This document shows positions 1 through 64,000 of a DNA stretch of 64,000 nt, one piece after another. Source of the stretch: Bryobacteraceae bacterium (GTDB lineage: Bacteria; Acidobacteriota; Terriglobia; Bryobacterales; Bryobacteraceae); the NCBI GenBank assembly GCA_035502635.1, contig DATJUG010000064.1, forward strand, positions 29,783 through 93,782. The letters run 5' to 3'. How positions within the stretch are numbered: the first letter of the stretch is position 1; every line of letters starts with the position of its first letter. The position numbers and the translations under genes were made by a program. A model generated the notes under the pieces. The model was not told the origin of the DNA, did no database searches, and saw only the letters and a list, made by a program, of their open reading frames with translations.

Positions 1-234
1 ATCGAGCTTTCGCCGCAGCTCGATTCGGAGAAACAAATTACCGCCTACTTACTCAGCTTGCGTAACATTGCGCTGTCATTCCTTGGCAAAAAGTTACCTA
101 CTTCCGGCGTGACTGATCTTGCGCTCTTTAGCGATTTCCGTAAAGAAGGTGGCGGCAGTTCGCTCAGTTGGTACGCCGCCTACTACACAGAACCTCCTGC
201 CGCACGGCTGCCGGACACTGAGGTTACAGGATAA
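1..234 (+). CDS. 3' end of an unidentified protein-coding gene (N-terminus lies left of the window)
   Basis: Frame 1 is open from base 1 to TAA at 232-234 (...SLSWYAAYYTEPPAARLPDTEVTG*). The stop lies only 2 nt before the GTG start of the giant ORF, suggesting one operon. No family recognised. Confidence 0.5.
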   Translation: MELSPQLDSEKQITAYLLSLRNIALSFLGKKLPTSGVTDLALFSDFRKEGGGSSLSWYAAYYTEPPAARLPDTEVTG

Positions 235-236
235 CT

Positions 237-3200
237 GTGGATCTCGACTACATCGCCCAGCAGTTGAACAACAACATCGACCCGGCCTCGCGAAGGCTCT
301 CGCTTCCCATCTCCGTCGATTTAGGCGCGCCCATCAAGCAACTATTCGAGCAGTTTCTGCTCGGCGGCCCGCTCATCCTGAACGAAGCGCTCGTCACCAT
401 GCAGCAGGGGCAGAATCGTGTCTTGCTGACCGGAACCGGCGCCTCATTCCCGTTCGACACCCTTACTATCCGAGCCTATTTCAGCGTCGCCCCGGCTGGC
501 GATGCCGCGGTGCTGGATCTCATAGGCAATGCAGGCAAGCTCTGGAATTTCGCGGTTGCGTTCCCGGCCTTGGCGCCCACCTTCATGCCGACGCTCTCGT
601 TCGCAAGCGCCGCATTCACCCTCCGTTCGATGGAAGAGCCGGATAAGCCCGCTGGCTTGTCTTTCGCCGGCATTTTGAAACTGGATGGCGCATTATCTTT
701 TCTCCAGCCACTGCTCAATGAAACTCAGCTCGATGTCTCCTCGCCCATCACTCTCGAAGCGAACCTCCCCAAAATCAGGCTGACTGAGAATTACTTCCTG
801 GTTACTCCGGGCATCGGAACCTTCGCTCCGTTTCATGTACGGCTCGTCGCCGCCACGGACCCCACCCCGGATGGCGATATCATTCCTACCTTCGGGATTC
901 AAGGCGTGCTCACTTTTGGCGACGCCCGCGAGCTGAGCATCGGCTACGACTTACTCACAATTATTCCCGGCTATTACCACTTCGTCGCCGATTTTCGCGA
1001 AGCCGATCTTACTTTCGGAAATCTGGCGTCGCTGTTGAACGGATCGGATCCAGCACCCGTTTTGCCCGCTGTCTTCTCCGTCCTGAATAACTTCGAATTC
1101 AAGACCTGGGAGATCTATATTGCGGCATCCGGCTTCAGCGTGGCCAATGTCGTCATTTCCGTCGGTACGAAGCAGCCCTGGGAGCTGCTGCCCAACCATC
1201 TCCTGGATCTGAACCTCGATTATCTGACGCTCAACGTGCAGAACACCGGCAAGCTAGCCGTGTACTGCGACGTGCAGGCCACCTTCACGCTCAAGCAGCA
1301 GGAAGTACCGGCTGTAATCATGCTGCGAGCCAGTTACCCCGGCTTTAAGTTCTCCGGCAAGCTGGTCAGCGGCTACCTCGATATTCCCTATCTAATCGGC
1401 CGCTATATCAGCGAAGCCGCCGCTGAGTTAGTTCCTACTTCGCTCCGCGTCGACGGCTTATATCTTGCTATCGACCCGCCCACATCGTCTTACGCATTTA
1501 GCATCGACACTAAAGCCGAATGGGTGATCAAAATCGCCGACGCCAGCTTCACCGTTCTGGAGATTTCGTTCGACATCAGCCGTGTCGCACAGGCAACCAG
1601 CGGCCGTTTCAAAGGCGCCTTCCGTCTCGGCGCCATTGAGCCGCCCATTCTGGTGGATGTTGCTGCGGGCTACACGACGGCGGGCGGCTGGACCTTTGAA
1701 GGCGGTCTCACCGAAGGCAGTAAGGTCACTTTCAACGACATTCTCAACAGTTACTTCCCCGACTGGAACCTCGAGAGCATGATCGTTACACTCGAGGCCT
1801 TCCGCGTCGAGTATTCCGCGAAAACAGGCGCCTATCGGTTCCAGATCAAGGTCCTGTGGGTCCTCGAATTCCTCGGCTGGACGGCCACTCTGCATGGCGA
1901 GTGCGATATCGCCTACACCGAACAGAAAACGTATAAGGGATTCATTCGCGGCACACTGGACATCGAAGGATTTCTGCTTTCGGCCGAAGTTACTTACCCG
2001 GATAAGACCGTCACCTTGAAATTGGGTGACCTGAAGGTCGAATTTAAAGGCGACCCGGTAGTAATCACCATCTCCTTCCCCAGCATCACGCTTGGCGAAA
2101 TTATCACCACCTTAGTAACTGCCGCCATCGGCGAAAACATTACCCTCCCCGCGCCTTGGAATGTCCTGAACCTGATTAGTCTCAAAGATCTTGTGCTCAG
2201 GATTACCCCCAGCAAGCAAATCTTCGAGGCGGAATACTCGCCGAATCTCAACCTCGGCTTCGTCTCCATCGAGAAATTCGTCCTGCGCTACACCGGCGGC
2301 CAAAACTCCGCCAGCAGCAAGGTCGAGTTCGCAATCACCGCCGGCTCTTTCCTCGGCCAACCCATCGACCCCGCCGACCCGGTCAAGATGAACGTGCTCG
2401 AGCCGGCCTCTGCGCCCAAGGTGCCTGGCGCCGGCGACACAGTTTTCACGTTGCATTTCCTCGCCATCGGCCAACGCGTCGCCCTCAAAGATCCGGTCAA
2501 TGCGAAGACCGTGACCCAAGCCATGGAGATCGTTGAAAAAGCCTTCTACAAACAGCAAGACGAGGAGGGCTCGCCCGTCGCCGGCACCGGCCTCGTTCCC
2601 AGTGAGCGCAGCTCCTGGATCTTCGCCATCCGCGCCGAAATTCTCAGTTCCATCACCATCCGCGCTCTGTTCTTCGATCCCGATCTCTACGGCCTCGGCA
2701 TCAACGTCGGCGGCACGAAGTTCCCCAGCTTCACTGGCCTCAACTTCGAGATCCTCTACAAGAAGATCAACGAGAACGTCGGAGTCTACCAGATCGAGCT
2801 GAAACTCCCAGACGTGATGCGGCAGCTCGAATTCGGAAGCGTGTCCATCACGCTGCCGATCATTGCGCTCGAGATCTACACCAACGGCGATTTCCTCATC
2901 GACTTCGGCTTCCCGGCTAACGGCGATTTCACGCGCTCCTTCGCGATTCAGGTGCTGCCGTTCACCGGCGCAGGCGGCTTCTATTTCGGAGTGCTCAGCA
3001 ACGCCACCGCCAAGCGCCTCCCGCCCGGGCCGCTCTGCGGCAGCTTCAGCCCGGTTATCGAAGCCGGCGTCGGCCTGCGCATCGGCTTGGGGAAAGACAT
3101 CAATAAGGGCGTTTTGAAGGCTGGCCTCAGCCTCACCGTGCAGGGCATCATCGAAGGAACGCTGGCCTTCTATAACGACAACCTGAAACGCCCTGAATAC

Positions 3201-6200
3201 GCCGCCGCCGTCTTCTATTACATCTCCGGACAAGTCTCGATCGTCGGCCAAATCTATGGCGAGATCGATTTCGCAATCATCTCCGCGCGCCTCGACGTGC
3301 TCATCCGCATCGGCGTCACGTTCGCGATGCAGGCGCTCGACCCCATCGTGCTCGGCTTCTTCGCCGAAATCACCGTCAGCGTGTCGGTCAAGATCAATCT
3401 TGGGATCTTCAAGATCACCATCTCGCTATCCTTCTCGGCCACCTTCCGCGAATCGTTCACCATCGGCAGTGTTTCGCCCAAGCCTTGGTACATCTGCCCC
3501 GGCTCCACGCAACCACGGGCCATCCGTGCGCGCCGCACCGCGCTCGATGTCTTCGATCCCGGCTGCGACGACGTTGAGCTCGTTTTCCATCCTGTCACCA
3601 GAACAACGCCGCAGGATGTGCAGGTTCTCTTCGTTCCGCAGTTCACCCCGGCGTCGGATGTCAATGGCGGCGTTCAACCGTCCAAAGCCCGCTGCGTGGC
3701 CGCCTTCAACGTCGAGACTTCGACCGGTAAGTCATCTGCCGTCGAGACCGCTTTCGACCGGCTCGCGCGCGGAGTTTTCCTGTGGACACTCGCCGCTTAT
3801 CTGTTCCCGGAACCAAAGAGCACGCCGGAAGAAGATGTGCTCTCGCAAGAGATCACGCTCACGCAACTCGAGAAGCTCTATTGCGCTCTCACCCGTACCT
3901 CCGCAAGCCTGCTCTTCGATGAAACCCAGCTCACCGGCTTCTTCGCCGCCTATTTCAAGTTCATCGTCAGCCTGGCCGAGGAGCAAGCGGACGCCCGCAT
4001 CACCACCATCTTCCCGGCTCTCACGCCATTCATCCTCGTGCCGCCCACCCTGCCGGAAATTCCGTTCGCTTCCTGGCGAATGGTCTCGAGCCAATACCTG
4101 GCCGCCATCAAGAAATACTTCGAGCCCATGCAGGTGGATTACCTCTCGCCCAAAGAGAAGGCCGCGAAAGCCGCGCGCGCCGCCGCAGCGCCGGCTGACC
4201 CCGGCGACAAGTCGCTTGCCTGCTGGATGATGCTCGATTACTTCACTCTCCTTGTGAAAGACACCACGCAAGCCGCCATCGACACCATGACCGCCATGAC
4301 CACTACGGTCGGCGAAGGCGCCACCCTCGGGTCCATCCTGGCGCGCTATCCGGGTTCGGGCGCAACGGTCGAAGAGCTGGTCTGGGCAAATGCCACCACG
4401 CCGCTTTCTCTCAACGCCGGAGTTCGGCTGGGCGCACCCATGGGTGCTGAATACCGCGTCGACGCGAACGGCCCGAACACGCTATTCGGAATCGCGCGTC
4501 ATCACCATATCCGGCTGAACGAATTGGCGCGCACGAATCAGGACGTTCCCGGTCTCTTCCCGGCCGGCCGCCGCATCTGGTTTCCACTCATCGATTCCAT
4601 CAAAGTTTCAGACCTGCTCGCCGCCATGCAAGACCAAAGCGCGTTCCAGCACCTGGCTGGAAGCGCCTCGCGCGTGCTGCTCTCCGGGTTGCGTCCCCCT
4701 GCTCCCAACGACGGCCCGCTCACACCGCTGTATGAGCTGAATGGCCAGCAGTTTGATGCATCCACGCTCCAGGTTGGCAGCTCCTTCAGCCTGAAGATCA
4801 ATGCCGATCTGAAGTGGCTCGTCTTTGCTAAGCCCTCCTCGGACCCGCTCAGTCTCCCCGTCGTCATCAGTGCCGACGAAGCCAACGTTATTGCGGCATT
4901 CAACACCGCCAAGCTCGATCCGCAGATTCAATTGCTCCAGCCGTTGGATCTCTACAAAGTGGAACCGAAGTCATTCGGAGTCGGCAACGCGACTCTCTGG
5001 CAACTGGCCGAGGACCCGGTCAACCGCTCGATCTGGATGCTCCCCCAGAATCTGCAAACCATGCTCTTCGACAATCCCGATGCACGACCCCAAGTTGAGC
5101 TTTGGGAATCCATCCAGAAGAACCCCAACCAGGCTCCGCAACCAATCAAAGTTCCCTCCGCCGACTACACCTGGACATCGCGCATCAATGTCGTGGTGCG
5201 CAGAATTCGCACCCGTACTGGCGACCTGGTGCCCAACACCTATGAAATGCGCGGTGCCGGTGTCGCATTTAGCACGGTGCTGCAAAACTTGCTCACTTAC
5301 GCCACGCCAGATCCGGTAACCGATCTCCATATCCTTTATCTGCCCGACCCGCTCGGCGATTTCCAGGGCTTGCTCTCGCCCGCCGCAACAGCAACCCAAA
5401 TCTTCCTTCTGCAGACGAATCTCTCGACCGAAGCCAACCCGGAACTGTCCTTTGCGAGCGCGGCAGCCGTCACGAACACGTCGTATATCACCGGCATGAC
5501 CGCTCTGGACGTCCTCAAATATGTCTGGGAGGGGAGCGTCGTGCGCTCGGGCGGCTACTATCTCTACTACAAGCAAGTCCCCAGCGGCGAGGGCCTGCCC
5601 GAATACTTATTCAACGACACCGAAGAGACCACCCTCACTCTGCTCGTCACCTTGAATCCTGCCGCGCCCGGATTGTGGCCGTACATGAACAGCCTCCTTA
5701 TGACGCGCGAAGTGGATATTCAGAACACCGCGTTCTATCTGAAGGCGATCGGTCCGGAGTTAGTCGAACGCGTTCCAACCATAGGCCCAGGTTTGAACGG
5801 TTTCAACGTTCAGCGCACCACGCCCGTAACTCCGGACCTCAACGGCGCCGTTACTGCCCAGGTCGCTACGCCATTTGTAAGCGAACTCTATAATCTCCTT
5901 AATTTCCGCATTGCAGACTTTGGCGGATTCGATAGCAGCCCGTTCGCCATGCCGGCCACTCCCGCCGATGTCACCGATCCCGATCCGGATCCCAACGCCA
6001 ATCGCACTCCGCGCCTCGAAACGGACCATTGGAATTATCAGTCCGTCGCGCCCATTTACCGTTTCTCGAAAGTAATTCCGCCGCCACCGTCGGATTTACC
6101 CGCTCCGCTGCCGTCCCCGGAAAAGAATCCCTATCGCGGAATCGGCTCCGATGTACGCTTCGAGATTTCCTGGCTCGATCTGTTCGGCAACCGCATCGAG

Positions 6201-9056
6201 ACCCAGAACACCGGGCTGCAGCCCTCGCTCGATATCCCGGTCAGATACTCCGACAATCTGATTCCGGTGGACAAGTGGCCGGCTGTTTCTACCGATTTCC
6301 TCGTGAAAAAAGGCGCTTCGGCTGCGCAGCTCGATGTTACCTTGCGCTTCGACGCCTGCCGTTATCTCCCACCCTCCAGCGGCGGAACAAACGAGGACTA
6401 CAAGAGCATCGCCCTCGCCGACCGCCCGACTTATGAACTGATTTATTATCAACTTACTCAAACCGGCGTCTCTGCCACTATTTCCTCCACCTTCGATTCT
6501 GCCCAGACGCCGTGCATCAAGCCGCTGGTCGAATGTGCCGTATCCATCTATCAGTTCTTGAATGCCATTGTCGAGAATTCATCCTGGACAATTCCAGCCG
6601 ATAAAGGGATTTCTTTCACGGCAAAAGATACTAATCCTCTGCAGTATTATCAGTTGCTGGTTTCTATTTCCATTGAGCGTCCGGCTGCCCAAATACACGC
6701 CCAATTAAAGGACCCGCCGTTTGATCCCGTGCGCCGCGTCAGCAGCTTCGTTCCGGCCCAGTATACGGAAACACCCACGGATGATCCGAAGGAAAAGCCG
6801 CTTACTTTGCGCGCTTTCGTGGAACAACTGGAGCTCGCCTTCCCGAACTTGGCTGTGGCGACCGCCAAACCGCGCGCCTCCGCGAATGCCGAAAACACCC
6901 TGAAAGAGATTTGGATGGTGCGCTTCGGCGGCACAAACGGCATCGTCTACGATGTCAAACAGCCCGCCTTTTACTTCGCGCCCCTGCCGCTCTCGCGCAC
7001 TCTCCAGTCCACCGAAGTTTCCCTCTATTCGTACAGCAGCGGAAAACCCATCGATCAGGGCACGCTGCAGTCCTATTCGTTCTCGGGCGTCGATATGGAC
7101 CTGCTCGCGAAAACGTTCCTGGAAACCGTCGACCTGGTTCTTTCTCCCCAATTTGTAGTGCCCGCGTGGCTGGCGGTGAATGAAGAGGAACCGAATGCGT
7201 CGGGCCCGAACGCGATTGAACGAATACTCAGCTACAAGAAGGATCTCGCGGGCGCCATCGCTGGAGGGATCGCGCCCGTGCTGGTCGAAGAGCAAAGCAC
7301 GGGAAAAAATCTCGAAGCCGCAACCGCGAAACTACGCCAGCAGCTCCTGATCCGGCTCTCCGACCTGTATTCGGTGCATTGCATCGTGCAGTTCAACGTC
7401 TCCATCGACTCCAGCTTCACTGATGAAGCAACTGCACCGCGCCTGTTCGGCCATCCGGGACCGAAGCAGGCCATCCCGGCGCCCGGCGCGCAAACTCAGG
7501 ACTATTCATTCTCCACGGCGGAAATATCGCTATGCAACAAGCCCGGCGCTTCGCTGCTGACATTCCTGTTTGGCACGCGCGATCCTTCGGCCGCCAAGAA
7601 CGTCACGCTGGAGATGGACTATCAGCGCTCCAACCTGCAGCACGGATTCTCTACCATTCCCGGCATTCCGGACTACGAAGCTTCTTCGTGGCTCGCCTTC
7701 TATCAATTGGAGCAAGCCGAACCCGCGGGGGCGTCACAGAGCGGCCGCACCGATCTCGGCCTCGTCACGGTGCCCGTCCCGCTGCGCGCTTATCCGCCGC
7801 CGCCTGTGCTTCTGGAGCAAAGAGGATTGCCGCAGGAAGCGGTCGCGCTGCACGCGTCCGGCAATCCCGTGCTCGAACTTACGAAACGCTGGGTTTTTGA
7901 ATTTAATTGGACTTACGACCTCGCCGAGCAAGACACCCTCTATAGCGATGTTCAGTTCAACGTGCCTGGCGGAAAAGCAGCCTTCCTCAAAGCCGTACCA
8001 ACCTTGGATCTGCTTGGCGCGCTTCTGCAGTTCTCAACCGTGTATGCTGATGTCCTCCGCGACCTGGAAGATTCGTTGATCGCGACACCCAATTCGGAGC
8101 TTGCGACCGTAACCCTGAATTCTTTAGCCTGGCTAGTCCAGTTAGTCTCCGCGGCGTCGTCCGCATGGCCCCAGGCAAAGACCGCGCTGTTTGTGTTGCC
8201 CGAAGTGCTGACCGCGAACTTGCGGGTCACGCAAGCGCCCGCTACGGTGTCGGGTGTTGATTACCCGGTATTTTCCGTTACCGTGGAGTGCGAAACCGAT
8301 GGCCGCCTCTTGGAACCTACCGTAAGCCTGCCCGGTTTCAAGGCCGTACCTTTGCCCAAGCTTGCTGCCAGTAACACGACTAAGACCTATGCGTATCTGG
8401 ACGCGCAGGCTGAATACTTGCCTTACAGCGCAGGCGCCGCGATTCACACCCGTGGAATTCGTTTCCAGAACATGAATATCCTCGACGAGCAAACCGGTTG
8501 GGCCGGTCTTCACATCCGCCGCAACGAAGTCCTGGTCGAAGGCTATGAAACTAACCCAAAGTTCGTCTATGAGACGCCCGACCTACGCTTCGCCTCGGTG
8601 CTGACCCCGCTCCTGAATCCGGATGTGCCCATTAACATCGCCGATTCCAGCGCCTCGAAACCGGCATCGGACAAACTCTACCATTATCTGTTTAACTTCC
8701 TTTCGGATTTCTTCGGCAGTGCGCCTGACGCTGGCGGCACAATCAAACTGGGCGGAAGTTTTGTCTATGATTTGAACGCCGGGACGGGCCCGGTGCCTCT
8801 GCCCGTTTCCTTGCCCGTCTGGATGACTCTTCCAACTCAAGTCACTACCGGCACAGCCATGCCCCCGGAAGTCACCATTCAGGAATTCTCCCGTTCGCTT
8901 GCCGATTTTATTGTCCCGTGGTTTGCGGACCGGGGCCTTACAGGCCGCATCGGCCAGCTTGCTGTCCAGCTATCTCTTTATTCCGCTCTCGCCGGTAGTA
9001 ACCTGCCAGTCCTCGAATTACAACAATTATATTTAGAAACGGAGTTGATATGGTAA
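237..9056 (+). CDS. Giant hypothetical protein (2,939 aa), function unknown
   Basis: Uninterrupted 8.8-kb ORF, which is very unlikely by chance. GTG start 2 nt after the upstream stop, and its stop is embedded in the start region of the next gene. No N-terminal signal peptide, no Walker A, no HExxH, no YD/RHS, Ig or other repeat family visible by eye. The N-terminal third looks beta-rich and the protein contains Pro-rich linkers. Confidence 0.9.
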   Translation: MDLDYIAQQLNNNIDPASRRLSLPISVDLGAPIKQLFEQFLLGGPLILNEALVTMQQGQNRVLLTGTGASFPFDTLTIRAYFSVAPAGDAAVLDLIGNAGKLWNFAVAFPALAPTFMPTLSFASAAFTLRSMEEPDKPAGLSFAGILKLDGALSFLQPLLNETQLDVSSPITLEANLPKIRLTENYFLVTPGIGTFAPFHVRLVAATDPTPDGDIIPTFGIQGVLTFGDARELSIGYDLLTIIPGYYHFVADFREADLTFGNLASLLNGSDPAPVLPAVFSVLNNFEFKTWEIYIAASGFSVANVVISVGTKQPWELLPNHLLDLNLDYLTLNVQNTGKLAVYCDVQATFTLKQQEVPAVIMLRASYPGFKFSGKLVSGYLDIPYLIGRYISEAAAELVPTSLRVDGLYLAIDPPTSSYAFSIDTKAEWVIKIADASFTVLEISFDISRVAQATSGRFKGAFRLGAIEPPILVDVAAGYTTAGGWTFEGGLTEGSKVTFNDILNSYFPDWNLESMIVTLEAFRVEYSAKTGAYRFQIKVLWVLEFLGWTATLHGECDIAYTEQKTYKGFIRGTLDIEGFLLSAEVTYPDKTVTLKLGDLKVEFKGDPVVITISFPSITLGEIITTLVTAAIGENITLPAPWNVLNLISLKDLVLRITPSKQIFEAEYSPNLNLGFVSIEKFVLRYTGGQNSASSKVEFAITAGSFLGQPIDPADPVKMNVLEPASAPKVPGAGDTVFTLHFLAIGQRVALKDPVNAKTVTQAMEIVEKAFYKQQDEEGSPVAGTGLVPSERSSWIFAIRAEILSSITIRALFFDPDLYGLGINVGGTKFPSFTGLNFEILYKKINENVGVYQIELKLPDVMRQLEFGSVSITLPIIALEIYTNGDFLIDFGFPANGDFTRSFAIQVLPFTGAGGFYFGVLSNATAKRLPPGPLCGSFSPVIEAGVGLRIGLGKDINKGVLKAGLSLTVQGIIEGTLAFYNDNLKRPEYAAAVFYYISGQVSIVGQIYGEIDFAIISARLDVLIRIGVTFAMQALDPIVLGFFAEITVSVSVKINLGIFKITISLSFSATFRESFTIGSVSPKPWYICPGSTQPRAIRARRTALDVFDPGCDDVELVFHPVTRTTPQDVQVLFVPQFTPASDVNGGVQPSKARCVAAFNVETSTGKSSAVETAFDRLARGVFLWTLAAYLFPEPKSTPEEDVLSQEITLTQLEKLYCALTRTSASLLFDETQLTGFFAAYFKFIVSLAEEQADARITTIFPALTPFILVPPTLPEIPFASWRMVSSQYLAAIKKYFEPMQVDYLSPKEKAAKAARAAAAPADPGDKSLACWMMLDYFTLLVKDTTQAAIDTMTAMTTTVGEGATLGSILARYPGSGATVEELVWANATTPLSLNAGVRLGAPMGAEYRVDANGPNTLFGIARHHHIRLNELARTNQDVPGLFPAGRRIWFPLIDSIKVSDLLAAMQDQSAFQHLAGSASRVLLSGLRPPAPNDGPLTPLYELNGQQFDASTLQVGSSFSLKINADLKWLVFAKPSSDPLSLPVVISADEANVIAAFNTAKLDPQIQLLQPLDLYKVEPKSFGVGNATLWQLAEDPVNRSIWMLPQNLQTMLFDNPDARPQVELWESIQKNPNQAPQPIKVPSADYTWTSRINVVVRRIRTRTGDLVPNTYEMRGAGVAFSTVLQNLLTYATPDPVTDLHILYLPDPLGDFQGLLSPAATATQIFLLQTNLSTEANPELSFASAAAVTNTSYITGMTALDVLKYVWEGSVVRSGGYYLYYKQVPSGEGLPEYLFNDTEETTLTLLVTLNPAAPGLWPYMNSLLMTREVDIQNTAFYLKAIGPELVERVPTIGPGLNGFNVQRTTPVTPDLNGAVTAQVATPFVSELYNLLNFRIADFGGFDSSPFAMPATPADVTDPDPDPNANRTPRLETDHWNYQSVAPIYRFSKVIPPPPSDLPAPLPSPEKNPYRGIGSDVRFEISWLDLFGNRIETQNTGLQPSLDIPVRYSDNLIPVDKWPAVSTDFLVKKGASAAQLDVTLRFDACRYLPPSSGGTNEDYKSIALADRPTYELIYYQLTQTGVSATISSTFDSAQTPCIKPLVECAVSIYQFLNAIVENSSWTIPADKGISFTAKDTNPLQYYQLLVSISIERPAAQIHAQLKDPPFDPVRRVSSFVPAQYTETPTDDPKEKPLTLRAFVEQLELAFPNLAVATAKPRASANAENTLKEIWMVRFGGTNGIVYDVKQPAFYFAPLPLSRTLQSTEVSLYSYSSGKPIDQGTLQSYSFSGVDMDLLAKTFLETVDLVLSPQFVVPAWLAVNEEEPNASGPNAIERILSYKKDLAGAIAGGIAPVLVEEQSTGKNLEAATAKLRQQLLIRLSDLYSVHCIVQFNVSIDSSFTDEATAPRLFGHPGPKQAIPAPGAQTQDYSFSTAEISLCNKPGASLLTFLFGTRDPSAAKNVTLEMDYQRSNLQHGFSTIPGIPDYEASSWLAFYQLEQAEPAGASQSGRTDLGLVTVPVPLRAYPPPPVLLEQRGLPQEAVALHASGNPVLELTKRWVFEFNWTYDLAEQDTLYSDVQFNVPGGKAAFLKAVPTLDLLGALLQFSTVYADVLRDLEDSLIATPNSELATVTLNSLAWLVQLVSAASSAWPQAKTALFVLPEVLTANLRVTQAPATVSGVDYPVFSVTVECETDGRLLEPTVSLPGFKAVPLPKLAASNTTKTYAYLDAQAEYLPYSAGAAIHTRGIRFQNMNILDEQTGWAGLHIRRNEVLVEGYETNPKFVYETPDLRFASVLTPLLNPDVPINIADSSASKPASDKLYHYLFNFLSDFFGSAPDAGGTIKLGGSFVYDLNAGTGPVPLPVSLPVWMTLPTQVTTGTAMPPEVTIQEFSRSLADFIVPWFADRGLTGRIGQLAVQLSLYSALAGSNLPVLELQQLYLETELIW

Positions 9057-9847
9057 CTCGACTCGTCTGGCTGGCCATACTATTCGCCGCCATCCAGCCA
9101 CTCTACGCCCAAATACTTGTCAGCTCCCAGAACACGTTGCATCTCAGCGATAGCACACGAGGAGCAACCAAGCGCAAGACCATCCTGGATCAGAATGACA
9201 ATTACAATGTCAACCTTCTGCAAGAAGTCATGAAAACTGCGGATCTGGATGATGTAACTCCAGGCAAATACTATTGGAAGGAAAGCGATCTAAAGGGCAA
9301 ATCAAGCTACAAAGAAACATACGGGATTATATACAGCGACTATCTGACAGCCAATGGAGAAATCGAGGACTACCCGGACGATAACGACGATTTCGCTAGG
9401 CCGCCCAGCGGTGTGATGCTCAAGATGAAGTCAGGCGACTACGTCTGGTTTATCGACTTTCATGCTATTTGGGGCAAAAGCGCAAGCCTGCGCGAGGACG
9501 AGGCCACAGAAATGGCCGAGGTCTATAAATACTTCAAGAATCTGGAGATCAACAAGATAAAAACCACCAAAATTGTTATCGCGGGCGACTGGAATCTGGA
9601 TGCGGACAATGACGGCTTCGACGCCTTGAAAGAACTGGATAAGGGGATATTAGAGGTAACTCCTAACATGGAGACCAGCCTCACAAGGTCAGGCGATCCT
9701 TCGCAGCCCTATGATCACTTCATCGCGGAAAAAGGCAAGCTGACTGGTTGCGTTCTCACGCCCATACCTGACGATGAAGATTCGGAATGGTGGCGGGACA
9801 ATGTCTCGGATCATCGTGGAATCAAGTGCACTTACACGTATAAGTAG
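9050..9847 (+). CDS. Secreted DNase I-like nuclease (endonuclease/exonuclease/phosphatase, EEP, superfamily)
   Basis: N-terminal Sec signal (MVTRLVWLAILFAAIQPLYA/Q). Blocks align colinearly with bovine DNase I catalytic motifs: NLLQEV (LIQEV), SSYKETY (NSYKERY), DFHA (ALHS), AGDWNLD (MGDFNAD), YDHFI (YDRIV), VSDHRGI (ISDHYPV). GGAG sits 5 nt upstream of the ATG. The ATG overlaps the giant ORF stop (ATGGTAA). Confidence 0.85.
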   Translation: MVTRLVWLAILFAAIQPLYAQILVSSQNTLHLSDSTRGATKRKTILDQNDNYNVNLLQEVMKTADLDDVTPGKYYWKESDLKGKSSYKETYGIIYSDYLTANGEIEDYPDDNDDFARPPSGVMLKMKSGDYVWFIDFHAIWGKSASLREDEATEMAEVYKYFKNLEINKIKTTKIVIAGDWNLDADNDGFDALKELDKGILEVTPNMETSLTRSGDPSQPYDHFIAEKGKLTGCVLTPIPDDEDSEWWRDNVSDHRGIKCTYTYK

Positions 9848-9854
9848 GGTGTTT

Positions 9855-10724
9855 ATGCGCGGACTATACTTAGGCATCTCTTTCTGCCTTGCGCTGCGCG
9901 TTTCAGCCGCGCCACCGGTTGCCACAGGCGTATCGTTCACCGATCGCTTTATAGCAACTCCCAACCGGCATGGCCCCGTGATGGTCTATATTGCCGCTAA
10001 TTCCTTTCTCATGGGCAGCAGTCCAGAGGAATTCGGTTACACGCCATACGAACTGCGTCATCCCGTGCAGCTCTCAGCTTTCTCAATCGGTAAGTACGAA
10101 GTCACAAACGCCGAGTTTTGCCGTTTTCTGAATAACCAAGGGAACCAGATCGACGGCGGAATCCCTTGGATTCTAACCGGTCGATCGCATCGTTGTCGCA
10201 TTCAGCAGCACGGCGCCGTCTTCACGCCGGTCCCCGGTTTTGCGAACCACCCGGTCGTGACCGTATCCTGGCTCGGCGCGCGCGCTTACTGCCGGTGGCT
10301 GTCCCAGCAGACCGGCCGCAATTATCATCTCCCGACCGAAGCCCAGTGGGAATGCGCCGCCCGCGCCGGCGTCCGCACCTTGTGGGATTGGGGGAACGAG
10401 TTCGCGCCGGGCCGCCTCAATTGGCGCGGCTATTCGCTCGATCCGGCAACTACTCCGGTCGGCTCCTTCCCCCCGAACGCGTGGGGAATTTGCGATATGC
10501 TCGGCAACGTTTGGGAGTGGGTGCTGGATGCTTTCGATCCGGAGTTCTATTTATATTCGCCACTGAAAGATCCGGTCTTTTTCAAGGACGAGTGCTTGAC
10601 TCCGGGTATCCGCGGCGGAAGCTTCCGCGATAGCCTCGAATTCTGCCGTCCGGGGTACCGGGTCAACATGTGGTGGTGGGGGGATTATGACAGCATCGGT
10701 TTCCGCGTTGCTTCTCAGGCTTGA
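9855..10724 (+). CDS. Secreted SUMF1/EgtB/PvdO (FGE-sulfatase fold) domain protein
   Basis: Motifs HPVVTVSW, AxAYCxWL, YHLPTEAQWECAARAG, GNVWEWVLD and RGGSF are typical of PF03781-type domains. Start chosen at ATG 9855 (MRGLYLGISFCLALRVSAAPP signal-like N-terminus) rather than 9774, which would overlap the nuclease gene. Only one Cys follows RGGSF (EFCRPGY), so the FGE catalytic Cys pair is absent. Confidence 0.85.
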   Translation: MRGLYLGISFCLALRVSAAPPVATGVSFTDRFIATPNRHGPVMVYIAANSFLMGSSPEEFGYTPYELRHPVQLSAFSIGKYEVTNAEFCRFLNNQGNQIDGGIPWILTGRSHRCRIQQHGAVFTPVPGFANHPVVTVSWLGARAYCRWLSQQTGRNYHLPTEAQWECAARAGVRTLWDWGNEFAPGRLNWRGYSLDPATTPVGSFPPNAWGICDMLGNVWEWVLDAFDPEFYLYSPLKDPVFFKDECLTPGIRGGSFRDSLEFCRPGYRVNMWWWGDYDSIGFRVASQA

Positions 10725-12675
10725 GATTTTGGTTTGCGTCCTCGCTGCCGCGCTTCCCGCCGGGGCCGTTACTCATCTTGTGTATTCCCATTCTGGCCAA
10801 CCCGCCCAGGGGCTGTCCGTCGTCGAACGTGCGCCGGAACAGCGTGCCCGGCGCCTCGTCACCGACGAGCTAGGACAGGTCCCAACTCTCCAGGCGGGCA
10901 GCGAAGTCACCATTCGCGATTCGCGCACACACATCATCTTGATGCGCATCGCTCGCGGCGAATCGATTCCCGATCCCATCAAGGTTCCCGAGCTGATCCG
11001 CCTCTCCGGCACTGTTCAGGCCGATCCCGACGCGCGTACCGGCCTGATTGTCCGATACGGCGTTGGCAAGCGCATCACCGCCATGCAGCGATTGCAACGC
11101 AATTACGACCGGTACTCCACACTGAAAGCTCCCGAGAACACCTTCTTCGGTCTGGACCTGCCAACGGCTCCCGCTCATTGGTTAAACGCCACGGTCGATG
11201 CCGCCGGTCGCTTCACCACCAAATGGTTCCCCGCGGTCGACCATCCCATGATCGTCGCTCACAACGCTGCACGCGCGATCGGCATCAGCGACTTCACCCT
11301 CCCGAAAAGCTTCCGCACCGGCGAAACGTTCACGCTCGATCCGCTGTCCCTCACCCCTACCCGAAGTCTCACCATCCGCTATAACGCTCCGCCGAGTCCG
11401 ATAGCCCTTGATGCCGAGGTTTTTCTCAGGGATGTTCAAGTCGATCCGCAACAGCGGGAGTCCGTGCGCCGCGTCCTCAGTGTCCTCGATGCCATTGACC
11501 CGCGCCTGCTCGTCTTTGCAATCGGTTTACGGCCTTATAACATCGAAACGGGCGAAACGGTTATCTCCGGTCTTCCGCAATTTCGCGAAATGCAGGTAAG
11601 ACTGAAGGGCGCCTTCACTCCCGACACTCTCGATCGCACCGTCCAGTTCCAGGGCAATCAAGCCGATGTAGCCGTCTCCTCCGGCGATCTGTTTCCCCGC
11701 GGAGCCTCTACGCTCCTCAAAGGAGTTGTGGTGCTCGAAGATTCTTACGAGCCGGTCAAGGACGCCAAAGTCGTCTATAGCTGCTATCCGGAAAAGGTGG
11801 AAACCACCACGAATGAAAACGGCGAATTCAGTATTCCGGGTGCCTGCGCCGATCGCGATGTCACTTTCTTCGTTACCGCTTCGGATTCTCTTCAACCGGC
11901 TCGCTTCCCTCCTGTGCAGGTGCGCAAGCGAATTCAACCGAAACGGACCTCGCAGCCACTCGTCATCACGCTCCCGGTTCCGCCGCAGCCGGGCCGCTCG
12001 CCTGCGCCGCACGCGGTCGTCTCCATCGGCCCTCAGGAGCGTTTCCAGGCCGAACACGAGCGGCCGCACCTTCAGGCCCTGGAAGGCTCGCCGTTAGCGG
12101 GACTTTTTCGCGGCTCCGCTGTTCCCCCCGGAGCCTATTTCCTTCAGGACTCCCAATATGACGAGGGACCCATCGTTTACGTCTACGAGGACAACATGGA
12201 GGGCGAAATCCCCGACAACGTTGTCAAGGCCACTTGGGAATACCAGTTCGGTTCCAAGATCAGGCTCACCGTCTCAACGACTGGCACTTGGCATGTGCTT
12301 CTCGCCGTCTCTGCGTTCATGGTCTACACCGACGATGCTGTCGATTTGATCGCAAATCAGGAGAAGGAAGTCACTTTGAAGCCGCTGCACTTTGTCAGGT
12401 TTGGTAGCTGGTTGAGCGTCGTCTCAGCCTACCTTCCCCGGCCCGCTTCTAATATCCCGGTTTATTTTGCCAGTCCCGCCGTGGATCCCGATCCCACTGA
12501 GATTGATACTAATGAACTGGGAGTTGCCAAAATGGGCCTGCTCGATACCGACACCATACACGTATTTGTCAGTGATAAGAGGGCGGGCTATTTCGATTGT
12601 GACGTCAAGCTCGATTTTCGCCTTGATGCCAACGTCTTACTCTTGCCCACACCCAGCACGCCCTGCCCGAAATAG
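10687..12675 (+). CDS. Secreted hypothetical protein (662 aa) with a carboxypeptidase-regulatory-like beta-sandwich segment
   Basis: Hydrophobic N-terminus (LLLRLEILVCVLAAALPAGA). Segment VVLEDSYEPVKDAKVVYSCYPEKVETTTNENGEFSIPG resembles CarboxypepD_reg repeats. No catalytic motif seen. The ATG at 10687 overlaps the previous gene by 38 nt; an alternative TTG at 10729 would remove the overlap. Confidence 0.65.
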   Translation: MTASVSALLLRLEILVCVLAAALPAGAVTHLVYSHSGQPAQGLSVVERAPEQRARRLVTDELGQVPTLQAGSEVTIRDSRTHIILMRIARGESIPDPIKVPELIRLSGTVQADPDARTGLIVRYGVGKRITAMQRLQRNYDRYSTLKAPENTFFGLDLPTAPAHWLNATVDAAGRFTTKWFPAVDHPMIVAHNAARAIGISDFTLPKSFRTGETFTLDPLSLTPTRSLTIRYNAPPSPIALDAEVFLRDVQVDPQQRESVRRVLSVLDAIDPRLLVFAIGLRPYNIETGETVISGLPQFREMQVRLKGAFTPDTLDRTVQFQGNQADVAVSSGDLFPRGASTLLKGVVVLEDSYEPVKDAKVVYSCYPEKVETTTNENGEFSIPGACADRDVTFFVTASDSLQPARFPPVQVRKRIQPKRTSQPLVITLPVPPQPGRSPAPHAVVSIGPQERFQAEHERPHLQALEGSPLAGLFRGSAVPPGAYFLQDSQYDEGPIVYVYEDNMEGEIPDNVVKATWEYQFGSKIRLTVSTTGTWHVLLAVSAFMVYTDDAVDLIANQEKEVTLKPLHFVRFGSWLSVVSAYLPRPASNIPVYFASPAVDPDPTEIDTNELGVAKMGLLDTDTIHVFVSDKRAGYFDCDVKLDFRLDANVLLLPTPSTPCPK

Positions 12676-12773
12676 TCAGACTCTAAAATCGGCGGTCACA
12701 AACGCCAACAAGAAATTTTCACCTCGCTCCGTAGCTGCGCTATCTTGTACAACTGAAAAGGCATAGCCTCGAT

Positions 12774-12813
12774 CTACACTGCCTCTACGTGCCTTCTACG
12801 CGACGCCTGCTAC
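12774..12813 (+). repeat. Short phased CTAC(G)-N-GCCT repeats in the intergenic region upstream of the AAA+ gene
   Basis: CTAC occurs at 12774, 12785, 12796 and 12810 (spacing 11, 11, 14 nt), each preceded or followed by GCCT. A fifth CTAC is at 12837. Possible operator array, function unknown. Confidence 0.3.
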
Positions 12814-12935
12814 GCTCCAATCCGTCTCCGCCCGCGCTACATTTTTGACCGAAAGGGTTTGGAGCTCGAAAGCGCGGAATGCCCCTTCTCTTATGGAGAT
12901 GAACTCCCGCTTGACAAGCCCCAAGAGAGAGGCGG

Positions 12936-13967
12936 ATGCGAACTTATTCCTTATCCGGGCGCTCGAGACGCCCTGTTCTGCCAGAAGACCCAGATGGATT
13001 GGCCGCCAGGCTGAAAGATCTGCTCGTCGGTCAGCCCGAAGCCATCGACACCATCATTCCGTATATCCAGATGCACCAGGCTGGCCTCGCGCCTGAAGGC
13101 CGTCCGGTCGGCGTGGTCTTGTTACTTGGCCCCACCGGCACTGGAAAAACGCGTACCGTGGAAGCGCTCGCTGAAGTCCTGCACGGCAGCAGCAAAAACC
13201 TGCTCAAGGTGGATTGTGGCGAATTTCAGATGGAGCATGAAGTTGCCAAATTGATCGGCGCGCCTCCCGGATATCTGGGCCATCGCGAAACTCAGCCCAT
13301 GTTGACGCAGGCCAAAGTCAACAGCGTCGCCACCGAAAGCAGCGATATCTCGCTCGTCCTTTTCGATGAAATCGAAAAAGCCGCGCCTTCCATGACGCGC
13401 CTGCTGCTGGGCATTCTCGACAAAGCCACCCTGCGCCTCGGCGACAACACAACCGTCAACTTTGAGCGTACGCTGATCTTTCTCACCAGCAACCTGGGCG
13501 CGAAATCCATTCAGCGGCTCAATAAGCCCGATTTCGGCTATGAAGCCATGCTGCCGCCGCCGGCCATGGAAGATATGGTCAAGCTTCAAAGCGTCGGCAT
13601 GTCGGCCGTGCGTCACAAGTTTTCACCGGAATTTGTAAACCGCATCGATTCGGTCATCACCTACAAGCCTCTCGACCGCGATGCTTGCGAGATCATCCTG
13701 GATCAAATCTTCTCCAACTTCTCGCGGCTGATCAATCACCGCCTCGGTCTGCGCGGTTTCCGATTGCAGTGCACCATATCCGGGCGCAACCTGCTCCTCG
13801 ACATGGGCATCAGCGTCGAGTTTGGCGCGCGCGAGCTAAAACGCACGGTTCAGCGTAGTTTCATTCAGCCCGTGGCGGCGCTGGTCGCGCAGGGCCAGAT
13901 CCCGCCCGGCAGTACCGTAATGCTCGACGCCAAGAACGGCGAGTTCAACATCCTTCTGCGGCAATAA
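12936..13967 (+). CDS. Stand-alone single-ring AAA+ ATPase of the ClpA/ClpB D2 type (343 aa)
   Basis: Walker A GPTGTGKT, pore loop GAPPGYLGH, Walker [11 protein letters not shown], sensor-1 LTSNLG, sensor-2 GARELKR, and a D2-small-like C-terminus. Colinear with the D2 module of the bona fide ClpB at 37125-39764. No N-domain, D1 or coiled-coil middle domain. GAGAGAGG Shine-Dalgarno upstream of the ATG. Confidence 0.85.
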   Translation: MRTYSLSGRSRRPVLPEDPDGLAARLKDLLVGQPEAIDTIIPYIQMHQAGLAPEGRPVGVVLLLGPTGTGKTRTVEALAEVLHGSSKNLLKVDCGEFQMEHEVAKLIGAPPGYLGHRETQPMLTQAKVNSVATESSDISLVLFDEIEKAAPSMTRLLLGILDKATLRLGDNTTVNFERTLIFLTSNLGAKSIQRLNKPDFGYEAMLPPPAMEDMVKLQSVGMSAVRHKFSPEFVNRIDSVITYKPLDRDACEIILDQIFSNFSRLINHRLGLRGFRLQCTISGRNLLLDMGISVEFGARELKRTVQRSFIQPVAALVAQGQIPPGSTVMLDAKNGEFNILLRQ

Positions 13968-13970
13968 ACA

Positions 13971-14954
13971 TTACGGCGCCCATTTCGTGGATTCAGTCAT
14001 CGGCGCGGCACCGGCAGTGTTCACCGTCATCGTCACGTCCACCTCCCGGCCCGCGCCATCATATGCAAGGCTTCCCATCTTCAGCTCGTCTGCGCCCAAC
14101 TTGATTTCTCGCCGGCTCGAGCCGTCCGTTATGGTCACCGTCGCCCTCGACGCCGGGCCCATCTGCCGGGCATCGTGGTTCCACGAAATCTTCAATAAGT
14201 GGTCGTTGCTTGTCACCTTGAGATCCAATTGCTTCGAGCCGGTAGCGAGCCAGTCCGGCAAGGCCCCGCTTCCAGCCGCCAGCCAAAGAGCGATCAACAC
14301 GATCAGCAATCCCGCCAGCGCGGACCCGATGTACCAATTTCTCGGCGAACGCGCCCGCGATGCCGGCTCTTCGCCTTGCGGGGTTGCGGTCTCCGCTTCC
14401 ACCTCGGGAAGTGCTCTGAATTCAGCCTCGTTGAAGCGAAACTCACGGACCGATGCGTCCTGCGGTAATTCGCCGTTCTCGGCGATGAAGAATGCGGCCG
14501 TACGCGGCGCGCTCACTTGGATCAGCAGCAGAGCGTACGCCGCGCTCTTGAACTCTGTGGATAGCAGGCTTCGATCGGCCAACGACGGCTTGAGCGGCCC
14601 GGGACGGCAATGGCTGCGAAACATCCCTAATGCCGTCTTGTGCTGCGCCCGTGCCGCCTTCCGGATTTCTTCCCACCGCTTCAAATGATCGGGACCGGGA
14701 ATGTAGATTGCGCCATTCTCTGCGCCGCGCGGCATGATCTCGATAGCGTCTATCCGCAGCGTCGGTACGCGCCCGCCAAGCACGTTGCCGATCAGCACGC
14801 CGCCGATTTCGATGTCCAGTTTCTCTGTCCGGTTGAGCTCTTCAGAGATCTTCGAGACCAGATGCAGCTTCAACTCAATCGCAAACCGGGAGTGTTCCGG
14901 GCTCCATCGAATATAAAACGGCGACTCCTCGGCCGCCCGTGGCTCAGACGCCAT
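13971..14954 (-). CDS. Membrane-anchored protein with degenerate MPN/JAB-like N-terminal domain
   Basis: EIGGVLIG (the Glu-GG motif of MPN domains), then RSHCRPGPLKPSLAD where JAMM enzymes have HxHx7Sx2D, so the first His is replaced by Arg. One TM helix (WYIGSALAGLLIVLIALWLAAG) followed by a ~100-aa C-terminal beta-rich domain. The domain call is tentative. Confidence 0.5.
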   Translation of the reverse strand: MASEPRAAEESPFYIRWSPEHSRFAIELKLHLVSKISEELNRTEKLDIEIGGVLIGNVLGGRVPTLRIDAIEIMPRGAENGAIYIPGPDHLKRWEEIRKAARAQHKTALGMFRSHCRPGPLKPSLADRSLLSTEFKSAAYALLLIQVSAPRTAAFFIAENGELPQDASVREFRFNEAEFRALPEVEAETATPQGEEPASRARSPRNWYIGSALAGLLIVLIALWLAAGSGALPDWLATGSKQLDLKVTSNDHLLKISWNHDARQMGPASRATVTITDGSSRREIKLGADELKMGSLAYDGAGREVDVTMTVNTAGAAPMTESTKWAP

Positions 14955-15069
14955 AATTCAAGTTCAACGATACACTCTGTATGTTACGGTCGCTCTCTAC
15001 CTCGTCTCAACTCCCATCGGCAACCTCGAGGACATCACGTTCCGCGCCCTTCGCATCCTGCGCGACGAG

Positions 15070-15834
15070 GTGGCTTTGATCGCTTGCGAGGACACTCGCC
15101 AGACTCAAAAGCTGCTTCACCACTATGAGATTCGTAAACCGCTTGTCAGCTATCACGAACATAACGAAGCGACTCGCACGGCCGAAATTCTCGCGGCTCT
15201 CGAACGCGGCGAATCCGTCGCTCTTGTCAGCGATGCCGGCACGCCGCTGGTCTCGGATCCCGGCTACCGCGTCGTAGCCGCAGCCATCGAACACGGCTTC
15301 CAGGTAATTCCCATACCTGGAGCTTCTGCCGCCCTGGCAGCGCTCGCTGCCTCAGGTCTGCCCCCTGACGAGTTCCGGTTCATTGGCTTTCTTCCATCAA
15401 AGACCAACGCTAGAAGAAAAGCCCTCGAACAACTGGCAAACGAGCCCTCTACCGTGATCGCCTACGAAAGTCCGCACCGCATTCTCGAAACATTGAGCGA
15501 CATGGCGGAAATTCTAGGCGGCCGCCGAGTCGTGTTAGCTCGCGAGCTCACTAAAATCCACGAAGAGTTTCTGCGTGGAACGGCGCAAACCATCCGCGAG
15601 GAACTCGAGCGGCGCAGCGCTGTCAAAGGTGAGATGACGCTGCTCATCGCAGGCTCCGAAAGGATAGCCGACATCGCCGATCCGCTCGCCGAGGTCCATC
15701 GGCTCGAAGAGGAAGGGCTCGACCGAATGGAAGCCATCAAGACCGTGGCGAAACAAATGGGACTTCCGAAGCGTGAACTCTACCGGCTCGTGACGGGGCA
15801 GGGCAGCAGCCTTCCGGACAAACAGCCGCATTAG
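15070..15834 (+). CDS. rsmI: 16S rRNA (cytidine1402-2'-O)-methyltransferase RsmI
   Basis: ACEDTRQTQKLL, SDAGTPLVSDPGY, IPGASA, YESPHR and ELTKIHEE are hallmarks of RsmI/tetrapyrrole-methylase fold. 15070 (GTG) is the first canonical start, but the conserved N-terminal LYLVSTPIGNLEDITFRALRIL is encoded in the same frame upstream (from about 14986). See the rsmI finding. Confidence 0.9.
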   Translation: MALIACEDTRQTQKLLHHYEIRKPLVSYHEHNEATRTAEILAALERGESVALVSDAGTPLVSDPGYRVVAAAIEHGFQVIPIPGASAALAALAASGLPPDEFRFIGFLPSKTNARRKALEQLANEPSTVIAYESPHRILETLSDMAEILGGRRVVLARELTKIHEEFLRGTAQTIREELERRSAVKGEMTLLIAGSERIADIADPLAEVHRLEEEGLDRMEAIKTVAKQMGLPKRELYRLVTGQGSSLPDKQPH

Positions 15835-16747
15835 GCTCTGAGATCAATTGGCGGATCATTTTGACGAACGCGGGGTGTGCGCCAACCGTTGCCGCCCGCA
15901 CCAACTTCATCCCCAATTCCTTCGCTAGCGCCGCGGCCTCTACATCCAGGTCATAGAGAACTTCCATGTGATCCGAAACGAACCCAAGCGGCGCAACCAG
16001 AACGTTCGACACACCTTCGCCGTAGAGCATGCGCAAGTGATCGAGAATATCCGGGCCCAGCCACGGCTGGCTGGGCGGGCCGCTCCGGCTCTGAAAGACC
16101 AAATCCCAGCGGTCGATTCGAACGGCTGCGGCGACCAGCCGCGAGGTTTCCCGCAACTGATTTTCGTAATCGCTGGTCTCGGCCATCGACGACGGAATGC
16201 TGTGAGCCGAAATTACCAAACGAAATGAATTGGGTTCGTCTCGCAAAAACGGTGGCAAAGCTTCCCGGACCCGGTCTGCGCAACCTTCGATGAACCCCGG
16301 ATGGTTGTAGAATGCCGGGAGCTTGTCAATCTTCGGCGCGCCTTCGCCTACCTCCGCCTGAGCCGCCGCGATGTTCTCGCGGTACTGGCGGCAACCGGAA
16401 TACGAGCTGTACGCCGAAGTCACTAACGCCGCGGCATGCTGAACGCCATCGGCTCGCATCTGGCGCAGCGTCTCGGCCAGGAACGGATGCCAATTGCGAT
16501 TTCCCCAATAGACCGGGAGATCCGGCCCGTTGGCTGCCAGTTCGTTTCGCAAAGCGGCCATCAGGTCCCGGCATTGGTCGTTGATCGGACTCTTGCCGCC
16601 GAAGTGGTAGTAATGTTCGGCGACCTCGAGCAAGCGCTCGCGCGGAACGTTTCGGCCACGCGTCACATTCTCGAGGAACAGCAGGACGTCTTCGGCCTTC
16701 TCGGGGCCGCCAAACGAAACGATCAGGACGGCATCGTACATCGTCAA
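15737..16747 (-). CDS. hemH: Ferrochelatase
   Basis: N-terminus DAVLIVSFGGPEKAEDVLLFLENVTRGRNVP, plus SAHSIPSSMA and FVSDHMEVLYDLD, are typical ferrochelatase blocks. TTG start at 16747 overlaps the pyk stop; ATG at 16741 is an alternative. The C-terminal ~35-aa tail (..CPEGCCPAP..) overlaps the rsmI 3' end. Confidence 0.9.
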   Translation of the reverse strand: MTMYDAVLIVSFGGPEKAEDVLLFLENVTRGRNVPRERLLEVAEHYYHFGGKSPINDQCRDLMAALRNELAANGPDLPVYWGNRNWHPFLAETLRQMRADGVQHAAALVTSAYSSYSGCRQYRENIAAAQAEVGEGAPKIDKLPAFYNHPGFIEGCADRVREALPPFLRDEPNSFRLVISAHSIPSSMAETSDYENQLRETSRLVAAAVRIDRWDLVFQSRSGPPSQPWLGPDILDHLRMLYGEGVSNVLVAPLGFVSDHMEVLYDLDVEAAALAKELGMKLVRAATVGAHPAFVKMIRQLISEPNAAVCPEGCCPAPSRAGRVHASEVPFVSPRS

Positions 16748-18168
16748 TTGCGGAGATCGCCGATCCGGTGCAGCTTCAACATATTTGTCGAGCCACGCAG
16801 CCCAACGGGCTGCCCCGCCACGAAGACGATGTTGTCGCCGGGGCGAACGCGCCCCGTCTCGATCAGCATCCGTTCCATCTCATGCAGCATCTCATCCGTC
16901 GAATGAAAAGCGGGCGAAACGATCGGCTGCACGCCGTAGACAATCGAGAGTTGGCGCGCCACCATCTCACTCGACGTGAACGCATAGATCGGAACCGGTG
17001 GACGAGATCGCGCCAGTAATCGCGCTGAGCTTCCGGTGGATGTGCCGACCGCCAACGCCACCACGCCCGCCGATCGCGCGGCATGATAGGCGCCATCGGC
17101 AATGATTTCCGGAATCGTCGTATGTTCCCTCGTCCAAACTTCCGGGAATCCTTTTTCCCGCATCGAGCTTTCGGTCTCGCACGCGATCCGCGCCATCATC
17201 TTGACGGATTCCACCGGATGCTGGCCGGCCGATGTTTCCGCGGAAAGCATGACCGCGCTTGTGCCGTCATAGATGGCATTCGCCACGTCGCTGACTTCGG
17301 CTCGCGTGGGCAAGGAATTCGTAATCATGGATTCGAGCATCTGGGTCGCCGTGATGACGAACTTCCCACATTTTCTCGCCTTCTCGATGATGGCCTTTTG
17401 AATCGCCGGCACTCGCTCGATGGCCATTTCGACGCCCAGATCGCCGCGCGCTACCATCACACCTTCGCACTCCTCGAGAATGGCATCGAGATTCTGCCAG
17501 CCTTCCGGCTTCTCAATCTTTGCGATGATGGGCTGCTTAGCATCCACTTCCTCGAGCAGATGCCGAAGCCGCAGCACATCGCGCGCCTGGCGCACAAACG
17601 AAAGCGCAAAGAAATCCACGTTCTGTTCCACGCCGAAGTGCGCGTCGGCCACATCTTTCCTTGAAAGCGACGGCGTGCTGATGTTCACGCCGGGAAGGTT
17701 GATGCCTTTGCGATCGCTGATCGGTCCTCCGCTAATCACCTGGCAGCGAACGGCCGTTCGATCCGTGCTCAACACTCGAAGTTCGATCGATCCATCGGCC
17801 AGCAGCACTGGGTCACCCGGCTTGACGTCGTGCGCCAGATTCGTGTAGGTCGTCGATGCGATCTCACACGTTCCTTCGACCGGCTCGGTGGTGATCGTGA
17901 ACATCGTGCCGTCCTGAAGCACGCACGAGCCGTTTCGAAAAGTTCCCAGCCGGATCTTCGGCCCCTGCAGATCCAGTAATATTCCGGCCTGCGATCCGAA
18001 CTCCGCCGCAAGTTCGCGGACGGCCTTGATCCGGCGGGCGTGATCTTCCCGCGTGCTGTGCGACGCATTCAACCGGAAAACGTCAACTCCCGCCTCAAAC
18101 AGCCTTCTCAACACGCTATCTGCATCGGTCGAGGGTCCGAGTGTGGCGACGATTTTTGTGGCTCGCAT
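16744..18168 (-). CDS. pyk: Pyruvate kinase
   Basis: MRATKIVATLGPS, FRLNASH, MVARGDLGVE and VITATQMLESM are canonical pyruvate kinase motifs. 474 aa. Confidence 0.95.
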   Translation of the reverse strand: MRATKIVATLGPSTDADSVLRRLFEAGVDVFRLNASHSTREDHARRIKAVRELAAEFGSQAGILLDLQGPKIRLGTFRNGSCVLQDGTMFTITTEPVEGTCEIASTTYTNLAHDVKPGDPVLLADGSIELRVLSTDRTAVRCQVISGGPISDRKGINLPGVNISTPSLSRKDVADAHFGVEQNVDFFALSFVRQARDVLRLRHLLEEVDAKQPIIAKIEKPEGWQNLDAILEECEGVMVARGDLGVEMAIERVPAIQKAIIEKARKCGKFVITATQMLESMITNSLPTRAEVSDVANAIYDGTSAVMLSAETSAGQHPVESVKMMARIACETESSMREKGFPEVWTREHTTIPEIIADGAYHAARSAGVVALAVGTSTGSSARLLARSRPPVPIYAFTSSEMVARQLSIVYGVQPIVSPAFHSTDEMLHEMERMLIETGRVRPGDNIVFVAGQPVGLRGSTNMLKLHRIGDLRN

Positions 18169-18241
18169 GAAGAGGATCAGTGAGATAGGTACACTACGAT
18201 TTCAAGAACTTCACGACGAGGGGAATTTCACTCACCATCAT

Positions 18242-19069
18242 ATGCCGCTCTATCAGGCAATTATCCTGGCGATTGTTCAAGGATTGACAGAGTTCTTTCC
18301 GGTCAGCAGCAGCGCACATTTGATCGTGATCCCCGAATTTCTGCGTTGGGACGACGGGGGCCTGGTATTCGATGTCGCGCTGCACACAGGCACGCTGGCG
18401 GCGATCATTATTTATTTCTTCAAGGATTGGGTGCAAGTGATCGCGAACGGTTTGGGCTTCTCATACAGGGGTTCGCATCCCGACGAAAACAGCCGGTTTC
18501 TGTTGTGGTACCTGGTGATCGGCACCATACCCGGAGCATTAGCCGGTTGGAGGTGGGACAAGTATGCAGAGCACGCCTGGCGCAGCCCGTACATCATCGG
18601 GACGGCTGCGATTCTGGTAGCAATTTACATGGCCGTGGCCGACCGGAAGATTGGCAGAAAGACCGGCCTGGACCAGATGACATGGTCCGACGCCGCGATT
18701 ATAGGAGTCGCGCAAGCGTTTGCCATTATTCCAGGCGTTTCGAGGAGCGGAAGCACCATCGCGGCGGCTCGTTTTTGCAGGCTGGATCGCGAAGCGGCGG
18801 CGCGTTTCTCATTTCTGCTCTCGGCGCCGCTTATCGCCGGCGCGGCAGCGAAGAAATTTCTCGACGTTCATAAAGAGGGCGGATTGCCTCCGGAGATGCG
18901 GCTCCCGTACGCGGTCGGAATACTGGTGAGCGGCATAGTCGGGATTTTGGTGATTGCCTTCTTCTTGAAGTACCTGCGCCACCACAGCCTGGCGGTGTTC
19001 GTGTGGTACCGCATATTTTTTGGCATAATAGTAATCGCTCTGGCAGTGTTCTTCCGCATCGGCGGATGA
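18242..19069 (+). CDS. uppP: Undecaprenyl-diphosphate phosphatase (BacA/UppP)
   Basis: AIVQGLTEFFPVSSSAHL, PGVSRSGSTI, and a polytopic membrane profile. Start set at ATG 18242 (MPLYQAI..), because the longer ORF from 18053 overlaps the pyk 5' end. Confidence 0.9.
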   Translation: MPLYQAIILAIVQGLTEFFPVSSSAHLIVIPEFLRWDDGGLVFDVALHTGTLAAIIIYFFKDWVQVIANGLGFSYRGSHPDENSRFLLWYLVIGTIPGALAGWRWDKYAEHAWRSPYIIGTAAILVAIYMAVADRKIGRKTGLDQMTWSDAAIIGVAQAFAIIPGVSRSGSTIAAARFCRLDREAAARFSFLLSAPLIAGAAAKKFLDVHKEGGLPPEMRLPYAVGILVSGIVGILVIAFFLKYLRHHSLAVFVWYRIFFGIIVIALAVFFRIGG

Positions 19070-21432
19070 CATTACTCTCACCGTCTCGCCACACCCGGCT
19101 CAATGAAGCCGTGGGGCTTCTATTGTTATTGCTCGGCCTTGCCGTTGTGCTGAGCCTGGTGTCGTACTCTTCGGCCGATCCCTCCTGGAACACGGCGACT
19201 GCCTCGACGCACACGCACAATTTGCTTGGGCTTTTCGGAGCCAAATGGGCTGATTTGCTGTTCCAGGTGTTCGGAATCAGCGTGCTCTTGCTGCCGGTGC
19301 ATATCTGGGCACTCGGCTGGAAGTGGGTGCGATCCGCGCCCATCGAGAGCACGTGGTTCCGCGTTCTTGGCAGTTTGGCGCTGTGGTTCTGCGTTTCGGC
19401 GGGATGCGGACTCATTCCTCGGCCTTGGCTGATTGCGGGAAGCGTCCGGCCCAGCGGCATCGTGGGAATGGTCATCGCAGACTTTCTCCTGGCCCGGTTC
19501 GACTTGGCGGGTTCGGCGATCATCACCGTGGCAGCCGGAATCGTGGCGCTGTATTTTGCATCCACGTTTGAAGTCGCTACGCTCATGCGCTGGTTGCGTG
19601 GGCCGCTTGCCAAGTGGAAAGCGATGACCGCCAGATGGCGCGCTTCGCGTGAGGCAAGCCGTCAACGAGCGATTGAAAAGGCTAAGGAAAAAGCAGCAGA
19701 ACGCAAGGCGAGGCGCACTGGACGGCCTCAACGACCGCCGGCACAGGCCGATCCAATTCCAGAGGCTGCTTTTGCGCCGGTCGCTGCGCAGGATGAACCT
19801 CCCTTCGATGTGGAACCCGAACCGGAAGAAATTCCGATCCGCACACTCGAGTATCAACCGCTCATTCGTGCGCAAGCCTCTGAAGAACCGGAAGACGAAA
19901 TGCCGCCGTTCCACGAGCCCGCTGCGATGTCAGCGCCGCCGCCGAGGCGCAAGCGCGCGTACCGTCTGCCGACCAGCGAATTGTTGAATGAAGTGCCGGA
20001 AGGGAACGGCTACGACAGCTTCGAACTGAAAGACATCGCCGGCCGAATCAAATCGAAGCTGGAAGAATTCAATGTTCGGGGCTCGGTGGTGCAGATCAAT
20101 CCGGGACCCGTCGTGACGACGTTCGAATACAAGCCCGAAGCGGGCGTGAAGTATAGCCGCATCACCACCCTGAACGAAGATCTTTGCTTAGGCCTGCAGG
20201 CTGAATCGATTCTAATTGAACGTTTGCCAGGAAAGCCGACCGTAGGGATCGAGGTTCCCAACACCCGGCGGGAGGTCATTAGTCTGCGGGCGATCCTGGA
20301 ATCGGATGAGTTTCGCGATTCACCCTCGAGAATGACGATGGCGCTTGGCAAAGACATCAACGGGCGAATCAAAGTGGCCTCTTTAGAGACGATGCCGCAC
20401 TTGCTGATTGCCGGTTCGACGGGCTCGGGCAAGAGCGTGATGCTAAACGCCATGATCATGTCGTTCCTCTACAAAGCGACTCCGGATGAAGTAAGAATGA
20501 TAATGGTGGACCCCAAGCGGGTCGAACTCGGGATTTATGAAGGCATTCCGCATCTGTTGACTCCGGTTATCACAGAGCCGAAGAAAGCTACCAATGCGTT
20601 GCGAAACGCGGTGCTCGAGATGGAGCGCAGGCTGAAGTTACTGGCGGCGCAAGGAGTGCGCAATATCGATCAATACAATAGAAAAATCGTCCAGCTTCGG
20701 CAAGAGCCGCGTAACTTATTCGAAGAAGACGAAGCCGAAGACGCGAAGCCGCTGCCGTATGTGCTGATTCTCATTGACGAGCTTGCGGATTTGATGATGC
20801 TCGAACGCGCCAACGTGGAAGAGTGCATCACCCGGCTGGCGCAGATGGCGCGCGCAGTCGGGATGCACCTGGTGTTGGCGACGCAGCGGCCGAGCGTTGA
20901 TGTGATCACGGGTTTGATCAAGGCGAATTTCCCTTCACGCATCAGCTTCCGGGTGGCAACGCGCGTAGATTCGCGGACCGTTCTCGATACCATGGGCGCC
21001 GAACATCTGCTCGGGAAAGGCGACATGCTGTTCCTGCCGCCCGGTTCTTCACGCTTGACACGCGTACACGGCGCGTTCGTCACGGAAGCGGAGACGATTC
21101 GCGTGGTCGATTTCTGGAAGGAACAGGCGACGCCGGAGTACGACGATACCTTCCTAATGGCGCCGCCACCGGAAGACGATGAAGAAAACGCGGAGGTTTT
21201 CGAAGGCGAACAGGATCCGATGTACGAGGATGCGGTGCGCGTGGTGGTCGAGATGGGCAAAGCGTCCACTTCCACGCTCCAAAGGCGGCTACGGTTAGGC
21301 TACGGGCGAGCGGCTCGCATTTTAGACGTGATGCAGCGCGACGGAATTATTGGACCGCCGGACGGCAGTAAACCGCGTGAGGTGCTGAAGCGCCCGGATT
21401 GGTTGAGAGAAGTGGAAGGCCAACTAAGATAG
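19066..21432 (+). CDS. ftsK: DNA translocase FtsK
   Basis: N-terminal TM helices, a Pro/Glu-rich linker, motor domain with Walker A GSTGSGKS and LPYVLILIDELADLMM, and a C-terminal gamma winged-helix (STSTLQRRLRLGYGRAARIL). ATG 19066 overlaps the uppP stop (ATGA). Confidence 0.95.
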   Translation: MTLLSPSRHTRLNEAVGLLLLLLGLAVVLSLVSYSSADPSWNTATASTHTHNLLGLFGAKWADLLFQVFGISVLLLPVHIWALGWKWVRSAPIESTWFRVLGSLALWFCVSAGCGLIPRPWLIAGSVRPSGIVGMVIADFLLARFDLAGSAIITVAAGIVALYFASTFEVATLMRWLRGPLAKWKAMTARWRASREASRQRAIEKAKEKAAERKARRTGRPQRPPAQADPIPEAAFAPVAAQDEPPFDVEPEPEEIPIRTLEYQPLIRAQASEEPEDEMPPFHEPAAMSAPPPRRKRAYRLPTSELLNEVPEGNGYDSFELKDIAGRIKSKLEEFNVRGSVVQINPGPVVTTFEYKPEAGVKYSRITTLNEDLCLGLQAESILIERLPGKPTVGIEVPNTRREVISLRAILESDEFRDSPSRMTMALGKDINGRIKVASLETMPHLLIAGSTGSGKSVMLNAMIMSFLYKATPDEVRMIMVDPKRVELGIYEGIPHLLTPVITEPKKATNALRNAVLEMERRLKLLAAQGVRNIDQYNRKIVQLRQEPRNLFEEDEAEDAKPLPYVLILIDELADLMMLERANVEECITRLAQMARAVGMHLVLATQRPSVDVITGLIKANFPSRISFRVATRVDSRTVLDTMGAEHLLGKGDMLFLPPGSSRLTRVHGAFVTEAETIRVVDFWKEQATPEYDDTFLMAPPPEDDEENAEVFEGEQDPMYEDAVRVVVEMGKASTSTLQRRLRLGYGRAARILDVMQRDGIIGPPDGSKPREVLKRPDWLREVEGQLR

Positions 21433-21462
21433 GTAACCGATTACAGAATTCGATAAAACCGG

Positions 21463-21490
21463 TTCACAAAGCTTCTACTTGCTGTATACT
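21463..21490 (+). promoter_or_regulatory. Candidate sigma70-type promoter (TTCACA-N16-TATACT) upstream of the TonB-dependent receptor gene
   Basis: Hexamers at 21463-21468 and 21485-21490, about 135 nt upstream of ATG 21625. Pattern match only. Confidence 0.25.
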
Positions 21491-21624
21491 AGCCTTTTCT
21501 CCTAGTCTGAGGACCACTCTAAGTCGAACGATATGAACTAAACGATCGCCGAGCGGAGCATTGGCTATTTATGTGCTTGCGCTTCAGGACATCAATATAA
21601 CTGTGCGCATTTGTCAGGAGGATT

Positions 21625-24600
21625 ATGAATCGCTTTCTGGTACTTATGCTCTCAGTGCTTCTCCCTGTTGCAGCAGCACACGCCCAAACATTCCGAGGCG
21701 CAATTAATGGTACGGTGACAGATCCGTCAGGAGCTGTTCTTCCGAACGCGGCGGTGGTCGCAACGGAAAACGCGACCGGCGTGGCGTACAACAGCGTTAC
21801 CACGAACGACGGTGAGTTCTCGTTTCAAGACCTTCCCATAGGCGTATATACGGTGACGGTGACGTCCGCTGGGTTCGAGAAGGTCACGGTCTCAAAAATC
21901 AACGTAACGGCGGGAAACATTTATACGTTGCCGGTGAAGATGACGATGGGGCAGACGTCGACGACGGTGGAAGTTTCCGCCGCCGCAGTGCAGGTAGACA
22001 CCACGACAGCGACACAGAGTGACACCATTCCGACTACGGCTCTGCAGAACATTCCGCTGAACGGGCGCGATTTCTCGCAGCTTATCGCGGTATCGCCGGG
22101 CTACGGCGGATACTCAGTGGGCGGCTACGGGTCGTTGAATGGAACTCGCGCGAACCAGATGAACTGGCAGATCGACGGGACCGATAACAACGATCTTTGG
22201 CACAATATTCCAGCCGTGAATCAAGGTGGCGTGTCGGGGATCGCCGGCGTGGTTATGCCGATTGACGCTATCGATGAGTTTTCGGCGCAAACCCAATCGA
22301 ACGCGGAGAGCGGGCGCAATGCCGGGGGAACGGTAAACCTGACAATCAAAAGCGGCACTAATGAACTACACGGTAGTGCATATTATTACAACCGGAATGA
22401 GTTCTATGCCGCCAGTTCGCCATTTTTCGTACCCACTCCGGATTTCCCAAAAGCGCCGGAATTGCGCAATTACAACACCGGATTTACTATTGGCGGACCG
22501 ATCATCAAGGATAGGACGTTCTACTTCATCGGATTCGAGAGGCAAGATTACGTCTTCGGGCTGACCGGGCTTTCTACCGAGCCCTCGGCTGCCTGGGTAT
22601 CGCAAGCGACTAGCCTGCTGCATCAATTCGGCGTTCCTGAGAGCTCATTATCGGCGAGGCTATTGGCAACCCTTTGGCCGAGCTCGATTGTAAACTTGCC
22701 GGGCACTGTTAACAACTATTTCGCGACGGTTCCGGGAACAGGTTACAGCTATAACGGCGTGGTCAAAGTAGACCATAACTTCAATGACAAAGAGCATCTG
22801 TCGCTCCACTGGTTCGCAGGACAAGGAGACCAGACTCAGCCACCGGGCGCGAGCCTGGCGCTTGCCACCGCGAGCTCCAATCTTGGTTACTATTTCGAAG
22901 TCGCTCCGCTTCATGTGCAGAACTATTCCGCCGTTTTGAATTCGCTCTTTACGGCGCGACTGACTAACCAATTGCTTTTCGGCATCAGTTACTTTAACCA
23001 AGTTTTTCATGATGCCAACAACAGCTTCAACATGGCAGCTCTGGGCCTGGACCTGAGCCCGGATGCGACCAAGAACGGGCAACCCATCATGGGGGCTTCA
23101 AACATCGAGATCAGCGGGTTCGATCAAGCGGGAATTACGCCTCCCGAGGGGCGGAACGACGTTACGGGACACTTGACGGATATTGTTTCCTATGTTGCGG
23201 GAGCTCACCAACTGCGCTTCGGCGGCGAGGTTCGGCAGGGACGAGTGGACGAGTTCTACTTCCGAAGGTCAACCGGGGAGTTCACGTTCGACGGAACACA
23301 GGGACCGTGGGCGGCCTTCTGCACGTCGAATGCTACTGCGTCAGGTTGTAACAGCAATACTCTGGCACTGGCCGATTTCCTTGCTGGCGATGTGAGCACG
23401 TCCTCCATTGCGGTAGGTGATGCGGAGCGAAAGGTTGCGGTGAACGCGTTTGATTTCTTCGGACAAGATGACTGGCAGATTACCCCGAGGCTCAATCTGA
23501 ATTTCGGGCTGCGCTACGAATATTTCGGGCCGTTGCACAGCACGAATGGCGACGATCTCGGTGTCTTCGTGCAAGGAAGCGGCTTAGAGATTCAGGGGAA
23601 GGGCATCAACGCGGTCTTCCCGCCGGATAAGAACAACTTTGCTCCGCGCTTTGGATTCGCGTATCAGGCCGATAGCAGCGGCCATCTGGTGGTGCGCGGC
23701 GGGTTAGGCGTTTTCTATGACCAAATCAACATGAATCCCTTTCTGGACTTTCGCCCTCCCATCAGCGCGGCGGATGGGTTGGAAGACAATCCCATCGGGC
23801 CTCATGCGGTAGACAACTACAGCTTGAATAATTACAATTGGCAAACCGTCCAGGCGGGAGGAGCTTCCATTTTTCCAGGAGTTACAACTTGCTTGGGAAA
23901 TTTCACCACAGATCCCGGGTGCCTGAGTCCAAGTCAGACGTTCAACGTATTCTCAGTGAGTCAGAACTTTCGGGCGCCGTATTTCTTCAACTTCAACCTG
24001 AATGTCGAAAAGAGCCTGGGCAATTCAGCCGTCTGGCAGGTAGGTTACGTAGGCAGCGAAGGACGCAAGCTGTCCATTATGCAGAACATCAACCAGGACG
24101 GAGCGTTTGCGGCGCAATATCCCAACTACGGCTCGATCATCCAATTAAATAGCGACGGAACGTCCAACTATAATTCGCTGCAGACTACTTTGAAGATCAG
24201 GCAGTGGCACGGATTTAACGCGCAATTCGCCTACACTTATGCTCACGAATTAGACGAGGTAACGGAGTATCGCGGCGCAATCCCGCTGGACAGTTTCAAT
24301 CTGGCGCAAGAATACGCGAGCGGCGACTTCGATACACGGCATAATTTCACGGCGTTCTTCACGTGGGATATTCCGGGTTCGTCGCATCTCAAGCTGCTTA
24401 CCAGCGGCTGGCAGGTCAGCAGCGAAATCACGCTTCACAGCGGGCAGCCTTTCAACTTCGATGCCGGAACGCAGCGCCCAGGCTTGAATATTGTGTCGAA
24501 CCCGTTCGCGGGGGTTAGCCACACGTTCGTGAACGGAGTCGGTGAGCAATGGGTGAATCCGGCCGCTTTCTGTGTGCCGGGATCGGCGGGGTGCCCGGGA

Positions 24601-24885
24601 ACAACGAACCCTGACGGAGATCTTTCGCGCAATGCCTTTTACGGACCGGGATTCGCAGATGTAGACTTGTCGGTGTTCAAGAACATTCCAATCAAGGAAC
24701 GGCTGAGAATTCAGCTTCGCGCCGAGATGTTCAATTTGTTTAATCGGATCAATCTCGCCTCCGGCGCAGGTTCGGTGGGGTCTAACGGCGTGGTGGCTGA
24801 TACCATCGGCGATTTCAACGGGGCTCCCGGTCTAGGACCCGGCGAGCCATTCAACATGCAGCTTGCGGCTAAAATCATCTTTTAG
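21625..24885 (+). CDS. TonB-dependent receptor-like outer-membrane protein with N-terminal carboxypeptidase-regulatory-like domain
   Basis: Signal peptide (..PVAAAHA/Q). GTVTDPSGAVLPNAAVVATENATGV...DGEFSFQDLPIGVYTVTV is CarboxypepD_reg-like. Plug-like region (IPLNGRDFSQL), long beta-barrel-like body, C-terminal ...LAAKIIF. GGAGGA Shine-Dalgarno. Confidence 0.8.
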   Translation: MNRFLVLMLSVLLPVAAAHAQTFRGAINGTVTDPSGAVLPNAAVVATENATGVAYNSVTTNDGEFSFQDLPIGVYTVTVTSAGFEKVTVSKINVTAGNIYTLPVKMTMGQTSTTVEVSAAAVQVDTTTATQSDTIPTTALQNIPLNGRDFSQLIAVSPGYGGYSVGGYGSLNGTRANQMNWQIDGTDNNDLWHNIPAVNQGGVSGIAGVVMPIDAIDEFSAQTQSNAESGRNAGGTVNLTIKSGTNELHGSAYYYNRNEFYAASSPFFVPTPDFPKAPELRNYNTGFTIGGPIIKDRTFYFIGFERQDYVFGLTGLSTEPSAAWVSQATSLLHQFGVPESSLSARLLATLWPSSIVNLPGTVNNYFATVPGTGYSYNGVVKVDHNFNDKEHLSLHWFAGQGDQTQPPGASLALATASSNLGYYFEVAPLHVQNYSAVLNSLFTARLTNQLLFGISYFNQVFHDANNSFNMAALGLDLSPDATKNGQPIMGASNIEISGFDQAGITPPEGRNDVTGHLTDIVSYVAGAHQLRFGGEVRQGRVDEFYFRRSTGEFTFDGTQGPWAAFCTSNATASGCNSNTLALADFLAGDVSTSSIAVGDAERKVAVNAFDFFGQDDWQITPRLNLNFGLRYEYFGPLHSTNGDDLGVFVQGSGLEIQGKGINAVFPPDKNNFAPRFGFAYQADSSGHLVVRGGLGVFYDQINMNPFLDFRPPISAADGLEDNPIGPHAVDNYSLNNYNWQTVQAGGASIFPGVTTCLGNFTTDPGCLSPSQTFNVFSVSQNFRAPYFFNFNLNVEKSLGNSAVWQVGYVGSEGRKLSIMQNINQDGAFAAQYPNYGSIIQLNSDGTSNYNSLQTTLKIRQWHGFNAQFAYTYAHELDEVTEYRGAIPLDSFNLAQEYASGDFDTRHNFTAFFTWDIPGSSHLKLLTSGWQVSSEITLHSGQPFNFDAGTQRPGLNIVSNPFAGVSHTFVNGVGEQWVNPAAFCVPGSAGCPGTTNPDGDLSRNAFYGPGFADVDLSVFKNIPIKERLRIQLRAEMFNLFNRINLASGAGSVGSNGVVADTIGDFNGAPGLGPGEPFNMQLAAKIIF

Positions 24886-24918
24886 GACTTGCATGCGACC
24901 ACGCGCCGGGAGATCTGG

Positions 24919-25467
24919 ATGAGCTTCAGCCGGCGCGATTGGATTTTGGGCACGCTGGGCTCTACGGCATGGGCTGCCATTGCGGCGGCGCAGGAACACG
25001 CGCGGCAGTCGGTGGAACAACCGAACACCACGCATTTCGAGTTCTTCGACGCCTCCACCGCGGCTGACGTCGCGGCCATTGCAGAACAGATACTTCCTTC
25101 CGACGATGGCCCAGGCGCGACCGAGGCGGGCGTGGTCTTTTTCATCGATCGCGCCTTGACCACATTCGATGCGGATAAGCAAGATACCTACCGGCGCGGA
25201 TTGGGCGAATTGAACAAGCGCCGCAAAGAACTCTTTCCCAATTCCCAGACTATTGCGGCCCTCTCGAATGCCCAACAGATCCAGTTACTCCAGGCGATTG
25301 ACAAATCCGATTTCTTCGAAGTTATCAGAACCCATACGTTACTTGGCTTCCTAGGAAATCCGAGTTATGGCGGAAATCGTGGATCCGTAGGTTGGAAATA
25401 CATCGGTTTTGAAGATCGCATGGTGTGGACGCCGCCTTTTGGCTATTATGATGCGGAGATGAAGTGA
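24919..25467 (+). CDS. Gluconate 2-dehydrogenase subunit 3-family protein (Tat-signal small subunit)
   Basis: Twin-arginine N-terminus MSFSRRDWILGTLGSTAWAAIAAA. ILPSDDGPGATEAGVVFFIDRAL is typical of this family. Start at ATG 24919 (GGGAGA upstream) preferred over TTG 24889. Confidence 0.7.
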   Translation: MSFSRRDWILGTLGSTAWAAIAAAQEHARQSVEQPNTTHFEFFDASTAADVAAIAEQILPSDDGPGATEAGVVFFIDRALTTFDADKQDTYRRGLGELNKRRKELFPNSQTIAALSNAQQIQLLQAIDKSDFFEVIRTHTLLGFLGNPSYGGNRGSVGWKYIGFEDRMVWTPPFGYYDAEMK

Positions 25468-27116
25468 CTGCGCAATTCAAACCGGCCGAGACGGTCGATT
25501 TCGTAGTGATCGGCGCTGGAGCCGCGGGCGGCGTTGTGGCAAAGGAGCTGTCAACGGCGGGATTTAGCGTGGTGGTGCTTGAGCAAGGGCCTTATCTGCA
25601 AGAGAAAGATTACTCGCACGACGAAATCAAGTACACGTTCCAGGCGGGATTTACCAACGATCCCAAATTGCAGCCCCTCATGTTCCGCAAGAACGAGAAC
25701 GAGCCGGCGATAGCCAAGCAGACCATCATGTACGGCAGGCAAGTGGGCGGCGGGTCGGTACACTTTACGGCCAATTACTGGCGCTTTCACGAGAGCGACT
25801 TTCACGAGCGAAGCCTTTTTGGAGATGTACCGGGAACTTCGTTCGCTGACTGGCCGATCAGTTACAACGATCTGGAACCGTTCTACACGAAGGCCGAATA
25901 CGACCTGGGGATTTCCGGTTTGGCCGGCGCCAACCCGTTTGAGGCGCCGCGATCGAAACCGTATCCCTTACCACCCATGCCGGTCAAGTCCTCCGGAGTG
26001 CTGTTTGAGCAGGCAACTAAGAAACTCGGGCTGCATCCGTTTCCGGCGCCGGTAGCCATTCTTTCGCAACCCTATCGGGGTCGAGGCGCATGCGTCCACT
26101 GCGGCTTCTGCGAAGCGTTCGGATGCGAGATTCGCGCGAAATCCAGCACGAAAGTCACCGTTATTCCAGTGGCCGAGAAAACCGGGCGTTGCGAGATCCG
26201 GCCGGATTCCTATGTACGGAAGGTTGAAACGGATGCGCGCGGCCGCGCAACCGGCGCGATCTACTTCGACTCGCAGCGGCGTGAGGTGTTTCAGCGTGCG
26301 CGTGCTGTGGTGGTCTGTGCGAACGGAGTAGAATCGCCCAGGTTGCTGCTTAATTCTAGGTCCAACTTATTCCCCCAGGGCCTCGCGAACTCCAGCGGCT
26401 TAGTCGGCAAGAATCTCATGTGGGATCTCGGCGTACTGGCGAGCGCCGTCTTTGAACACCCCCTGAACGAATTCAAGAGCATTCAGGTAACCCGGCTGAT
26501 TCACGATTACTACCGCGCCGATCCAAAGCGTGGATTTTATGGAGGCGGCGGAATTGACGCGCGGTTCCAGTATTATCCGGCGGGATTCGCATTGTTCGGC
26601 TTGCCAGAAAATGCGCCGCGGTGGGGCTTGGAGTACAAGAAAACGGTAGGTGAGTACTTCACGCGTACGATGTCGCTGCTGGGACATGCAACGTCGCTGC
26701 CGATGGAGAAAAACTCTGTGAGTCTTGATCCCGGCGTGAAAGACGCGTGGGGGCTGCCCGCGGTGCGAATTACTTACGAACGCCACCCGGACGATATGGC
26801 TAACCTGAAGTGGCTGCTGGAGAGGGAATACGAGATTTTTGAAGCCATGAAACCGAAAAAGTATTGGGCCGCCCCTGACGCATTTGACCTTCCTGTGTCG
26901 GTACATCTGATGGGTACTTGCCGGATGGGAGCGGATCCGAAAAAGTCTGTTGTGAATCGCTATAGCCAGACGCACGACGTGCCGAACCTGTTTGTAGTGG
27001 ACGGAAGCAATTTCGTAACATCGGCGCGGCAGCAGCCGACTGCCACGATTCAGGCGCTCGCCTATCATGCGGCCGACCACATGATTCGCGCGGCGAAGAG
27101 CGGCGAAATCAGCTAA
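25464..27116 (+). CDS. GMC-family FAD-dependent oxidoreductase (large subunit)
   Basis: FAD fold DFVVIGAGAAGGVVAKELSTAGFSVVVLEQG and C-terminal GMC block HLMGTCRMG...VVDGSNF. 4-nt overlap with the small-subunit gene. Confidence 0.85.
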   Translation: MTAQFKPAETVDFVVIGAGAAGGVVAKELSTAGFSVVVLEQGPYLQEKDYSHDEIKYTFQAGFTNDPKLQPLMFRKNENEPAIAKQTIMYGRQVGGGSVHFTANYWRFHESDFHERSLFGDVPGTSFADWPISYNDLEPFYTKAEYDLGISGLAGANPFEAPRSKPYPLPPMPVKSSGVLFEQATKKLGLHPFPAPVAILSQPYRGRGACVHCGFCEAFGCEIRAKSSTKVTVIPVAEKTGRCEIRPDSYVRKVETDARGRATGAIYFDSQRREVFQRARAVVVCANGVESPRLLLNSRSNLFPQGLANSSGLVGKNLMWDLGVLASAVFEHPLNEFKSIQVTRLIHDYYRADPKRGFYGGGGIDARFQYYPAGFALFGLPENAPRWGLEYKKTVGEYFTRTMSLLGHATSLPMEKNSVSLDPGVKDAWGLPAVRITYERHPDDMANLKWLLEREYEIFEAMKPKKYWAAPDAFDLPVSVHLMGTCRMGADPKKSVVNRYSQTHDVPNLFVVDGSNFVTSARQQPTATIQALAYHAADHMIRAAKSGEIS

Positions 27117-27123
27117 CTTCGAA

Positions 27124-28398
27124 ATGATGATGGAAAGACTGCTCCTTCTGCTAAGCTGCGCTGCGTTTCTGGCGACCGCTCAGCCTCCGGCTCCGCGAAC
27201 GGTTGTCCTGCACGCCGCGCGCCTGCTCGAAATCGAAAGCGGGCGCGTGTTGACTCCGGGTGAGGTGCTGGTTACAGGCGAACGCATCACCGCGGCCGGC
27301 GCATCGGTGCCGCATCCCGCGGGCGCGGAACTCGTCGATCTCGGGGACGCGACTCTAATGCCGGGCTTGATCGATGCGCATGTCCACCTGTTCCTTCATC
27401 CAGGCGCCGAAGATTTGCAGACGGTAGAGGAATCTGTGCCGCAGCGCACCATCACCGCTGTGCTGGCGGCGCGGGCGGACTTGATGGGCGGCTTCACAGC
27501 CGAACGTGACATGGGAACGGAAGGCGCAGGCTCGGCCGACACTGCTGTTCGCAATGCGATCGATCAGGGGCTGGTTCCCGGTCCACGCCTGCGCGTGAGC
27601 GGTAACGCGATCGACATTCTGGGGGGCCATGAGGACGCTATCGGATTCAATCCGGCGCAGCACGTGCTTTCGAACGCGACTTATGCGAATAACGCTGACG
27701 AGATTGTAGAGGCTATCCGCGAGCAGTTGAAAGAAGGTGCGGATTTCATCAAGATGTACGAAACCGGCCGAGATACATTGCGCGATGGCGAACTTCATAC
27801 GCCGTATCAATTCACGGAGGCGCAACTGAGTGCCGCCGTACAGGAGACCGCGCGCGTAGGAAAGCGTGTGGGCGTGCATGCGACCGGCGAGCCCGGAACA
27901 CTCTACGCCGCACAAGCGGGCGTTGCGTCCATCGACCATGCGTTGCAGCTCAGTGCGGAGACTATGCACCTGATGCGCGAAAAGCATATTCCGGCGGTTC
28001 CTACGTTCACCATCTTCGAATATTTCGCAAATCATGCCGCTAATGCCGCGCAAGGCGAGCGTGAGCGGGCTTTGTTTGAATATCATGCGCGCGAGTTTCG
28101 TAACCAGCTTGCGGCCGGAGTGCCGATGGCGGTGGGGTCCGATGTGGGCCCATTTCCCCATGGCACCCAGGCGCGAGAGCTGGTTCTGATGGTCAAATAC
28201 GGAATGTCTCCCACCGCCGCGCTGCAGGCCGATTTGCTGAATGGCGCGAAATTGCTGGGGTGGGAAGGCCAGATCGGGGCGCTCAAGCCGGGCTACTGGG
28301 CGGATATCATCGCCGTTCCGGGCAACCCGCTCGAAGACATCGGGGTAGTCGAAAAAGTCTCGTTTGTGATGAAGGGCGGAGTCATTTACCGCCGCTGA
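27124..28398 (+). CDS. Secreted amidohydrolase-family metallo-hydrolase
   Basis: Signal-like N-terminus, PGLIDAHVHL metal-binding motif, later HATG and GSD blocks (amidohydrolase superfamily). Confidence 0.8.
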   Translation: MMMERLLLLLSCAAFLATAQPPAPRTVVLHAARLLEIESGRVLTPGEVLVTGERITAAGASVPHPAGAELVDLGDATLMPGLIDAHVHLFLHPGAEDLQTVEESVPQRTITAVLAARADLMGGFTAERDMGTEGAGSADTAVRNAIDQGLVPGPRLRVSGNAIDILGGHEDAIGFNPAQHVLSNATYANNADEIVEAIREQLKEGADFIKMYETGRDTLRDGELHTPYQFTEAQLSAAVQETARVGKRVGVHATGEPGTLYAAQAGVASIDHALQLSAETMHLMREKHIPAVPTFTIFEYFANHAANAAQGERERALFEYHAREFRNQLAAGVPMAVGSDVGPFPHGTQARELVLMVKYGMSPTAALQADLLNGAKLLGWEGQIGALKPGYWADIIAVPGNPLEDIGVVEKVSFVMKGGVIYRR

Positions 28399-28399
28399 C

Positions 28400-29125
28400 T
28401 TATCGCTTTCCGCCGAGCGTGACGGCGCCCAGTTGAGGTTTCGTGAAGAATTCCGGCTTCAAACCAACATTCTGATCGATACTCGAGATCCTTATCTCTT
28501 TGTCCTTCATTCCCGGTTCGGTGGTGGAATGCACAATGCGAAATGGGAACTCTATGCCGTCCACGCTTTTGTAATCAAGAAACTCGGTCACCTGCTTATA
28601 ATAGGCGGATGTTACGCCGAATTCTTCCATCCTCACTAAGAGATGGCTGGACGCATCGAAATAGAACTTAGTGGACCCGATATTGTTTGGCGCGACTATC
28701 ACATCCATCGGCCGGGCATCGAGGCTTTCAGGCGGGGCGGCTTCGAGCTCGGAATATAAGTCATGCAAGTAGGCGTATCGTAGCGGATTGGCGTTGGTCT
28801 CAAGCTCCTGCTGCTCGGGCTTCGGCAATTTGGTGAGCTTCTTCTTGCGCGACAACATCCAGCCGCTGCTTCCATCGAAGCCGACCTTCTCGCCGTGGGC
28901 GACCCGCACTACCTTGTTCGGCTTGGCCCAATAGTAAGTTACTTTCCCGGCGCGATGAACCTTCGCCTCAATTTGGCGGTCGTTGATCCGGTTGATTGCC
29001 GCCTCGCCGCCAAGGGCCTGCACGTAGGCGTGCAACACGGCGTCGACGGATTTAGGCTGCGTCGCGGCCGTCAAGCCGAGCGCGGCGGTTGTAACCCAAA
29101 GGGCGATGGTCCTAAATATCTTCAA
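28400..29125 (-). CDS. Secreted hypothetical protein (241 aa)
   Basis: Signal peptide [23 protein letters not shown]. No family recognised with confidence. The 4-nt overlap with the upstream E1 gene suggests co-transcription. Confidence 0.55.
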
Positions 29126-31239
29126 AACGCCAGCAACCGCTCGCCTTCGCGAACGATGTCTCCCACCTGCGGGAGAATCTCATCTTCGAGTTGGGGATTA
29201 TAAGCGATCCAGGTATCGAGCGCACCGACGCGGCCAACCGGCGCATCCAGATCAGTAAACAACTGGTTTGCAATTCTGGCCGCCAGTTCCGCGCCGAAGC
29301 CCCAGGAAAGCGTATCCTCATGCGCGATCAGCACGCGGCTGTTCTTTTTTACAGAAGCGCTGATGGCCTCCCAATCGTAGGGCGAGAGCGAGCGCAGATC
29401 GATTACTTCCACCGATGCATTTCCCCGCTGCTCTATCTGCAATGCCGCTTGCAACGACTTCTGCACGAGGGCGCCATAAGTAACGATGGTGAGATCCTGC
29501 CCGAGCTTGACCACCTTGGCTTTCCCAAACGGCACGGTGTAATCGACTCCAGGGTGAGGCGCGCGGTTGTAAGGCTCGCGATAGAGCTTCTTGTGCTCGA
29601 GAAACATCACTGGATCGTCGCTCCGGATCGCGGTGCGCAGCAGCCCGCAGGCATCGAGCGCATTGGAGGGAAAGACCACCCGCAGGCCGGGGATATGGGT
29701 GAAGATCACTTCGCCGCACTGGCTGTGATAAATTGCACCGCCGGTCAAGTAACCGCCGATGGGCACGCGAATTACCATGGGGCACGAAAAGCCGCCGTTC
29801 GAGCGCCAGCGGAACGTCGCCACCTCATCGCGAAGCTGCATCATAGCGGGCCAGATGTAATCGAAGAATTGAATCTCCGGGACCGGCTTCAGGCCGCGGG
29901 CCGCGAGCCCAACCGCGCGGCCGACAATCGAGGCCTCGGCGATGGGCGTATTGAAGCAGCGTTTCGGGCCAAACTCGCGCTGCAGGTTCGCGGTGGCTTT
30001 GAAAACGCCGCCCTTGCCTTTCACTTCGGAGAGATACTGCTCACGGCTGCAATCCGCCACGTCCTCGCCGAAGACGACAATGCGCTCGTCGCGCCGCATC
30101 TCCTCCGCTAACGTTTGGTTGATGGAATCGATCATGGTGCGCGGCTCGCCCGTGAAGTGCGGCTGCATTTCGAAATTGTGCGAAGTGGGGTCGATCTTCT
30201 CGGAATAGAGATGAGCGAATGCGGAATCGCGCGGGGGCCCAGGTTCTTGAAGAACGCGTTGGGTGATCTCCGCCACCTCGAGGTCGATCTCTCGTATCAT
30301 GCGATCGATTGCCTGCCGCTCCGCGTAGCCTTCGCGCACCAGGAACTCCGGAAACGTGGTGAGCGGATCGCGCGCTGCTTCGCGCTCGCGCTCCGATTTC
30401 GGTTTGTAGAGCCGCTCGTCGTCTGAGAGCGAGTGCGAATAGGGACGGATCACCGAGGCGTGCACCAGCGCGGGCCCGTTTCCGCCGCGGCAATAATCGG
30501 CGGCGTGTTTCAACGCCCGAAAGGACTCAGTGAAGTTTGTCCCATCCACCTCCAGGCGCAACAGGCCGGGAAAACCTTCTAACAGCTTCGAGACGTTGCC
30601 TCCCGCAGTCTGCCGTTCCACGGGAACCGAAATCGCGTACCCGTTGTCTTCGACCAGCACCAGCAGCGGCAAGCGTTGCATGCAGGCGATGTTCATCGAC
30701 TCCCAGAATTCGCCCTCGCTGGTTGCGCCTTCGCCCGAACACACCAGTGTGATTTCATCCGAATCCGGATTCAAGAAGGCCTTCGCTTCCGCGCAACCAA
30801 TAGCGTGCAGGAACTGCGTGCCGGTGGGCGAGGAGCCGGTAACGATGTGCAGCGCTGGAGCGGACCAGTGAGATGGCATCTGCCGGCCGCCCGAGCTGGG
30901 GTCGCGCGCCGCCCCCACCGCGGCCAGCAGCATCTCTTCGGCCGTCATGCCCAAGGTCAGGGCCAGCGCACGGTCGCGATAATAGGGCAAAATCCAGTCA
31001 TAGCCGGGGCGCAGCACAAGGCCCGCAGCCACCTGCACCGCTTCGTGCCCGGCACCGCTGATCTGAAAAAAAATCCGGTTCTGCCGCTTCAACATCACCT
31101 CGCGGTCGTCCAGGCAGCGCGCCAGGTACATGGTGCGAAAAGCCTGGATGAGCGTTTCGCGGTTGAGCTCCGGCGAACCGTCAAGAGAGGCAGCGGCAGC
31201 GGCTAAAGTCGGAAGGGATTGCGCCGGCGTGGTCACCAA
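29122..31239 (-). CDS. Fused alpha/beta E1 component of a 2-oxoacid (branched-chain/pyruvate-type) dehydrogenase, TPP-dependent
   Basis: The N-terminal half has the E1-alpha TPP-binding region ([15 protein letters not shown]). The C-terminal half is E1-beta/transketolase-like (FGEDV.., [11 protein letters not shown]). 705 aa. Confidence 0.85.
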
Positions 31240-31396
31240 ACTGCATTATCGCCCGACAGCGGTTCCGATTTGAGGCCTAAATCGCCGCACCGCTAGAAGC
31301 GTGAGATCTAACGGGCGTACAGGGTGCTGCGCCGTTGTGCCTGAATAATTCGCACCGGGCGTAAGGCGACCCGCTTGTTACGATGGTTTAAATCTG

Positions 31397-32851
31397 ATGA
31401 TCACTGAGGTGTTACAGGAAGGACTCACATTCGACGACGTTCTTCTGCAGCCAGCGCACAGCCAAGTTATTCCCGCCGATGCGGACACCACCACGCACCT
31501 TACGTCCAAGATTCAGCTCAAGATCCCGATCATTAGCGCCGCCATGGACACCGTGACGGAGTCGCACATGGCGATCGCGCTGGCGCAACAAGGCGGCATT
31601 GGCATCATTCATCGCAATATGCCGATCGAGAAGCAGGCTGAGGAAGTGGACCGCGTGAAGCGCAGTGAAAGCGGCATGATCGTAGACCCGGTGACGATCG
31701 AGCCGGACCGCAAGATTTCGGAAGCGCTCGAACTGATGAGCCGCTACCGCATCTCCGGGGTGCCGGTCACGCATAAGGGGAGGCTGGTCGGCATTCTCAC
31801 GAATCGCGATCTTCGTTTCGAGACGCGGTACCATCTGCCGATTTCGGAGGTGATGACGAAGGAAGATCTCATTACTGTTCCGGTGGGCACGACGCTTGAA
31901 GAGGCGCAGCAGATTCTGCACAAGCATCGTGTTGAAAAGCTGCTGGTAGTGGATGAGAACTTCGCGCTGAAGGGGCTGATTACGGTCAAGGATATTCAAA
32001 AGAAGTTGAAGTATCCGCACGCGGCGAAGGATGCGCAGGGCCGGCTACGCGTGGCTGCGGCAATCGGCGCCACGGGAGATTTTCTGGAACGCGCGCAGGA
32101 ACTGGTGCGCAGGAAAGTGGATGTCATTGCGATCGATTCCGCGCATGGCCATAGCCAGCGTGTACTGGATGCGCTGGCGGCGGTGAAACAGAAGCTGCCG
32201 GAGGTGCAGGTGCTGGCGGGCAATGTCGCTTCTCGCGAAGGCGCGCGCGATTTGATCGCTCGCGGCGCAGACGGTATCAAGGTCGGCATCGGCCCGGGTT
32301 CCATCTGCACGACGCGCGTGGTCAGCGGCGCGGGCGTGCCGCAAATCACGGCCATAGCGGAATGTGCGAAAGCAGCTCGCGAGGCGGGGGTGCCGTTGGT
32401 GGCCGATGGCGGCGTGAAGTATTCGGGAGATATCACGAAGGCCATTGCGGCGGGCGCCGATTGCGTGATGATCGGCAGTCTGCTGGCCGGAACTGACGAA
32501 AGCCCCGGCGAGACTATTCTTTACCAGGGGCGGACGTTCAAGAGTTACCGCGGCATGGGATCGCTGGGGGCGAATCCGTCGGGCGGGTCGGAGCGTTATG
32601 CGCAGAGCGCGAGCGGCAAGCTGGTGCCGGAAGGCATCGAAGGGCGCGTTCCCTATAAGGGACCGGTTGCGGAGATGACTTATCAGTTAGTCGGCGGGCT
32701 ACGCGCCGGGATGGGCTACACCGGCTGTCGCACCATCCCGGAGCTGCAGCAAAAAGGAAGGTTCCTTCGCGTGACCTTCGCCGGCTTGCGTGAGAGTCAC
32801 GTGCACGACGTGATTATTACTAAGGAAGCACCGAATTACCAGGTGGAGTAG
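31397..32851 (+). CDS. guaB: IMP dehydrogenase
   Basis: [10 protein letters not shown], tandem CBS insert, catalytic [27 protein letters not shown]. Confidence 0.97.
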
Positions 32852-32866
32852 CTTTCGCGAGGACCG

Positions 32867-35230
32867 CTAGCTTGCTAGAGCCAGCGGTCTCACGTTGATA
32901 TTCGGAATCACAATCGAAAGCACTTCTTCGACGCGATCCACAAAGTGGAACTGCATTTCTTGCCGGACATGGTCCGGAATTTCGCGCAGATCCTTCTTAT
33001 TGCCGTAGGGCAGAATCACTTGCTTGATTCCGGCGCGGCGGGCGGCGAGCACTTTCTCTTTGATGCCGCCGATCGGCAACACCAAGCCGGCCAGCGTCAC
33101 CTCACCCGTCATCGCGATATCGCTGCGCGCGGGCAGGTTCGCGTAGAGCGAAGCCATGGCGCTCGTCATCGTCACACCGGCTGACGGTCCATCCTTGGGA
33201 ATGGCGCCCGCCGGCACGTGCACGTGAACGCCGCTGTTCTTGATCAGCTCGGGATCGATGCCCAAATCCGCGGCGTGCGCCCAGACGTAACTCTGTGCGA
33301 TCTTCGCGGATTCCTGCATCACCTCTCCGAGTTGTCCCGTCAGCGTCAAGCCCTTGCCGTTCGGCAGCAGCGTGCTCTCAATATAGAGAACGTCGCCGCC
33401 AGTCTCGGTCCAAGCCAACCCCGTTACCACACCCGGCAGCATGTTCTTGCGCATCTCTTCAGGCAGGAACATCTCCGGCCCAAGCAGATCGCTCAACAGG
33501 TCCGGCGTAATGAGCGCTTTCTCCTCGTTGCCTTCGGCAAAGCGCAGCGTCACCTTGCGTGTTACGCGGGCGATCGCCCGTTCCAGCTTTCGCAGCCCCG
33601 CTTCGCGCGTGTAGCCGCGAATGATGGTCTTGAGTCCCTCATCGGTGAACTCGATCTGCTCATCGGTCAATCCGGTCGCTTTCAACTGCTTCGGAATGAG
33701 ATACCGCCGCGCGATCTGCTGCTTCTCTTCCTCGCTATAACCCGAGAGCCGCAGAATCTCCATGCGATCCAGCAAAGCTTGCGGAATCGTGTCCAACGAG
33801 TTGGCGGTCGTGATGAACAGCACCTTCGACAAATCGAAGGCTAAGTCGAGATAGTTATCGCGGAACGTTTTGTTCTGCTCGGGATCGAGCACCTCGAGCA
33901 GCGCCGCCGCGGGATCGCCTCGAAAATCGCGCCCGAGTTTGTCCACTTCGTCCAGCAACAGCACCGGATTCAATGCCCCGGCGCGCCGCATGGCCTGCAG
34001 CAATCGCCCAGCCATGGCGCCGATATAGGTCCGGCGATGACCGCGCAGCTCGGCCTCATCATGCATGCCGCCCAGGCTAAAGCGCTCGAACTTGCGTCCT
34101 ACAGCCCGCGCGATGGATTGCCCGAGCGACGTTTTGCCGACGCCCGGCGCACCCACGAAGCACAAGATCGGAGCCTTCGCTTCCGGATTGCGCTTCAGCA
34201 CACTCAGGTGCTCCAGGATTCGTTCCTTTACTTCTTTCAATCCGAAGTGGTCTTCGTCCAGCACTTCGCGCGCATGCGCAATCTCGAGATTGTCTTCTGT
34301 CGTCTTGTTCCAGGGCAGATCCAACACGAACTCGAGATAAGTTCGCGTGACGTGATAATCGGGCGCACCGGCAGGCAACCGTTCCAGGCGCGCCAGCTCG
34401 CGCTCGATTTCTTTCTTCGCTTCTTCGGGAAGATTCGCTTTATCGAAACGCTCCCGGAGCATATCCACTTCGGCCTTGTCGGCGTCTTTATCGCCGAGTT
34501 CCTGCTGAATCGCTCGCAACTGCTGCCGCAGCAGATACTCACGCTGCTCCTTCGACATTTCGTCCCGGGCGCTCGAAGCGATCTTCTGGCGTAGCTCGAG
34601 CACCTGCAGCTCGTGGGCGAGATAGGAGTGCATTAAGCGCAGCGCGTCGACCCGCGTGTCCGCTTCCAGCAGCCTCTGTTCGCGGGCCAGATCCAGACTG
34701 AAGATGCTCGCCAGCAGATAGGCCAGCCGCAGCGGGTCTTCGTTTCCCGCCAACATGCGTGTCAGCTCGGCAGCCGATTGCGGCTGCGACAGAGCGATTG
34801 CCTTGGTTGCCAACTCCAGCATCGCGCCCGATAGCGCTTCTACTTCGGAACCGCCATCCTGCGGCAACGGCAAGATGCGAAACTTTGCGCTGAGATAGGG
34901 CTCTGTGCTCTCGAGCTTCACAACCACCACGCGCTCGGTCCCTAGCACAAGGATCTCCATCATGCCTTCGTTGGGCCGCGATGACTTACGAATGACCGCC
35001 TTGGTGCCGATCGTATACAGATCGTCCTGCTGCGGGGATTCGATTTGTGCATCCCGCTGTGCGATCAGGATGATCTCTTTCCCTTCGGTATTCAGCGCGG
35101 CTTGCACGGCGCGCAGCGAGTTGTCCCGACCTACCGAAAGCGGCAACAGCAATCCTGGGAACAGGATGGTGTTCTTTAGCGGCAATGCCGGCAGTACTTG
35201 AAAATCAGTATTTCCCATGACGGGTCTCAA
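32867..35230 (-). CDS. lon: ATP-dependent Lon protease (LonA)
   Basis: Lon N-domain (LPLKNTILFPG), Walker A GAPGVGKTS, and a protease domain with PKDGPSAGV (catalytic Ser) and ...GGIKEKVLAA. Confidence 0.97.
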   Translation of the reverse strand: MRPVMGNTDFQVLPALPLKNTILFPGLLLPLSVGRDNSLRAVQAALNTEGKEIILIAQRDAQIESPQQDDLYTIGTKAVIRKSSRPNEGMMEILVLGTERVVVVKLESTEPYLSAKFRILPLPQDGGSEVEALSGAMLELATKAIALSQPQSAAELTRMLAGNEDPLRLAYLLASIFSLDLAREQRLLEADTRVDALRLMHSYLAHELQVLELRQKIASSARDEMSKEQREYLLRQQLRAIQQELGDKDADKAEVDMLRERFDKANLPEEAKKEIERELARLERLPAGAPDYHVTRTYLEFVLDLPWNKTTEDNLEIAHAREVLDEDHFGLKEVKERILEHLSVLKRNPEAKAPILCFVGAPGVGKTSLGQSIARAVGRKFERFSLGGMHDEAELRGHRRTYIGAMAGRLLQAMRRAGALNPVLLLDEVDKLGRDFRGDPAAALLEVLDPEQNKTFRDNYLDLAFDLSKVLFITTANSLDTIPQALLDRMEILRLSGYSEEEKQQIARRYLIPKQLKATGLTDEQIEFTDEGLKTIIRGYTREAGLRKLERAIARVTRKVTLRFAEGNEEKALITPDLLSDLLGPEMFLPEEMRKNMLPGVVTGLAWTETGGDVLYIESTLLPNGKGLTLTGQLGEVMQESAKIAQSYVWAHAADLGIDPELIKNSGVHVHVPAGAIPKDGPSAGVTMTSAMASLYANLPARSDIAMTGEVTLAGLVLPIGGIKEKVLAARRAGIKQVILPYGNKKDLREIPDHVRQEMQFHFVDRVEEVLSIVIPNINVRPLALAS

Positions 35231-35311
35231 TCTTTCCTATTCCTTCGATGCGCCTACCCAGCAGAAGGCTGCGATAAGTTGCGCGTCGAACACTCAAGGT
35301 TTACCATCGAC

Positions 35312-35349
35312 AAAAAAGCCCGGGGCAGGCACAAGCCAGATCCCCGGGC
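35312..35349 (-). terminator. Rho-independent terminator downstream of the HtrA-like gene
   Basis: On the minus strand: GCCCGGGG (35349-35342), 16-nt loop, CCCCGGGC (35325-35318), then TTTTTT (35317-35312). Located 22 nt after the stop at 35371. Confidence 0.7.
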
Positions 35350-35370
35350 GTCTCGCTTATCCCTTACTTC

Positions 35371-36918
35371 TTACTTCGGCTGAACCACGACGAACGTTAC
35401 CGCTCCACCGCGATTCAGCGTCAACAGCGCCGGCTTGCCGTTCGCTGCCGCCATGAGTCGCTGGAAGTCCTCGACGTTATTCACAGGATGACGGTTCACG
35501 CCCATGATCACGTCGCCCCGCGTCAGCGTATCCGCCGCCGGGCTATCCGGATCGACGCTGTCGATCACCACTCCGTGGGTGTTGGCCGGCAGTTGCAACT
35601 GCTGGGTCAGGTCGGAAGTCAGCGTCTCCACCGTCAGGCCGTAGGCCGTCTTGCCGGTGTTGCCGGAATTGCCGTTACCCGAGCCGTTTCCATTCTCTTC
35701 CTGGTTTCCGGGCTGGCCGAAATCGGCTCCGTTTGGCCGTTGTCCCAAAGTGACGTTGACTTTCATCGGTTGCCCATTGCGGATCACATCCAGCGCCACG
35801 CTGCTGCCGGGTGCATGCTCGGTTACTTTCAGCGTCAGGTCGTTAGAGTCATCAATCTTCTGGCCGTCGATGCCCACGATCGCATCGCCCACCTTCAGAC
35901 CAGCTTTGTCGCCGGGCTTGCCGGGAACTACTTGCGTGATGACGGCAGCATGCGTGTCCTTCAATCCGAATTGTTGCGCCAGCTCAGGACTGACCGATTC
36001 CAGAGTCACGCCAATATAGCCGCGGGAAACCTTGCCGCCCTTCATCAGTTGATCCATGACCTGCTTGGTCAAGTTAGAAGGAACCGCGAATCCGATGCCG
36101 ATGTTCCCGGCCTCGCCGCCAAAGCTAGCTCCGCCCCCGGTGAGGATCATGGTGTTCATCCCGATCATCTCTCCGCGTGCATTGATCAACGCGCCACCCG
36201 AATTGCCCGGATTTATGGCGGCATCCGTTTGAATGAAATCCTGAATTTGTCCCAGGCTCTCGCGGAGGTTGCGCCCTTTCGCGCTCACGATGCCCATGGT
36301 CACCGTATGGCTCTGGCCGAACGGATCGCCGATCGCAAAGCACAAATCGCCTACCCGGGTGCCATCGGAATTGGCGAACGGCATGGTGGGCAAATTGTTG
36401 GCGTTGATCTTCACCACCGCCACATCGGTTTGCGGGTCAGTGCCAACCACCTTCGCCGGGAAATCGCGCCCATCCGATAGGATCACTTTCAAAGTGGTCG
36501 CTTTATCAACGACGTGATTGTTGGTGACGATGTAGCCGGTTGGGCTGATGATCACGCCCGACCCGAGACCTTCCTCGCGCTGGTCGCGCGGCCGCATGGA
36601 CTGCCCGTTGCCGCCGAAAAATTGGCGAAAGAACGGGTCGGAGAGAAACGGGTTGTTCCCTTGTTGTTCCGACGCCTTAATCACGCGCGTCATGGTGATC
36701 TCCACCACCGCCGGTGAAGCCTTCTCAATAATGTCGGCAAACGAATTTGACAACTGGCTCACGGCCCGTTGCGAGTTCGTATCCGCGCGCGCGACTACTG
36801 CCACCGGCGCATTCGAGTGGTTCATCACGGCGAATGCCGCAATCAGCCCACCACCGATCGAAGCCGCAACCAGCGTTAGAATCGCTGTCGTGCGGCGAAA
36901 TTGGACCACGTTAGACAT
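35371..36918 (-). CDS. Do/DegP/HtrA-family periplasmic serine endopeptidase with two PDZ domains
   Basis: TM/signal anchor (TAILTLVAASIGGGLIAAFAV), His block TNNHVV, Asp block, catalytic GNSGGAL, and two PDZ-like regions. Start set at ATG 36918 (MSNVVQF..). Confidence 0.9.
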   Translation of the reverse strand: MSNVVQFRRTTAILTLVAASIGGGLIAAFAVMNHSNAPVAVVARADTNSQRAVSQLSNSFADIIEKASPAVVEITMTRVIKASEQQGNNPFLSDPFFRQFFGGNGQSMRPRDQREEGLGSGVIISPTGYIVTNNHVVDKATTLKVILSDGRDFPAKVVGTDPQTDVAVVKINANNLPTMPFANSDGTRVGDLCFAIGDPFGQSHTVTMGIVSAKGRNLRESLGQIQDFIQTDAAINPGNSGGALINARGEMIGMNTMILTGGGASFGGEAGNIGIGFAVPSNLTKQVMDQLMKGGKVSRGYIGVTLESVSPELAQQFGLKDTHAAVITQVVPGKPGDKAGLKVGDAIVGIDGQKIDDSNDLTLKVTEHAPGSSVALDVIRNGQPMKVNVTLGQRPNGADFGQPGNQEENGNGSGNGNSGNTGKTAYGLTVETLTSDLTQQLQLPANTHGVVIDSVDPDSPAADTLTRGDVIMGVNRHPVNNVEDFQRLMAAANGKPALLTLNRGGAVTFVVVQPK

Positions 36919-37124
36919 GTCCTTGAAAATCCTTTCGTTAATAACGAACTCGCGCAAAACGGTCGCGTTATCAAGCGCGCCGCCCAAAGTTTTGCGAAGC
37001 TGCTCACCGTTTTGCGGCGCGCATCCGCGACCTTTGCGCTTTCAGAGCGGCATGGAGCGAATCCGCCGCATTTCCTACCATTGGACGTAATAAATTAGTA
37101 TTCGATTCACACCCAGAATTCTTC

Positions 37125-39764
37125 TCATGCAATTGCCGCTTCCGCCGGCCGGCCAGCCTCCACACGGAACGCCAGGCCGCTACCGTTCGGATCTGCATCG
37201 ATCCAAACGGTTTGGCCTTCTCGAATCTCACCGCCGACAATTTTCTTGGCCAGCGGCGTCTCAATTTCCCGTTGAATAGCCCGCTTCAGTGGCCGTGCGC
37301 CGTAGTTCGGATCGTACCCGCTCCGCACCAATCGCGTCCTGGCCGCATCGGAAAGCTGCAACGTGATGTGCCGCTCCTCCAACCGGGCTCGCAAAGTCCC
37401 TAGCTGGATTTCGACAATCTGCTTCAAGTGTTCCTCGCTCAAAGCATGGAAGACGATGATTTCATCCAGGCGGTTCAGAAACTCGGGCCGGAAAGCGCGC
37501 CTCAACTCTTCCAAAACCGCGTCCTTCATCCGCCGGTACTCCTCGCCTTCGAAAGCCCCGTGGTATTCGAGAATCCGATGGCTGCCCACGTTCGAGGTCA
37601 TGATGACGATCACGTTCTTGAAATCGACCGTGCGTCCTTGACCGTCGGTGAGCCGCCCGTCATCCAACACCTGTAGCAGGGTATTGAACACATCGTGGTG
37701 CGCCTTCTCAATCTCATCGAACAGCACCACTGAGTAGGGCCGGCGCCGCACGGCCTCTGTCAACTGGCCGCCCTCGTCGTAGCCGATGTACCCGGGAGGC
37801 GCGCCAATCAGGCGCGATACCGTGTGCTTCTCCTGGTATTCCGACATGTCGATCCGGATCATAGCCCGCTCATCATCGAACAGGAATTCCGCGAGCGCCC
37901 GCGCCAGCTCCGTCTTGCCGACGCCCGTCGGGCCCAGGAAGATGAAGCTTCCGATCGGCCGCCTAGGGTCTTTCAGTCCTGAGCGTGCACGAATCACCGC
38001 TTCCGCCACCGCCATCACCGCTTCGTCTTGACCGATTACGCGCTTGTGCAACTCGTCTTCGAGCGCCAAGAGCTTCTTCATCTCGCCCTCGAGAAGCTTC
38101 GAAACTGGCACTCCCGTCCAGCGGCTCACTACTTCCGCGATGTCTTCTTCATCCACTTCTTCTTTGAGCAGCCGCGTGCCGCCGTGCTTACTCGACACGC
38201 GCTCCTGCTCGGCATTCAACTGCCGCTCGAGCTCCGTCAGGCGGCCATACTTCAGCTCCGCAGCCTTGTTCAGGTCATAGGCGCGCTCGGCTTGCGCGAT
38301 CTGCACCTTGATTTGCTCGATCTGTTCGCGCAAAGCCCTGACACGCTGCACGCCTTCTTTCTCGGTCTGCCACTGCGCTTGCAACGCGGCGGACTGAGTC
38401 TTCAACTCCGCCAGTTCTTTTTCAATGCGCGTCAGCCGTTCCTTTGAAACTGCATCGCTTTCTTTCTTCAACGCCTCGCGCTCAATTTCGAGTTGCATCG
38501 TGCGGCGCAAAATCTCATCCAGCTCGCTCGGCATGGAATCAATTTCCGTGCGCAGCTTGGCCGCGGCTTCATCCACCAAATCAATTGCTTTATCGGGCAA
38601 GAACCGGTCGGTAATATAGCGATTCGACATCACTGCGGCCGCCACCAGCGCTGTGTCCTTTATGCGCACGCCGTGATGTAGTTCGTAACGCTCGCGCAGC
38701 CCGCGCAGAATCGAAATCGTGTCTTCGACGGTCGGTTGGTCGACATAGACTGTTTGGAAGCGCCGCTCGAGTGCCGCATCCTTTTCTATATGCTTGCGGT
38801 ATTCGTCCAGCGTGGTGGCGCCGATGCAGTGCAGCTCGCCTCGCGCCAGCATGGGCTTCAACAGGTTGCCCGCGTCCATTGCGCCTTCCGCCTTGCCCGC
38901 GCCCACCACAGTGTGCAATTCATCGATGAACAGGATGATGCGTCCTTCAGAGGACTGCACCTCTTTGAGCACTGCCTTCAGCCGCTCTTCGAATTCGCCG
39001 CGGAATTTTGCACCGGCAATCAGTGCGCCCATATCGAGCGCAACCACTTTCTTGTCCTTCAATCCCTCCGGCACATCGCCGCGCACGATCCGCTGCGCCA
39101 GCCCTTCGACGATCGCCGTCTTTCCGACGCCGGGTTCGCCGATTAGCACCGGGTTGTTCTTCGTGCGCCGCGAAAGCACTTGGATGACGCGCCGGATCTC
39201 TTCGTCGCGTCCGATGACCGGATCCAGCTTTCCTTTCGAAGCCATGTCCGTCAGATCGCGGCCATACTTCTCGAGGGCCTCGTAGGTCGCTTCCGGATTC
39301 TGCGTCGTCACCCTCTGGTTGCCGCGCACCTCGACCAGCGCCTTCATCAACCGGTCTCGCGTCAGCCCAAACTCGCGCAGCAGCTTGCCGGCCGCGCCCT
39401 GATCCTCCGCCGCACCGAGCAGCAGATGCTCGATCGAGACGTACTCGTCCTTCAACCGCTTAGCCTGTTCCTCGGCAGTACTCAACAGTTGCGAGAGGCG
39501 GTTCGTTATATACACCTGGTCAGGCCGCACACCGGCGCCGCTCACCTTCGGGAGTTTTTCGATCTCTTGCAGCAGCCGTTTGTGCAGCGTCTCCAGCGGC
39601 ACGTCGGCCCGTAACAGGATCGATGGCGCCAGTCCGCCTTCCTGCTCCAACAGGGCTAGCAACAGATGCTCGACGTCTACCTGTTGATTGCCGTGATTGA
39701 TAGCGGTGGTTTGCGCCTGCCGAATCGCTTCCTGCGATTTCTCGGTCAGCCGATTGAAATCCAT
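37125..39764 (-). CDS. clpB: Chaperone disaggregase ClpB
   Basis: Clp N-domain repeats, D1 Walker [10 protein letters not shown], long coiled-coil middle domain, D2 GPTGVGKTE / GAPPGYIGY / [11 protein letters not shown], and D2-small. Start at ATG 39764 ([11 protein letters not shown]). Confidence 0.97.
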
Positions 39765-39901
39765 GGTTAGAGCCTCACTAAGAAGATACCAGATGAGTGA
39801 CTTAAGATGCAATAATCTGAGTGTCTAAGACTAAAGATTCTGGTCTCGATTCCCGAGCCGCTCTGAGCTACCCTAGGACTTACGCAGCTTGGCCGCACCT
39901 C

Positions 39902-40786
39902 ATGACCCGCCTTGTCGCCCTCCTCCTAACTCTTTGCATCGCTTGCCCTTTTCCGGCTTACCCGTGGTGGGAAACCGGACACCAAGTGGTGGCCCGCATT
40001 GCCGCCGCCCACCTCACCCCCGCCGCCCGGACCCGGATTGCCCGTATATTAGATGTTCCCGATAATCCCGAAGGTATCGCCGACGCCTTGGCCAAGGCCT
40101 CCACTTGGGCCGATGAAACCAAGAGCGAAACCAAGACCGGCGCCTGGCATTACATCGATCTGACGATTGAGGACCACAAATCCGACATTCCGGAGCGCTG
40201 CAAGGATGATAACTGCGCTCCTGCGCGCATTCGCCTGTTTGCCGAGCAGCTCGCCGGCCACCCCGGGCATCTAGGAAATACCCGCTGGAGCCAGCTTGAT
40301 GCGTTGCGCTATCTCGTGCACTTGGTGGGTGATGTCCATCAGCCGTTGCACACGATTTCGGATGCCGACCTCGGTGGCAACTGCGAGCTGCTGGACCCAC
40401 CGGTCGGCAAGGCCAAGAACCTGCACGCGCTCTGGGATGGCGGAATTATTGACCAGATCAACACGAGCGATCGGGCGCTTGCCGAGGAGCTGGACGATGC
40501 GATCGAGGGACTTGGTCCTCACCGCGAACATGTGCTGGCCGAGGGCAAAGAGGATGACTGGGTTTGGGAATCGCATGAGCTGGCTGTACGCGATATCTAC
40601 CGCCGGCTGCACATTCCGGTGGAGCCGGTGGAATTTCCCGCCAGTTGCGCCGAAGCGCCTGCCGAAATTACCGGCCTGAGGCTGGATATTCCGGCCTTTT
40701 ACATCAGTGAGATGAAACCTGTGGTGCGCGAGCAACTCATCAAAGGCGGCCTGCGTTTGGCGCGGCTATTGAATGAGTCGTTGTGA
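39902..40786 (+). CDS. Secreted S1/P1-family nuclease
   Basis: Signal peptide followed by mature W (..AYPWWETGHQVVA). WHYIDL, GDVHQPLH, GGN and LHALWD are zinc-ligand blocks of S1/P1 nucleases. Confidence 0.85.
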   Translation: MTRLVALLLTLCIACPFPAYPWWETGHQVVARIAAAHLTPAARTRIARILDVPDNPEGIADALAKASTWADETKSETKTGAWHYIDLTIEDHKSDIPERCKDDNCAPARIRLFAEQLAGHPGHLGNTRWSQLDALRYLVHLVGDVHQPLHTISDADLGGNCELLDPPVGKAKNLHALWDGGIIDQINTSDRALAEELDDAIEGLGPHREHVLAEGKEDDWVWESHELAVRDIYRRLHIPVEPVEFPASCAEAPAEITGLRLDIPAFYISEMKPVVREQLIKGGLRLARLLNESL

Positions 40787-40811
40787 AACAGTCAGTATCG
40801 AAAGGCACGCC

Positions 40812-40958
40812 TATGGACGATTCGCAACCCGCTACGTGGAAAACTCTATTGGTTGATGGGTTCCCTGACCGCCGCTTACATTTCAGAGGTCTGTTACAGA
40901 GCTTCGAAAGGTTCGGAGTTGAATACCTGATTGTGGGCGGTTACGCGATTATGAAGTA
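40812..40958 (+). pseudogene. 48-codon remnant resembling the N-terminus of a nucleotidyltransferase-fold (AbiEii/DUF-type) protein
   Basis: The ORF MDDSQPATWKTLLVDGFPDRRLHFRGLLQSFERFGVEYLIVGGYAIMK* ends abruptly. The ..GVEYLIVGGYA.. block is typical of the first strand/helix of such nucleotidyltransferases. Too short to be functional. Confidence 0.3.
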
Positions 40959-41033
40959 GACCGAGCGGCGATCTGTCGAAAGTCTGAGCTTATAATTCGC
41001 GACGAGACCGGCCCACCCCGCTACACTCAAACA

Positions 41034-41645
41034 GTGGCTGAGCCCGATGCATCGAAGTGGAAAATCGCTGCGTTCGTCTCCGCGTTCGCATTTCTCGCAC
41101 TGCTGGCAAGCATCTTCATCGCAGGCCGAGTTCGCGCCCTGTTCGGCCTTCGTTCGCTGAATTCGGCTACCATCATCACGCGCGTCCAATCGCTGAAGCA
41201 GCTCGTGACGGTGCGCTACAGCATCGAGCGGGTGGTCGGGCTCCGGGAGCCCAAAGTTCCGCTGGGCGAAGAATCGATTCTGCTCATGGTGGAAGGCGAG
41301 GCGCTCGCCGGAGTGGATCTTGAAACCATGCGCGCTCGCGATATCGCGCATTCGGGAAATCGAAAGTTCCTGATTACGCTTCCTTCGGCTCGGCTCTTCG
41401 ATGTCTTCTTGAATGAGAAGGAGACGAAAGTATGGGATCGCCAGGTCACCTGGTGGACGCCGTGGGTGCCTCCCGATCCGGACCTCGAGCACAAGGCGCG
41501 GCTGCAGGGCCTGGACGATGTTCGGAACGCGGCGCTCAAAATGGGTATCCTTGACGAGGCTCAGAAGAACGCACAGACTGCCATTCGAGACTTGCTTGCC
41601 GGCTTCGGAGCGCAGGCCGATTTCAAGACGCGACCGCTCGATTGA
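41034..41645 (+). CDS. DUF4230-like membrane-anchored protein
   Basis: N-terminal TM (IAAFVSAFAFLALLASIFIAG), then the pattern ...LVTVRYSIERVV...LLMVEGEALAGVDL...ITLPSARLF.. that I associate with DUF4230. GTG start. Confidence 0.55.
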   Translation: MAEPDASKWKIAAFVSAFAFLALLASIFIAGRVRALFGLRSLNSATIITRVQSLKQLVTVRYSIERVVGLREPKVPLGEESILLMVEGEALAGVDLETMRARDIAHSGNRKFLITLPSARLFDVFLNEKETKVWDRQVTWWTPWVPPDPDLEHKARLQGLDDVRNAALKMGILDEAQKNAQTAIRDLLAGFGAQADFKTRPLD

Positions 41646-42960
41646 CTTGCGACGGCTGATAGGCAGCATATGCCTGGTCGAGCACCTCAATCACATGCGC
41701 AACGCGTTGCCCCGCGCCGTAGAGCCGCGCGCCCGCCGCAAGCTGCAGCATGCACCCCGGATTCGCCGTCGCTACCAACGAAGCGCCGGTCATCTCAATC
41801 GACTCCATTTTGTGGCGCAAGATCTGCATCGACATTTCCGTATGAGCGACGTTGTAAATGCCCGCGCTTCCACAACACAGATCGGCCATCGGCATTTCCC
41901 GAAGCGTCAGACCGGGGATTGCTCGCAGCAGCCGGCGCGGCGCGTCCTTGATCTTCTGCCCGTGCGCGAGATGGCAAGAATCCTGGTAGGTGGCGATTGC
42001 ATCGACGTTTCCCATCTCGGGATTGAGGCCGACGGAGGCAAGAAACTCCGTCACATCTTTCATCTTGCTTGCAAATTGAGCGGCCCGATCTCGATAGGCC
42101 CCATCTTCGGCGAGTAACTCCCCATACTCCTTCAGCGTGGAACCGCAACCCGCCGCGTTGGTGACGATGGCATCGAAATTCTCGGAGAGCACTGCGTCGA
42201 TGTTGTTGCGCGCGAGCGAGCGCGCCTGCTCCTTCAATCCCGAATGCACGTGCAGCGCCCCGCAACAGTTCTGCGCCGCCGGAATTACGACTTCGCAACC
42301 GTTCCGCTGTAGCACACGCACGGTTGCCTCGTTCAATCTTGCGAAGGCTACATTGGCGATGCAGCCCGCCAGAAACGCCACGCGAAACCGCCGCTCACCG
42401 GCCGCTGGAAAGGTCTTGCCGAGATTTCGATAGAAGAACGGAACTTCGGCATGGGGCGACAGCGCTTCGATATTCGCAAGATTTCCAAGCAGCTTGAGTA
42501 CGCCGGTGGCTCGCATCAGACGCTGCAGCCCCGAAGCCTGGTAGAGATACAAGGCTGTGCCGGCCATTTGAAGCGCGGCTCGCAAGGGTAGCAGGCGCTC
42601 GAACACGATCTTCTTCGCAGCCCTTTCCCAGAAGGGACTTCGCTTGCGGGCCTCGATTTCGGCGCGCGCGGCTTCGATCAGCCGGCCGTAGGGAACGCCG
42701 GACGGACAAGCGGTCTCGCATCCACGGCACGCCAGGCATAAATCCAGATGTTCGATATAGGAGGGCGTGATCGGCGCTCCGTTGGCGACCGCGTTCATCT
42801 GGTAAATCCGCCCGCGCGGCGAATCCATCTCGACGCCCAGCTCGCGATAGGTAGGGCACGCATTCAGGCAGAGTCCGCAGTGCACGCATTTATCGAGATC
42901 GGACTGCGCGGGACCATCGCCGCGCCCCGCGGGGACGGTGAGGATGCTAAATCCGCCCAT
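41623..42960 (-). CDS. glcF: Glycolate oxidase iron-sulfur subunit GlcF-like (Fe-S)-binding protein
   Basis: Two 4Fe-4S motifs (CVHCGLCLNACP, CLACRGCETACP) followed by two CCG (cysteine-rich) domains. Confidence 0.8.
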   Translation of the reverse strand: MGGFSILTVPAGRGDGPAQSDLDKCVHCGLCLNACPTYRELGVEMDSPRGRIYQMNAVANGAPITPSYIEHLDLCLACRGCETACPSGVPYGRLIEAARAEIEARKRSPFWERAAKKIVFERLLPLRAALQMAGTALYLYQASGLQRLMRATGVLKLLGNLANIEALSPHAEVPFFYRNLGKTFPAAGERRFRVAFLAGCIANVAFARLNEATVRVLQRNGCEVVIPAAQNCCGALHVHSGLKEQARSLARNNIDAVLSENFDAIVTNAAGCGSTLKEYGELLAEDGAYRDRAAQFASKMKDVTEFLASVGLNPEMGNVDAIATYQDSCHLAHGQKIKDAPRRLLRAIPGLTLREMPMADLCCGSAGIYNVAHTEMSMQILRHKMESIEMTGASLVATANPGCMLQLAAGARLYGAGQRVAHVIEVLDQAYAAYQPSQVNRAVAS

Positions 42961-44107
42961 ACAGCCGCAGCCGATTCAGCAGGGTGTTCGGATCGAACAT
43001 GTGCTTCACTTTTTTCATCATGGCAAAGCCTGCCGATTCAATCCCGCAGGATGGCGAAAGCCACAGATCTTTTGCCGCGCGGATTTCGTCCGGCGCATAT
43101 TCGATCACGGCGCTCCAGTCGCGCTCGCTTGCTGCTTTCCATACTGGAGCCACGCCCTGCCACGACGTGAGGTAGAGATACGAGACGCCCGAAGCGGCGC
43201 GCGAGATGCAGGGGCCGGTCGCGAGGCGCAGCAAATCAACGATACCGCTTAAGCCGGTGGAGACGCGAACCACGATGCCGCCCGGTTGCCGCCGAAGAAA
43301 CTCGGGAGAGAACTCGCGAATCTGTTGCCACAACTGCGCATCCCGATCGCCGGTGAGCTGCTCGCTATCCCTCAATTCGCGTGCATAGCGTGAGAGCACG
43401 GTCTCGCTGCCGCCTGCTCTCACAGCGACTAGATAGCCGCGCGACCCGAGCCGAGCCGCAGCGGCAGGGCTCATCAGATCTATAGCGAGCGGTTGCAGAA
43501 CCCCACGCACGATGGAGTTGCGCCTCTCGATCGCTGCCTCGAGGTCATTGAACGAGAACAGAAACGTGCGCATCTCGCGAGGAAGCGCATGCACGCGAAA
43601 ATTGATGCTGGTTATCACGGCGAGCGTGCCGAAGCTGCCAATCATCAGCTTGCCGATATCCAGCCCCGCGACATTCTTGACCACCATGCCGCCGGTCTTC
43701 ACCAGCTTGCCATCGAGCGTGGCTAAACTCATGCCGATCACCAGATCGCGTGCCGTGCCGAACGCGCGGCGCATAGGCCCGCTCGAATTCGTGGCGATCG
43801 TGCCGCCAATCGTCGCCTCGGCGGAATGAGGCGGATCGAGGGCAATCATTTGCCCGTGCGAGGCCAGCAGCTTCTGCACGTCCGCGAACGGCATGCCAGC
43901 CTCGACGCTGAGGGTCAGATCGTTTGGTTCGTATGCGAGAACGCGACGCAGCTTTGCAGTGGAAAGCGTGACGTCTGCCGGCAGCACGGGGCCGGCCATG
44001 AAACGCTTGCTATGGTTGCCGCTCACCGCGATCGTTTGAAAGTTCGACGCGGCGTCTTTCAGTACGTGAGCCAGATCCTCCGCCGACGAGGGCGCGACTA
44101 CGGGCAT
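42947..44107 (-). CDS. glcE: FAD-binding (PCMH-type) oxidoreductase, GlcE-like
   Basis: FAD_binding_4-like N-terminus (VSGNHSK.., GGTIATNSSGP, KNVAGLDIGKLMIGSFGTLAV). 14-nt overlap with glcF. Confidence 0.7.
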   Translation of the reverse strand: MPVVAPSSAEDLAHVLKDAASNFQTIAVSGNHSKRFMAGPVLPADVTLSTAKLRRVLAYEPNDLTLSVEAGMPFADVQKLLASHGQMIALDPPHSAEATIGGTIATNSSGPMRRAFGTARDLVIGMSLATLDGKLVKTGGMVVKNVAGLDIGKLMIGSFGTLAVITSINFRVHALPREMRTFLFSFNDLEAAIERRNSIVRGVLQPLAIDLMSPAAAARLGSRGYLVAVRAGGSETVLSRYARELRDSEQLTGDRDAQLWQQIREFSPEFLRRQPGGIVVRVSTGLSGIVDLLRLATGPCISRAASGVSYLYLTSWQGVAPVWKAASERDWSAVIEYAPDEIRAAKDLWLSPSCGIESAGFAMMKKVKHMFDPNTLLNRLRLYGRI

Positions 44108-44135
44108 GCCCTTTCATTTTGCACACCCGGCCGAA

Positions 44136-44663
44136 TCAGAGGCCTTCGAAAATCGAAGTTACTGGAATGACCACGCCGTGGAAACTCACTGTTTCACCGC
44201 AGCGGGCTTCAGTCTGGCTCTCAGCCTCATGAACCATCAGAGTTCGCTGCTTTGGATACACGACCCAGACGGCTTCCGCGCCGTGTTGCAGGTATAGCGC
44301 AGCCTTTTGCGCCATCAAGGCTTTGCGATTCGACGGAGAAAACACCTCGACAACCAATTCAGGCGATCCAACCAGGTAATCGTCTTCACCGACACTGCGC
44401 CACCGTTCCGCCCGGATCGCGGCCAGGTCCGGCCCAGGCAAAGAGTGTTTGCCAAGGATGCAGCCGAAGTCGGTCGCACGCGCATACCCGAGCGCCTCGA
44501 GCGGTTTCAAGATTTCAAACAGACGAGCGACAACTTTGGCGTGCAGTGGCTTAGCACTGGGTGACAAAACAATTTCTCCCTGAATTAACTCATCGTCCAG
44601 TCCGTCTTCACGCGGCTCAAGCTGCAGATATTCCTCAACCGATAAGAGCACCGAAGTCGCCAT
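44136..44663 (-). CDS. Uma2-family (DUF820) endonuclease
   Basis: LSVEEYLQL, ELIQGEIVLSPSAKPLHA, PDLAAI, PELVVEVFSPSN and YLQHGAEAVWVV match the PD-(D/E)xK Uma2 pattern. Confidence 0.8.
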   Translation of the reverse strand: MATSVLLSVEEYLQLEPREDGLDDELIQGEIVLSPSAKPLHAKVVARLFEILKPLEALGYARATDFGCILGKHSLPGPDLAAIRAERWRSVGEDDYLVGSPELVVEVFSPSNRKALMAQKAALYLQHGAEAVWVVYPKQRTLMVHEAESQTEARCGETVSFHGVVIPVTSIFEGL

Positions 44664-44691
44664 GCCTTAAGATTACTCGAAAAACACGCAG

Positions 44692-45693
44692 TTAAGTCAA
44701 AGCTTTCTCGAGCTGCTCCAGATCGGGCTGCTCGCCCAGCACGATGAGGAAATCGCCTGCAGCGATCTTTGTCGACGGCGGTGGGTTGAAGATCATCTCC
44801 GCGTCCGCTCGGCGGATTGCCAGCACGATCAGGGCGAGATTACGCGCTTGAAGGATTTCGCCCAAAGACTTAGCAAAACGTTCTGTACCTGGCGCAACGC
44901 GAAACTGCTCCATCCTCATCTTTGGTGCGAGGGCTCCAGTTGCAAATTCCAGAAACTCGACCACATGCGGCCTCAGCAGAGCATGGGCGAGCCGATGGCC
45001 CGCCATGGTGTAGGGCGCGAATACCGTGTCGGCGCCCGCCCGCCGCAGCTTCTGTTCAGCTTCTTCCTCTGACGCGCGCGTGGCGATTGTCAATTGCGGA
45101 TTTAAAGTTTTGGCTGACAAGATAATGAACAGATTCTCGGCATCGGAAGGCAAAGCGGCGATCAATCCGCGCGCTCGTGTAACGCCTGCCTCGCGCAAGC
45201 ATTCGTCCTGTGTCGCATCTGCCACCAGCGCGAGCATCCCCGCGCTCGTCGCGTGCTGAACGCGCTGCTCACTGCGGTCGACGACAATGAAGGGCACTTT
45301 GCCCCGTTGCAGCTCAAGTGAAGCATTACGGCCGACGCGGCCAAAGCCACAGACGATGAAATGATTCTGCAAGCGCGTGATCATGCGTTTCTTCCGGCGT
45401 TTTCCATAATGATCCTGCAATTCAAATTCAATGATGGTCTGCGTCACCGCGCCAACGGCGAAGAACATCGCACTTACGCCAAACAAGATCAGAAAAGAAT
45501 TAAAGATTCGTCCGGCGTGGCTGAGTGGATGGATTTCCTGGTACCCGACCGTGGTGATCGTGATCAGAGTCATGTAGAACGCGTCGAATAGCGGATAGCC
45601 TTCGATGCTATGAAATCCAAGGGTGCCAATGCATACGGTCAAAAGCAAGACGGTGGTGATCAGCGTGGCGCGCTGGAACAACCTGCGACGCAT
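44692..45693 (-). CDS. 2-TM potassium-channel-type protein with RCK (TrkA-N/TrkA-C) domains and an atypical selectivity filter
   Basis: Two TM helices flank a pore helix plus filter, ITTVGYQE. Rossmann motif IVCGFGRVGRN, and a TrkA-C-like C-terminus. Confidence 0.8.
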   Translation of the reverse strand: MRRRLFQRATLITTVLLLTVCIGTLGFHSIEGYPLFDAFYMTLITITTVGYQEIHPLSHAGRIFNSFLILFGVSAMFFAVGAVTQTIIEFELQDHYGKRRKKRMITRLQNHFIVCGFGRVGRNASLELQRGKVPFIVVDRSEQRVQHATSAGMLALVADATQDECLREAGVTRARGLIAALPSDAENLFIILSAKTLNPQLTIATRASEEEAEQKLRRAGADTVFAPYTMAGHRLAHALLRPHVVEFLEFATGALAPKMRMEQFRVAPGTERFAKSLGEILQARNLALIVLAIRRADAEMIFNPPPSTKIAAGDFLIVLGEQPDLEQLEKALT

Positions 45694-45778
45694 GGAGGTT
45701 TCAGTATACGGCCATGCGCGTTCACGCTTTAGAACACTGCAGCAGTGTATTCTAATGGGCTAGCTTGCCCAGCCGATT

Positions 45779-47701
45779 ATGAACCGCTTTGATCGCGTCC
45801 CGATCCGACTCATTTTTATCTCCTGCTTGTCTTTGCTGCTGTTCGCGTCCGCGCGTGCGCCGCTTGCGTATGCACAACGCGAGCCGCTCTATGAAGTCGC
45901 CGTAACGAAGAACCAGATGGTCGTGATGCGGGATGGCGTTCGGCTTGCTACCGATATCTATCGCCCGGCACAAAGCGGCTCCGCGGTTGACGAGAAGTTT
46001 CCGGTAATCCTTGAGCGCACCCCCTATAACAAGGATGGCCTCTCAGTTGCGGCCGGCCACTACGTGCCTAAGGGCTACATCCTGGTTGCACAGGATGTTC
46101 GAGGCCGCTACAAATCGGAAGGGCATTGGTTTCCAATTCGTGACGACCCGAATGACGGATTCGACACGGCGAAATGGATTGGGTCTCAGCCATGGTGCGA
46201 CGGAAGTATCGGCACCATGGGGAGCTCTTACGATGGCGCAACTCAGCATGCGCTTGCCATTGCAAATGCTCCTTATATAAAGGCGATGATTCCGCGGAAC
46301 GCGATGTCGGACATCGGCCATTACGGCGTGCGGCACGACGGCGCTTTCGAGCTGCGCTTTTTTAACTGGGTTCTAACGCTCGGAAATCCGACGCCGACCG
46401 GCAATGAAGAGGCCGCGGCCGAGCGTGCCGCCATCGATCCAGCCGCGGCTCCTGCACTGGTTGAGATGGGAACTCACGTGCGCGATTATGTGCGCGGTCT
46501 GCCACTGCGTGCAGGCACAACGCCTCTTAAGTTTGCTCCCGATTACGAAGCGTGGCTGGTGCAGGCGATGAGTCACGGCGATTACGACGACTTCTGGAAG
46601 AATTCCGGTTCGAGCGTGGTCGATCACTTAGCCGAATACAAGGACGTTCCGGAGTATCACACCACCGGTTGGTACGACTCCTGGGGCGCTCAGGTCGCGA
46701 ATCTGAATTTCGTCGAGCTGCGAAGAACGAAAAAGAGCTTGCAACGATTGATCATTGGGCCTTGGATTCACAGCTCCGAAAATCGCAGCTTCGCCGGTGA
46801 AGCGCAGTTTACCGAAGATGCGGCGCTAGATCTTTGGGCTTTCCATTTGCGATGGTTCGATCATTGGCTGAAAGGAATCGATAACGGAGTCGACCGGGAG
46901 CCGCCTGTCCGCATTTATGTCATGGGCGGAGGCGACGGTCACAAGACTGCCGAGGGGCGCATCTATGTCGGTGGGCATTGGCGCGACGAGCATGAGTGGC
47001 CGCTTGCGCGTACGCGCCCCACTTCGTACTATCTTCACGCACGTGGCGTCCTTTCTCCCGCTAAACCCTCGGACGATTCGCCCATACATTACTTGTTCGA
47101 CCCTCGCAATCCCGTTCCGACCTTAGGGGGCAACGTATCCTCGCAAGGAACCCTAATGTTCCAGGGTGCGGCAGACCAAAGGTGCCGGCCGGACTTCTGG
47201 CTGTGCAAAGATTCGAGACCACTATCCGCGCGCAATGACGTACTCGTCTTTCAGACGCCCCCGCTCGAGAGCGATACGGAAGTGACCGGTCGCCTGATCG
47301 TGAAGCTCTGGGCTTCGTCGAATTCCTATGACACCGATTTCACCGCCAAGCTGATTGATGTTTATCCGCCGAATGCCGGTTTTCCCGCGGGTGTAGACCT
47401 GAACATTGCCGACAGCATTGTGCGGGCGCGTTATCGCAATGGCGCCGCCAAAGCGGAGTTGCTCAAGCCGGGGCAGCCCTACGAATTTACGATCGAGATG
47501 TACCCGACCTCGCTTGTTTTTCAGCATGGGCACCGCATTCGTCTCGACATCTCGAGCAGCAACTTTCCGCGCTTCGATATAAACCCCAACACCGGCGAGC
47601 CGTTGAACGATAATCGCCGTTGGCAGATCGCCGAAAATACTGTTTATCTCGACGCAAAACATCCTTCGCATATCGTGCTTCCGGTCATTCCGGCTAAATG
47701 A
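45779..47701 (+). CDS. Secreted CocE/NonD-family (S15 X-Pro dipeptidyl-peptidase-like) hydrolase
   Basis: Signal peptide, ERTPYNK, nucleophile elbow GSSYDG, and a C-terminal beta-sandwich ending with ...HPSHIVLPVIP. Confidence 0.8.
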   Translation: MNRFDRVPIRLIFISCLSLLLFASARAPLAYAQREPLYEVAVTKNQMVVMRDGVRLATDIYRPAQSGSAVDEKFPVILERTPYNKDGLSVAAGHYVPKGYILVAQDVRGRYKSEGHWFPIRDDPNDGFDTAKWIGSQPWCDGSIGTMGSSYDGATQHALAIANAPYIKAMIPRNAMSDIGHYGVRHDGAFELRFFNWVLTLGNPTPTGNEEAAAERAAIDPAAAPALVEMGTHVRDYVRGLPLRAGTTPLKFAPDYEAWLVQAMSHGDYDDFWKNSGSSVVDHLAEYKDVPEYHTTGWYDSWGAQVANLNFVELRRTKKSLQRLIIGPWIHSSENRSFAGEAQFTEDAALDLWAFHLRWFDHWLKGIDNGVDREPPVRIYVMGGGDGHKTAEGRIYVGGHWRDEHEWPLARTRPTSYYLHARGVLSPAKPSDDSPIHYLFDPRNPVPTLGGNVSSQGTLMFQGAADQRCRPDFWLCKDSRPLSARNDVLVFQTPPLESDTEVTGRLIVKLWASSNSYDTDFTAKLIDVYPPNAGFPAGVDLNIADSIVRARYRNGAAKAELLKPGQPYEFTIEMYPTSLVFQHGHRIRLDISSSNFPRFDINPNTGEPLNDNRRWQIAENTVYLDAKHPSHIVLPVIPAK

Positions 47702-47769
47702 GCGCCGTTCGCCGCTGGGCTTGTTCCTTTGCGCGCACCGAACTTGTGTAATGGCGCATCCCTATTAGA

Positions 47770-48348
47770 GTGCTGTCTTCCAGGAGGGAACCTAGCGTGG
47801 CCTCGCCTACACAAGAAGAGTTAGATAGTTCAAAACTGTTATTGCCGATTCAGCCTTACGATCACGTGCAGGGCGAACCAGAAGCGCGTTACACGCTAGT
47901 CGAATACGGTGATTACGAGTGCCCTGATTGCGGGCGCCTGTTCGTAACCATCCGCGAGCTGCGTGACAAGCTGCCAGGCGACATCCGCCTGGTCTTCCGC
48001 CATTACCCACGTTCGGGCATTCACCCGCACGCGCAGCAGGCCGCCGAGGCGGCCGAAGCTGCCAGCGCGCAGGGCTGCTTCTGGGAGATGCACGATCTCC
48101 TATTTGCCAATCAGAATGCTCTTGCCATGAAAAATCTGAATACGTATGCCCAGCAACTGTCGCTAGACACAGAAAGGTTTCGCAGCGAAATGAAGCGTCG
48201 AGTGTACGAAGATCGGGTGCGCGAGGATTTTCGCAGAGGAGTTGAAAACGGAGTATATGGAACCCCGGGTCTGTTCATCAACGGTATCCGGCACGATGGC
48301 GAGTTAGATCTGGATTCGTTACTTACTCGACTTCGGTCCTCAGCTTAG
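47770..48348 (+). CDS. DsbA-family thioredoxin-fold protein (no signal peptide)
   Basis: CxxC active site in YGDYECPDCG, and C-terminal GTPGLFING typical of the DsbA-like/thioredoxin_4 family. GTG start. Confidence 0.7.
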   Translation: MLSSRREPSVASPTQEELDSSKLLLPIQPYDHVQGEPEARYTLVEYGDYECPDCGRLFVTIRELRDKLPGDIRLVFRHYPRSGIHPHAQQAAEAAEAASAQGCFWEMHDLLFANQNALAMKNLNTYAQQLSLDTERFRSEMKRRVYEDRVREDFRRGVENGVYGTPGLFINGIRHDGELDLDSLLTRLRSSA

Positions 48349-48365
48349 GGAAAGAGGCTACGCTA

Positions 48366-50036
48366 ATGGCGAGACCAATAATACTGGCCATCGACGACGA
48401 TCCTGATGTATTACGTGCGATTGAACGCGACCTACGCCAACGATACAACCAGAACTACCGGATCTTACGGGCTGACTCGGGAGTAAGTGCTCTCGCTTTG
48501 TTGCGCCGTCTGCAACAAAGGAACGATGCGGTTGCGCTATTTGTAGTCGATCATAGAATGCCGCAGATGAATGGTATCGAGACTCTAATCGAGGCGATGA
48601 AGCTTTATCCGGACGCGAAACGCGTTTTGCTGACCGCCTACGCCGACACCGAAGCGGCGATAAAAGCCATCAACGACGTTCAGTTACATCACTATTTACT
48701 CAAGCCATGGGACCCGCCGGAGCAGCAACTGTATCCTGTGCTGGATGACCTATTGGCCGATTGGTCTTCGACACATAAGCCGCCGTTTGAGGGAGTGCGG
48801 GTTCTCGGCACGCGCTGGTCGCCGAAATCTTACGAAGCGCGCGATTTCCTCGCCCGCAACCAGGTGCCGTTTCAGTGGTTGGACGCCGATGCAGCCGCGC
48901 GCGACGGCGAGGTGAGCCGTCTTGTGGAAAGTCTCGGGCCGAATCAACTGAAACTGCCGATGATTTTCTTTCCGGATGGCGATCGGCTGGAGCAGCCAGG
49001 CTTGCAAGAGGTGGCGGCTAAGCTAGGTCTCCGTATGCGCGCCGGGCTTGAATTTTATGACGTAGCCATAGTAGGAGGCGGGCCGGCTGGTCTGGCAGCC
49101 GCCGTTTATGGAGCGTCAGAAGGTCTGAAGACGCTGATGGTAGAACGAGAAGCGCCCGGAGGGCAAGCCGGACTTAGTTCTAACATTGAAAACTATCTCG
49201 GCTTTCCTGCGGGGCTGAAGGGATCCGATCTGGCGATGCGAGCCGTAACTCAGGCCCGGCGTTTCGGCGTCGAAATTGTTTCGCCACAGGAAGCTAGTGC
49301 GATTCGCGTGGACGGGGCTTACCGCTACCTCAAGTTGAGCGACCAGACGGAGGTTTCATGCCACAGTTTGATACTAGCGACGGGAGTCCAGTGGCGGTCG
49401 CTCGATGTGCCGGGTATCGAGCGCTTACAGGGAGCGGGCGTCTATTACGGCGCCGCGGCCACCGAGGCCATGTCCTGCCGTAACGAAGTGGTTTATGTAG
49501 TGGGCGGCGCCAACTCCGCCGGCCAGGCCGCCATGTCTTTTTCGAAATACGCGAGGAACGTGGTGATGCTGGTTCGCGGTCCGTCGCTAGCAGCTACCAT
49601 GTCGCAATACCTGATTGATCAAATCGAAAAGACAGAAAACATTCAGGCTGTATTCCGGAGCCGCGTGACGGAAGTTCACGGCGAAGAGCACCTGGAATCC
49701 ATTTCGATTACATGCGATGCCAGTGGAGAAACTGAAACCGTTCCCGCGAGCGCGCTGTTTATTTTTATCGGCGCCGAACCTCGCACCAAGTGGCTGGATG
49801 GAGTGATCGAGCGGGATTCCAGAGGATTCATCCTGACTGGCCCCGATCTGCTGCGCGATGGCAAGCGGCCCAAAGGCTGGACGCTCGAGCGCGATCCCGG
49901 TCTTCTTGAAACCAATGTCCCTGGAATTTTCGCGGTCGGAGATGTTCGTCATGGGTCGATCAAACGTGTGGCTTCCGGTGTGGGGGAAGGCTCCGTCGCA
50001 ATCCAGTTTGTTCATCAATATCTCAGTAAAGTGTGA
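48366..50036 (+). CDS. Fused response-regulator receiver / thioredoxin-reductase-like flavoprotein
   Basis: Receiver domain (ILAIDDDPD, phospho-acceptor in FVVDHRMPQMNG, K in LLKPW). FAD motif DVAIVGGGPAGLAAA, NAD(P) motif VVGGANSAGQAA, and GIFAVGDV. Confidence 0.8.
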   Translation: MARPIILAIDDDPDVLRAIERDLRQRYNQNYRILRADSGVSALALLRRLQQRNDAVALFVVDHRMPQMNGIETLIEAMKLYPDAKRVLLTAYADTEAAIKAINDVQLHHYLLKPWDPPEQQLYPVLDDLLADWSSTHKPPFEGVRVLGTRWSPKSYEARDFLARNQVPFQWLDADAAARDGEVSRLVESLGPNQLKLPMIFFPDGDRLEQPGLQEVAAKLGLRMRAGLEFYDVAIVGGGPAGLAAAVYGASEGLKTLMVEREAPGGQAGLSSNIENYLGFPAGLKGSDLAMRAVTQARRFGVEIVSPQEASAIRVDGAYRYLKLSDQTEVSCHSLILATGVQWRSLDVPGIERLQGAGVYYGAAATEAMSCRNEVVYVVGGANSAGQAAMSFSKYARNVVMLVRGPSLAATMSQYLIDQIEKTENIQAVFRSRVTEVHGEEHLESISITCDASGETETVPASALFIFIGAEPRTKWLDGVIERDSRGFILTGPDLLRDGKRPKGWTLERDPGLLETNVPGIFAVGDVRHGSIKRVASGVGEGSVAIQFVHQYLSKV

Positions 50037-50054
50037 CATGAGGCAAAGTGCGAA

Positions 50055-51509
50055 ATGAGCAGCGCGATGGACATTTTGCGATCGTCGCCACAGGCCGGTT
50101 CAGACACTGCGGTCTCGCACCCGGCGGTAGATGAGCTCCAGGCAATCTCTGTTTTCTCCGATCTTCCATCGGATGCGTTGACTTGGCTCGCCACTCACAT
50201 GAGCGTGTTCGAGCTGCAACCTGGGGAGATTCTCGTTAGGGCCGGGGATCCCGCCGATCATCTCGTGGTTCTGTTTCGAGGTGAAGTACACGCCGAGCGG
50301 GCAGATGGAAGCGTCTATATCATGCACACGGGCCAAGTGACAGGGCTGCTCCCCTATTCACGCCTGACGCATTATCCATCTACCGCGCGAGCGGTCGCCG
50401 CCAGCCGTGGAGCTCGGCTCCACAAAGATCATTTCGCGGAGATGCTGGAACGGATACCGGCGCTGCAGCAGCGGCTCGTCAGCGTGTTGGCTGACCGCGT
50501 CCGTGAAACCACCGCGGCGGATCAGCAACGCGAAAAGCTGATGGCGCTTGGCAAGATCTCGGCCGGCCTTGCGCACGAACTGAATAATCCCGCGTCCGCG
50601 GCCCGGCGTGCGGCGCAAAATCTTCGACAGGCATTTATTTCGGTGCGCACCGCTGCTCTCGAACTCGAGAAACGCGGCTTGCCTCTCTCGGCCCGACTGT
50701 TTCTCGCACAGCTAGACTCAGACCGGATTAAAGAAGCCGGTGCACAGTCCGCTCTTGATACTCTGGACCGCAGCGATCGTGAAGAAGAGTTCGCGCGGTG
50801 GCTCGACGACCACGATGTTCCCAACTCCTGGGATCTCGCGGCCTCGCTGGTGGATGCGGGGTGCGATCGAAGCACGCTCGAACGCGTTGCCGAAGCAATT
50901 CCAGCAGAGTTCCTCGGCGATGCCTTCGTCCGCATCACCGCCTCGGTCACTATAACCAGGTTAATCGCAGACATTGAAAGCAGCGTTGGTAAAATCTCAG
51001 AGCTGGTCCGCGCGGTAAAGGAATACTCTTACATGGACCAGATGCCCGAGCAGGAGGTCGACATCCACGCGGGGTTGGAGAACACGCTGCTGATGCTGCG
51101 TCATCAATTGAAAAACGGCATTGAAGTCGTCCGCGATTACGATCGAAGCCTCCCGACCATATGCGCGCGCGGCAGCGAGCTGAACCAGGTCTGGACCAAT
51201 CTGATTTCGAATGCCGCTGACGCCATGAAGGGCAAAGGGAAGCTGCGCATCAAAACATCGCGCGAGGGAGCATGGGCCGTGGTGGACGTGGTGGACAATG
51301 GGCCAGGAATTCCGCCCAAAATTCAGAGTCGAATCTTTGAGCCGTTCTTCACTACCAAGCCGGTGGGCGAAGGCACCGGCCTGGGATTGGATACGGTTTA
51401 CCGGATTGTCAAGGCCCATCGCGGCGAGGTTAGCTTTCAATCCCAGCCCGGTGAAACTCAATTCGAAGTTCGCATTCCGCTTGCGAACTCAGGAAAGGCG
51501 GCGACCTGA
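50055..51509 (+). CDS. Cyclic-nucleotide-binding-domain histidine kinase
   Basis: cNMP-binding-like N-terminus (FELQPGEILVRAGDPADHLVVLFRGEV), H-box GLAHELNNP, N-box NLISNAADAM, G-boxes DNGPGI and GTGLGL. Confidence 0.8.
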   Translation: MSSAMDILRSSPQAGSDTAVSHPAVDELQAISVFSDLPSDALTWLATHMSVFELQPGEILVRAGDPADHLVVLFRGEVHAERADGSVYIMHTGQVTGLLPYSRLTHYPSTARAVAASRGARLHKDHFAEMLERIPALQQRLVSVLADRVRETTAADQQREKLMALGKISAGLAHELNNPASAARRAAQNLRQAFISVRTAALELEKRGLPLSARLFLAQLDSDRIKEAGAQSALDTLDRSDREEEFARWLDDHDVPNSWDLAASLVDAGCDRSTLERVAEAIPAEFLGDAFVRITASVTITRLIADIESSVGKISELVRAVKEYSYMDQMPEQEVDIHAGLENTLLMLRHQLKNGIEVVRDYDRSLPTICARGSELNQVWTNLISNAADAMKGKGKLRIKTSREGAWAVVDVVDNGPGIPPKIQSRIFEPFFTTKPVGEGTGLGLDTVYRIVKAHRGEVSFQSQPGETQFEVRIPLANSGKAAT

Positions 51510-51694
51510 GACGCACGCGCGCAGGGTTGTGAGCGGCGCCCAGGATTTATTTCGACGTGGCTATTGAGGAACTCGCGCAAAACAGCCGCGGTACTAAGCG
51601 CCGCCCCGAGACTTAGCGAGTTCCTTTGCTGTCTGGCGGCGCGCATCACGCCCTTTGCTTCGTGGGACAATCAACCTCAAGGCACTTTTTCGGA

Positions 51695-52684
51695 ATGCCG
51701 CTGCTTCGGCCGCTTCGAATCGTCATCCCTGGCGGCACCGGCCAGGTGGGTCAAATTCTGGCGCGGCATTTTCATGAGCGGGGACATCGGGTCACCGTCA
51801 TTGCCCGCCATCCCAAGCCGGCTGAATGGGCCGCCGTGGAGTGGGACGCGAGCCATCTTGACCGGTGGGCTCTGGCGATTGACGGCGCTGACGTGGTCAT
51901 CAACCTGGCTGGCCGAAGCGTCAACTGCCGCTACAACGCAGCCAACCGCCGCGAAATCAAGAATTCTCGAACCATTACGACTGGTTTGGTCGGCGAGGCG
52001 ATCGCAAGGTCCTCGCATCCGCCCCGGGTCTGGTTGAACGCGAGCACGGCAACCATTTACCGCCACGCTCTGGATAAGCCGATGGACGAAGCAACCGGCG
52101 AGCTGGGCGGCGGCGAGCCCGATGTGCCCCGCACCTGGCGCTTCAGTATCGACGTGGCGACAAGTTGGGAACGCGCATTCTTTGCCGCGGATACACCGCG
52201 CACCCGAAAAATTGCCTTACGTAGCGCAATGGTGATGAGTCCGGACGCCGGAGGCATTTTCGATACGCTGCTGCAGCTTGTCAAGTGGGGACTCGGCGGT
52301 GCGGCCGGAAACGGAGAGCAATACGTTTCCTGGATTCACGATGTCGATTTCACGCGAGCTATCGAGCATCTGATCGAGCATGAGGAGTTGAGTGGCGTGG
52401 TCAACATCTCTTCTCCATTCCCAGTACCCAATCGCGATTTCATGTGCTGTCTCCGCCACTCGTGGTGTACCAGCTATGTCGGCTTGCCGGCCCCGAAATG
52501 GGTGCTCGCGCTGGGCGCTGTTTTTCTAGGCACGGAAACCGAGTTAGTGCTCAAGAGCCGACGCGTGGTGCCGCGCCGTCTGCTGGAATCGGGTTTCGAA
52601 TTTCACTTCCCGAACTGGCGCGGAGCTTGCCAGGATCTAGTGCAACGCTGGCGCGAACTGCACTGCGAAGTAGCGGCGCATTGA
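51695..52684 (+). CDS. TIGR01777/YfcH-type NAD-dependent epimerase-family protein (with DUF1731 C-terminus)
   Basis: Rossmann IPGGTGQVG, internal SASTATIY, and C-terminal SRRVVPRRLLESGFEFHFP. Start at ATG 51695. Confidence 0.85.
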   Translation: MPLLRPLRIVIPGGTGQVGQILARHFHERGHRVTVIARHPKPAEWAAVEWDASHLDRWALAIDGADVVINLAGRSVNCRYNAANRREIKNSRTITTGLVGEAIARSSHPPRVWLNASTATIYRHALDKPMDEATGELGGGEPDVPRTWRFSIDVATSWERAFFAADTPRTRKIALRSAMVMSPDAGGIFDTLLQLVKWGLGGAAGNGEQYVSWIHDVDFTRAIEHLIEHEELSGVVNISSPFPVPNRDFMCCLRHSWCTSYVGLPAPKWVLALGAVFLGTETELVLKSRRVVPRRLLESGFEFHFPNWRGACQDLVQRWRELHCEVAAH

Positions 52685-52809
52685 ACCGAAGTCGCGATCG
52701 CAACCTAAGTCCCGAAAAGTGTGTGGCGGAGCGAGCTTCCTACTGGCGGCTGCGTTCGAACGAGCCCGAGACGCCATTTGGAAGTGGCCGGCGGCTGATC
52801 AGAGTCATA

Positions 52810-53172
52810 CTACGCTAGCTTCACAGCCTTTGATTTTCGAATACGGGAGTCGCGGGTTAGGAGCGGAATGTCATGCGTCAGACTTGTGGCCGCGATAATT
52901 TCATCGGCGGGATCGGACTGAAAATCCAGCGCGCGAAGATTCAGGCACACTTGGCGGGTAATCGGCCAGACATGCACCTGGTCCACGGCGGCGGCAAAGG
53001 TCTCATGGTCGAGGCCATACGTCAGCCGTCCAAGCTGATGCAATTTAGCGATCTCCCACAGGACGATGGCGGAAATGCTCCATTCAGGATCTTCGGTGAG
53101 GACGTTTCGCTCGCGTTGTGTGAGACTTCCCTCGAACGCTTTGATCAGAATATGAGTGTCCAGATTCAGCAT
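52810..53172 (-). CDS. vapC: PIN-domain toxin, VapC family
   Basis: MLNLDTHILI (first acidic residue), ...ISAIVLWEI..., and ...DPADEIIAATS.. are typical PIN blocks. First ATG at 53172; TTG at 53181 is also possible. Confidence 0.8.
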   Translation of the reverse strand: MLNLDTHILIKAFEGSLTQRERNVLTEDPEWSISAIVLWEIAKLHQLGRLTYGLDHETFAAAVDQVHVWPITRQVCLNLRALDFQSDPADEIIAATSLTHDIPLLTRDSRIRKSKAVKLA

Positions 53173-53380
53173 CCCAAGCAACTCCAGTCGAGAAGAGATC
53201 GTCTTGTGGATTCGACGCGAGACCTTTCAGGATCCCGATGAGGTCAGCGCAGGAGGAAGGGAGGGGCGTAATCTTGGCTATCGGCCGCCCGCGCTTCGTG
53301 ATGAGAATCCCATCCGCCGGCAGACCGTCGAGCAATTGGAGACACTGCTCGCGGAAATCGCTGACATTTAAGGTTTTCAT
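53084..53380 (-). CDS. Phd/YefM-like antitoxin (VapB-type partner) with an extended reading frame
   Basis: MKTLNVSDFREQCLQLLDGLPADGILITKRGRPIAKITP is a typical Phd/YefM N-terminus. The ORF has no stop near the vapC start and continues 25 codons inside vapC. Confidence 0.7.
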   Translation of the reverse strand: MKTLNVSDFREQCLQLLDGLPADGILITKRGRPIAKITPLPSSCADLIGILKGLASNPQDDLFSTGVAWDAESGHSYSDQSVRGKSHTTRAKRPHRRS

Positions 53381-53431
53381 GCCACAAGTGTACACCCTCT
53401 TGTACAATCGCCGAGCAGATGCAAGCCGCGC

Positions 53432-53476
53432 ACAAAGCGAGTGGATTCGAACCACCGACCTCCTGCTCCTCGGTCG
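53432..53476 (-). other. Orphan tRNA 3'-half-like fragment (T-arm plus 3' acceptor strand)
   Basis: The minus strand reads AGGTC-GGTGG-TTCGAAT-CCACT-CGCTTTG-T, i.e. variable-loop-like, T-stem, canonical T-loop, T-stem, then a 7-nt acceptor-like strand. No complementary 5' acceptor strand (CAAAGCG) or D-arm lies within ~90 nt upstream, so it is not a complete gene. Confidence 0.45.
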
Positions 53477-53481
53477 TCCAC

Positions 53482-55617
53482 TTACGGCTGGATCTGCAAG
53501 AAATTGAGCCGGGTCGGCAGCGTGGCCGGTACCTGGAAGAGATTGCTTCCCGTATATTCGCCTGTTAAGAACAGATCAGGGTCTAGGGTCAAAGCACCGC
53601 CGGATACAAGGAACGCCCCCGCCTGCCACTGATCTGCCATCGAGAGAGGCGTTTCGTATGGATATTCAAAAATTGTAGGATTGCTCAAGATACGATGAGG
53701 CAGGATCGGCAACGGCGCAACCGAGGGCATGGTCACAGGGAGCAAGCGCGGATCGATCTGCGCGGCCTTATCGAAGCGGAAGAACCATCCGCTCGACTGC
53801 GCACTTGCGGCGCGTATCACGGCCGACTCCGTGGGATTTGGTACTTCTAAATCGCCATAGCCGAACTGAAATAAGGTCGATTTTGCAGGAACGCCGGCGA
53901 GCGGCAAGGTCTTCAAATGTGGTGCGAAGCTCAGCGGGTCGCCCACCATTCCGACCCATTCCGCTGCTTCAAAGGCCGCTTGGATCGCCATTGCACCCGC
54001 GATTGAGTTAGTAACGGCCGGCATGTCGCGGAAAACATAATTGTCGTTGAAGTCATCGTGGAAGTACGGCTCCGGTGGCGCAATCCCCGCATCTACATTT
54101 AAGAGTGCCGGACTTATCGAAGCGAGATATTCGATCGCTAACGGGCGTCCGGTTATAGCTAGCCGCGCAACATCTACGGACGTGCCCCCTGCACCGTTTA
54201 GCAGTGCGACCTTCTCATTCGGTTCCGTTGCATGAAACAGCGTGCCGTAAGTGCCGCCGAAGGACTGGCCGACATAGTATATCCGTGAGGGATTCAATCC
54301 GAAGCCGAGGCCATTTGTCTTGCGGATAGTCTGCACGAGGGCGAACAGATCTATTGCTGTCTGGCGTCCGCAATCGCGAACCGCGAGAGCCCCAGGCAAT
54401 ATGCAGCCGTCACTCGGACCAATGTTTGTGTTGCCTGGAAGCAGAATGCCGCGCCCCGGTGTCGAGACCGTCTGGACGCCGTTGCTCCCGGTTATGTTTA
54501 CCACGCCTCCTTGACCATAGCCGTGTCCCGTAATCTCGAACGCGAGTGTTGCGATGCCGAGTTGCGCCAACGTAGAGGCGATGTAAGTGGGTGCCCCAAA
54601 TTGGTTGTCGCCTAATCCGTGACCGTAAATAGCGACCGGGTAGCTGCCGCCATTCGAGTTAGCCGCCGGCAGAAACAGATGAAAGGAAACGGGAATATAA
54701 GCTGCCGGTGCGCCGATCGGTTGCGCAGTGGGAGTTACCGGAATACTTCCGCTGGTGGGATCGAGAAACAAGGGAGTCATGAACATCCCAAACGCGATTT
54801 GCCGGACGCCAGAGAGCAGGCTCGGCGTGATTGTTTCGGAGTTGTCCGTGTCGTCCCCGCTGCCTTGTGGGACCCAGGTCATGCTCTGTATGCCAGACAA
54901 ATTGAAGACTGAGGGAGCGCCATTAAGTCCCGCCGGAAGCACGACTGCCGGTTGAATTGCATCCACGAATCGCCGCGCCTGTTCGAGCCAGGCAGTCGCA
55001 CTCATGGTTGTAAAGAGCGAAGCAGTCACAATCTTGTTCGACGACGCCGGCTGCTGATGCATTTTCTGCAACGCGGCCGCGAGCGCCTCGCAGTAGGGAT
55101 CGCTGCTTTGCAGGCAAGCCGTGAATGCGTCGGATGATTTAACTTTCTTGCCGCCGCTATCATGAACCGAATCGGTTACCACCAGCAAATATTGACGTTG
55201 TTGATTCAATACTTGATTCGGCTTTGCAAAGGCGCAGTTACTCGCCGGATCGAAAATAATCTGATTAATGGAAACCGCTGCGCCGCCAGCCACCGGGATG
55301 ATCTGTACTCCGCTCTGCAATGTGCTGGTATCCACAGGGCCGGAAAAGCATGCCATCAGCCGGGAATTCACGCTGAATCCATCCAGTTGATTCAACAGCG
55401 CGGTGTTGCTGCAAACGCTCGGACTGGAAGAGGGATCGCACGTTTCGAACGAAGAGGGAAGATTGATGCGGATGCCTGTCGCCTGCGTTCCGTCATTGAC
55501 GGTCAGCGCGTTTGCTGGGAAGGGACCAACGGTGGGCAGCTCGGGATTATACAGCGCGGTGGTTTGACCGGCCCAAACACAAGAAGCGAGAACGGCGGAA
55601 AGAAAAACAGCTTTCAT
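53482..55617 (-). CDS. Secreted protein with alpha/beta-hydrolase-like domain (711 aa)
   Basis: Signal peptide MKAVFLSAVLASCVWAG. GHGLGDN and the nucleophile-elbow-like YYVGQSFGG suggest an esterase/lipase-type fold. The N-terminal ~200 aa look Ig-like. No precise family recognised. Confidence 0.45.
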   Translation of the reverse strand: MKAVFLSAVLASCVWAGQTTALYNPELPTVGPFPANALTVNDGTQATGIRINLPSSFETCDPSSSPSVCSNTALLNQLDGFSVNSRLMACFSGPVDTSTLQSGVQIIPVAGGAAVSINQIIFDPASNCAFAKPNQVLNQQRQYLLVVTDSVHDSGGKKVKSSDAFTACLQSSDPYCEALAAALQKMHQQPASSNKIVTASLFTTMSATAWLEQARRFVDAIQPAVVLPAGLNGAPSVFNLSGIQSMTWVPQGSGDDTDNSETITPSLLSGVRQIAFGMFMTPLFLDPTSGSIPVTPTAQPIGAPAAYIPVSFHLFLPAANSNGGSYPVAIYGHGLGDNQFGAPTYIASTLAQLGIATLAFEITGHGYGQGGVVNITGSNGVQTVSTPGRGILLPGNTNIGPSDGCILPGALAVRDCGRQTAIDLFALVQTIRKTNGLGFGLNPSRIYYVGQSFGGTYGTLFHATEPNEKVALLNGAGGTSVDVARLAITGRPLAIEYLASISPALLNVDAGIAPPEPYFHDDFNDNYVFRDMPAVTNSIAGAMAIQAAFEAAEWVGMVGDPLSFAPHLKTLPLAGVPAKSTLFQFGYGDLEVPNPTESAVIRAASAQSSGWFFRFDKAAQIDPRLLPVTMPSVAPLPILPHRILSNPTIFEYPYETPLSMADQWQAGAFLVSGGALTLDPDLFLTGEYTGSNLFQVPATLPTRLNFLQIQP

Positions 55618-55756
55618 ATGTATTTCGATTTTGGCAAAATGTTGGGAAACTAGAGAATTAATACTAAATTCATTCGCAGGATTTGCGGAAGGAGAGAACT
55701 ACCGGTAAGCTAACATGCGCCGCAACAGAAGGGTACTCGTACAATAACGAGAGGCG

Positions 55757-57013
55757 ATGGCAAAGATCGCACTGGTTTGCCCTCCGCTGCCCGGCCACTT
55801 GAATCCGATGTTGAGTCTAGGCCGGACGCTGCAGCGGCGAGGCCACGAGGTCAGTTTTTTTCACATTCCCGCCATAGAAGCAAGCATCCGGTCTCACGGT
55901 CTCGGATTTCAGCCCGTGGGAGCCGTTCAGAGCGATGCTCTTGCCGAGTCGATTCGCAAGATGGCCCTTATGGAGGGCCTGGGATCTTTGAGATTCGTAG
56001 TCCGGTGCTCGTGTCAAGTGGCCGAGCTGTTGTGCGAGCAACTTCCAGTTGCTTTCAAGAGGGCGCAGATCGATCTTGTGCTAGCCGATCAGAATGAACC
56101 GGCCGCTGCAACTGTTGCCGAGCACCTCGGTCTGCCGTTCGTCAGCGTGTGCCCCAGTTTGCCCCTGAACCGCGAACCCGATATCCCGCCTCCCTTCATG
56201 CCTTGGCCTTACCGCGCAAGTGCGTGGGGACGCGCCCGCAACCGTATCGGTTATGCGTTTTCAGATCTGCTGATCTCGTCGATCAATCGAGTTATCAACC
56301 GCTATCGACGAGGCTGGAAAATGCAGCCGATTTCCCAGCCCGACGATACATTCTCGCCTTTGGCGCAGCTTTGCCAACTGGTTCGCGAGCTCGATTTCCC
56401 CCGGCGCGAGTTGCCGGCGAGTTTCCATTACGTGGGTCCGTTCTATGAAGCGACGGAAACTTCCGTGTCTTTCCCGTTCGAGCAACTGAACGGAAAGCCG
56501 CTGATTTATGCGTCGCTGGGAACACTTCAGGCACGCAACAGCCGACATTTTCACACCATTGCCGAAGCGTGTGCGGGTCTGGACGCGCAGCTAGTGATCG
56601 CAACCGGCGGCGAATCAGGTAGTCTGCCGCAAAGCCTGCCGGGAGCGCCCCTGGTGGTGAGATATGCGCCGCAGCTCGAAATTCTTGCGAGATCGAGTCT
56701 CACCATCACCCATGCCGGCCTGAATACCGTGATGCAGTCGCTTCTGTTCGGCGTTCCAATGATTGCGCTGCCGATCACGCACGATCAGCCGGCGATTGCC
56801 GCTCGAGTGGCCGGCTCCGGGGCGGGGGAAGTAATTCCCATTAAGAAGCTAAGCGCTGCTGCTCTGCGCGAAGCAGTTGGACGTGTATTGCGCGCGAAGA
56901 GTTATCGCGCTCGTGCCCGTGAACTAAGCGAATCGATCAAGCGTGCCGGCGGCGTCGAGCGCGCTGCAACGATTGTCGAAGACGTGCTTGCAAGAAGCGT
57001 CAGACCGGCATAA
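55757..57013 (+). CDS. GT1-family (UDP-glycosyltransferase/MGT-like) glycosyltransferase
   Basis: N-terminus KIALVCPPLPGHLNPMLSLGRTLQRRGHEV and C-terminal donor-binding block THAGLNTVMQSLLFGVPMIALPITHDQP. Confidence 0.75.
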   Translation: MAKIALVCPPLPGHLNPMLSLGRTLQRRGHEVSFFHIPAIEASIRSHGLGFQPVGAVQSDALAESIRKMALMEGLGSLRFVVRCSCQVAELLCEQLPVAFKRAQIDLVLADQNEPAAATVAEHLGLPFVSVCPSLPLNREPDIPPPFMPWPYRASAWGRARNRIGYAFSDLLISSINRVINRYRRGWKMQPISQPDDTFSPLAQLCQLVRELDFPRRELPASFHYVGPFYEATETSVSFPFEQLNGKPLIYASLGTLQARNSRHFHTIAEACAGLDAQLVIATGGESGSLPQSLPGAPLVVRYAPQLEILARSSLTITHAGLNTVMQSLLFGVPMIALPITHDQPAIAARVAGSGAGEVIPIKKLSAAALREAVGRVLRAKSYRARARELSESIKRAGGVERAATIVEDVLARSVRPA

Positions 57014-58259
57014 TCACTGATTCCTGTTTGGGAATCGCGTCCAGCATTGCCGTTCCAACTTTCAGATGTTGGTCCATTAGTAGATGCGGAGTGTGGGCCA
57101 TCCACTCAGCCAAGGAGATGTCCTGGTATTCCATGCTTTTGAACATCTCGAGAAAGATCAGATCCGTGTCGCCCGTGTTCTCGATGTAATGCGGATTGGA
57201 TATGGGAACGTATCCGACATCCCCCTCCTGGAAGTCCATGGTGCGAGCGTCACTGCCGGCAATGAACAGCGTCATCCGGCCTTGGCCCTGAATGTAATAT
57301 TGCCACTCGTCGGCGTTCGGATGCCAATGCAACTCGCGCAGACCGCCCGGTTTCAGAGTGACGATGGCCGCTGCGATGGGACTTACCGGAAAAATCTTTG
57401 AATCGATAATTTTTACTTCGCCGCCCGGTGTAACTTTGGTCGGCTTCATCGTCTTGGGCCTGAAGGCGAAACTCTTCGGAACAGTACCGGTTCCTTCCGC
57501 TGCCTGAGCCTGCTCGGCTTTCAGCGGCCCCGGAAGGCCTGCCTGGAAGATAAATAACTCCTTCTTAGGAACCTTGTCAAACGTGGATGACGGCACATTG
57601 AAGTTCTTCGCAAGTACTTCCTTGGGCGTGTGCGATAGCCAATCGGTAATCAGGAAGGTATGAAATTCATCGAAGTTTCCGTCATCGAATACAAGCAAGA
57701 ACCTACAGCCGTCCGGTCCCAAGCCCTGAATCGAATGAGGAACGCCTGGCGGAAAGAGCCACAAATCGCCTTGGCCCACGTCCTCCACGAAACTCCGCGC
57801 TTCATGGTCCACTGCCGTGATGCGTGCGTTGCCGTAGAGCATGATGGCCCACTCCGCTTCCACGTGCCAGTGAAGTTCGCGAACGCCTCCGGCGGTGAGC
57901 CGCATTTCTACACCGGCGATGTCCTTTGAGATGGCCAGATCGCGCACCGTAACCTGCCGCGTCCAACCACCGTCCTCAATGCGCTTGCGGGAGAGCGCAA
58001 ACGAATACTTGAAGGGCTTCACGCTGCCGTTGTCGGTCTGTGGAGGCCACACGGAATCCGGATTCTCTTTCGCGAGCGGCAAGTTTCTCGGCCCGGGATC
58101 CGTCTCGTTCGGAGCGTTATGGTGTTCCGTCTGCTGGTTCTGCGGCGAGGCGCCGGCACGTCCAGGTGCGGCAACCGTGACTGCGGCGGCGGCTGTGAGA
58201 GCTGCCGAGCCCAGCTCGAAAATTCCTCGCCGGCTTACTTTTGTATCTTGATCTTTCAT
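57000..58259 (-). CDS. Tat-exported bicupin, oxalate decarboxylase/oxidase family
   Basis: Twin-arginine signal (VSRRGIFELGSAALTAAAA). Two cupin Mn-binding motifs (LRELHWHVEAEW... and LRELHWHPNADEW...). Confidence 0.8.
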   Translation of the reverse strand: MKDQDTKVSRRGIFELGSAALTAAAAVTVAAPGRAGASPQNQQTEHHNAPNETDPGPRNLPLAKENPDSVWPPQTDNGSVKPFKYSFALSRKRIEDGGWTRQVTVRDLAISKDIAGVEMRLTAGGVRELHWHVEAEWAIMLYGNARITAVDHEARSFVEDVGQGDLWLFPPGVPHSIQGLGPDGCRFLLVFDDGNFDEFHTFLITDWLSHTPKEVLAKNFNVPSSTFDKVPKKELFIFQAGLPGPLKAEQAQAAEGTGTVPKSFAFRPKTMKPTKVTPGGEVKIIDSKIFPVSPIAAAIVTLKPGGLRELHWHPNADEWQYYIQGQGRMTLFIAGSDARTMDFQEGDVGYVPISNPHYIENTGDTDLIFLEMFKSMEYQDISLAEWMAHTPHLLMDQHLKVGTAMLDAIPKQESVIMPV

Positions 58260-58310
58260 TTCATTAACTGCTCTCCTTTCTATCGGCTCCTTCGTTATCG
58301 CTAGACCCGT

Positions 58311-59720
58311 TTAGAAGATGTATGTCACATATGCGTACGGATAGTTGTAATCTTTTCCCGGGGTGGCTTGGTTTATAAATGCACCTGTGAATATGTGAGC
58401 AAAACCGAAACCATATGTTACATGTTGATTTTGCTTATAGCGAGCGATTAGGTCCAGTTCCGCGCCAAGATGCTTACTGGTGGCTCTTGGGTCTGCGGCG
58501 ATGGAAATGGCGCCGCTGCTGTTATACACCGCATCGTTTTTGGATGCCAGCCATAGATCGTTGAACACCTGCGTCAAGCCCCACCGTTTGCTGATTGTTT
58601 CGTCAACGCCGATCCGTAAGTCTTCGATATTTCTCCAGCCGAACTGATCGGCAAACTCCATCTTGTCGTGGGCCGAAGGATAAAGCTCATCGTGGGTGCT
58701 CCAGGTGTTGCCATTTGGGCTCTTATTCCCGGAGGCGTAATTGTACTCGCTGAAAATTCTCGGCTTGCCGTGGGCATCGTGAAAGGTATAACCGGCGTTC
58801 CAGTGCCCGCCCCAGGCATCGATCGTGTCGTGTCCCAGCGAGCCGGTCTGCTTGTTCATCTCGATATCGTAGTCGACAGCTTTCCACGCCGTGCCGGCTA
58901 GACGCGCGCCTCCAGTAACCTCGCTGAAGTGGCCACGGTGTTCGGTTTCCGGGAGAGACACGTTGCCCGGCGCTACCCGCCATAGTAAATAGGGTTCCAG
59001 TGTCGCGTGGGGAATGATCCTGCTAAAACTACTGTAGACCCCATACAGATTGTTACCCTCTATGTGGTGATCGATTTGGCCGTCAATGGCGTTGATGACA
59101 GATGCCGCGAATATGCTCACGCTCACTCCCGGCGGGTGGAGATCCATGCGAACGGTGTCGAACGTACGACCCATATTGACCCAGTCGGAGGGTCCGATTA
59201 CGCGCTCATCGCCGAAGCTGAATATCTCCCGGCCGGCAATCAGATCAAACCACCCTTCCGTTGAGCTTCCAAGCTCTATGTAAGCTTCGCGAATGTCCCA
59301 AATGTTCTGGTACGACGGCCCAGTAGCAACATGGTGATTAAAGAAAACCCGTGAATCCTGGGTCACGGCGACTAACTCAAGCCATTTGGTGGGCTGCAGA
59401 TACATCCCGATCCGAAGCTGCGTTAGATCATAGGTGTCGCCGGTGTACCCATAGCTGAGCCCGTCCTGGCTTTCCACGCGATCTCGAAACTGTCCACCGA
59501 ACTGAATCCAGGGTGGGAGCGATTGATCGAGCTGAGTAATTGGGTAAAGCCAACCATCCGGATTGGGTCCTGGTATGCGGAGATCCATGCTCGCGTGGGA
59601 TTCACCAGGCGTGTCCGGCGGGTATAAGTTGATACCGGTAGAATTACTGGATTGGGGAAATGCGTCTTGACATAGCAGAGTGGCCAGAGCAATTGCGCTG
59701 GTAACCAGAACACGAGACAT
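58311..59720 (-). CDS. Outer-membrane beta-barrel, alginate-export (AlgE-like) family candidate
   Basis: Signal peptide, an alternating aromatic beta-strand pattern, FGGQFRDRVE block, and C-terminal ...YAYVTYIF (terminal Phe). Confidence 0.5.
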   Translation of the reverse strand: MSRVLVTSAIALATLLCQDAFPQSSNSTGINLYPPDTPGESHASMDLRIPGPNPDGWLYPITQLDQSLPPWIQFGGQFRDRVESQDGLSYGYTGDTYDLTQLRIGMYLQPTKWLELVAVTQDSRVFFNHHVATGPSYQNIWDIREAYIELGSSTEGWFDLIAGREIFSFGDERVIGPSDWVNMGRTFDTVRMDLHPPGVSVSIFAASVINAIDGQIDHHIEGNNLYGVYSSFSRIIPHATLEPYLLWRVAPGNVSLPETEHRGHFSEVTGGARLAGTAWKAVDYDIEMNKQTGSLGHDTIDAWGGHWNAGYTFHDAHGKPRIFSEYNYASGNKSPNGNTWSTHDELYPSAHDKMEFADQFGWRNIEDLRIGVDETISKRWGLTQVFNDLWLASKNDAVYNSSGAISIAADPRATSKHLGAELDLIARYKQNQHVTYGFGFAHIFTGAFINQATPGKDYNYPYAYVTYIF

Positions 59721-59769
59721 TCACCCTAGTATATTTGGAGTGTTCGAAAGTTACCAAGCAAGGTCCAGG

Positions 59770-62211
59770 TCACTCATAGCGCAAGGCCGCCATGGGCTCA
59801 ATGCGCGAAGCACGCCGTGCCGGCACGAAGCACGCGACCAGCGCGACCGCCATGAGAAGGCTCATGACGGCAAAAATAATAAGTGGATTGCGCGAACCGC
59901 CCTCAATCCAATGCGCGACCACGCCGTTAAACAGCACGCTTAGCAGCAGGCCGGCAGCTAATCCGCCCCCGATGCTCACCGCGGTGGACGAGAAAACGTC
60001 GCGCAGTACATCGCGGCGTTGCGCACCGAGTGCCATGCGTATGCCGAATTCGTTGGTTCTCTGCGCCAGGCTATAGGCAACGACGCTATACAGGCCGACC
60101 GCAGCCAACAATAGCGCCAGCACCGAGAACGCGCCGAACAGAATCGTAACCAGCCGCTCCTGTGCCCACTCCGGCTCGCGCGTGATCCAATGGTCCAAAT
60201 CGCGAATATCGCTGAATACCTGTTGGTCGGGGTTTACATCGCGGATCCGCTCTCGAACGGCATGCAGAATCGACAGCGGAGGTACACGCGTCCGCACCAG
60301 GATCTGGGTCCACATCCGAAGCGCGAACGTATACGGCACGTACGCCGCCGGTTTGACTGCATTGCGCAATCCATCGTCGCGAGCATCGGCGACAACGCCG
60401 ATGATTTGAACCCAGCTATCGCTTCCGGGAACTGTTAGCCCGTATGGCGGCTCCGGTTTTAATTCGGGAAAACGGATTTGACGTCCAATCGCATCGCCAT
60501 TTGGCCAGAACTGCCGCGCCATGGTCTCATTGATAAGAGCGAGATGGGCGCCGCGTACGGTCTCTGCATGGTCCCAGACCCTGCCCCTTTCCAATGGGAT
60601 GTGCAGCACGTTCAGATATTCCGGGCTGATGAGGTTTAAACGTAGATTGGATTGCTCCAGTTTCGGTCTGCCGAAGATCTCAAAGGTGTTGTTCCATCCA
60701 TTGTTCGGAGGAGTGGCATTGGTCGAGATGCCGGCCGATACAACCTCCGGCATGGCCGCTATGCGCTCCAGCAGAGCAGTAAAGTACTGCGACCTCGCCT
60801 GCCAAGTAGTGTAAGTGTTGTCGTGAACCGGGATTCCTACCGACATGGTGTTGTGAGGGTCGTAACCGAGTTGCGTGTGCGCCAAACGGATGAAGCCCGC
60901 CATAGCGCTACCGGCTGCCGTCAGCAGCAGCAATGTAAGTGCAAGCTGTCCGGCGACAAGCAGGTTGTGGGTTCGTCTTCCGCGCACTCCGCCGATCACC
61001 CGGCGCATGCTCGCTTGCATGATCTGCGCCAGCTCGGGGCGGGAAAATTGAAGCGCGGGCGACAGGCCGAATCCGATTCCGGTGAGTAGCGCCAACGCGA
61101 CGCTAAAGATCAGAACGTGGAGATCGACCTGAATCGCCGCTTCTTTCGGAAAGGAATCTTCCGGCAGCCAGCGCACGATCAAAGTTACCGTCCGGTAGGC
61201 GAGCAAGACGCCTAAACCTGCACCGGCTAACGAGAGCGCGATGGATTCAGTCAAGAGTTGACGGACGATGCGATAGCGGCTTGCTCCCATCGCGGCGCGT
61301 ACTGCTAATTCATGCTGGCGCGCTGTGCCGCGGGCCAGCAGCAGAATCGAAACGTTCGCGCATCCGATCACCAGCAGCAAAGCCACCGCTCCAAACAGCA
61401 GCGCAAGAGTGACTCCCAAACGCTTCACAAACTGATCGTTCAGACCTTGCACTTGGACCCGGAACTTTTTCGGAAAATGCGTTGGCGTCTGTTTTGCAAA
61501 CTGTTGCAGAATTGCCTGGAACTGAGCATTCGCAGCTTCATGCGTGACACCAGGCTTGAGCTTGATGAACGGATAGAAGGTGTGGACCGGGTCCGAAGTA
61601 AGTTTCAACGGCAAATATACGCCTGCGTCGGGGCCGCCCCAGGTAAAGCGCGGAGGCATGACGCCCACGATGGTGTAAGTCTTGTGTGCGAGCTGGATTG
61701 TGCGCCCAACGATGTCTGGGCGGCCGTTGAAGTGCCGTTGCCAGAACGTATACAACAGCACGGCGACAGGCTCAGGATCTTTTCCTTCGGGTGCATCCGA
61801 AGGGATCAGCCCGCGCCCTATCAGGGCCGGAACTCCTAAGTGCGCCATCGCATTTCCGGTCAGAAAAACGGCATCGACATTTTCGGGAACGTCCTCACCG
61901 GTGGTTGTCAGACTCCAGTCGTCCTGAGCGGCGACGCTTGCCAGGAAGCTCGCTTGCCGAAGCTGCTGAATCTGTGAGCCGGTCAAGAAAATCCAGCGGT
62001 CGTCTCCGGCGGTGTCTTTGACGATCAAATGCACCATGCGATCGGCATCCGCGTAGGGATATGGATTCATCAAGACGCCATAAACAACGCTGAAGACTGC
62101 GGTGGTAGCGGCGATGCCAAGCGCCAGCGAGATGATCGCGGTTGCGTTGAACCCCGGATTCTTGCGCGCTTGCTGGAAGGCGTAGCGGACGTCCTGAAGG
62201 AATGAATGCAC
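59770..62211 (-). CDS. ADOP-family duplicated ABC-type permease (MacB/FtsX-like)
   Basis: Characteristic N-terminus LQDVRYAFQQARKNPGFNATAIISLALGIAATTAVFSV, and two MacB_PCD plus FtsX 4-TM modules. 813 aa. Confidence 0.85.
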   Translation of the reverse strand: MHSFLQDVRYAFQQARKNPGFNATAIISLALGIAATTAVFSVVYGVLMNPYPYADADRMVHLIVKDTAGDDRWIFLTGSQIQQLRQASFLASVAAQDDWSLTTTGEDVPENVDAVFLTGNAMAHLGVPALIGRGLIPSDAPEGKDPEPVAVLLYTFWQRHFNGRPDIVGRTIQLAHKTYTIVGVMPPRFTWGGPDAGVYLPLKLTSDPVHTFYPFIKLKPGVTHEAANAQFQAILQQFAKQTPTHFPKKFRVQVQGLNDQFVKRLGVTLALLFGAVALLLVIGCANVSILLLARGTARQHELAVRAAMGASRYRIVRQLLTESIALSLAGAGLGVLLAYRTVTLIVRWLPEDSFPKEAAIQVDLHVLIFSVALALLTGIGFGLSPALQFSRPELAQIMQASMRRVIGGVRGRRTHNLLVAGQLALTLLLLTAAGSAMAGFIRLAHTQLGYDPHNTMSVGIPVHDNTYTTWQARSQYFTALLERIAAMPEVVSAGISTNATPPNNGWNNTFEIFGRPKLEQSNLRLNLISPEYLNVLHIPLERGRVWDHAETVRGAHLALINETMARQFWPNGDAIGRQIRFPELKPEPPYGLTVPGSDSWVQIIGVVADARDDGLRNAVKPAAYVPYTFALRMWTQILVRTRVPPLSILHAVRERIRDVNPDQQVFSDIRDLDHWITREPEWAQERLVTILFGAFSVLALLLAAVGLYSVVAYSLAQRTNEFGIRMALGAQRRDVLRDVFSSTAVSIGGGLAAGLLLSVLFNGVVAHWIEGGSRNPLIIFAVMSLLMAVALVACFVPARRASRIEPMAALRYE

Positions 62212-62373
62212 TCTTTACCTCGGCGTAGTGTCTAGGCGTGGTACGCACGTCGGTTGCCGAACGTTACCTATTGTGTAACTCGCTAAGGGTACGCAGGTTT
62301 TCCCCAACAACGTTAAGCCTGCCGGTCCGGGAAAGCGTTCGCTTATCGCTCGTGTTGTGCCGTGCGCGGACAC

Positions 62374-62402
62374 TTGCCCGGTGTAGCGCGCGGGCGTATA
62401 GT
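62374..62402 (+). promoter_or_regulatory. Candidate promoter TTGCCC-N17-TATAGT immediately upstream of the MpaB-like gene (very short or absent leader)
   Basis: Hexamers at 62374-62379 and 62397-62402. The -10 element ends 8 nt before ATG 62411. Pattern match only. Confidence 0.25.
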
Positions 62403-62410
62403 AAGGCTCT

Positions 62411-63559
62411 ATGGCCGCTCCTGTTCCCCAGCCGGATCGCTGGACCGACGAGCTACTCAATCCCATGCGGCAGGTTGGCGATCCGTTGGCCGATGCAGTT
62501 GCGGCCGAGCTGTTCGCGGACGGCGAGATCGCCCGCGTCAACGATCTCATGCGTCATTTGATCGTAAACGAATATCCGGTGCCGGAGAATTTGCCGCCCA
62601 TCGTTCGGGAGTATCTTTCGAAAACGGACACGCTGCCTTCCTGGGCGGATGCAGACCTGATGAAGGCCGGGGAAGCGGTCTTCTGGCGTTTCGGGCCCGA
62701 GATCATCGTTATTTTGCTCTGTTATTCGTTGCCGTTTTGCTATCTGGGGAAAAACGGCGTTCAAGTGCTGGCGCTGACGACGCGGCTCATCAGTAATCCG
62801 GCGCGTCGAATTCTAGAGACTGCGCAGATGGCGATAGATGTAATGCAGCCAGGAGGTCTGACTGACGATCAGGGTCGTGGCCGCCGTACCATACAGAAGG
62901 TTCGCTTGATGCATGCGGCGATCCGCAAACTGGCGCCGACGGCCTCCACCTGGCAAACCGCCTACGGCACACCGGTAAACCAGGAAGACCTCGCGGGAAC
63001 GCTGATGTCGTTCTCCTGGGTGGCTCTCGACGGTTTGCAGCGGTTGGGAATTCAAGTCTCCAGTGCGGATCAAGAAGCTTACCTGCATAGCTGGCTAGTG
63101 GTTGGGCAGTTGCTTGGCGTGTCGCCGGAGATGTTGCCAAAGAACATTGCGGATGCACAATCGCTCGCAGGCGCGATATCACGCAGGCAGTTCGGCGCGT
63201 CGCCTGAGGCGGAGGAGATGACGCAGGCGCTCACGAAAATGATGGCGGACGTAATCCCGGGGAACATGTTTCGCCACATCCCCGCTTTGCTGATTCGGTA
63301 CTTCCTGGGTCAGCAACACGCAGCGTGGCTTGGAATTCAAGAAGCCGAGTGGACGGAACTCGTCTTGGCGCCCCTTCGACTTTTGGGCAGGGAAGCCGGC
63401 GATATCTTAGAAGACTCGCGCGCGATGAGTGCGCTGGCCCAAAAGCTGGGACGCCTATTGATCGAGGCGATAGTATACGTGGACCGCGGAGGCGATCGGC
63501 CGGGTTTCAGCGTCCCCGCGCAGCTTCGGCAGCAATGGGGAGTGAACTGGGTCGCCTAG
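62411..63559 (+). CDS. MpaB/rubber-oxygenase-like (DUF2236) family protein
   Basis: N-terminal GDPLAD...LPSWAD.. and ...IQKVRLMHAAIR.. blocks that I associate with DUF2236 oxygenases. 382 aa. Confidence 0.55.
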   Translation: MAAPVPQPDRWTDELLNPMRQVGDPLADAVAAELFADGEIARVNDLMRHLIVNEYPVPENLPPIVREYLSKTDTLPSWADADLMKAGEAVFWRFGPEIIVILLCYSLPFCYLGKNGVQVLALTTRLISNPARRILETAQMAIDVMQPGGLTDDQGRGRRTIQKVRLMHAAIRKLAPTASTWQTAYGTPVNQEDLAGTLMSFSWVALDGLQRLGIQVSSADQEAYLHSWLVVGQLLGVSPEMLPKNIADAQSLAGAISRRQFGASPEAEEMTQALTKMMADVIPGNMFRHIPALLIRYFLGQQHAAWLGIQEAEWTELVLAPLRLLGREAGDILEDSRAMSALAQKLGRLLIEAIVYVDRGGDRPGFSVPAQLRQQWGVNWVA

Positions 63560-63571
63560 CACCAGCGCGCA

Positions 63572-64000
63572 TCACCACTGCGGGATTAAATGTGTTCGCT
63601 CGTAATCGTCCAGTTTGGCGATAAAATCCGCCCACAAGCGGCCCGAATCGATGCTCGTGACCCACGTTATCGTCTTCCCGGTCTTGACCTGCTCGAACGA
63701 CAGGTCGTCTGCCAAATGCGGGCGGGGAATCGTCTTCTGCGTCGTCATGCCTTGCTCGTATGCGAGCGTCACGATGTCCCAAATCACCCACGGCTTCGAA
63801 AAATCGTCGACCCGCAACGGCTTCACAAACCGGAAATACCAGGCCTGATACTCCTGCCAAAGCCAGGCACCCACCGGGCCATGACCGCTGATCAGCTTTT
63901 TCGCGCCCTCGAACGATAGCGCAAGGTCTCGCTGGCAGACATCGGCGGACCCGATGGTTACTGGCGCATCGGAATCCAGAATCACTTGCCAGGCTTTGGG
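63572..64000 (-). CDS. Hypothetical protein, C-terminal part (N-terminus beyond the right window edge)
   Basis: The minus-strand frame is open from the window edge (PKAWQVILDSDAPVTIG...) to the stop at 63572-63574. There is a weak resemblance to nucleoside-hydrolase-like proteins, but it is not convincing. Confidence 0.5.
   Translation of the reverse strand, partial: PKAWQVILDSDAPVTIGSADVCQRDLALSFEGAKKLISGHGPVGAWLWQEYQAWYFRFVKPLRVDDFSKPWVIWDIVTLAYEQGMTTQKTIPRPHLADDLSFEQVKTGKTITWVTSIDSGRLWADFIAKLDDYERTHLIPQW

Follow-up and report, generated by a model that had tools for sequence, protein, structure and literature searches.

What could a cytoplasmically synthesised protein of 2,939 residues be doing at a locus where exported proteins are encoded immediately behind it? 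An initial annotation of the locus had described the protein as an orphan with recurring beta-hairpins. The window analysed here, 64,000 nucleotides from a Bryobacteraceae bacterium, carries its gene on the forward strand (237..9056, GTG start), and full-length homologues exist at 94, 65, 63 and 46% identity. The proposed reading frame of 2,939 aa is borne out by the 94%-identical homologue, which has exactly the same length. An artefact or a decaying pseudogene, for which the unusual size of the protein (hereafter the giant) and its GTG start are the sole points, deserves practically no credence: homologues are collinear and full-length from 94% down to ~25% identity, the operon partners are conserved and the AlphaFold models are confident. 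Conservation at the sequence level already refutes it. A scan for promoters and terminators gave a result at chance level. The giant had also been described as free of signal peptides and transmembrane helices, in agreement with our Kyte-Doolittle scan. A candidate Tat signal (SRRLSLP, aa 18–24) was rejected, since the family consensus does not preserve its RR pair and there is no hydrophobic h-region behind it.

A widespread and mobile family

Far from being an orphan, the giant has 30 homologue clusters in one search and 1,206 family representatives at 50% identity. A second profile search, of 5.8 billion proteins, enlarged the family very little, its word prefilter being saturated. Relatives occur sporadically in 510 species genomes from more than 10 phyla (Bacteroidota, Acidobacteriota, Chloroflexota, Actinomycetota, Pseudomonadota, Myxococcota, Planctomycetota, Bacillota and others), with cultivable carriers in Pseudomonas, Burkholderia/Mycetohabitans, Chitinophaga, Streptomyces, Sorangium and Paenibacillus. 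Copies of the operon are found on plasmids and as cargo of Tn7-like transposons, the Azospirillum copy is IS-flanked and lies beside a type III-B CRISPR locus, and many copies sit among housekeeping genes. A phage origin of the giant was considered and rejected (no match in the 50,697 phage records and just 3 among 2.9 million viral contigs). We found no description of the family in open-access full text.

A large partner is encoded directly upstream

At the window edge, positions 1..234 (+) hold the 3' end of a second gene, cut to its last 77 codons and a TAA stop. Its translation (...LSFLGKKLPTSGVTD...GGSSLSWYAAYY) fits the consensus of partner alignment A4 at the C-terminus. The stop lies 2 nt ahead of the GTG of the giant, and the two genes are translationally coupled in the window. 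Homologous across phyla, this partner of ~1,100 aa is encoded by the gene just before the giant at ~70 of the 80 genome loci and is fused to it in three relatives (P0027, P0029 and P0030). A search of PDB sequences with the partner profile found nothing, and neither giant nor partner has an export signal in any phylum. Both contain 17% charged residues, 0.7% His and 0.4–0.5% Cys, compared to 22–27% charged residues and 1.6–3.5% His in cytoplasmic housekeeping proteins of the same window; this composition hints, softly, at an extracytoplasmic or structural role.

Tandem beta modules precede a conserved core

We ran AlphaFold2 on two tiles of the giant, with aa 1151–1739 lying outside both. Tile 1 (aa 1–1150) reached a mean pLDDT of 77.5, and the N-terminal 1,085 residues are predicted to be almost all-beta, with 54% strand and 15% helix in aa 1–720. 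The seven motifs quoted earlier as a recurring beta-hairpin pattern are correctly placed (aa 75–700, nt 459–2336), and all seven map to strand-turn-strand elements of the aa 1–1150 model, four of them being the first hairpin of successive modules of ~110–130 aa.

The internal-repeat check, made by profile–profile comparison of family sub-alignments in hhalign, identified three tandem modules of ~110 aa as homologous. Residues 286–400 matched 401–512 with a probability of 97.5% (E 8e-12, 101 in-register columns) and residues 401–512 matched 513–650 with 80–92% (E 6e-7 to 1.5e-5), while control tiles from the remainder of the giant gave at most 12%. Self-BLAST of the giant found no repeats, and shuffled controls likewise gave nothing; the periodicity is therefore visible only at the profile or structure level. 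Copy 1 (aa 285–400; 1089..1436, +), with six to seven strands and a short helix, is delimited by its hhalign match to copy 2 and by the modelled strands, copy 2 (aa 402–511; 1440..1769, +) by hhalign and the AlphaFold2 model, and copy 3 (aa 514–650; 1776..2186, +) by hhalign against copy 2. A fourth copy at aa 646–686 is partial and weak (hhalign E 0.014 only). The beta-rich region at the N-terminus (aa 1–284; 237..1088, +; pLDDT mostly 80–92 for aa 1–190) gave no significant hhalign match to modules 1–3, and may contain degenerate copies.

Highest conservation in the family is reached in an all-beta core (aa 790–1085; 2604..3491, +) which defines the family and is modelled as strands by AlphaFold2. 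It carries the motifs FEILYKKI, VSITLP, IYTNGDFLxDFGFP and PFTGxGGFYFG, closes with six strands of 18–23 residues (aa 935–1076) and is 45–84% identical to representatives from many phyla. The core starts at residue ~215 in some relatives and at ~700–1,100 in most, and on these sequence comparisons the number of modules differs between relatives. The earlier suggestion of a modular beta-rich scaffold is thus supported for the N-terminal 1,085 residues. A predicted disordered linker follows (aa 1088–1150; 3498..3686, +; pLDDT 33–42).

A degenerate tandem LysM region

The initial annotation had seen no recognisable domain, a view that does not survive profile comparison. Family profile A2 matches six LysM proteins in the PDB (E 3e-7 to 1e-3), with two modules in tandem in the alignment, and places a degenerate tandem LysM at aa ~1355–1450 of the giant (4299..4586, +). 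Pfam LysM (PF01476) scores 13.6 bits on the whole protein and 19.5 bits on a tile against a cut-off of 20.9, and phmmer matches the region to PDB entry 4uz2 at E 0.023. The same positions in relatives reach up to E 9e-42; these relatives have two to five clear LysM copies, and NCBI names them ‘LysM peptidoglycan-binding domain-containing protein’. The region is, by these matches, homologous to LysM but degenerate, and glycan binding is predicted. LysM was also the only domain to emerge from our other searches: the whole giant against Pfam, NCBIfam, PHROGs and PADLOC, together with five tiles against Pfam, gave sub-threshold LysM alone, as did phmmer and family-profile searches of PDB sequences, where LysM was again the sole match.

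The C-terminal half has no known fold

A low-complexity acidic and proline-rich hinge had been proposed to separate the halves of the giant. The Pro/Asp-rich segment is present (aa 1911–1966; 5967..6134, +), but does not behave as a simple hinge. Only its first part is disordered, with low confidence limited to aa ~1910–1930, whereas the second half is a conserved, structured motif (pLDDT 78–89) in which P1959, P1961, P1965, Y1966, G1968 and G1970 are (nearly) invariant. Moreover, the giant gene is naturally split in Paenibacillus near aa ~1530–1570, away from this segment. The C-terminal ~970 aa (6135..9053, +) are mixed alpha/beta and multi-domain in AlphaFold2 tile 2 (pLDDT 77, pTM 0.60), and no known fold is recognised across a C-terminal region of ~1,500 aa.

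Structure prediction by tiles followed by Foldseek modelled the hairpins and assigned no known fold to either tile. Tile 2 had no PDB match at E<1e-3, resembling Ig-like adhesins weakly (all E>1e-3). Taken together, searches of tile 1 against PDB and BFVD and of tile 2 against PDB returned generic beta-meander or Ig-like matches alone, with TM-scores of at most 0.12, and for this reason we did not adopt LptD/AsmA-like or adhesin identities. Neither tile matched a pore, cage or injection fold in Foldseek.

Interchangeable hydrolases and exported neighbours

We examined ~90 loci out of ~1,200 family members, mostly their upstream flanks. A hydrolase slot beside the giant–partner pair is filled in 63 of ~84 informative loci, about three quarters, by a phosphodiesterase or nuclease-type enzyme whose family varies with lineage: EEP (endonuclease/exonuclease/phosphatase) proteins of the EEP-long type (19 loci), the divergent EEP ‘U357’ (11), EEP with a signal peptide (10), MBL-fold proteins (18), HNH (4, the gene being tandemly duplicated) and PLD (1). 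An adaptor domain shared by the EEP, MBL, HNH and PLD slot proteins was looked for and not found, nor was an immunity gene recognised beside the cytosolic slot nucleases. In ~20 loci only small proteins of no known kind accompany the pair, and the fused gene P0027 is isolated, with housekeeping genes on all sides.

In the window lineage three genes follow the giant, coding for an EEP with a signal peptide, a protein with an FGE-sulfatase domain and a protein of 662 aa. The EEP (265 aa; 9050..9847, +), whose ATG overlaps the stop of the giant (ATGGTAA), has an N-terminal signal peptide, matches Pfam Exo_endo_phos (E 2.9e-4) and the NCBIfam MnuA-family membrane nuclease (E 5.7e-11), and has orthologues in the close relatives L001 and L003. 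The FGE-sulfatase-domain protein (9774..10724, +; Pfam E 4e-50) is conserved in L001/L003 and in loci P0009, L048 and L083; its true start is likely the ATG at ~9855, giving the signal peptide MRGLYLGISFCLALRVSA. The last conserved operon gene of this lineage encodes the 662-aa exported protein with a CarboxypepD_reg-like domain (10687..12675, +). No relatives of the 662-aa and 265-aa proteins were found among PDB sequences. All three proteins have N-terminal signal-like segments, as had been noticed earlier, and calling a cytoplasmic giant before exported proteins unusual was a fair remark; L001 and L003 keep the arrangement. Glycosyltransferase genes are further neighbours in the window lineage, and in 16 loci the operon borders on collagen-repeat/Kelch fibre-like genes whose products lack signal peptides. 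An unrelated AAA+ protein encoded downstream matches PDC-M37B in PADLOC.

Possible roles of the giant

We tentatively favour, with somewhat less than even confidence, the giant as the subunit that provides both scaffold and targeting in a new complex, one that is horizontally mobile, associated with nucleases and predicted to bind cell walls. It would be a large non-enzymatic component of an undescribed multi-protein module spread by horizontal transfer. Given that giant and partner are free of export signals in every phylum, the two would assemble in the cytoplasm as a large beta-rich complex, which might reach the wall of the producing cell, or that of a target, through lysis or an unrecognised export path, and there bind peptidoglycan or chitin through LysM. 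Complex and nuclease could together act as a weapon in inter-organism conflict, functioning like toxin complexes or tailocin-like particles without homology to them; in the window lineage the EEP nuclease would be Sec-exported together with the FGE-sulfatase and 662-aa proteins. A bolder version, which we regard as doubtful, makes giant, partner and nuclease a macromolecular weapon of a new class: put together in the cytoplasm and leaving the cell without the help of classical secretion, it would dock to a target cell wall by LysM and either deliver the nuclease or accompany it. All of its folds would be without solved relatives, and collagen/Kelch fibres would help docking in some lineages. 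Counting against the favoured reading, giant and partner were found to have neither an export signal nor an associated secretion system or lysis cassette, a difficulty for any contact between LysM and a cell wall; the cytosolic nucleases have no immunity gene beside them and the hydrolase is not universal.

LysM domains, a composition resembling that of surface proteins and, in the window lineage, neighbours that are exported or of the glycosyltransferase and collagen/Kelch kinds would also suit a structure with no part in conflict. In it, a large beta-sheet scaffold made of giant and partner would be anchored to the cell wall as a surface layer, fibril, matrix or adhesion structure, with the hydrolases as accessory enzymes for remodelling or nutrient scavenging; the weak Ig-like resemblance of the C-terminal tile points the same way. 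We consider this unlikely, as export signals are absent, a patchy spread and a place on plasmids and transposons are better explained by accessory conflict genes than by envelope architecture, a structural role leaves little room for HNH endonucleases, and the core is 45–55% identical between phyla with envelopes as different as those of diderms and monoderms. Intracellular defence against phages or plasmids seems less probable again. Here giant and partner would be a cytoplasmic sensor or cage holding the nuclease inactive until infection, when DNA would be degraded by abortive infection or direct interference. Consistent with this, unrelated stand-alone nucleases swap at one operon position with no visible immunity genes, giant, partner and slot nucleases lack signal peptides, some copies are carried by Tn7-like transposons or plasmids or lie next to CRISPR-Cas, and the distribution across phyla is sporadic. 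However, PADLOC families match neither the giant nor, credibly, the three downstream proteins of the window, and an NTPase, helicase or other usual sensor domain is absent. LysM is conserved throughout the giant family, the EEP has a signal peptide in several lineages including that of the window, beside exported FGE-sulfatase and 662-aa proteins, 16 loci have collagen/Kelch fibre genes beside the operon, giant and partner are unlike cytoplasmic proteins in composition, and many copies lie among housekeeping genes. Very improbable, finally, is a bridge-like lipid or glycolipid transporter of the AsmA/TamB/LptD or repeating-beta-groove kind. The long antiparallel beta meander, with its strands-then-helix periodicity, and the Foldseek ranking of tile 1 against PDB, with LptD as best match (E 2.7e-6) and ApoB-100 next, recall such proteins, but TM-scores of 0.07–0.12 (LptD 0.08–0.12) mark these as generic beta-meander matches. 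In addition, AsmA/TamB/DUF490 profile matches are absent (Pfam, NCBIfam), the giant has no N-terminal membrane anchor and the family is present in monoderm Bacillota and Actinomycetota.

If the giant is the scaffold of a mobile, nuclease-associated complex, a 12–25 kb module in at least 510 species and more than 10 phyla would be built on two core proteins (~1,100 and ~3,000–4,300 aa) without characterised relatives or recognisable fold, and thousands of giant ORFs labelled ‘hypothetical’ or ‘LysM domain-containing’ would, with their neighbours, become a definable operon family. Whether it proved to be a particle that delivers toxins or a system of defence, the known bacterial conflict systems would gain a new type, along with new folds; were the weapon class real, more than 500 bacterial species would harbour an overlooked functional counterpart of Tc toxins or tailocins. 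Swappable nucleases and LysM offer two concrete experimental handles. The most informative facts beyond the reach of the initial annotation are the upstream partner, the partner–giant fusions and the interchangeable hydrolase genes.

Comparison with known systems

At the LysM region the giant aligns with the tandem modules of solved cell-wall hydrolases and of the fungal effector Ecp6. LysM nevertheless makes up ~3% of the giant, and the copy in the window is degenerate and below the Pfam cut-off. LysM usually occurs in proteins that carry an export signal or that serve phages in lysis or as tail components, neither of which applies here.

ABC toxins (Tc: TcA, TcB, TcC) share with the giant operon the multi-gene organisation, very large subunits (1,000–4,000 aa) without signal peptides, a patchy horizontal spread in soil and host-associated bacteria, an enzymatic payload and beta-hairpin-rich subunits. 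The payload here is a separate gene and not a C-terminal region as in TcC, LysM is present, and the N-terminal 1,085 aa of the giant are all-beta, whereas TcA forms a helical shell and channel. Pfam and NCBIfam found none of the Tc domains (VRP1, neuraminidase-like, TcA_TcB_BD, SpvB, TcdB mid domains, RHS/YD) in the giant, a Pfam scan found none in the partner or in a 1,332-aa component, and Tc subunits were absent from the best 50 Foldseek matches of both giant tiles. Tailocins and extracellular contractile injection systems are similar in their signal-peptide-free structural proteins, LysM components, nearby collagen-repeat fibre genes and low-charge composition. They differ in that the giant is absent from phage genomes; it has no PHROG match, and tube, sheath, baseplate (gp25/gp6-like), spike and tape-measure genes were found neither in the window operon nor in 12 annotated related contexts. 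In polymorphic toxins of the Rhs/CdiA kind the comparison fails at the C-terminus, which in the giant is conserved and collinear rather than variable, with the nucleases as separate genes; RHS, FHA and TPS domains were not found in the giant by Pfam.

Among defence systems, Lamassu, Zorya and Hachiman likewise join a conserved scaffold or sensor to nucleases of various families on mobile elements, and Zorya couples a peptidoglycan-binding subunit to a nuclease. The giant operon, in contrast, has no ATPase, SMC, helicase or membrane-motor component, and its nuclease is exported in some lineages. PADLOC-DB 2.0 gave no match for the giant, the 265-aa EEP or the 662-aa protein, and for the FGE-sulfatase protein a JetD match that is not credible (E 0.074 only).

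DUF6603 (PF20248) found no support as the identity of the giant core. It gave no match on giant tiles even at E<=10, and hhalign of the DUF6603 region of the protein P0186 against the core gave a probability of 0.3%. P0186 (1,616 aa), which is without LysM and without the C-terminal 1,800 aa, nevertheless has the N-terminal beta-module array of the giant (hhalign 96.8% against giant aa 233–596; phmmer E 3e-34 against two giants), and its DUF6603 occupies the position that the core takes in the giant.

Gene structure and distribution of the giant family

The reading frame at 237..9056 (+) encodes a 2,939-aa protein, hereafter the giant, in 2,939 codons without interruption; its GTG start lies 2 nt past the TAA of the upstream gene, and at its 3' end the stop codon and the ATG of the following gene share an ATGGTAA junction. 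One metagenomic homologue is of equal length and 94% identical, and further homologues span the whole length at 65, 63 and 46% identity, so the gene is real and under selection. The initial annotation had called the protein an orphan, and this label is wrong. A word-indexed search returned 30 clusters (proteins of 2,939-4,294 aa). An exhaustive phmmer search with the core (aa 790-1090) recovered 1,206 representatives after clustering at 50%, and for 892 of these E was below 1e-30. With each GTDB species sampled by one genome, 510 species had relatives. Carriers include Bacteroidota, Acidobacteriota, Chloroflexota, Actinomycetota, Pseudomonadota, Myxococcota, Planctomycetota, Bacillota, Spirochaetota, Verrucomicrobiota and other phyla, and no giant from a GTDB species representative exceeded 35% identity to the N-terminal 1,150-aa query, so that the source species seems to be missing from that set. 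Public annotation calls family members ‘hypothetical’ or ‘LysM domain-containing’, and a search of open-access full text found no description of the family.

The family is essentially missing from IMG/VR and occurs in 0 of 50,697 phage genomes. It is found on nine plasmids, Mycetohabitans rhizoxinica pBRH02 among them. In the window, chromosomal housekeeping genes of an Acidobacteriota-like organism surround the operon.

Architecture of the giant protein

The seven motifs that the initial annotation had read as recurring beta-hairpins were all recovered where it had placed them (within aa 75-700), and an AlphaFold2 model of aa 1-1150, built on 31 aligned sequences (mean pLDDT 77.5), places every one of them on a strand-turn-strand element. 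In this model aa 1-284 are beta-rich, and strand makes up 54% of aa 1-720, helix 15%. Self-BLAST detected zero repeats. Recurrence was tested by profile-profile comparison of family sub-alignments, in which aa 286-400 matched aa 401-512 with a probability of 97.5% (E 8e-12, 101 in-register columns) and aa 401-512 matched aa 513-650 at 92% (E 6e-7). A partial fourth copy at aa 646-686 reached E 0.014 only, and control tiles elsewhere in the giant gave at most 12% probability. These significant matches indicate that the recurrence is a true tandem domain repeat, though invisible to self-BLAST, with three homologous beta-modules spanning aa 285-650; the structural intuition of the first reading was right. 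Each module comprises 6-7 strands and then a short helix, and four of the seven motifs are the first hairpins of successive modules. Module number differs among relatives: most have their conserved core starting at residue ~700-1,100, some as early as ~215. One 1,616-aa protein (P0186, L095/L096) has a giant-type N-terminal module array with DUF6603 (PF20248) at the core position, and its gene sits between 564-aa and 683-aa genes of unknown family. It may represent a sister system; no relationship between the core and DUF6603 was demonstrable.

Beyond further modelled beta-structure at aa ~650-790, the family signature is a Gly/aromatic-rich all-beta core (aa 790-1085) that ends in six strands of 18-23 residues and is 45-84% identical to representatives in distant phyla. 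It is followed by a segment modelled as disordered (aa 1088-1150). The claim that the protein has no recognisable domain needs amending for one type: by family profile, aa ~1355-1450 align with tandem LysM modules of solved proteins (E 3e-7), and relatives reach Pfam scores to E 9e-42, the copy in the window being sub-threshold by itself. Homology to LysM, in a degenerate copy, is the sole membership supported, and covers ~3% of the sequence. The model of aa 1740-2939 (pLDDT 77, pTM 0.60) is mixed alpha/beta, with several beta-sandwich-like and helical-hairpin units. Within it, the proposed Pro-rich hinge stands in part, as aa ~1910-1930 are of low confidence, but the PxPxxxPYxGxG stretch after aa ~1930 is nearly invariant and confidently modelled. 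Nor does the hinge divide the protein into halves, the natural split lying instead near aa 1530-1570, where the break maps between the adjacent 1,528-aa and 1,588-aa genes that encode the giant on Paenibacillus plasmid pART37 (L088, 18237-27595). Foldseek searches of the aa 1-1150 model against PDB and BFVD, and of the aa 1740-2939 model against PDB, gave no meaningful match; the best E-values were 2.7e-6 to 2e-3, yet TM-scores were at most 0.12, and the matches were generic beta-meander proteins (LptD, ApoB-100, SprA) or Ig-like adhesins.

The partner protein and exchangeable hydrolases

The gene upstream of the giant is cut by the start of the window; its last 77 residues agree with the consensus C-terminus of a partner family of ~1,100-1,200 aa. 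A member of this family directly precedes the giant in ~70 of 80 genome loci, and members are homologous between Acidobacteriota, Azospirillum and Bradyrhizobium; none has relatives among Pfam or PDB sequences. Three relatives have the partner joined to the giant N-terminus in place of the beta-modules, and these fusions are strong evidence that the two work as a single unit. In about 30 loci another large protein (400-1,330 aa) comes before the partner. No export signal was found on giant or partner, whatever the phylum. On pART37 (Paenibacillus sp. 37), the partner is preceded by a gene for a NAL1-like serine-protease-domain protein, and downstream lies one annotated as metallophosphatase.

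In most lineages partner and giant are separated by a 1-2.8 kb slot with lineage-dependent content: endonuclease/exonuclease/phosphatase (EEP) proteins of ~400-490 aa without signal peptide (19 loci), divergent EEPs of ~357 aa (11 loci, hhalign 99.7%), metallo-beta-lactamase-fold proteins (18 loci), HNH endonucleases in tandem (4 loci), a PLD-like protein (1 locus), or ~500-600-aa proteins of unknown family (5 loci). Slot-less lineages, including that of the window, Pseudomonas and sphingomonads, carry a short signal-peptide EEP elsewhere in the operon. In the window this is a 265-aa gene (9050-9847); after it come genes for an FGE-sulfatase-domain protein and a 662-aa protein, each with a signal peptide. 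The trio recurs in related loci L001/L003 and partly in three further lineages. The longest FGE-sulfatase reading frame starts at 9774 and shares 74 nt with the EEP gene; translation more likely begins at the ATG at ~9855, which gives a predicted typical signal peptide (MRGLYLGISFCLALRVSA). A recognisable phosphodiesterase-type hydrolase occurs in 63 of ~84 informative loci, and nucleases occur in all four hydrolase families, unambiguously so for HNH. The hydrolase is not universal: one fused partner-giant gene is solitary among Suf genes, and seven loci have only a ~240-aa protein of unknown family and no recognisable hydrolase. This ~230-250-aa family accompanies the hydrolase-less operons (L055, L084, L086, L087, L089, L094, L049), sometimes as two copies, one either side of the partner-giant pair.

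Genomic neighbourhood

In 16 loci, close relatives of the window among them, the operon has neighbouring genes for collagen-repeat/Kelch fibre-like proteins that lack signal peptides. In these proteins 12-95 (GXY)n triplets, broken by a conserved motif (G-x-W-S-Y-x-I-L-N-G), precede a Kelch beta-propeller (L003, 4806-6578; L006, 19766-21601; also L008, L009, L014 and L058); they look like fibre or receptor-binding proteins.

In Pseudomonas asiatica (L092, JAODZC010000005.1, 10001-19894) a fused partner-giant gene is cargo of a Tn7-like transposon, with TnsA, TnsB, TniB and TniQ within 10 kb; genes for an AAA protein, an ion channel and two S8 peptidases are nearby. On the Azospirillum lipoferum 4B replicon FQ311870 (L005, 5482-20143) IS66 and further transposase genes flank the partner-EEP-giant operon, and a cluster of type III-B (Cmr) CRISPR-Cas genes lies ~3.7 kb away.

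Further along the window (GC ~58%), a stand-alone 343-aa AAA+ protein (12936-13967 (+)) corresponds to the second ATPase domain of ClpB/ClpV (AAA_2 E 2.8e-36; PADLOC PDC-M37B E 2.4e-19) and is arranged tail-to-tail with the gene for a 327-aa protein (13971-14954 (-)) with a single hydrophobic helix and a weak match to JAB (E 1.3e-3). Since both are missing from L001/L003, they probably lie outside the giant's operon and may form a candidate defence pair of their own. At 21625-24885 (+) lies a 1,086-aa CarboxypepD_reg + OMP_b-brl_4 outer-membrane protein, which, taken with the GC content and the closest homologues, suggests that the DNA comes from an Acidobacteriota-like diderm.

Possible function of the operon

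The partner-giant pair is conserved, is frequently joined by lineage-specific nuclease-type companions, carries LysM, has moved horizontally and has no known fold. The giant is encoded by the central gene of a widespread, uncharacterised operon family with novel folds that is probably conflict-related. As to function, we infer that partner and giant could form a large beta-rich complex, which would work with the nuclease in inter-organism conflict. Ranked first, as a tentative preference, is an extracytoplasmic weapon or scaffold, either a toxin-complex- or tailocin-like weapon or a cell-wall-attached device. Consistent with this are the conserved LysM, the low charge and low His/Cys content of giant and partner relative to housekeeping proteins of the same genome, the collagen/Kelch neighbours, the predicted Sec export of EEP, FGE-sulfatase and 662-aa proteins in several lineages, and the absence of any NTPase or sensor domain. 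It would require signal-less 3,000-aa proteins to leave the cytoplasm, a step for which this reading does not account.

A surface structure with no role in conflict ranks second and seems rather unlikely. Intracellular defence, ranked third, is more doubtful still; it would account for stand-alone cytosolic nucleases with no visible immunity genes, and the mobile-element settings and lack of signal peptides also point that way.

Comparison with known systems

The giant matches no profile for Tc, RHS, tail, AsmA or PADLOC families, gives no meaningful Foldseek match and has a conserved C-terminus rather than a polymorphic-type one; the module could be placed in none of the known systems with which it was compared, and its only family assignment is the degenerate LysM. 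It somewhat resembles Tc toxins and tail-like particles in its very large signal-less subunits, enzymatic payload and patchy spread, and defence systems in its exchangeable nucleases.

Follow-up and report, generated by a model that had tools for sequence, protein, structure and literature searches.

The 64,000-nucleotide stretch of Bryobacteraceae DNA analysed here (the window) raises the question of whether the AT-rich, DNase I-like gene that overlaps the end of a giant ORF is a recent arrival or an established part of its locus. A sequence-only reading had described it as horizontally acquired cargo in an exchangeable slot. The explanation that we favour, at a probability of about 0.65, is that the gene encodes a Sec-exported DNase I-family phosphodiesterase which is the fixed enzymatic subunit of a five-gene operon, and not recent or exchangeable cargo. 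The operon is tightly packed and comprises, in order, the genes for up1120, a 2939-aa LysM-bearing giant protein, the nuclease, a PvdO-like protein with an FGE fold and a 662-aa beta-sandwich protein. The relevant features are as follows.

1-234, + strand: up1120, first gene of the set, encoding a protein of ~1120 aa; the window start cuts the gene, leaving the last 77 codons and the stop
237-9056, + strand: giant ORF, second gene, 2939 aa (from the ORF list)
9012-9053, + strand: final 14 codons of the giant ORF, AT-rich and specifying a conserved C-terminal peptide, LELQQLYLETELIW; also the nuclease translation-initiation region
9041-9044, + strand: GGAG, Shine-Dalgarno-like motif read from the sequence, 5 nt 5' of the nuclease ATG
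9050-9847, + strand: DNase I-family nuclease gene (endonuclease/exonuclease/phosphatase, EEP, fold), third gene, 265 aa, ATG start
9050-9109, + strand: probable Sec signal peptide, aa 1-20, MVTRLVWLAILFAAIQPLYA followed by Q, judged by eye from sequence features
9855-10724, + strand: FGE-sulfatase-fold protein, fourth gene, 289 aa, closest to PvdO, signal-like N-terminus
10687-12675, + strand: 662-aa protein, fifth gene, signal-like N-terminus, weak CarboxypepD_reg beta-sandwich

The nuclease gene and its product

The ORF at 9050-9847 is real, and both the start overlapping the stop of the giant ORF and the GGAG that precedes it were confirmed, with the ATG (9050-9052) and the TAA stop (9054-9056) sharing the sequence ATGGTAA. 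All of the motifs reported previously were found, namely LLQEV (E59), YKETY (Y87, E89), DFHA (H138), GDWNLD (D180, N182), YDHF (D222) and SDHRG (D254, H255), and all six are unchanged in an alignment of 27 homologues. The profile alignment places N28, E59, E89, H138, D180, N182, D222, D254 and H255 opposite the DNase I motifs, completing the catalytic and metal-binding set, which we take to be N7, E39, E78, H134, D168, N170, D212, D251 and H252 in the literature numbering of DNase I. These residues are invariant in the 27 homologues, as are Y87, R117 and Y221, the equivalents of the DNA-contacting Y76, R111 and Y211, so that each of these DNase I positions has a conserved counterpart. The minor-groove residues R9 and R41 of DNase I are replaced in the nuclease family by invariant Leu30 and Met61.

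When the family profile was compared with the PDB, DNase I was matched over its full length (residues 18-267 against 17-281) at E 6.7e-14 and DNase1L3, also at full length, at E 1.7e-12, with a sphingomyelinase (beta-hemolysin) matching weakly at 4e-4. The single nuclease sequence reached only E 0.09 against solved DNase I. Pfam PF03372 (Exo_endo_phos) scored 21.1 bits (E 2.9e-4) over the C-terminal half only, missing the gathering cut-off of 24.5, though precomputed matches to it are present on several homologues. The AlphaFold2 (AF2) model (pLDDT 93, pTM 0.89) is a four-layer alpha/beta sandwich of the EEP fold whose nearest solved structure is DNase I; in a Foldseek search, DNase I filled ranks 1-8 (E 1e-14 to 5e-12, TM 0.67-0.73) and DNase1L3 stood at rank 11, with sphingomyelinases, TDP2 and nocturnin at E ~1e-9. 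Judged from the alignment, the profile and the predicted structure, the ORF encodes a DNase I homologue with every catalytic residue present, and on this point the sequence-only reading is upheld.

The N-terminus combines a basic residue with a hydrophobic core of 11 residues and closes in an A-x-A-like motif, and this n-h-c signal pattern is common to the 27 homologues. In the model, residues 1-19 are unstructured with low pLDDT and the fold begins at residue 20. The protein is, therefore, probably exported via a Sec signal, as had been proposed, and the pre-protein would be cut near Ala20. The mature part of ~245 aa is acidic (computed pI ~4.6) and would act outside the cytoplasm, either in the periplasm or farther out, hydrolysing the phosphodiester bonds of DNA, presumably with the DNase I machinery, in which His138 and His255 would act with Asp222/Asp254 and the metal would be held by Glu59, Asp180 and Asn182.

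Base composition and the end of the giant ORF

The earlier hand counts of G+C were exact on recount, with values of 0.40 (9181-9240), 0.433 (9241-9300) and 0.40 (9301-9360) in the nuclease gene and 0.583 (8941-9000) and 0.733 (10261-10320) in its flanks. At 0.49, the gene has the lowest G+C among 37 ORFs, and no part of the 64 kb falls below its region when 798-nt windows are used (0.48-0.49; mean 0.578, sd 0.025), equally low values occurring in just 0.3 % of them. The proposal that the gene is compositionally foreign did not hold, as whole-gene codon use is ordinary for the window (GC3 deficit z -1.0, 13th percentile; codon-adaptation-like index z -0.7). With the codon usage of the window, the amino acid sequence predicts a G+C of 0.507, at z -5 relative to other genes; the gene itself has 0.491. 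Hence, the low G+C mostly follows from the make-up of the protein, which is rich in Asp, Lys, Tyr and Asn and poor in Ala, Arg, Pro and Gly. Amino acids alone do not explain the composition, because one 50-codon patch (codons ~56-105) is atypical, its synonymous codons being so AT-rich that it ranks among the lowest 0.9 % of windows. The orthologues are likewise the lowest-G+C genes within their cassettes, and the dip is deeper in the window (0.49) than in them (0.55-0.57).

The last 15 codons of the giant ORF are indeed AT-rich (0.29 G+C). For the last 14, GC3 is 0.36 versus 0.68 expected from the peptide, ranking 25 of 2926 windows of the giant ORF, and the codons include TTA three times, ATA and CAA twice. 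The C-terminal peptide ...LYLETELIW is kept in loci that are 48-64 % identical overall; L001 and L006 share ...YLETELIW and also a block of DNA at the junction, GAAACGGAG(T/C)T(G/A)ATATGG. The AT-rich synonymous codons thus specify a conserved peptide and coincide with the ribosome-binding region for the nuclease, and the cassette junction previously suspected here is not borne out. The two ORFs overlap as ATGGTAA in the window, ATGGTGA in L001, ATGA in L004 and ATGGAACTGA in L006, and the folding energy of the junction is unremarkable (z 0.51). Retention of the overlap in relatives supports the translational coupling suggested earlier, in which ribosomes ending the giant ORF would re-initiate at the overlapping nuclease ATG.

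The five-gene set and its recurrence

The giant protein matched no family in Pfam, NCBIfam, PHROGs or PADLOC, and hydropathy gave neither a signal peptide nor a transmembrane helix. Its conserved core spans aa ~600-1100; farther along, at aa ~1355-1434, is a LysM-like segment whose match to a PDB LysM (4uz2) is weak. Homologues range from 2900 to 4300 aa and many bear precomputed LysM hits. An AF2 model of aa 551-1480 (pLDDT 78) contains six antiparallel strands of ~20 residues, and a convincing structural neighbour for this region was not found. The translation of the up1120 fragment is an exact suffix of a 1120-aa protein, P0215; up1120 yielded no matches in Pfam, the PDB or PADLOC and has no signal peptide. 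That the giant protein and up1120 are signal-less while the nuclease carries a probable export signal counts against the favoured explanation, in which they would have to meet.

The fourth-gene product resembles periplasmic proteins of the PvdO/FGE-sulfatase fold (Pfam FGE-sulfatase 2.9e-50; best PDB match PvdO 5hha, 2.4e-27), but reaches only 120 bits against the NCBIfam PvdO model (cut-off 500) and the pyoverdine context is absent. The 662-aa gene overlaps it by 38 nt if the start is the ATG at 10687, and its product gave a Pfam CarboxypepD_reg match of 1.6e-5, under the cut-off, and no PDB relative. None of the nuclease, the giant protein, the FGE-like protein, the 662-aa protein and up1120 (as the C-terminal 385 aa, from the L001 fragment) matches any model in PADLOC-DB 2.0, and membership of a defence system represented there was rejected.

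The gene order is identical in loci L001-L007, with the nuclease at the matching overlapping position. The five families also occur together, in differing orders, in L009, L010, L013, L016, L023 and L024, and the contigs L011 and L012, which are short, carry partial sets. The set recurs in Acidobacteriota, Alphaproteobacteria, Chloroflexota and Eremiobacterota. In L018, L019, L020 and L022 and in the six loci with differing orders, a homologue of up1120 lies 5' of the giant gene, the FGE-fold gene comes after the nuclease or is found with it in L001-L007, L011, L012, L013, L016, L023 and L024, and homologues of the 662-aa protein were found in L001, L004, L006, L011, L012, L023 and L024. Housekeeping genes lie downstream.

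The four cassette proteins of the window are all nearest to those of L001, and the identity pattern of the nuclease matches that of the other three genes. Divergence of the nuclease tracks that of the giant N-terminus (Spearman 0.98; n=9 loci, across phyla) and that of up1120 (Spearman 0.94; n=6). Since this joint divergence of nuclease and giant protein extends across phyla, the nuclease is best regarded as a fixed subunit, not as exchangeable cargo. The five genes are inherited together and also travel together. In distant versions (Bradyrhizobium, Nostoc and L019), a different EEP protein, signal-less and with the motifs intact, is encoded directly 5' of the giant gene. We consider the set around the ~3000-residue protein to be an uncharacterised and undescribed system with the nuclease as its core enzymatic subunit. 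The nuclease probably works with its two co-exported partners, supplying the catalytic activity for whatever is built by the pair of giant protein and up1120, and antagonism, defence against incoming DNA and processing of matrix or extracellular DNA are candidate roles.

Alternative explanations and comparison with known systems

The view that the nuclease is recent horizontal cargo or an effector in an exchangeable slot, with the AT-rich end of the giant ORF as a cassette junction, draws on the G+C minimum of the window falling in this gene, on the AT-rich synonymous codons of the 50-codon patch and of the last 14 giant codons, and on the patchy spread of the set across phyla, with some distant versions on plasmids or a Tn7-like element. 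This last feature makes horizontal transfer likely for the set as a whole. As cargo in its own right, the nuclease would not be expected in the matching overlapping position in all related loci, and comparison of orthologous loci found it kept there in every relative of the Terriglobia type that was examined, with congruent identities and strong co-divergence. The peptide and DNA at the junction are conserved, whole-gene codon usage is native, and no flanking repeats, integrase, tRNA or Rfam element was found at the gene. There is no small immunity-like ORF beside it, the downstream genes encoding conserved exported proteins, and no unrelated gene occupies its slot in any locus examined: one nuclease family is present throughout L001-L007 and is still linked to the giant gene in L009, L010, L013, L016, L023 and L024. 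Membership of an exchangeable effector slot was rejected, and the cargo explanation, largely refuted, is now very improbable.

It is rather unlikely, though less so, that the DNase I fold here serves a substrate other than DNA, such as an envelope lipid, a glycan, a teichoic-acid-type phosphodiester or RNA. EEP enzymes cleave lipids, RNA and phospho-sugars too, and this functional diversity, the exported location together with the giant protein's LysM module, of a peptidoglycan-binding type, the replacement of R9 and R41, the acidity of the nuclease (pI 4.6), and the sphingomyelinase, TDP2 and nocturnin matches given above all fit such a role. Set against this, DNase I and DNase1L3 lead both the structural ranking and the profile search, in the latter case with a margin of roughly nine orders of magnitude, and the counterparts of Y76, R111 and Y211 never vary in the alignment; bovine DNase I, too, is acidic. 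An ordinary secreted DNase that scavenges or degrades extracellular DNA, is co-transcribed by chance and is functionally independent of the giant protein is a still less probable explanation. Soil bacteria commonly secrete DNases, of the EEP and other types, to scavenge phosphate or nucleotides and to remodel biofilms, and at least one distant homologue (L014), with no giant gene within 10 kb, appears to stand alone. Yet linkage to the giant gene and up1120 has outlasted reshuffling of the gene order in at least four phyla, which chance neighbours would not maintain, divergence is tightly correlated, and independent EEP families have been recruited beside distant giants. A fixed subunit of the operon remains the preferred reading.

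Among known proteins, eukaryotic DNase I and DNase1L3 (1DNK, 2DNJ, 4AWN and 7KIU) are the closest in fold (TM ~0.7) and, like the predicted nuclease, are secreted, acidic and made with an N-terminal signal. Identity is only 16-19 %, however, and neither of the two disulfides of DNase I is present in the nuclease, the mature form of which has only two Cys (232 and 259), each partly conserved in the family. Unlike DNase I, the nuclease is bacterial and encoded within a five-gene operon with a giant protein. The MnuA family of Mycoplasma (NCBIfam NF045851) and the Bacteroides EEP protein 3MPR, the best structural match other than DNase I, are likewise exported bacterial DNase I-like EEP enzymes, but MnuA matches only aa 151-229 (42.9 bits, far under the cut-off of 185). 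We know of no link between exported nucleases of the MnuA or 3MPR type and a giant-protein gene set.

Only an analogy may be drawn with the cytolethal distending toxin (CDT), CdtA-CdtB-CdtC, in which a compact operon encodes a catalytic subunit of the DNase I fold and two Sec-exported, non-catalytic partners with binding folds. CdtB was missing from the top 50 Foldseek matches and CdtABC membership was rejected: the partners in the window, with an FGE/PvdO (C-type-lectin-like) fold and a CarboxypepD_reg-like beta-sandwich fold, are unrelated to the ricin-like CdtA and CdtC. Unlike CDT, the set in the window also includes two very large signal-less proteins.

The nuclease and its gene set

The frame at 9050–9847 (+) is uninterrupted over its 265 codons and is the third gene in a set of five.

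Genes of the five-gene set
1–234, +, C-terminus of a ~1120-aa protein (77 codons, an exact suffix of the 1120-aa protein P0215; the window starts inside the gene)
237–9056, +, giant protein (2939 codons)
9050–9847, +, DNase I-like nuclease (265 codons)
9855–10724, +, exported FGE-sulfatase-fold protein (closest to PvdO, 5hha, and not to the true formylglycine-generating enzymes)
10687–12675, +, exported 662-aa protein (weak CarboxypepD_reg beta-sandwich)

As a single sequence, the nuclease scored below the cut-offs of Pfam Exo_endo_phos (21.1 bits, cut-off 24.5) and NCBIfam MnuA (43 bits, cut-off 185), its match to DNase I in PDB was marginal (E 0.09), and a scan of GTDB gave no match; an alignment-based scan then succeeded. 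In all, 38 homologues were found, of which 27 were aligned, and the profile built from them matched DNase I (E 6.7e-14) and DNase1L3 (E 1.7e-12) in PDB over their full length, the next family being sphingomyelinase (4e-4). The residues that are invariant among the 27 homologues include N28, E59, Y87, E89, R117, H138, D180, N182, Y221, D222, D254 and H255, and in the profile alignment the invariant columns fall on DNase I LIQEV, SYKERY, FSREP, ALHSAP, GDFNAD, AYDRIV and SDHYP. In literature numbering, these columns are DNase I N7, E39, Y76, E78, R111 and H134, and likewise D168, N170, Y211, D212, D251 and H252. All eight of the best PDB neighbours of the AlphaFold2 (AF2) model (pLDDT 93, pTM 0.89) are DNase I (E 1e-14, TM 0.67–0.73). 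Hence, invariant columns, family profile and predicted fold agree with the sequence-only reading, which had recognized a DNase I homologue with a complete set of catalytic residues and named six motifs, all of which were found.

The nuclease differs from DNase I in that invariant Leu30 and Met61 replace the minor-groove arginines R9 and R41 throughout the family, and in that the DNase I disulfides are absent. The family is small, a search of 1.84 billion proteins having given 101 cluster representatives at E≤1e-30; PHROGs and PADLOC contained no match for the nuclease and a tblastn search of plasmids found only one, in Fusobacterium, at 23 % identity. By itself, the nuclease is one more bacterial DNase I-like enzyme and a new member of the DNase I group of the endonuclease/exonuclease/phosphatase (EEP) fold.

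The N-termini of all aligned homologues share a basic-hydrophobic-AxA pattern and residues 1–19 have no structure in the AF2 model. The pattern stops just before the first strand, which fits a cleaved Sec signal; a Sec signal had also been proposed earlier. The mature protein has a computed pI of about 4.6 and is thus acidic.

The FGE-like protein seemingly retains just one of the two copper-binding cysteines of the FGE active site (GGSFRDSLEFCRPGYR). Searches of PHROGs and PADLOC with the 662-aa protein were empty, and a PDB profile search gave transthyretin-like matches at E>0.06 only. For the ~1120-aa family no relative was detected in Pfam or PDB, a fragment of the protein had no PHROGs or PADLOC match, and hhalign found the ~1120-aa protein and the giant protein to be unrelated. 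Just 3′ of the set, 12936–13967 (+) encodes a stand-alone 343-aa AAA+ protein that consists only of the second nucleotide-binding domain and small domain of ClpB/ClpA/ClpV (AAA_2, ClpB_D2-small); this gene is not conserved at this site in related loci.

Base composition and the end of the giant ORF

The nuclease gene had been described as compositionally foreign. The five hand-counted G+C values given in support were all exact on recomputation, the gene has the lowest G+C (0.49) among the 37 ORFs of the window, and the gene-sized windows that cover it form the minimum of the 64 kb (0.48–0.49 against a mean of 0.578, sd 0.025), with only 0.3 % of all such windows as low. When an expectation was built on the codon usage of the 35 other ORFs, the amino-acid sequence alone predicted a G+C of 0.507 for the nuclease gene, against 0.491 observed, and this prediction lies 5 sd below those for the other genes. 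Asp, Lys and Tyr are about twice as frequent as usual and Ala, Arg, Pro and Gly about half as frequent. GC3 (0.606 against 0.658 expected, z −1.0) and a codon-adaptation-like index (0.677, z −0.7) are close to expectation, and the GC3 deficit of the gene as a whole ranks at the 13th percentile among windows of its size. The low G+C is mainly a matter of amino-acid composition. A small synonymous component shows in an AT-rich patch at codons ~56–105, in the lowest 0.9 % of 50-codon windows and exactly where the hand counts had been made. The gene is, for the most part, not foreign in composition, its synonymous usage being ordinary over the whole gene and atypical in this one patch. Its orthologues in three related Terriglobia-type loci (L001, L004 and L006) also have the lowest G+C of their own cassettes, with a smaller dip (0.55–0.57 against 0.58–0.60). 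A sharp dip in G+C can stem from amino-acid composition and is not in itself proof of foreign origin.

A cassette junction had been proposed immediately upstream, at the AT-rich end of the giant ORF. The last 14 codons (9012–9053, +), which encode LELQQLYLETELIW, do show a strong synonymous bias towards AT (GC3 0.36, where 0.68 is expected; rank 25 among 2926 windows) and include the rare AT-rich codons TTA (three times), ATA and CAA (twice). As had also been noted, the giant ORF runs past the nuclease ATG at 9050 to its own TAA, in the overlap ATGGTAA, and a GGAG lies 5 nt 5′ of the ATG, at 9041–9044. This overlap is kept in relatives, as ATGGTGA (L001), ATGA (L004) and ATGGAACTGA (L006), and both the peptide ...YLETELIW and the DNA block GAAACGGAG(T/C)T(G/A)ATATGG are retained, though the giant proteins are just 48–64 % identical. 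Near the nuclease gene, a repeat search yielded only two short pairs at chance level, scans for promoters and terminators were likewise at chance level, and no tRNA or mobile-element genes flank it; the full 64-kb window contained no match in Rfam or tRNA scans. The downstream genes encode ferrochelatase, pyruvate kinase, FtsK and a TonB-type receptor. A junction is therefore not supported, as tail peptide, DNA block and start/stop overlap are conserved and repeats, tRNA and mobile-element genes are lacking. The AT-rich stretch covers the region where ribosomes would bind to start the nuclease, and its bias may plausibly stem from selection to keep this initiation region open, although the folding energy of the junction RNA is unremarkable (z 0.51). 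The giant C-terminus itself, with an alternating hydrophobic pattern and a terminal aromatic residue (Trp), resembles a beta-strand terminal signal.

Conservation and co-inheritance of the set

The five genes occur with identical order and overlaps in loci L001–L008, from soil-metagenome contigs and one Terriglobia MAG, and L001 is the closest relative of the window for all four cassette proteins compared. At 21625–24885 (+) the window encodes a TonB-dependent-receptor-like protein (CarboxypepD_reg and OMP_b-brl_4) of a type typical of Acidobacteriota, in agreement with Terriglobia MAGs being the closest relatives of the cassette.

More distant nuclease homologues (27–40 % identity) adjoin the same partner families in rearranged orders, found in Allosphingosinicella, Novosphingobium, Candidatus Solibacter, Limnocylindria, Eremiobacterota and further metagenome contigs (L023 and L024); one example is [p~410–470][nuclease][FGE-like or ~240 aa][~1120-aa protein][giant]. 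The genes for the nuclease, the giant and the ~1120-aa protein stay together through these rearrangements in at least four phyla, and the ~1120-aa family always accompanies the giant gene. When similarity to the copies in a further locus, L018, was compared, that of the nuclease tracked that of the giant N-terminus (Spearman 0.98, nine loci) and that of the ~1120-aa protein (0.94, six loci), and the nuclease therefore behaves as a co-inherited subunit and not as swappable cargo. The nuclease is conserved, and its divergence parallels that of four partner families. The sequence-only reading had seen in it a foreign, exchangeable cargo, a view refuted on its own terms by the presence of the gene at the same position in the close relatives examined. 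The wider nuclease family is not tied exclusively to the giant system, as no giant gene lies within 10 kb of one distant homologue (L014).

In the Sphingomonadales, Solibacter, Limnocylindria and Eremiobacterota versions, a conserved ~410–470-aa protein precedes the nuclease; none was seen in the cassette of the window, and the two members checked (L009 and L016) belong to no Pfam family.

Genes for the ~410–470-aa protein (coordinates in each locus)
L009, 8556–9926
L010, 3574–4980
L011, 8733–9956
L013, 8676–9911
L016, 8664–9902

The Candidatus Solibacter locus (L011) has two paralogous nuclease genes, at 9794–10840 and 12826–13746, which flank the gene for the 662-aa protein.

The giant protein and the wider system

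The giant protein lacks both a signal peptide and TM helices. A LysM-like module lies near aa 1355–1434 and was its only, marginal, match in PDB; Pfam, NCBIfam, PHROGs and PADLOC gave nothing. The most conserved core (aa ~600–1100) is Gly-rich and was modelled by AF2 (pLDDT 78) as six antiparallel strands of ~20 residues, partly amphipathic, for which Foldseek searches of PDB and BFVD found no convincing structural neighbour, only a generic likeness to long strands. Homology of the core to outer-membrane barrels (FimD, LptD; TM about 0.12) or to perforin-2/gasdermin pores (low-probability Foldseek matches) was not accepted, and no hallmark families or folds of eCIS/T6SS, Tc toxins or Rhs cocoons were detected in the giant protein.

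Homologues of 2900–4300 aa, their genes often on megaplasmids, were found in Bacteroidota, Alpha-, Beta- and Gammaproteobacteria, Cyanobacteria, Bacillota and Actinomycetota, and a search of phage genomes with the core gave no match. The genes around them are all annotated as hypothetical, and the recurrent core of this wider system is one or two ~1050–1330-aa proteins followed by the giant. In Pseudomonas asiatica (L021, JAODZC010000005.1), a distant homologue of 3297 aa is encoded a few kb from TnsA/TnsB/TniB/TniQ-like genes and may be cargo of a Tn7-like element; this locus also holds AAA ATPase and subtilase genes, a setting typical of conflict or defence genes.

In Bradyrhizobium, a Nostoc plasmid and a forest-soil contig (L019), an EEP enzyme of 344–491 aa is encoded directly 5′ of the giant gene. 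These enzymes lack a signal peptide and have intact motifs (WNI..., ...QE/EL, GDFN, SDHLP), and hhalign of the nuclease family against the 491-aa Bradyrhizobium enzyme found nothing shared beyond the LLQE motif.

Genes for the different-family EEP enzyme (coordinates in each locus)
L020 (Bradyrhizobium), 8521–9996
L029 (Nostoc plasmid), 10904–12010
L019, 8947–9981

As an EEP enzyme of a different family adjoins these more distant giants, EEP phosphodiesterases recur as partners of the giant protein in two forms, which points to a phosphodiesterase as an essential part of the system.

In the window, ribosomes leaving the giant ORF would re-initiate at the overlapping nuclease ATG, and the product would be exported by Sec, cut near Ala20 and hydrolyse DNA outside the cytoplasm by the metal-dependent, two-histidine mechanism of DNase I, probably together with its two co-exported partners. 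This is loosely like CdtABC, in which a DNase I-fold subunit is joined by two exported binding-fold subunits, but the set does not belong to that family by its membership tests. Candidate roles for the whole system are antagonism, envelope defence against incoming DNA and processing of matrix or eDNA, among which a conflict-type function is favoured because of the patchy spread across phyla, on plasmids and beside a Tn7-like element. The boldest reading, to which we give a probability of roughly 0.3, is that the five genes represent an undescribed, horizontally mobile conflict or envelope system present in many phyla, in which a LysM-bearing giant of ~3000–4000 aa with long amphipathic beta-hairpins, one or two partners of ~1100–1300 aa and an obligatory EEP nuclease would form a giant assembly that delivers or positions its nuclease to act on foreign DNA or on neighbouring cells. 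Under this conflict or envelope reading, the Terriglobia-type nuclease would be Sec-exported with two binding-fold partners and the Nostoc/Bradyrhizobium type would be signal-less.

What sets this nuclease apart is its context, locked as it is to two proteins, the LysM-bearing giant and the ~1120-aa protein, that have no match in Pfam, PDB, PHROGs or PADLOC beyond the LysM module. A literature search found no description of the gene set and, as far as could be found, the obligate association of the nuclease with it is undescribed; we consider it possible, but less likely than not, that the set represents a truly novel type of system. Cultured carriers of related sets include Mycetohabitans rhizoxinica (pBRH02), Burkholderia sp. 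FERM BP-3421, Tistrella mobilis, Nostoc carneum, Azospirillum sp. B510 and Chitinophaga sancti, and these open experimental access to a widespread and wholly uncharacterized multi-protein system.
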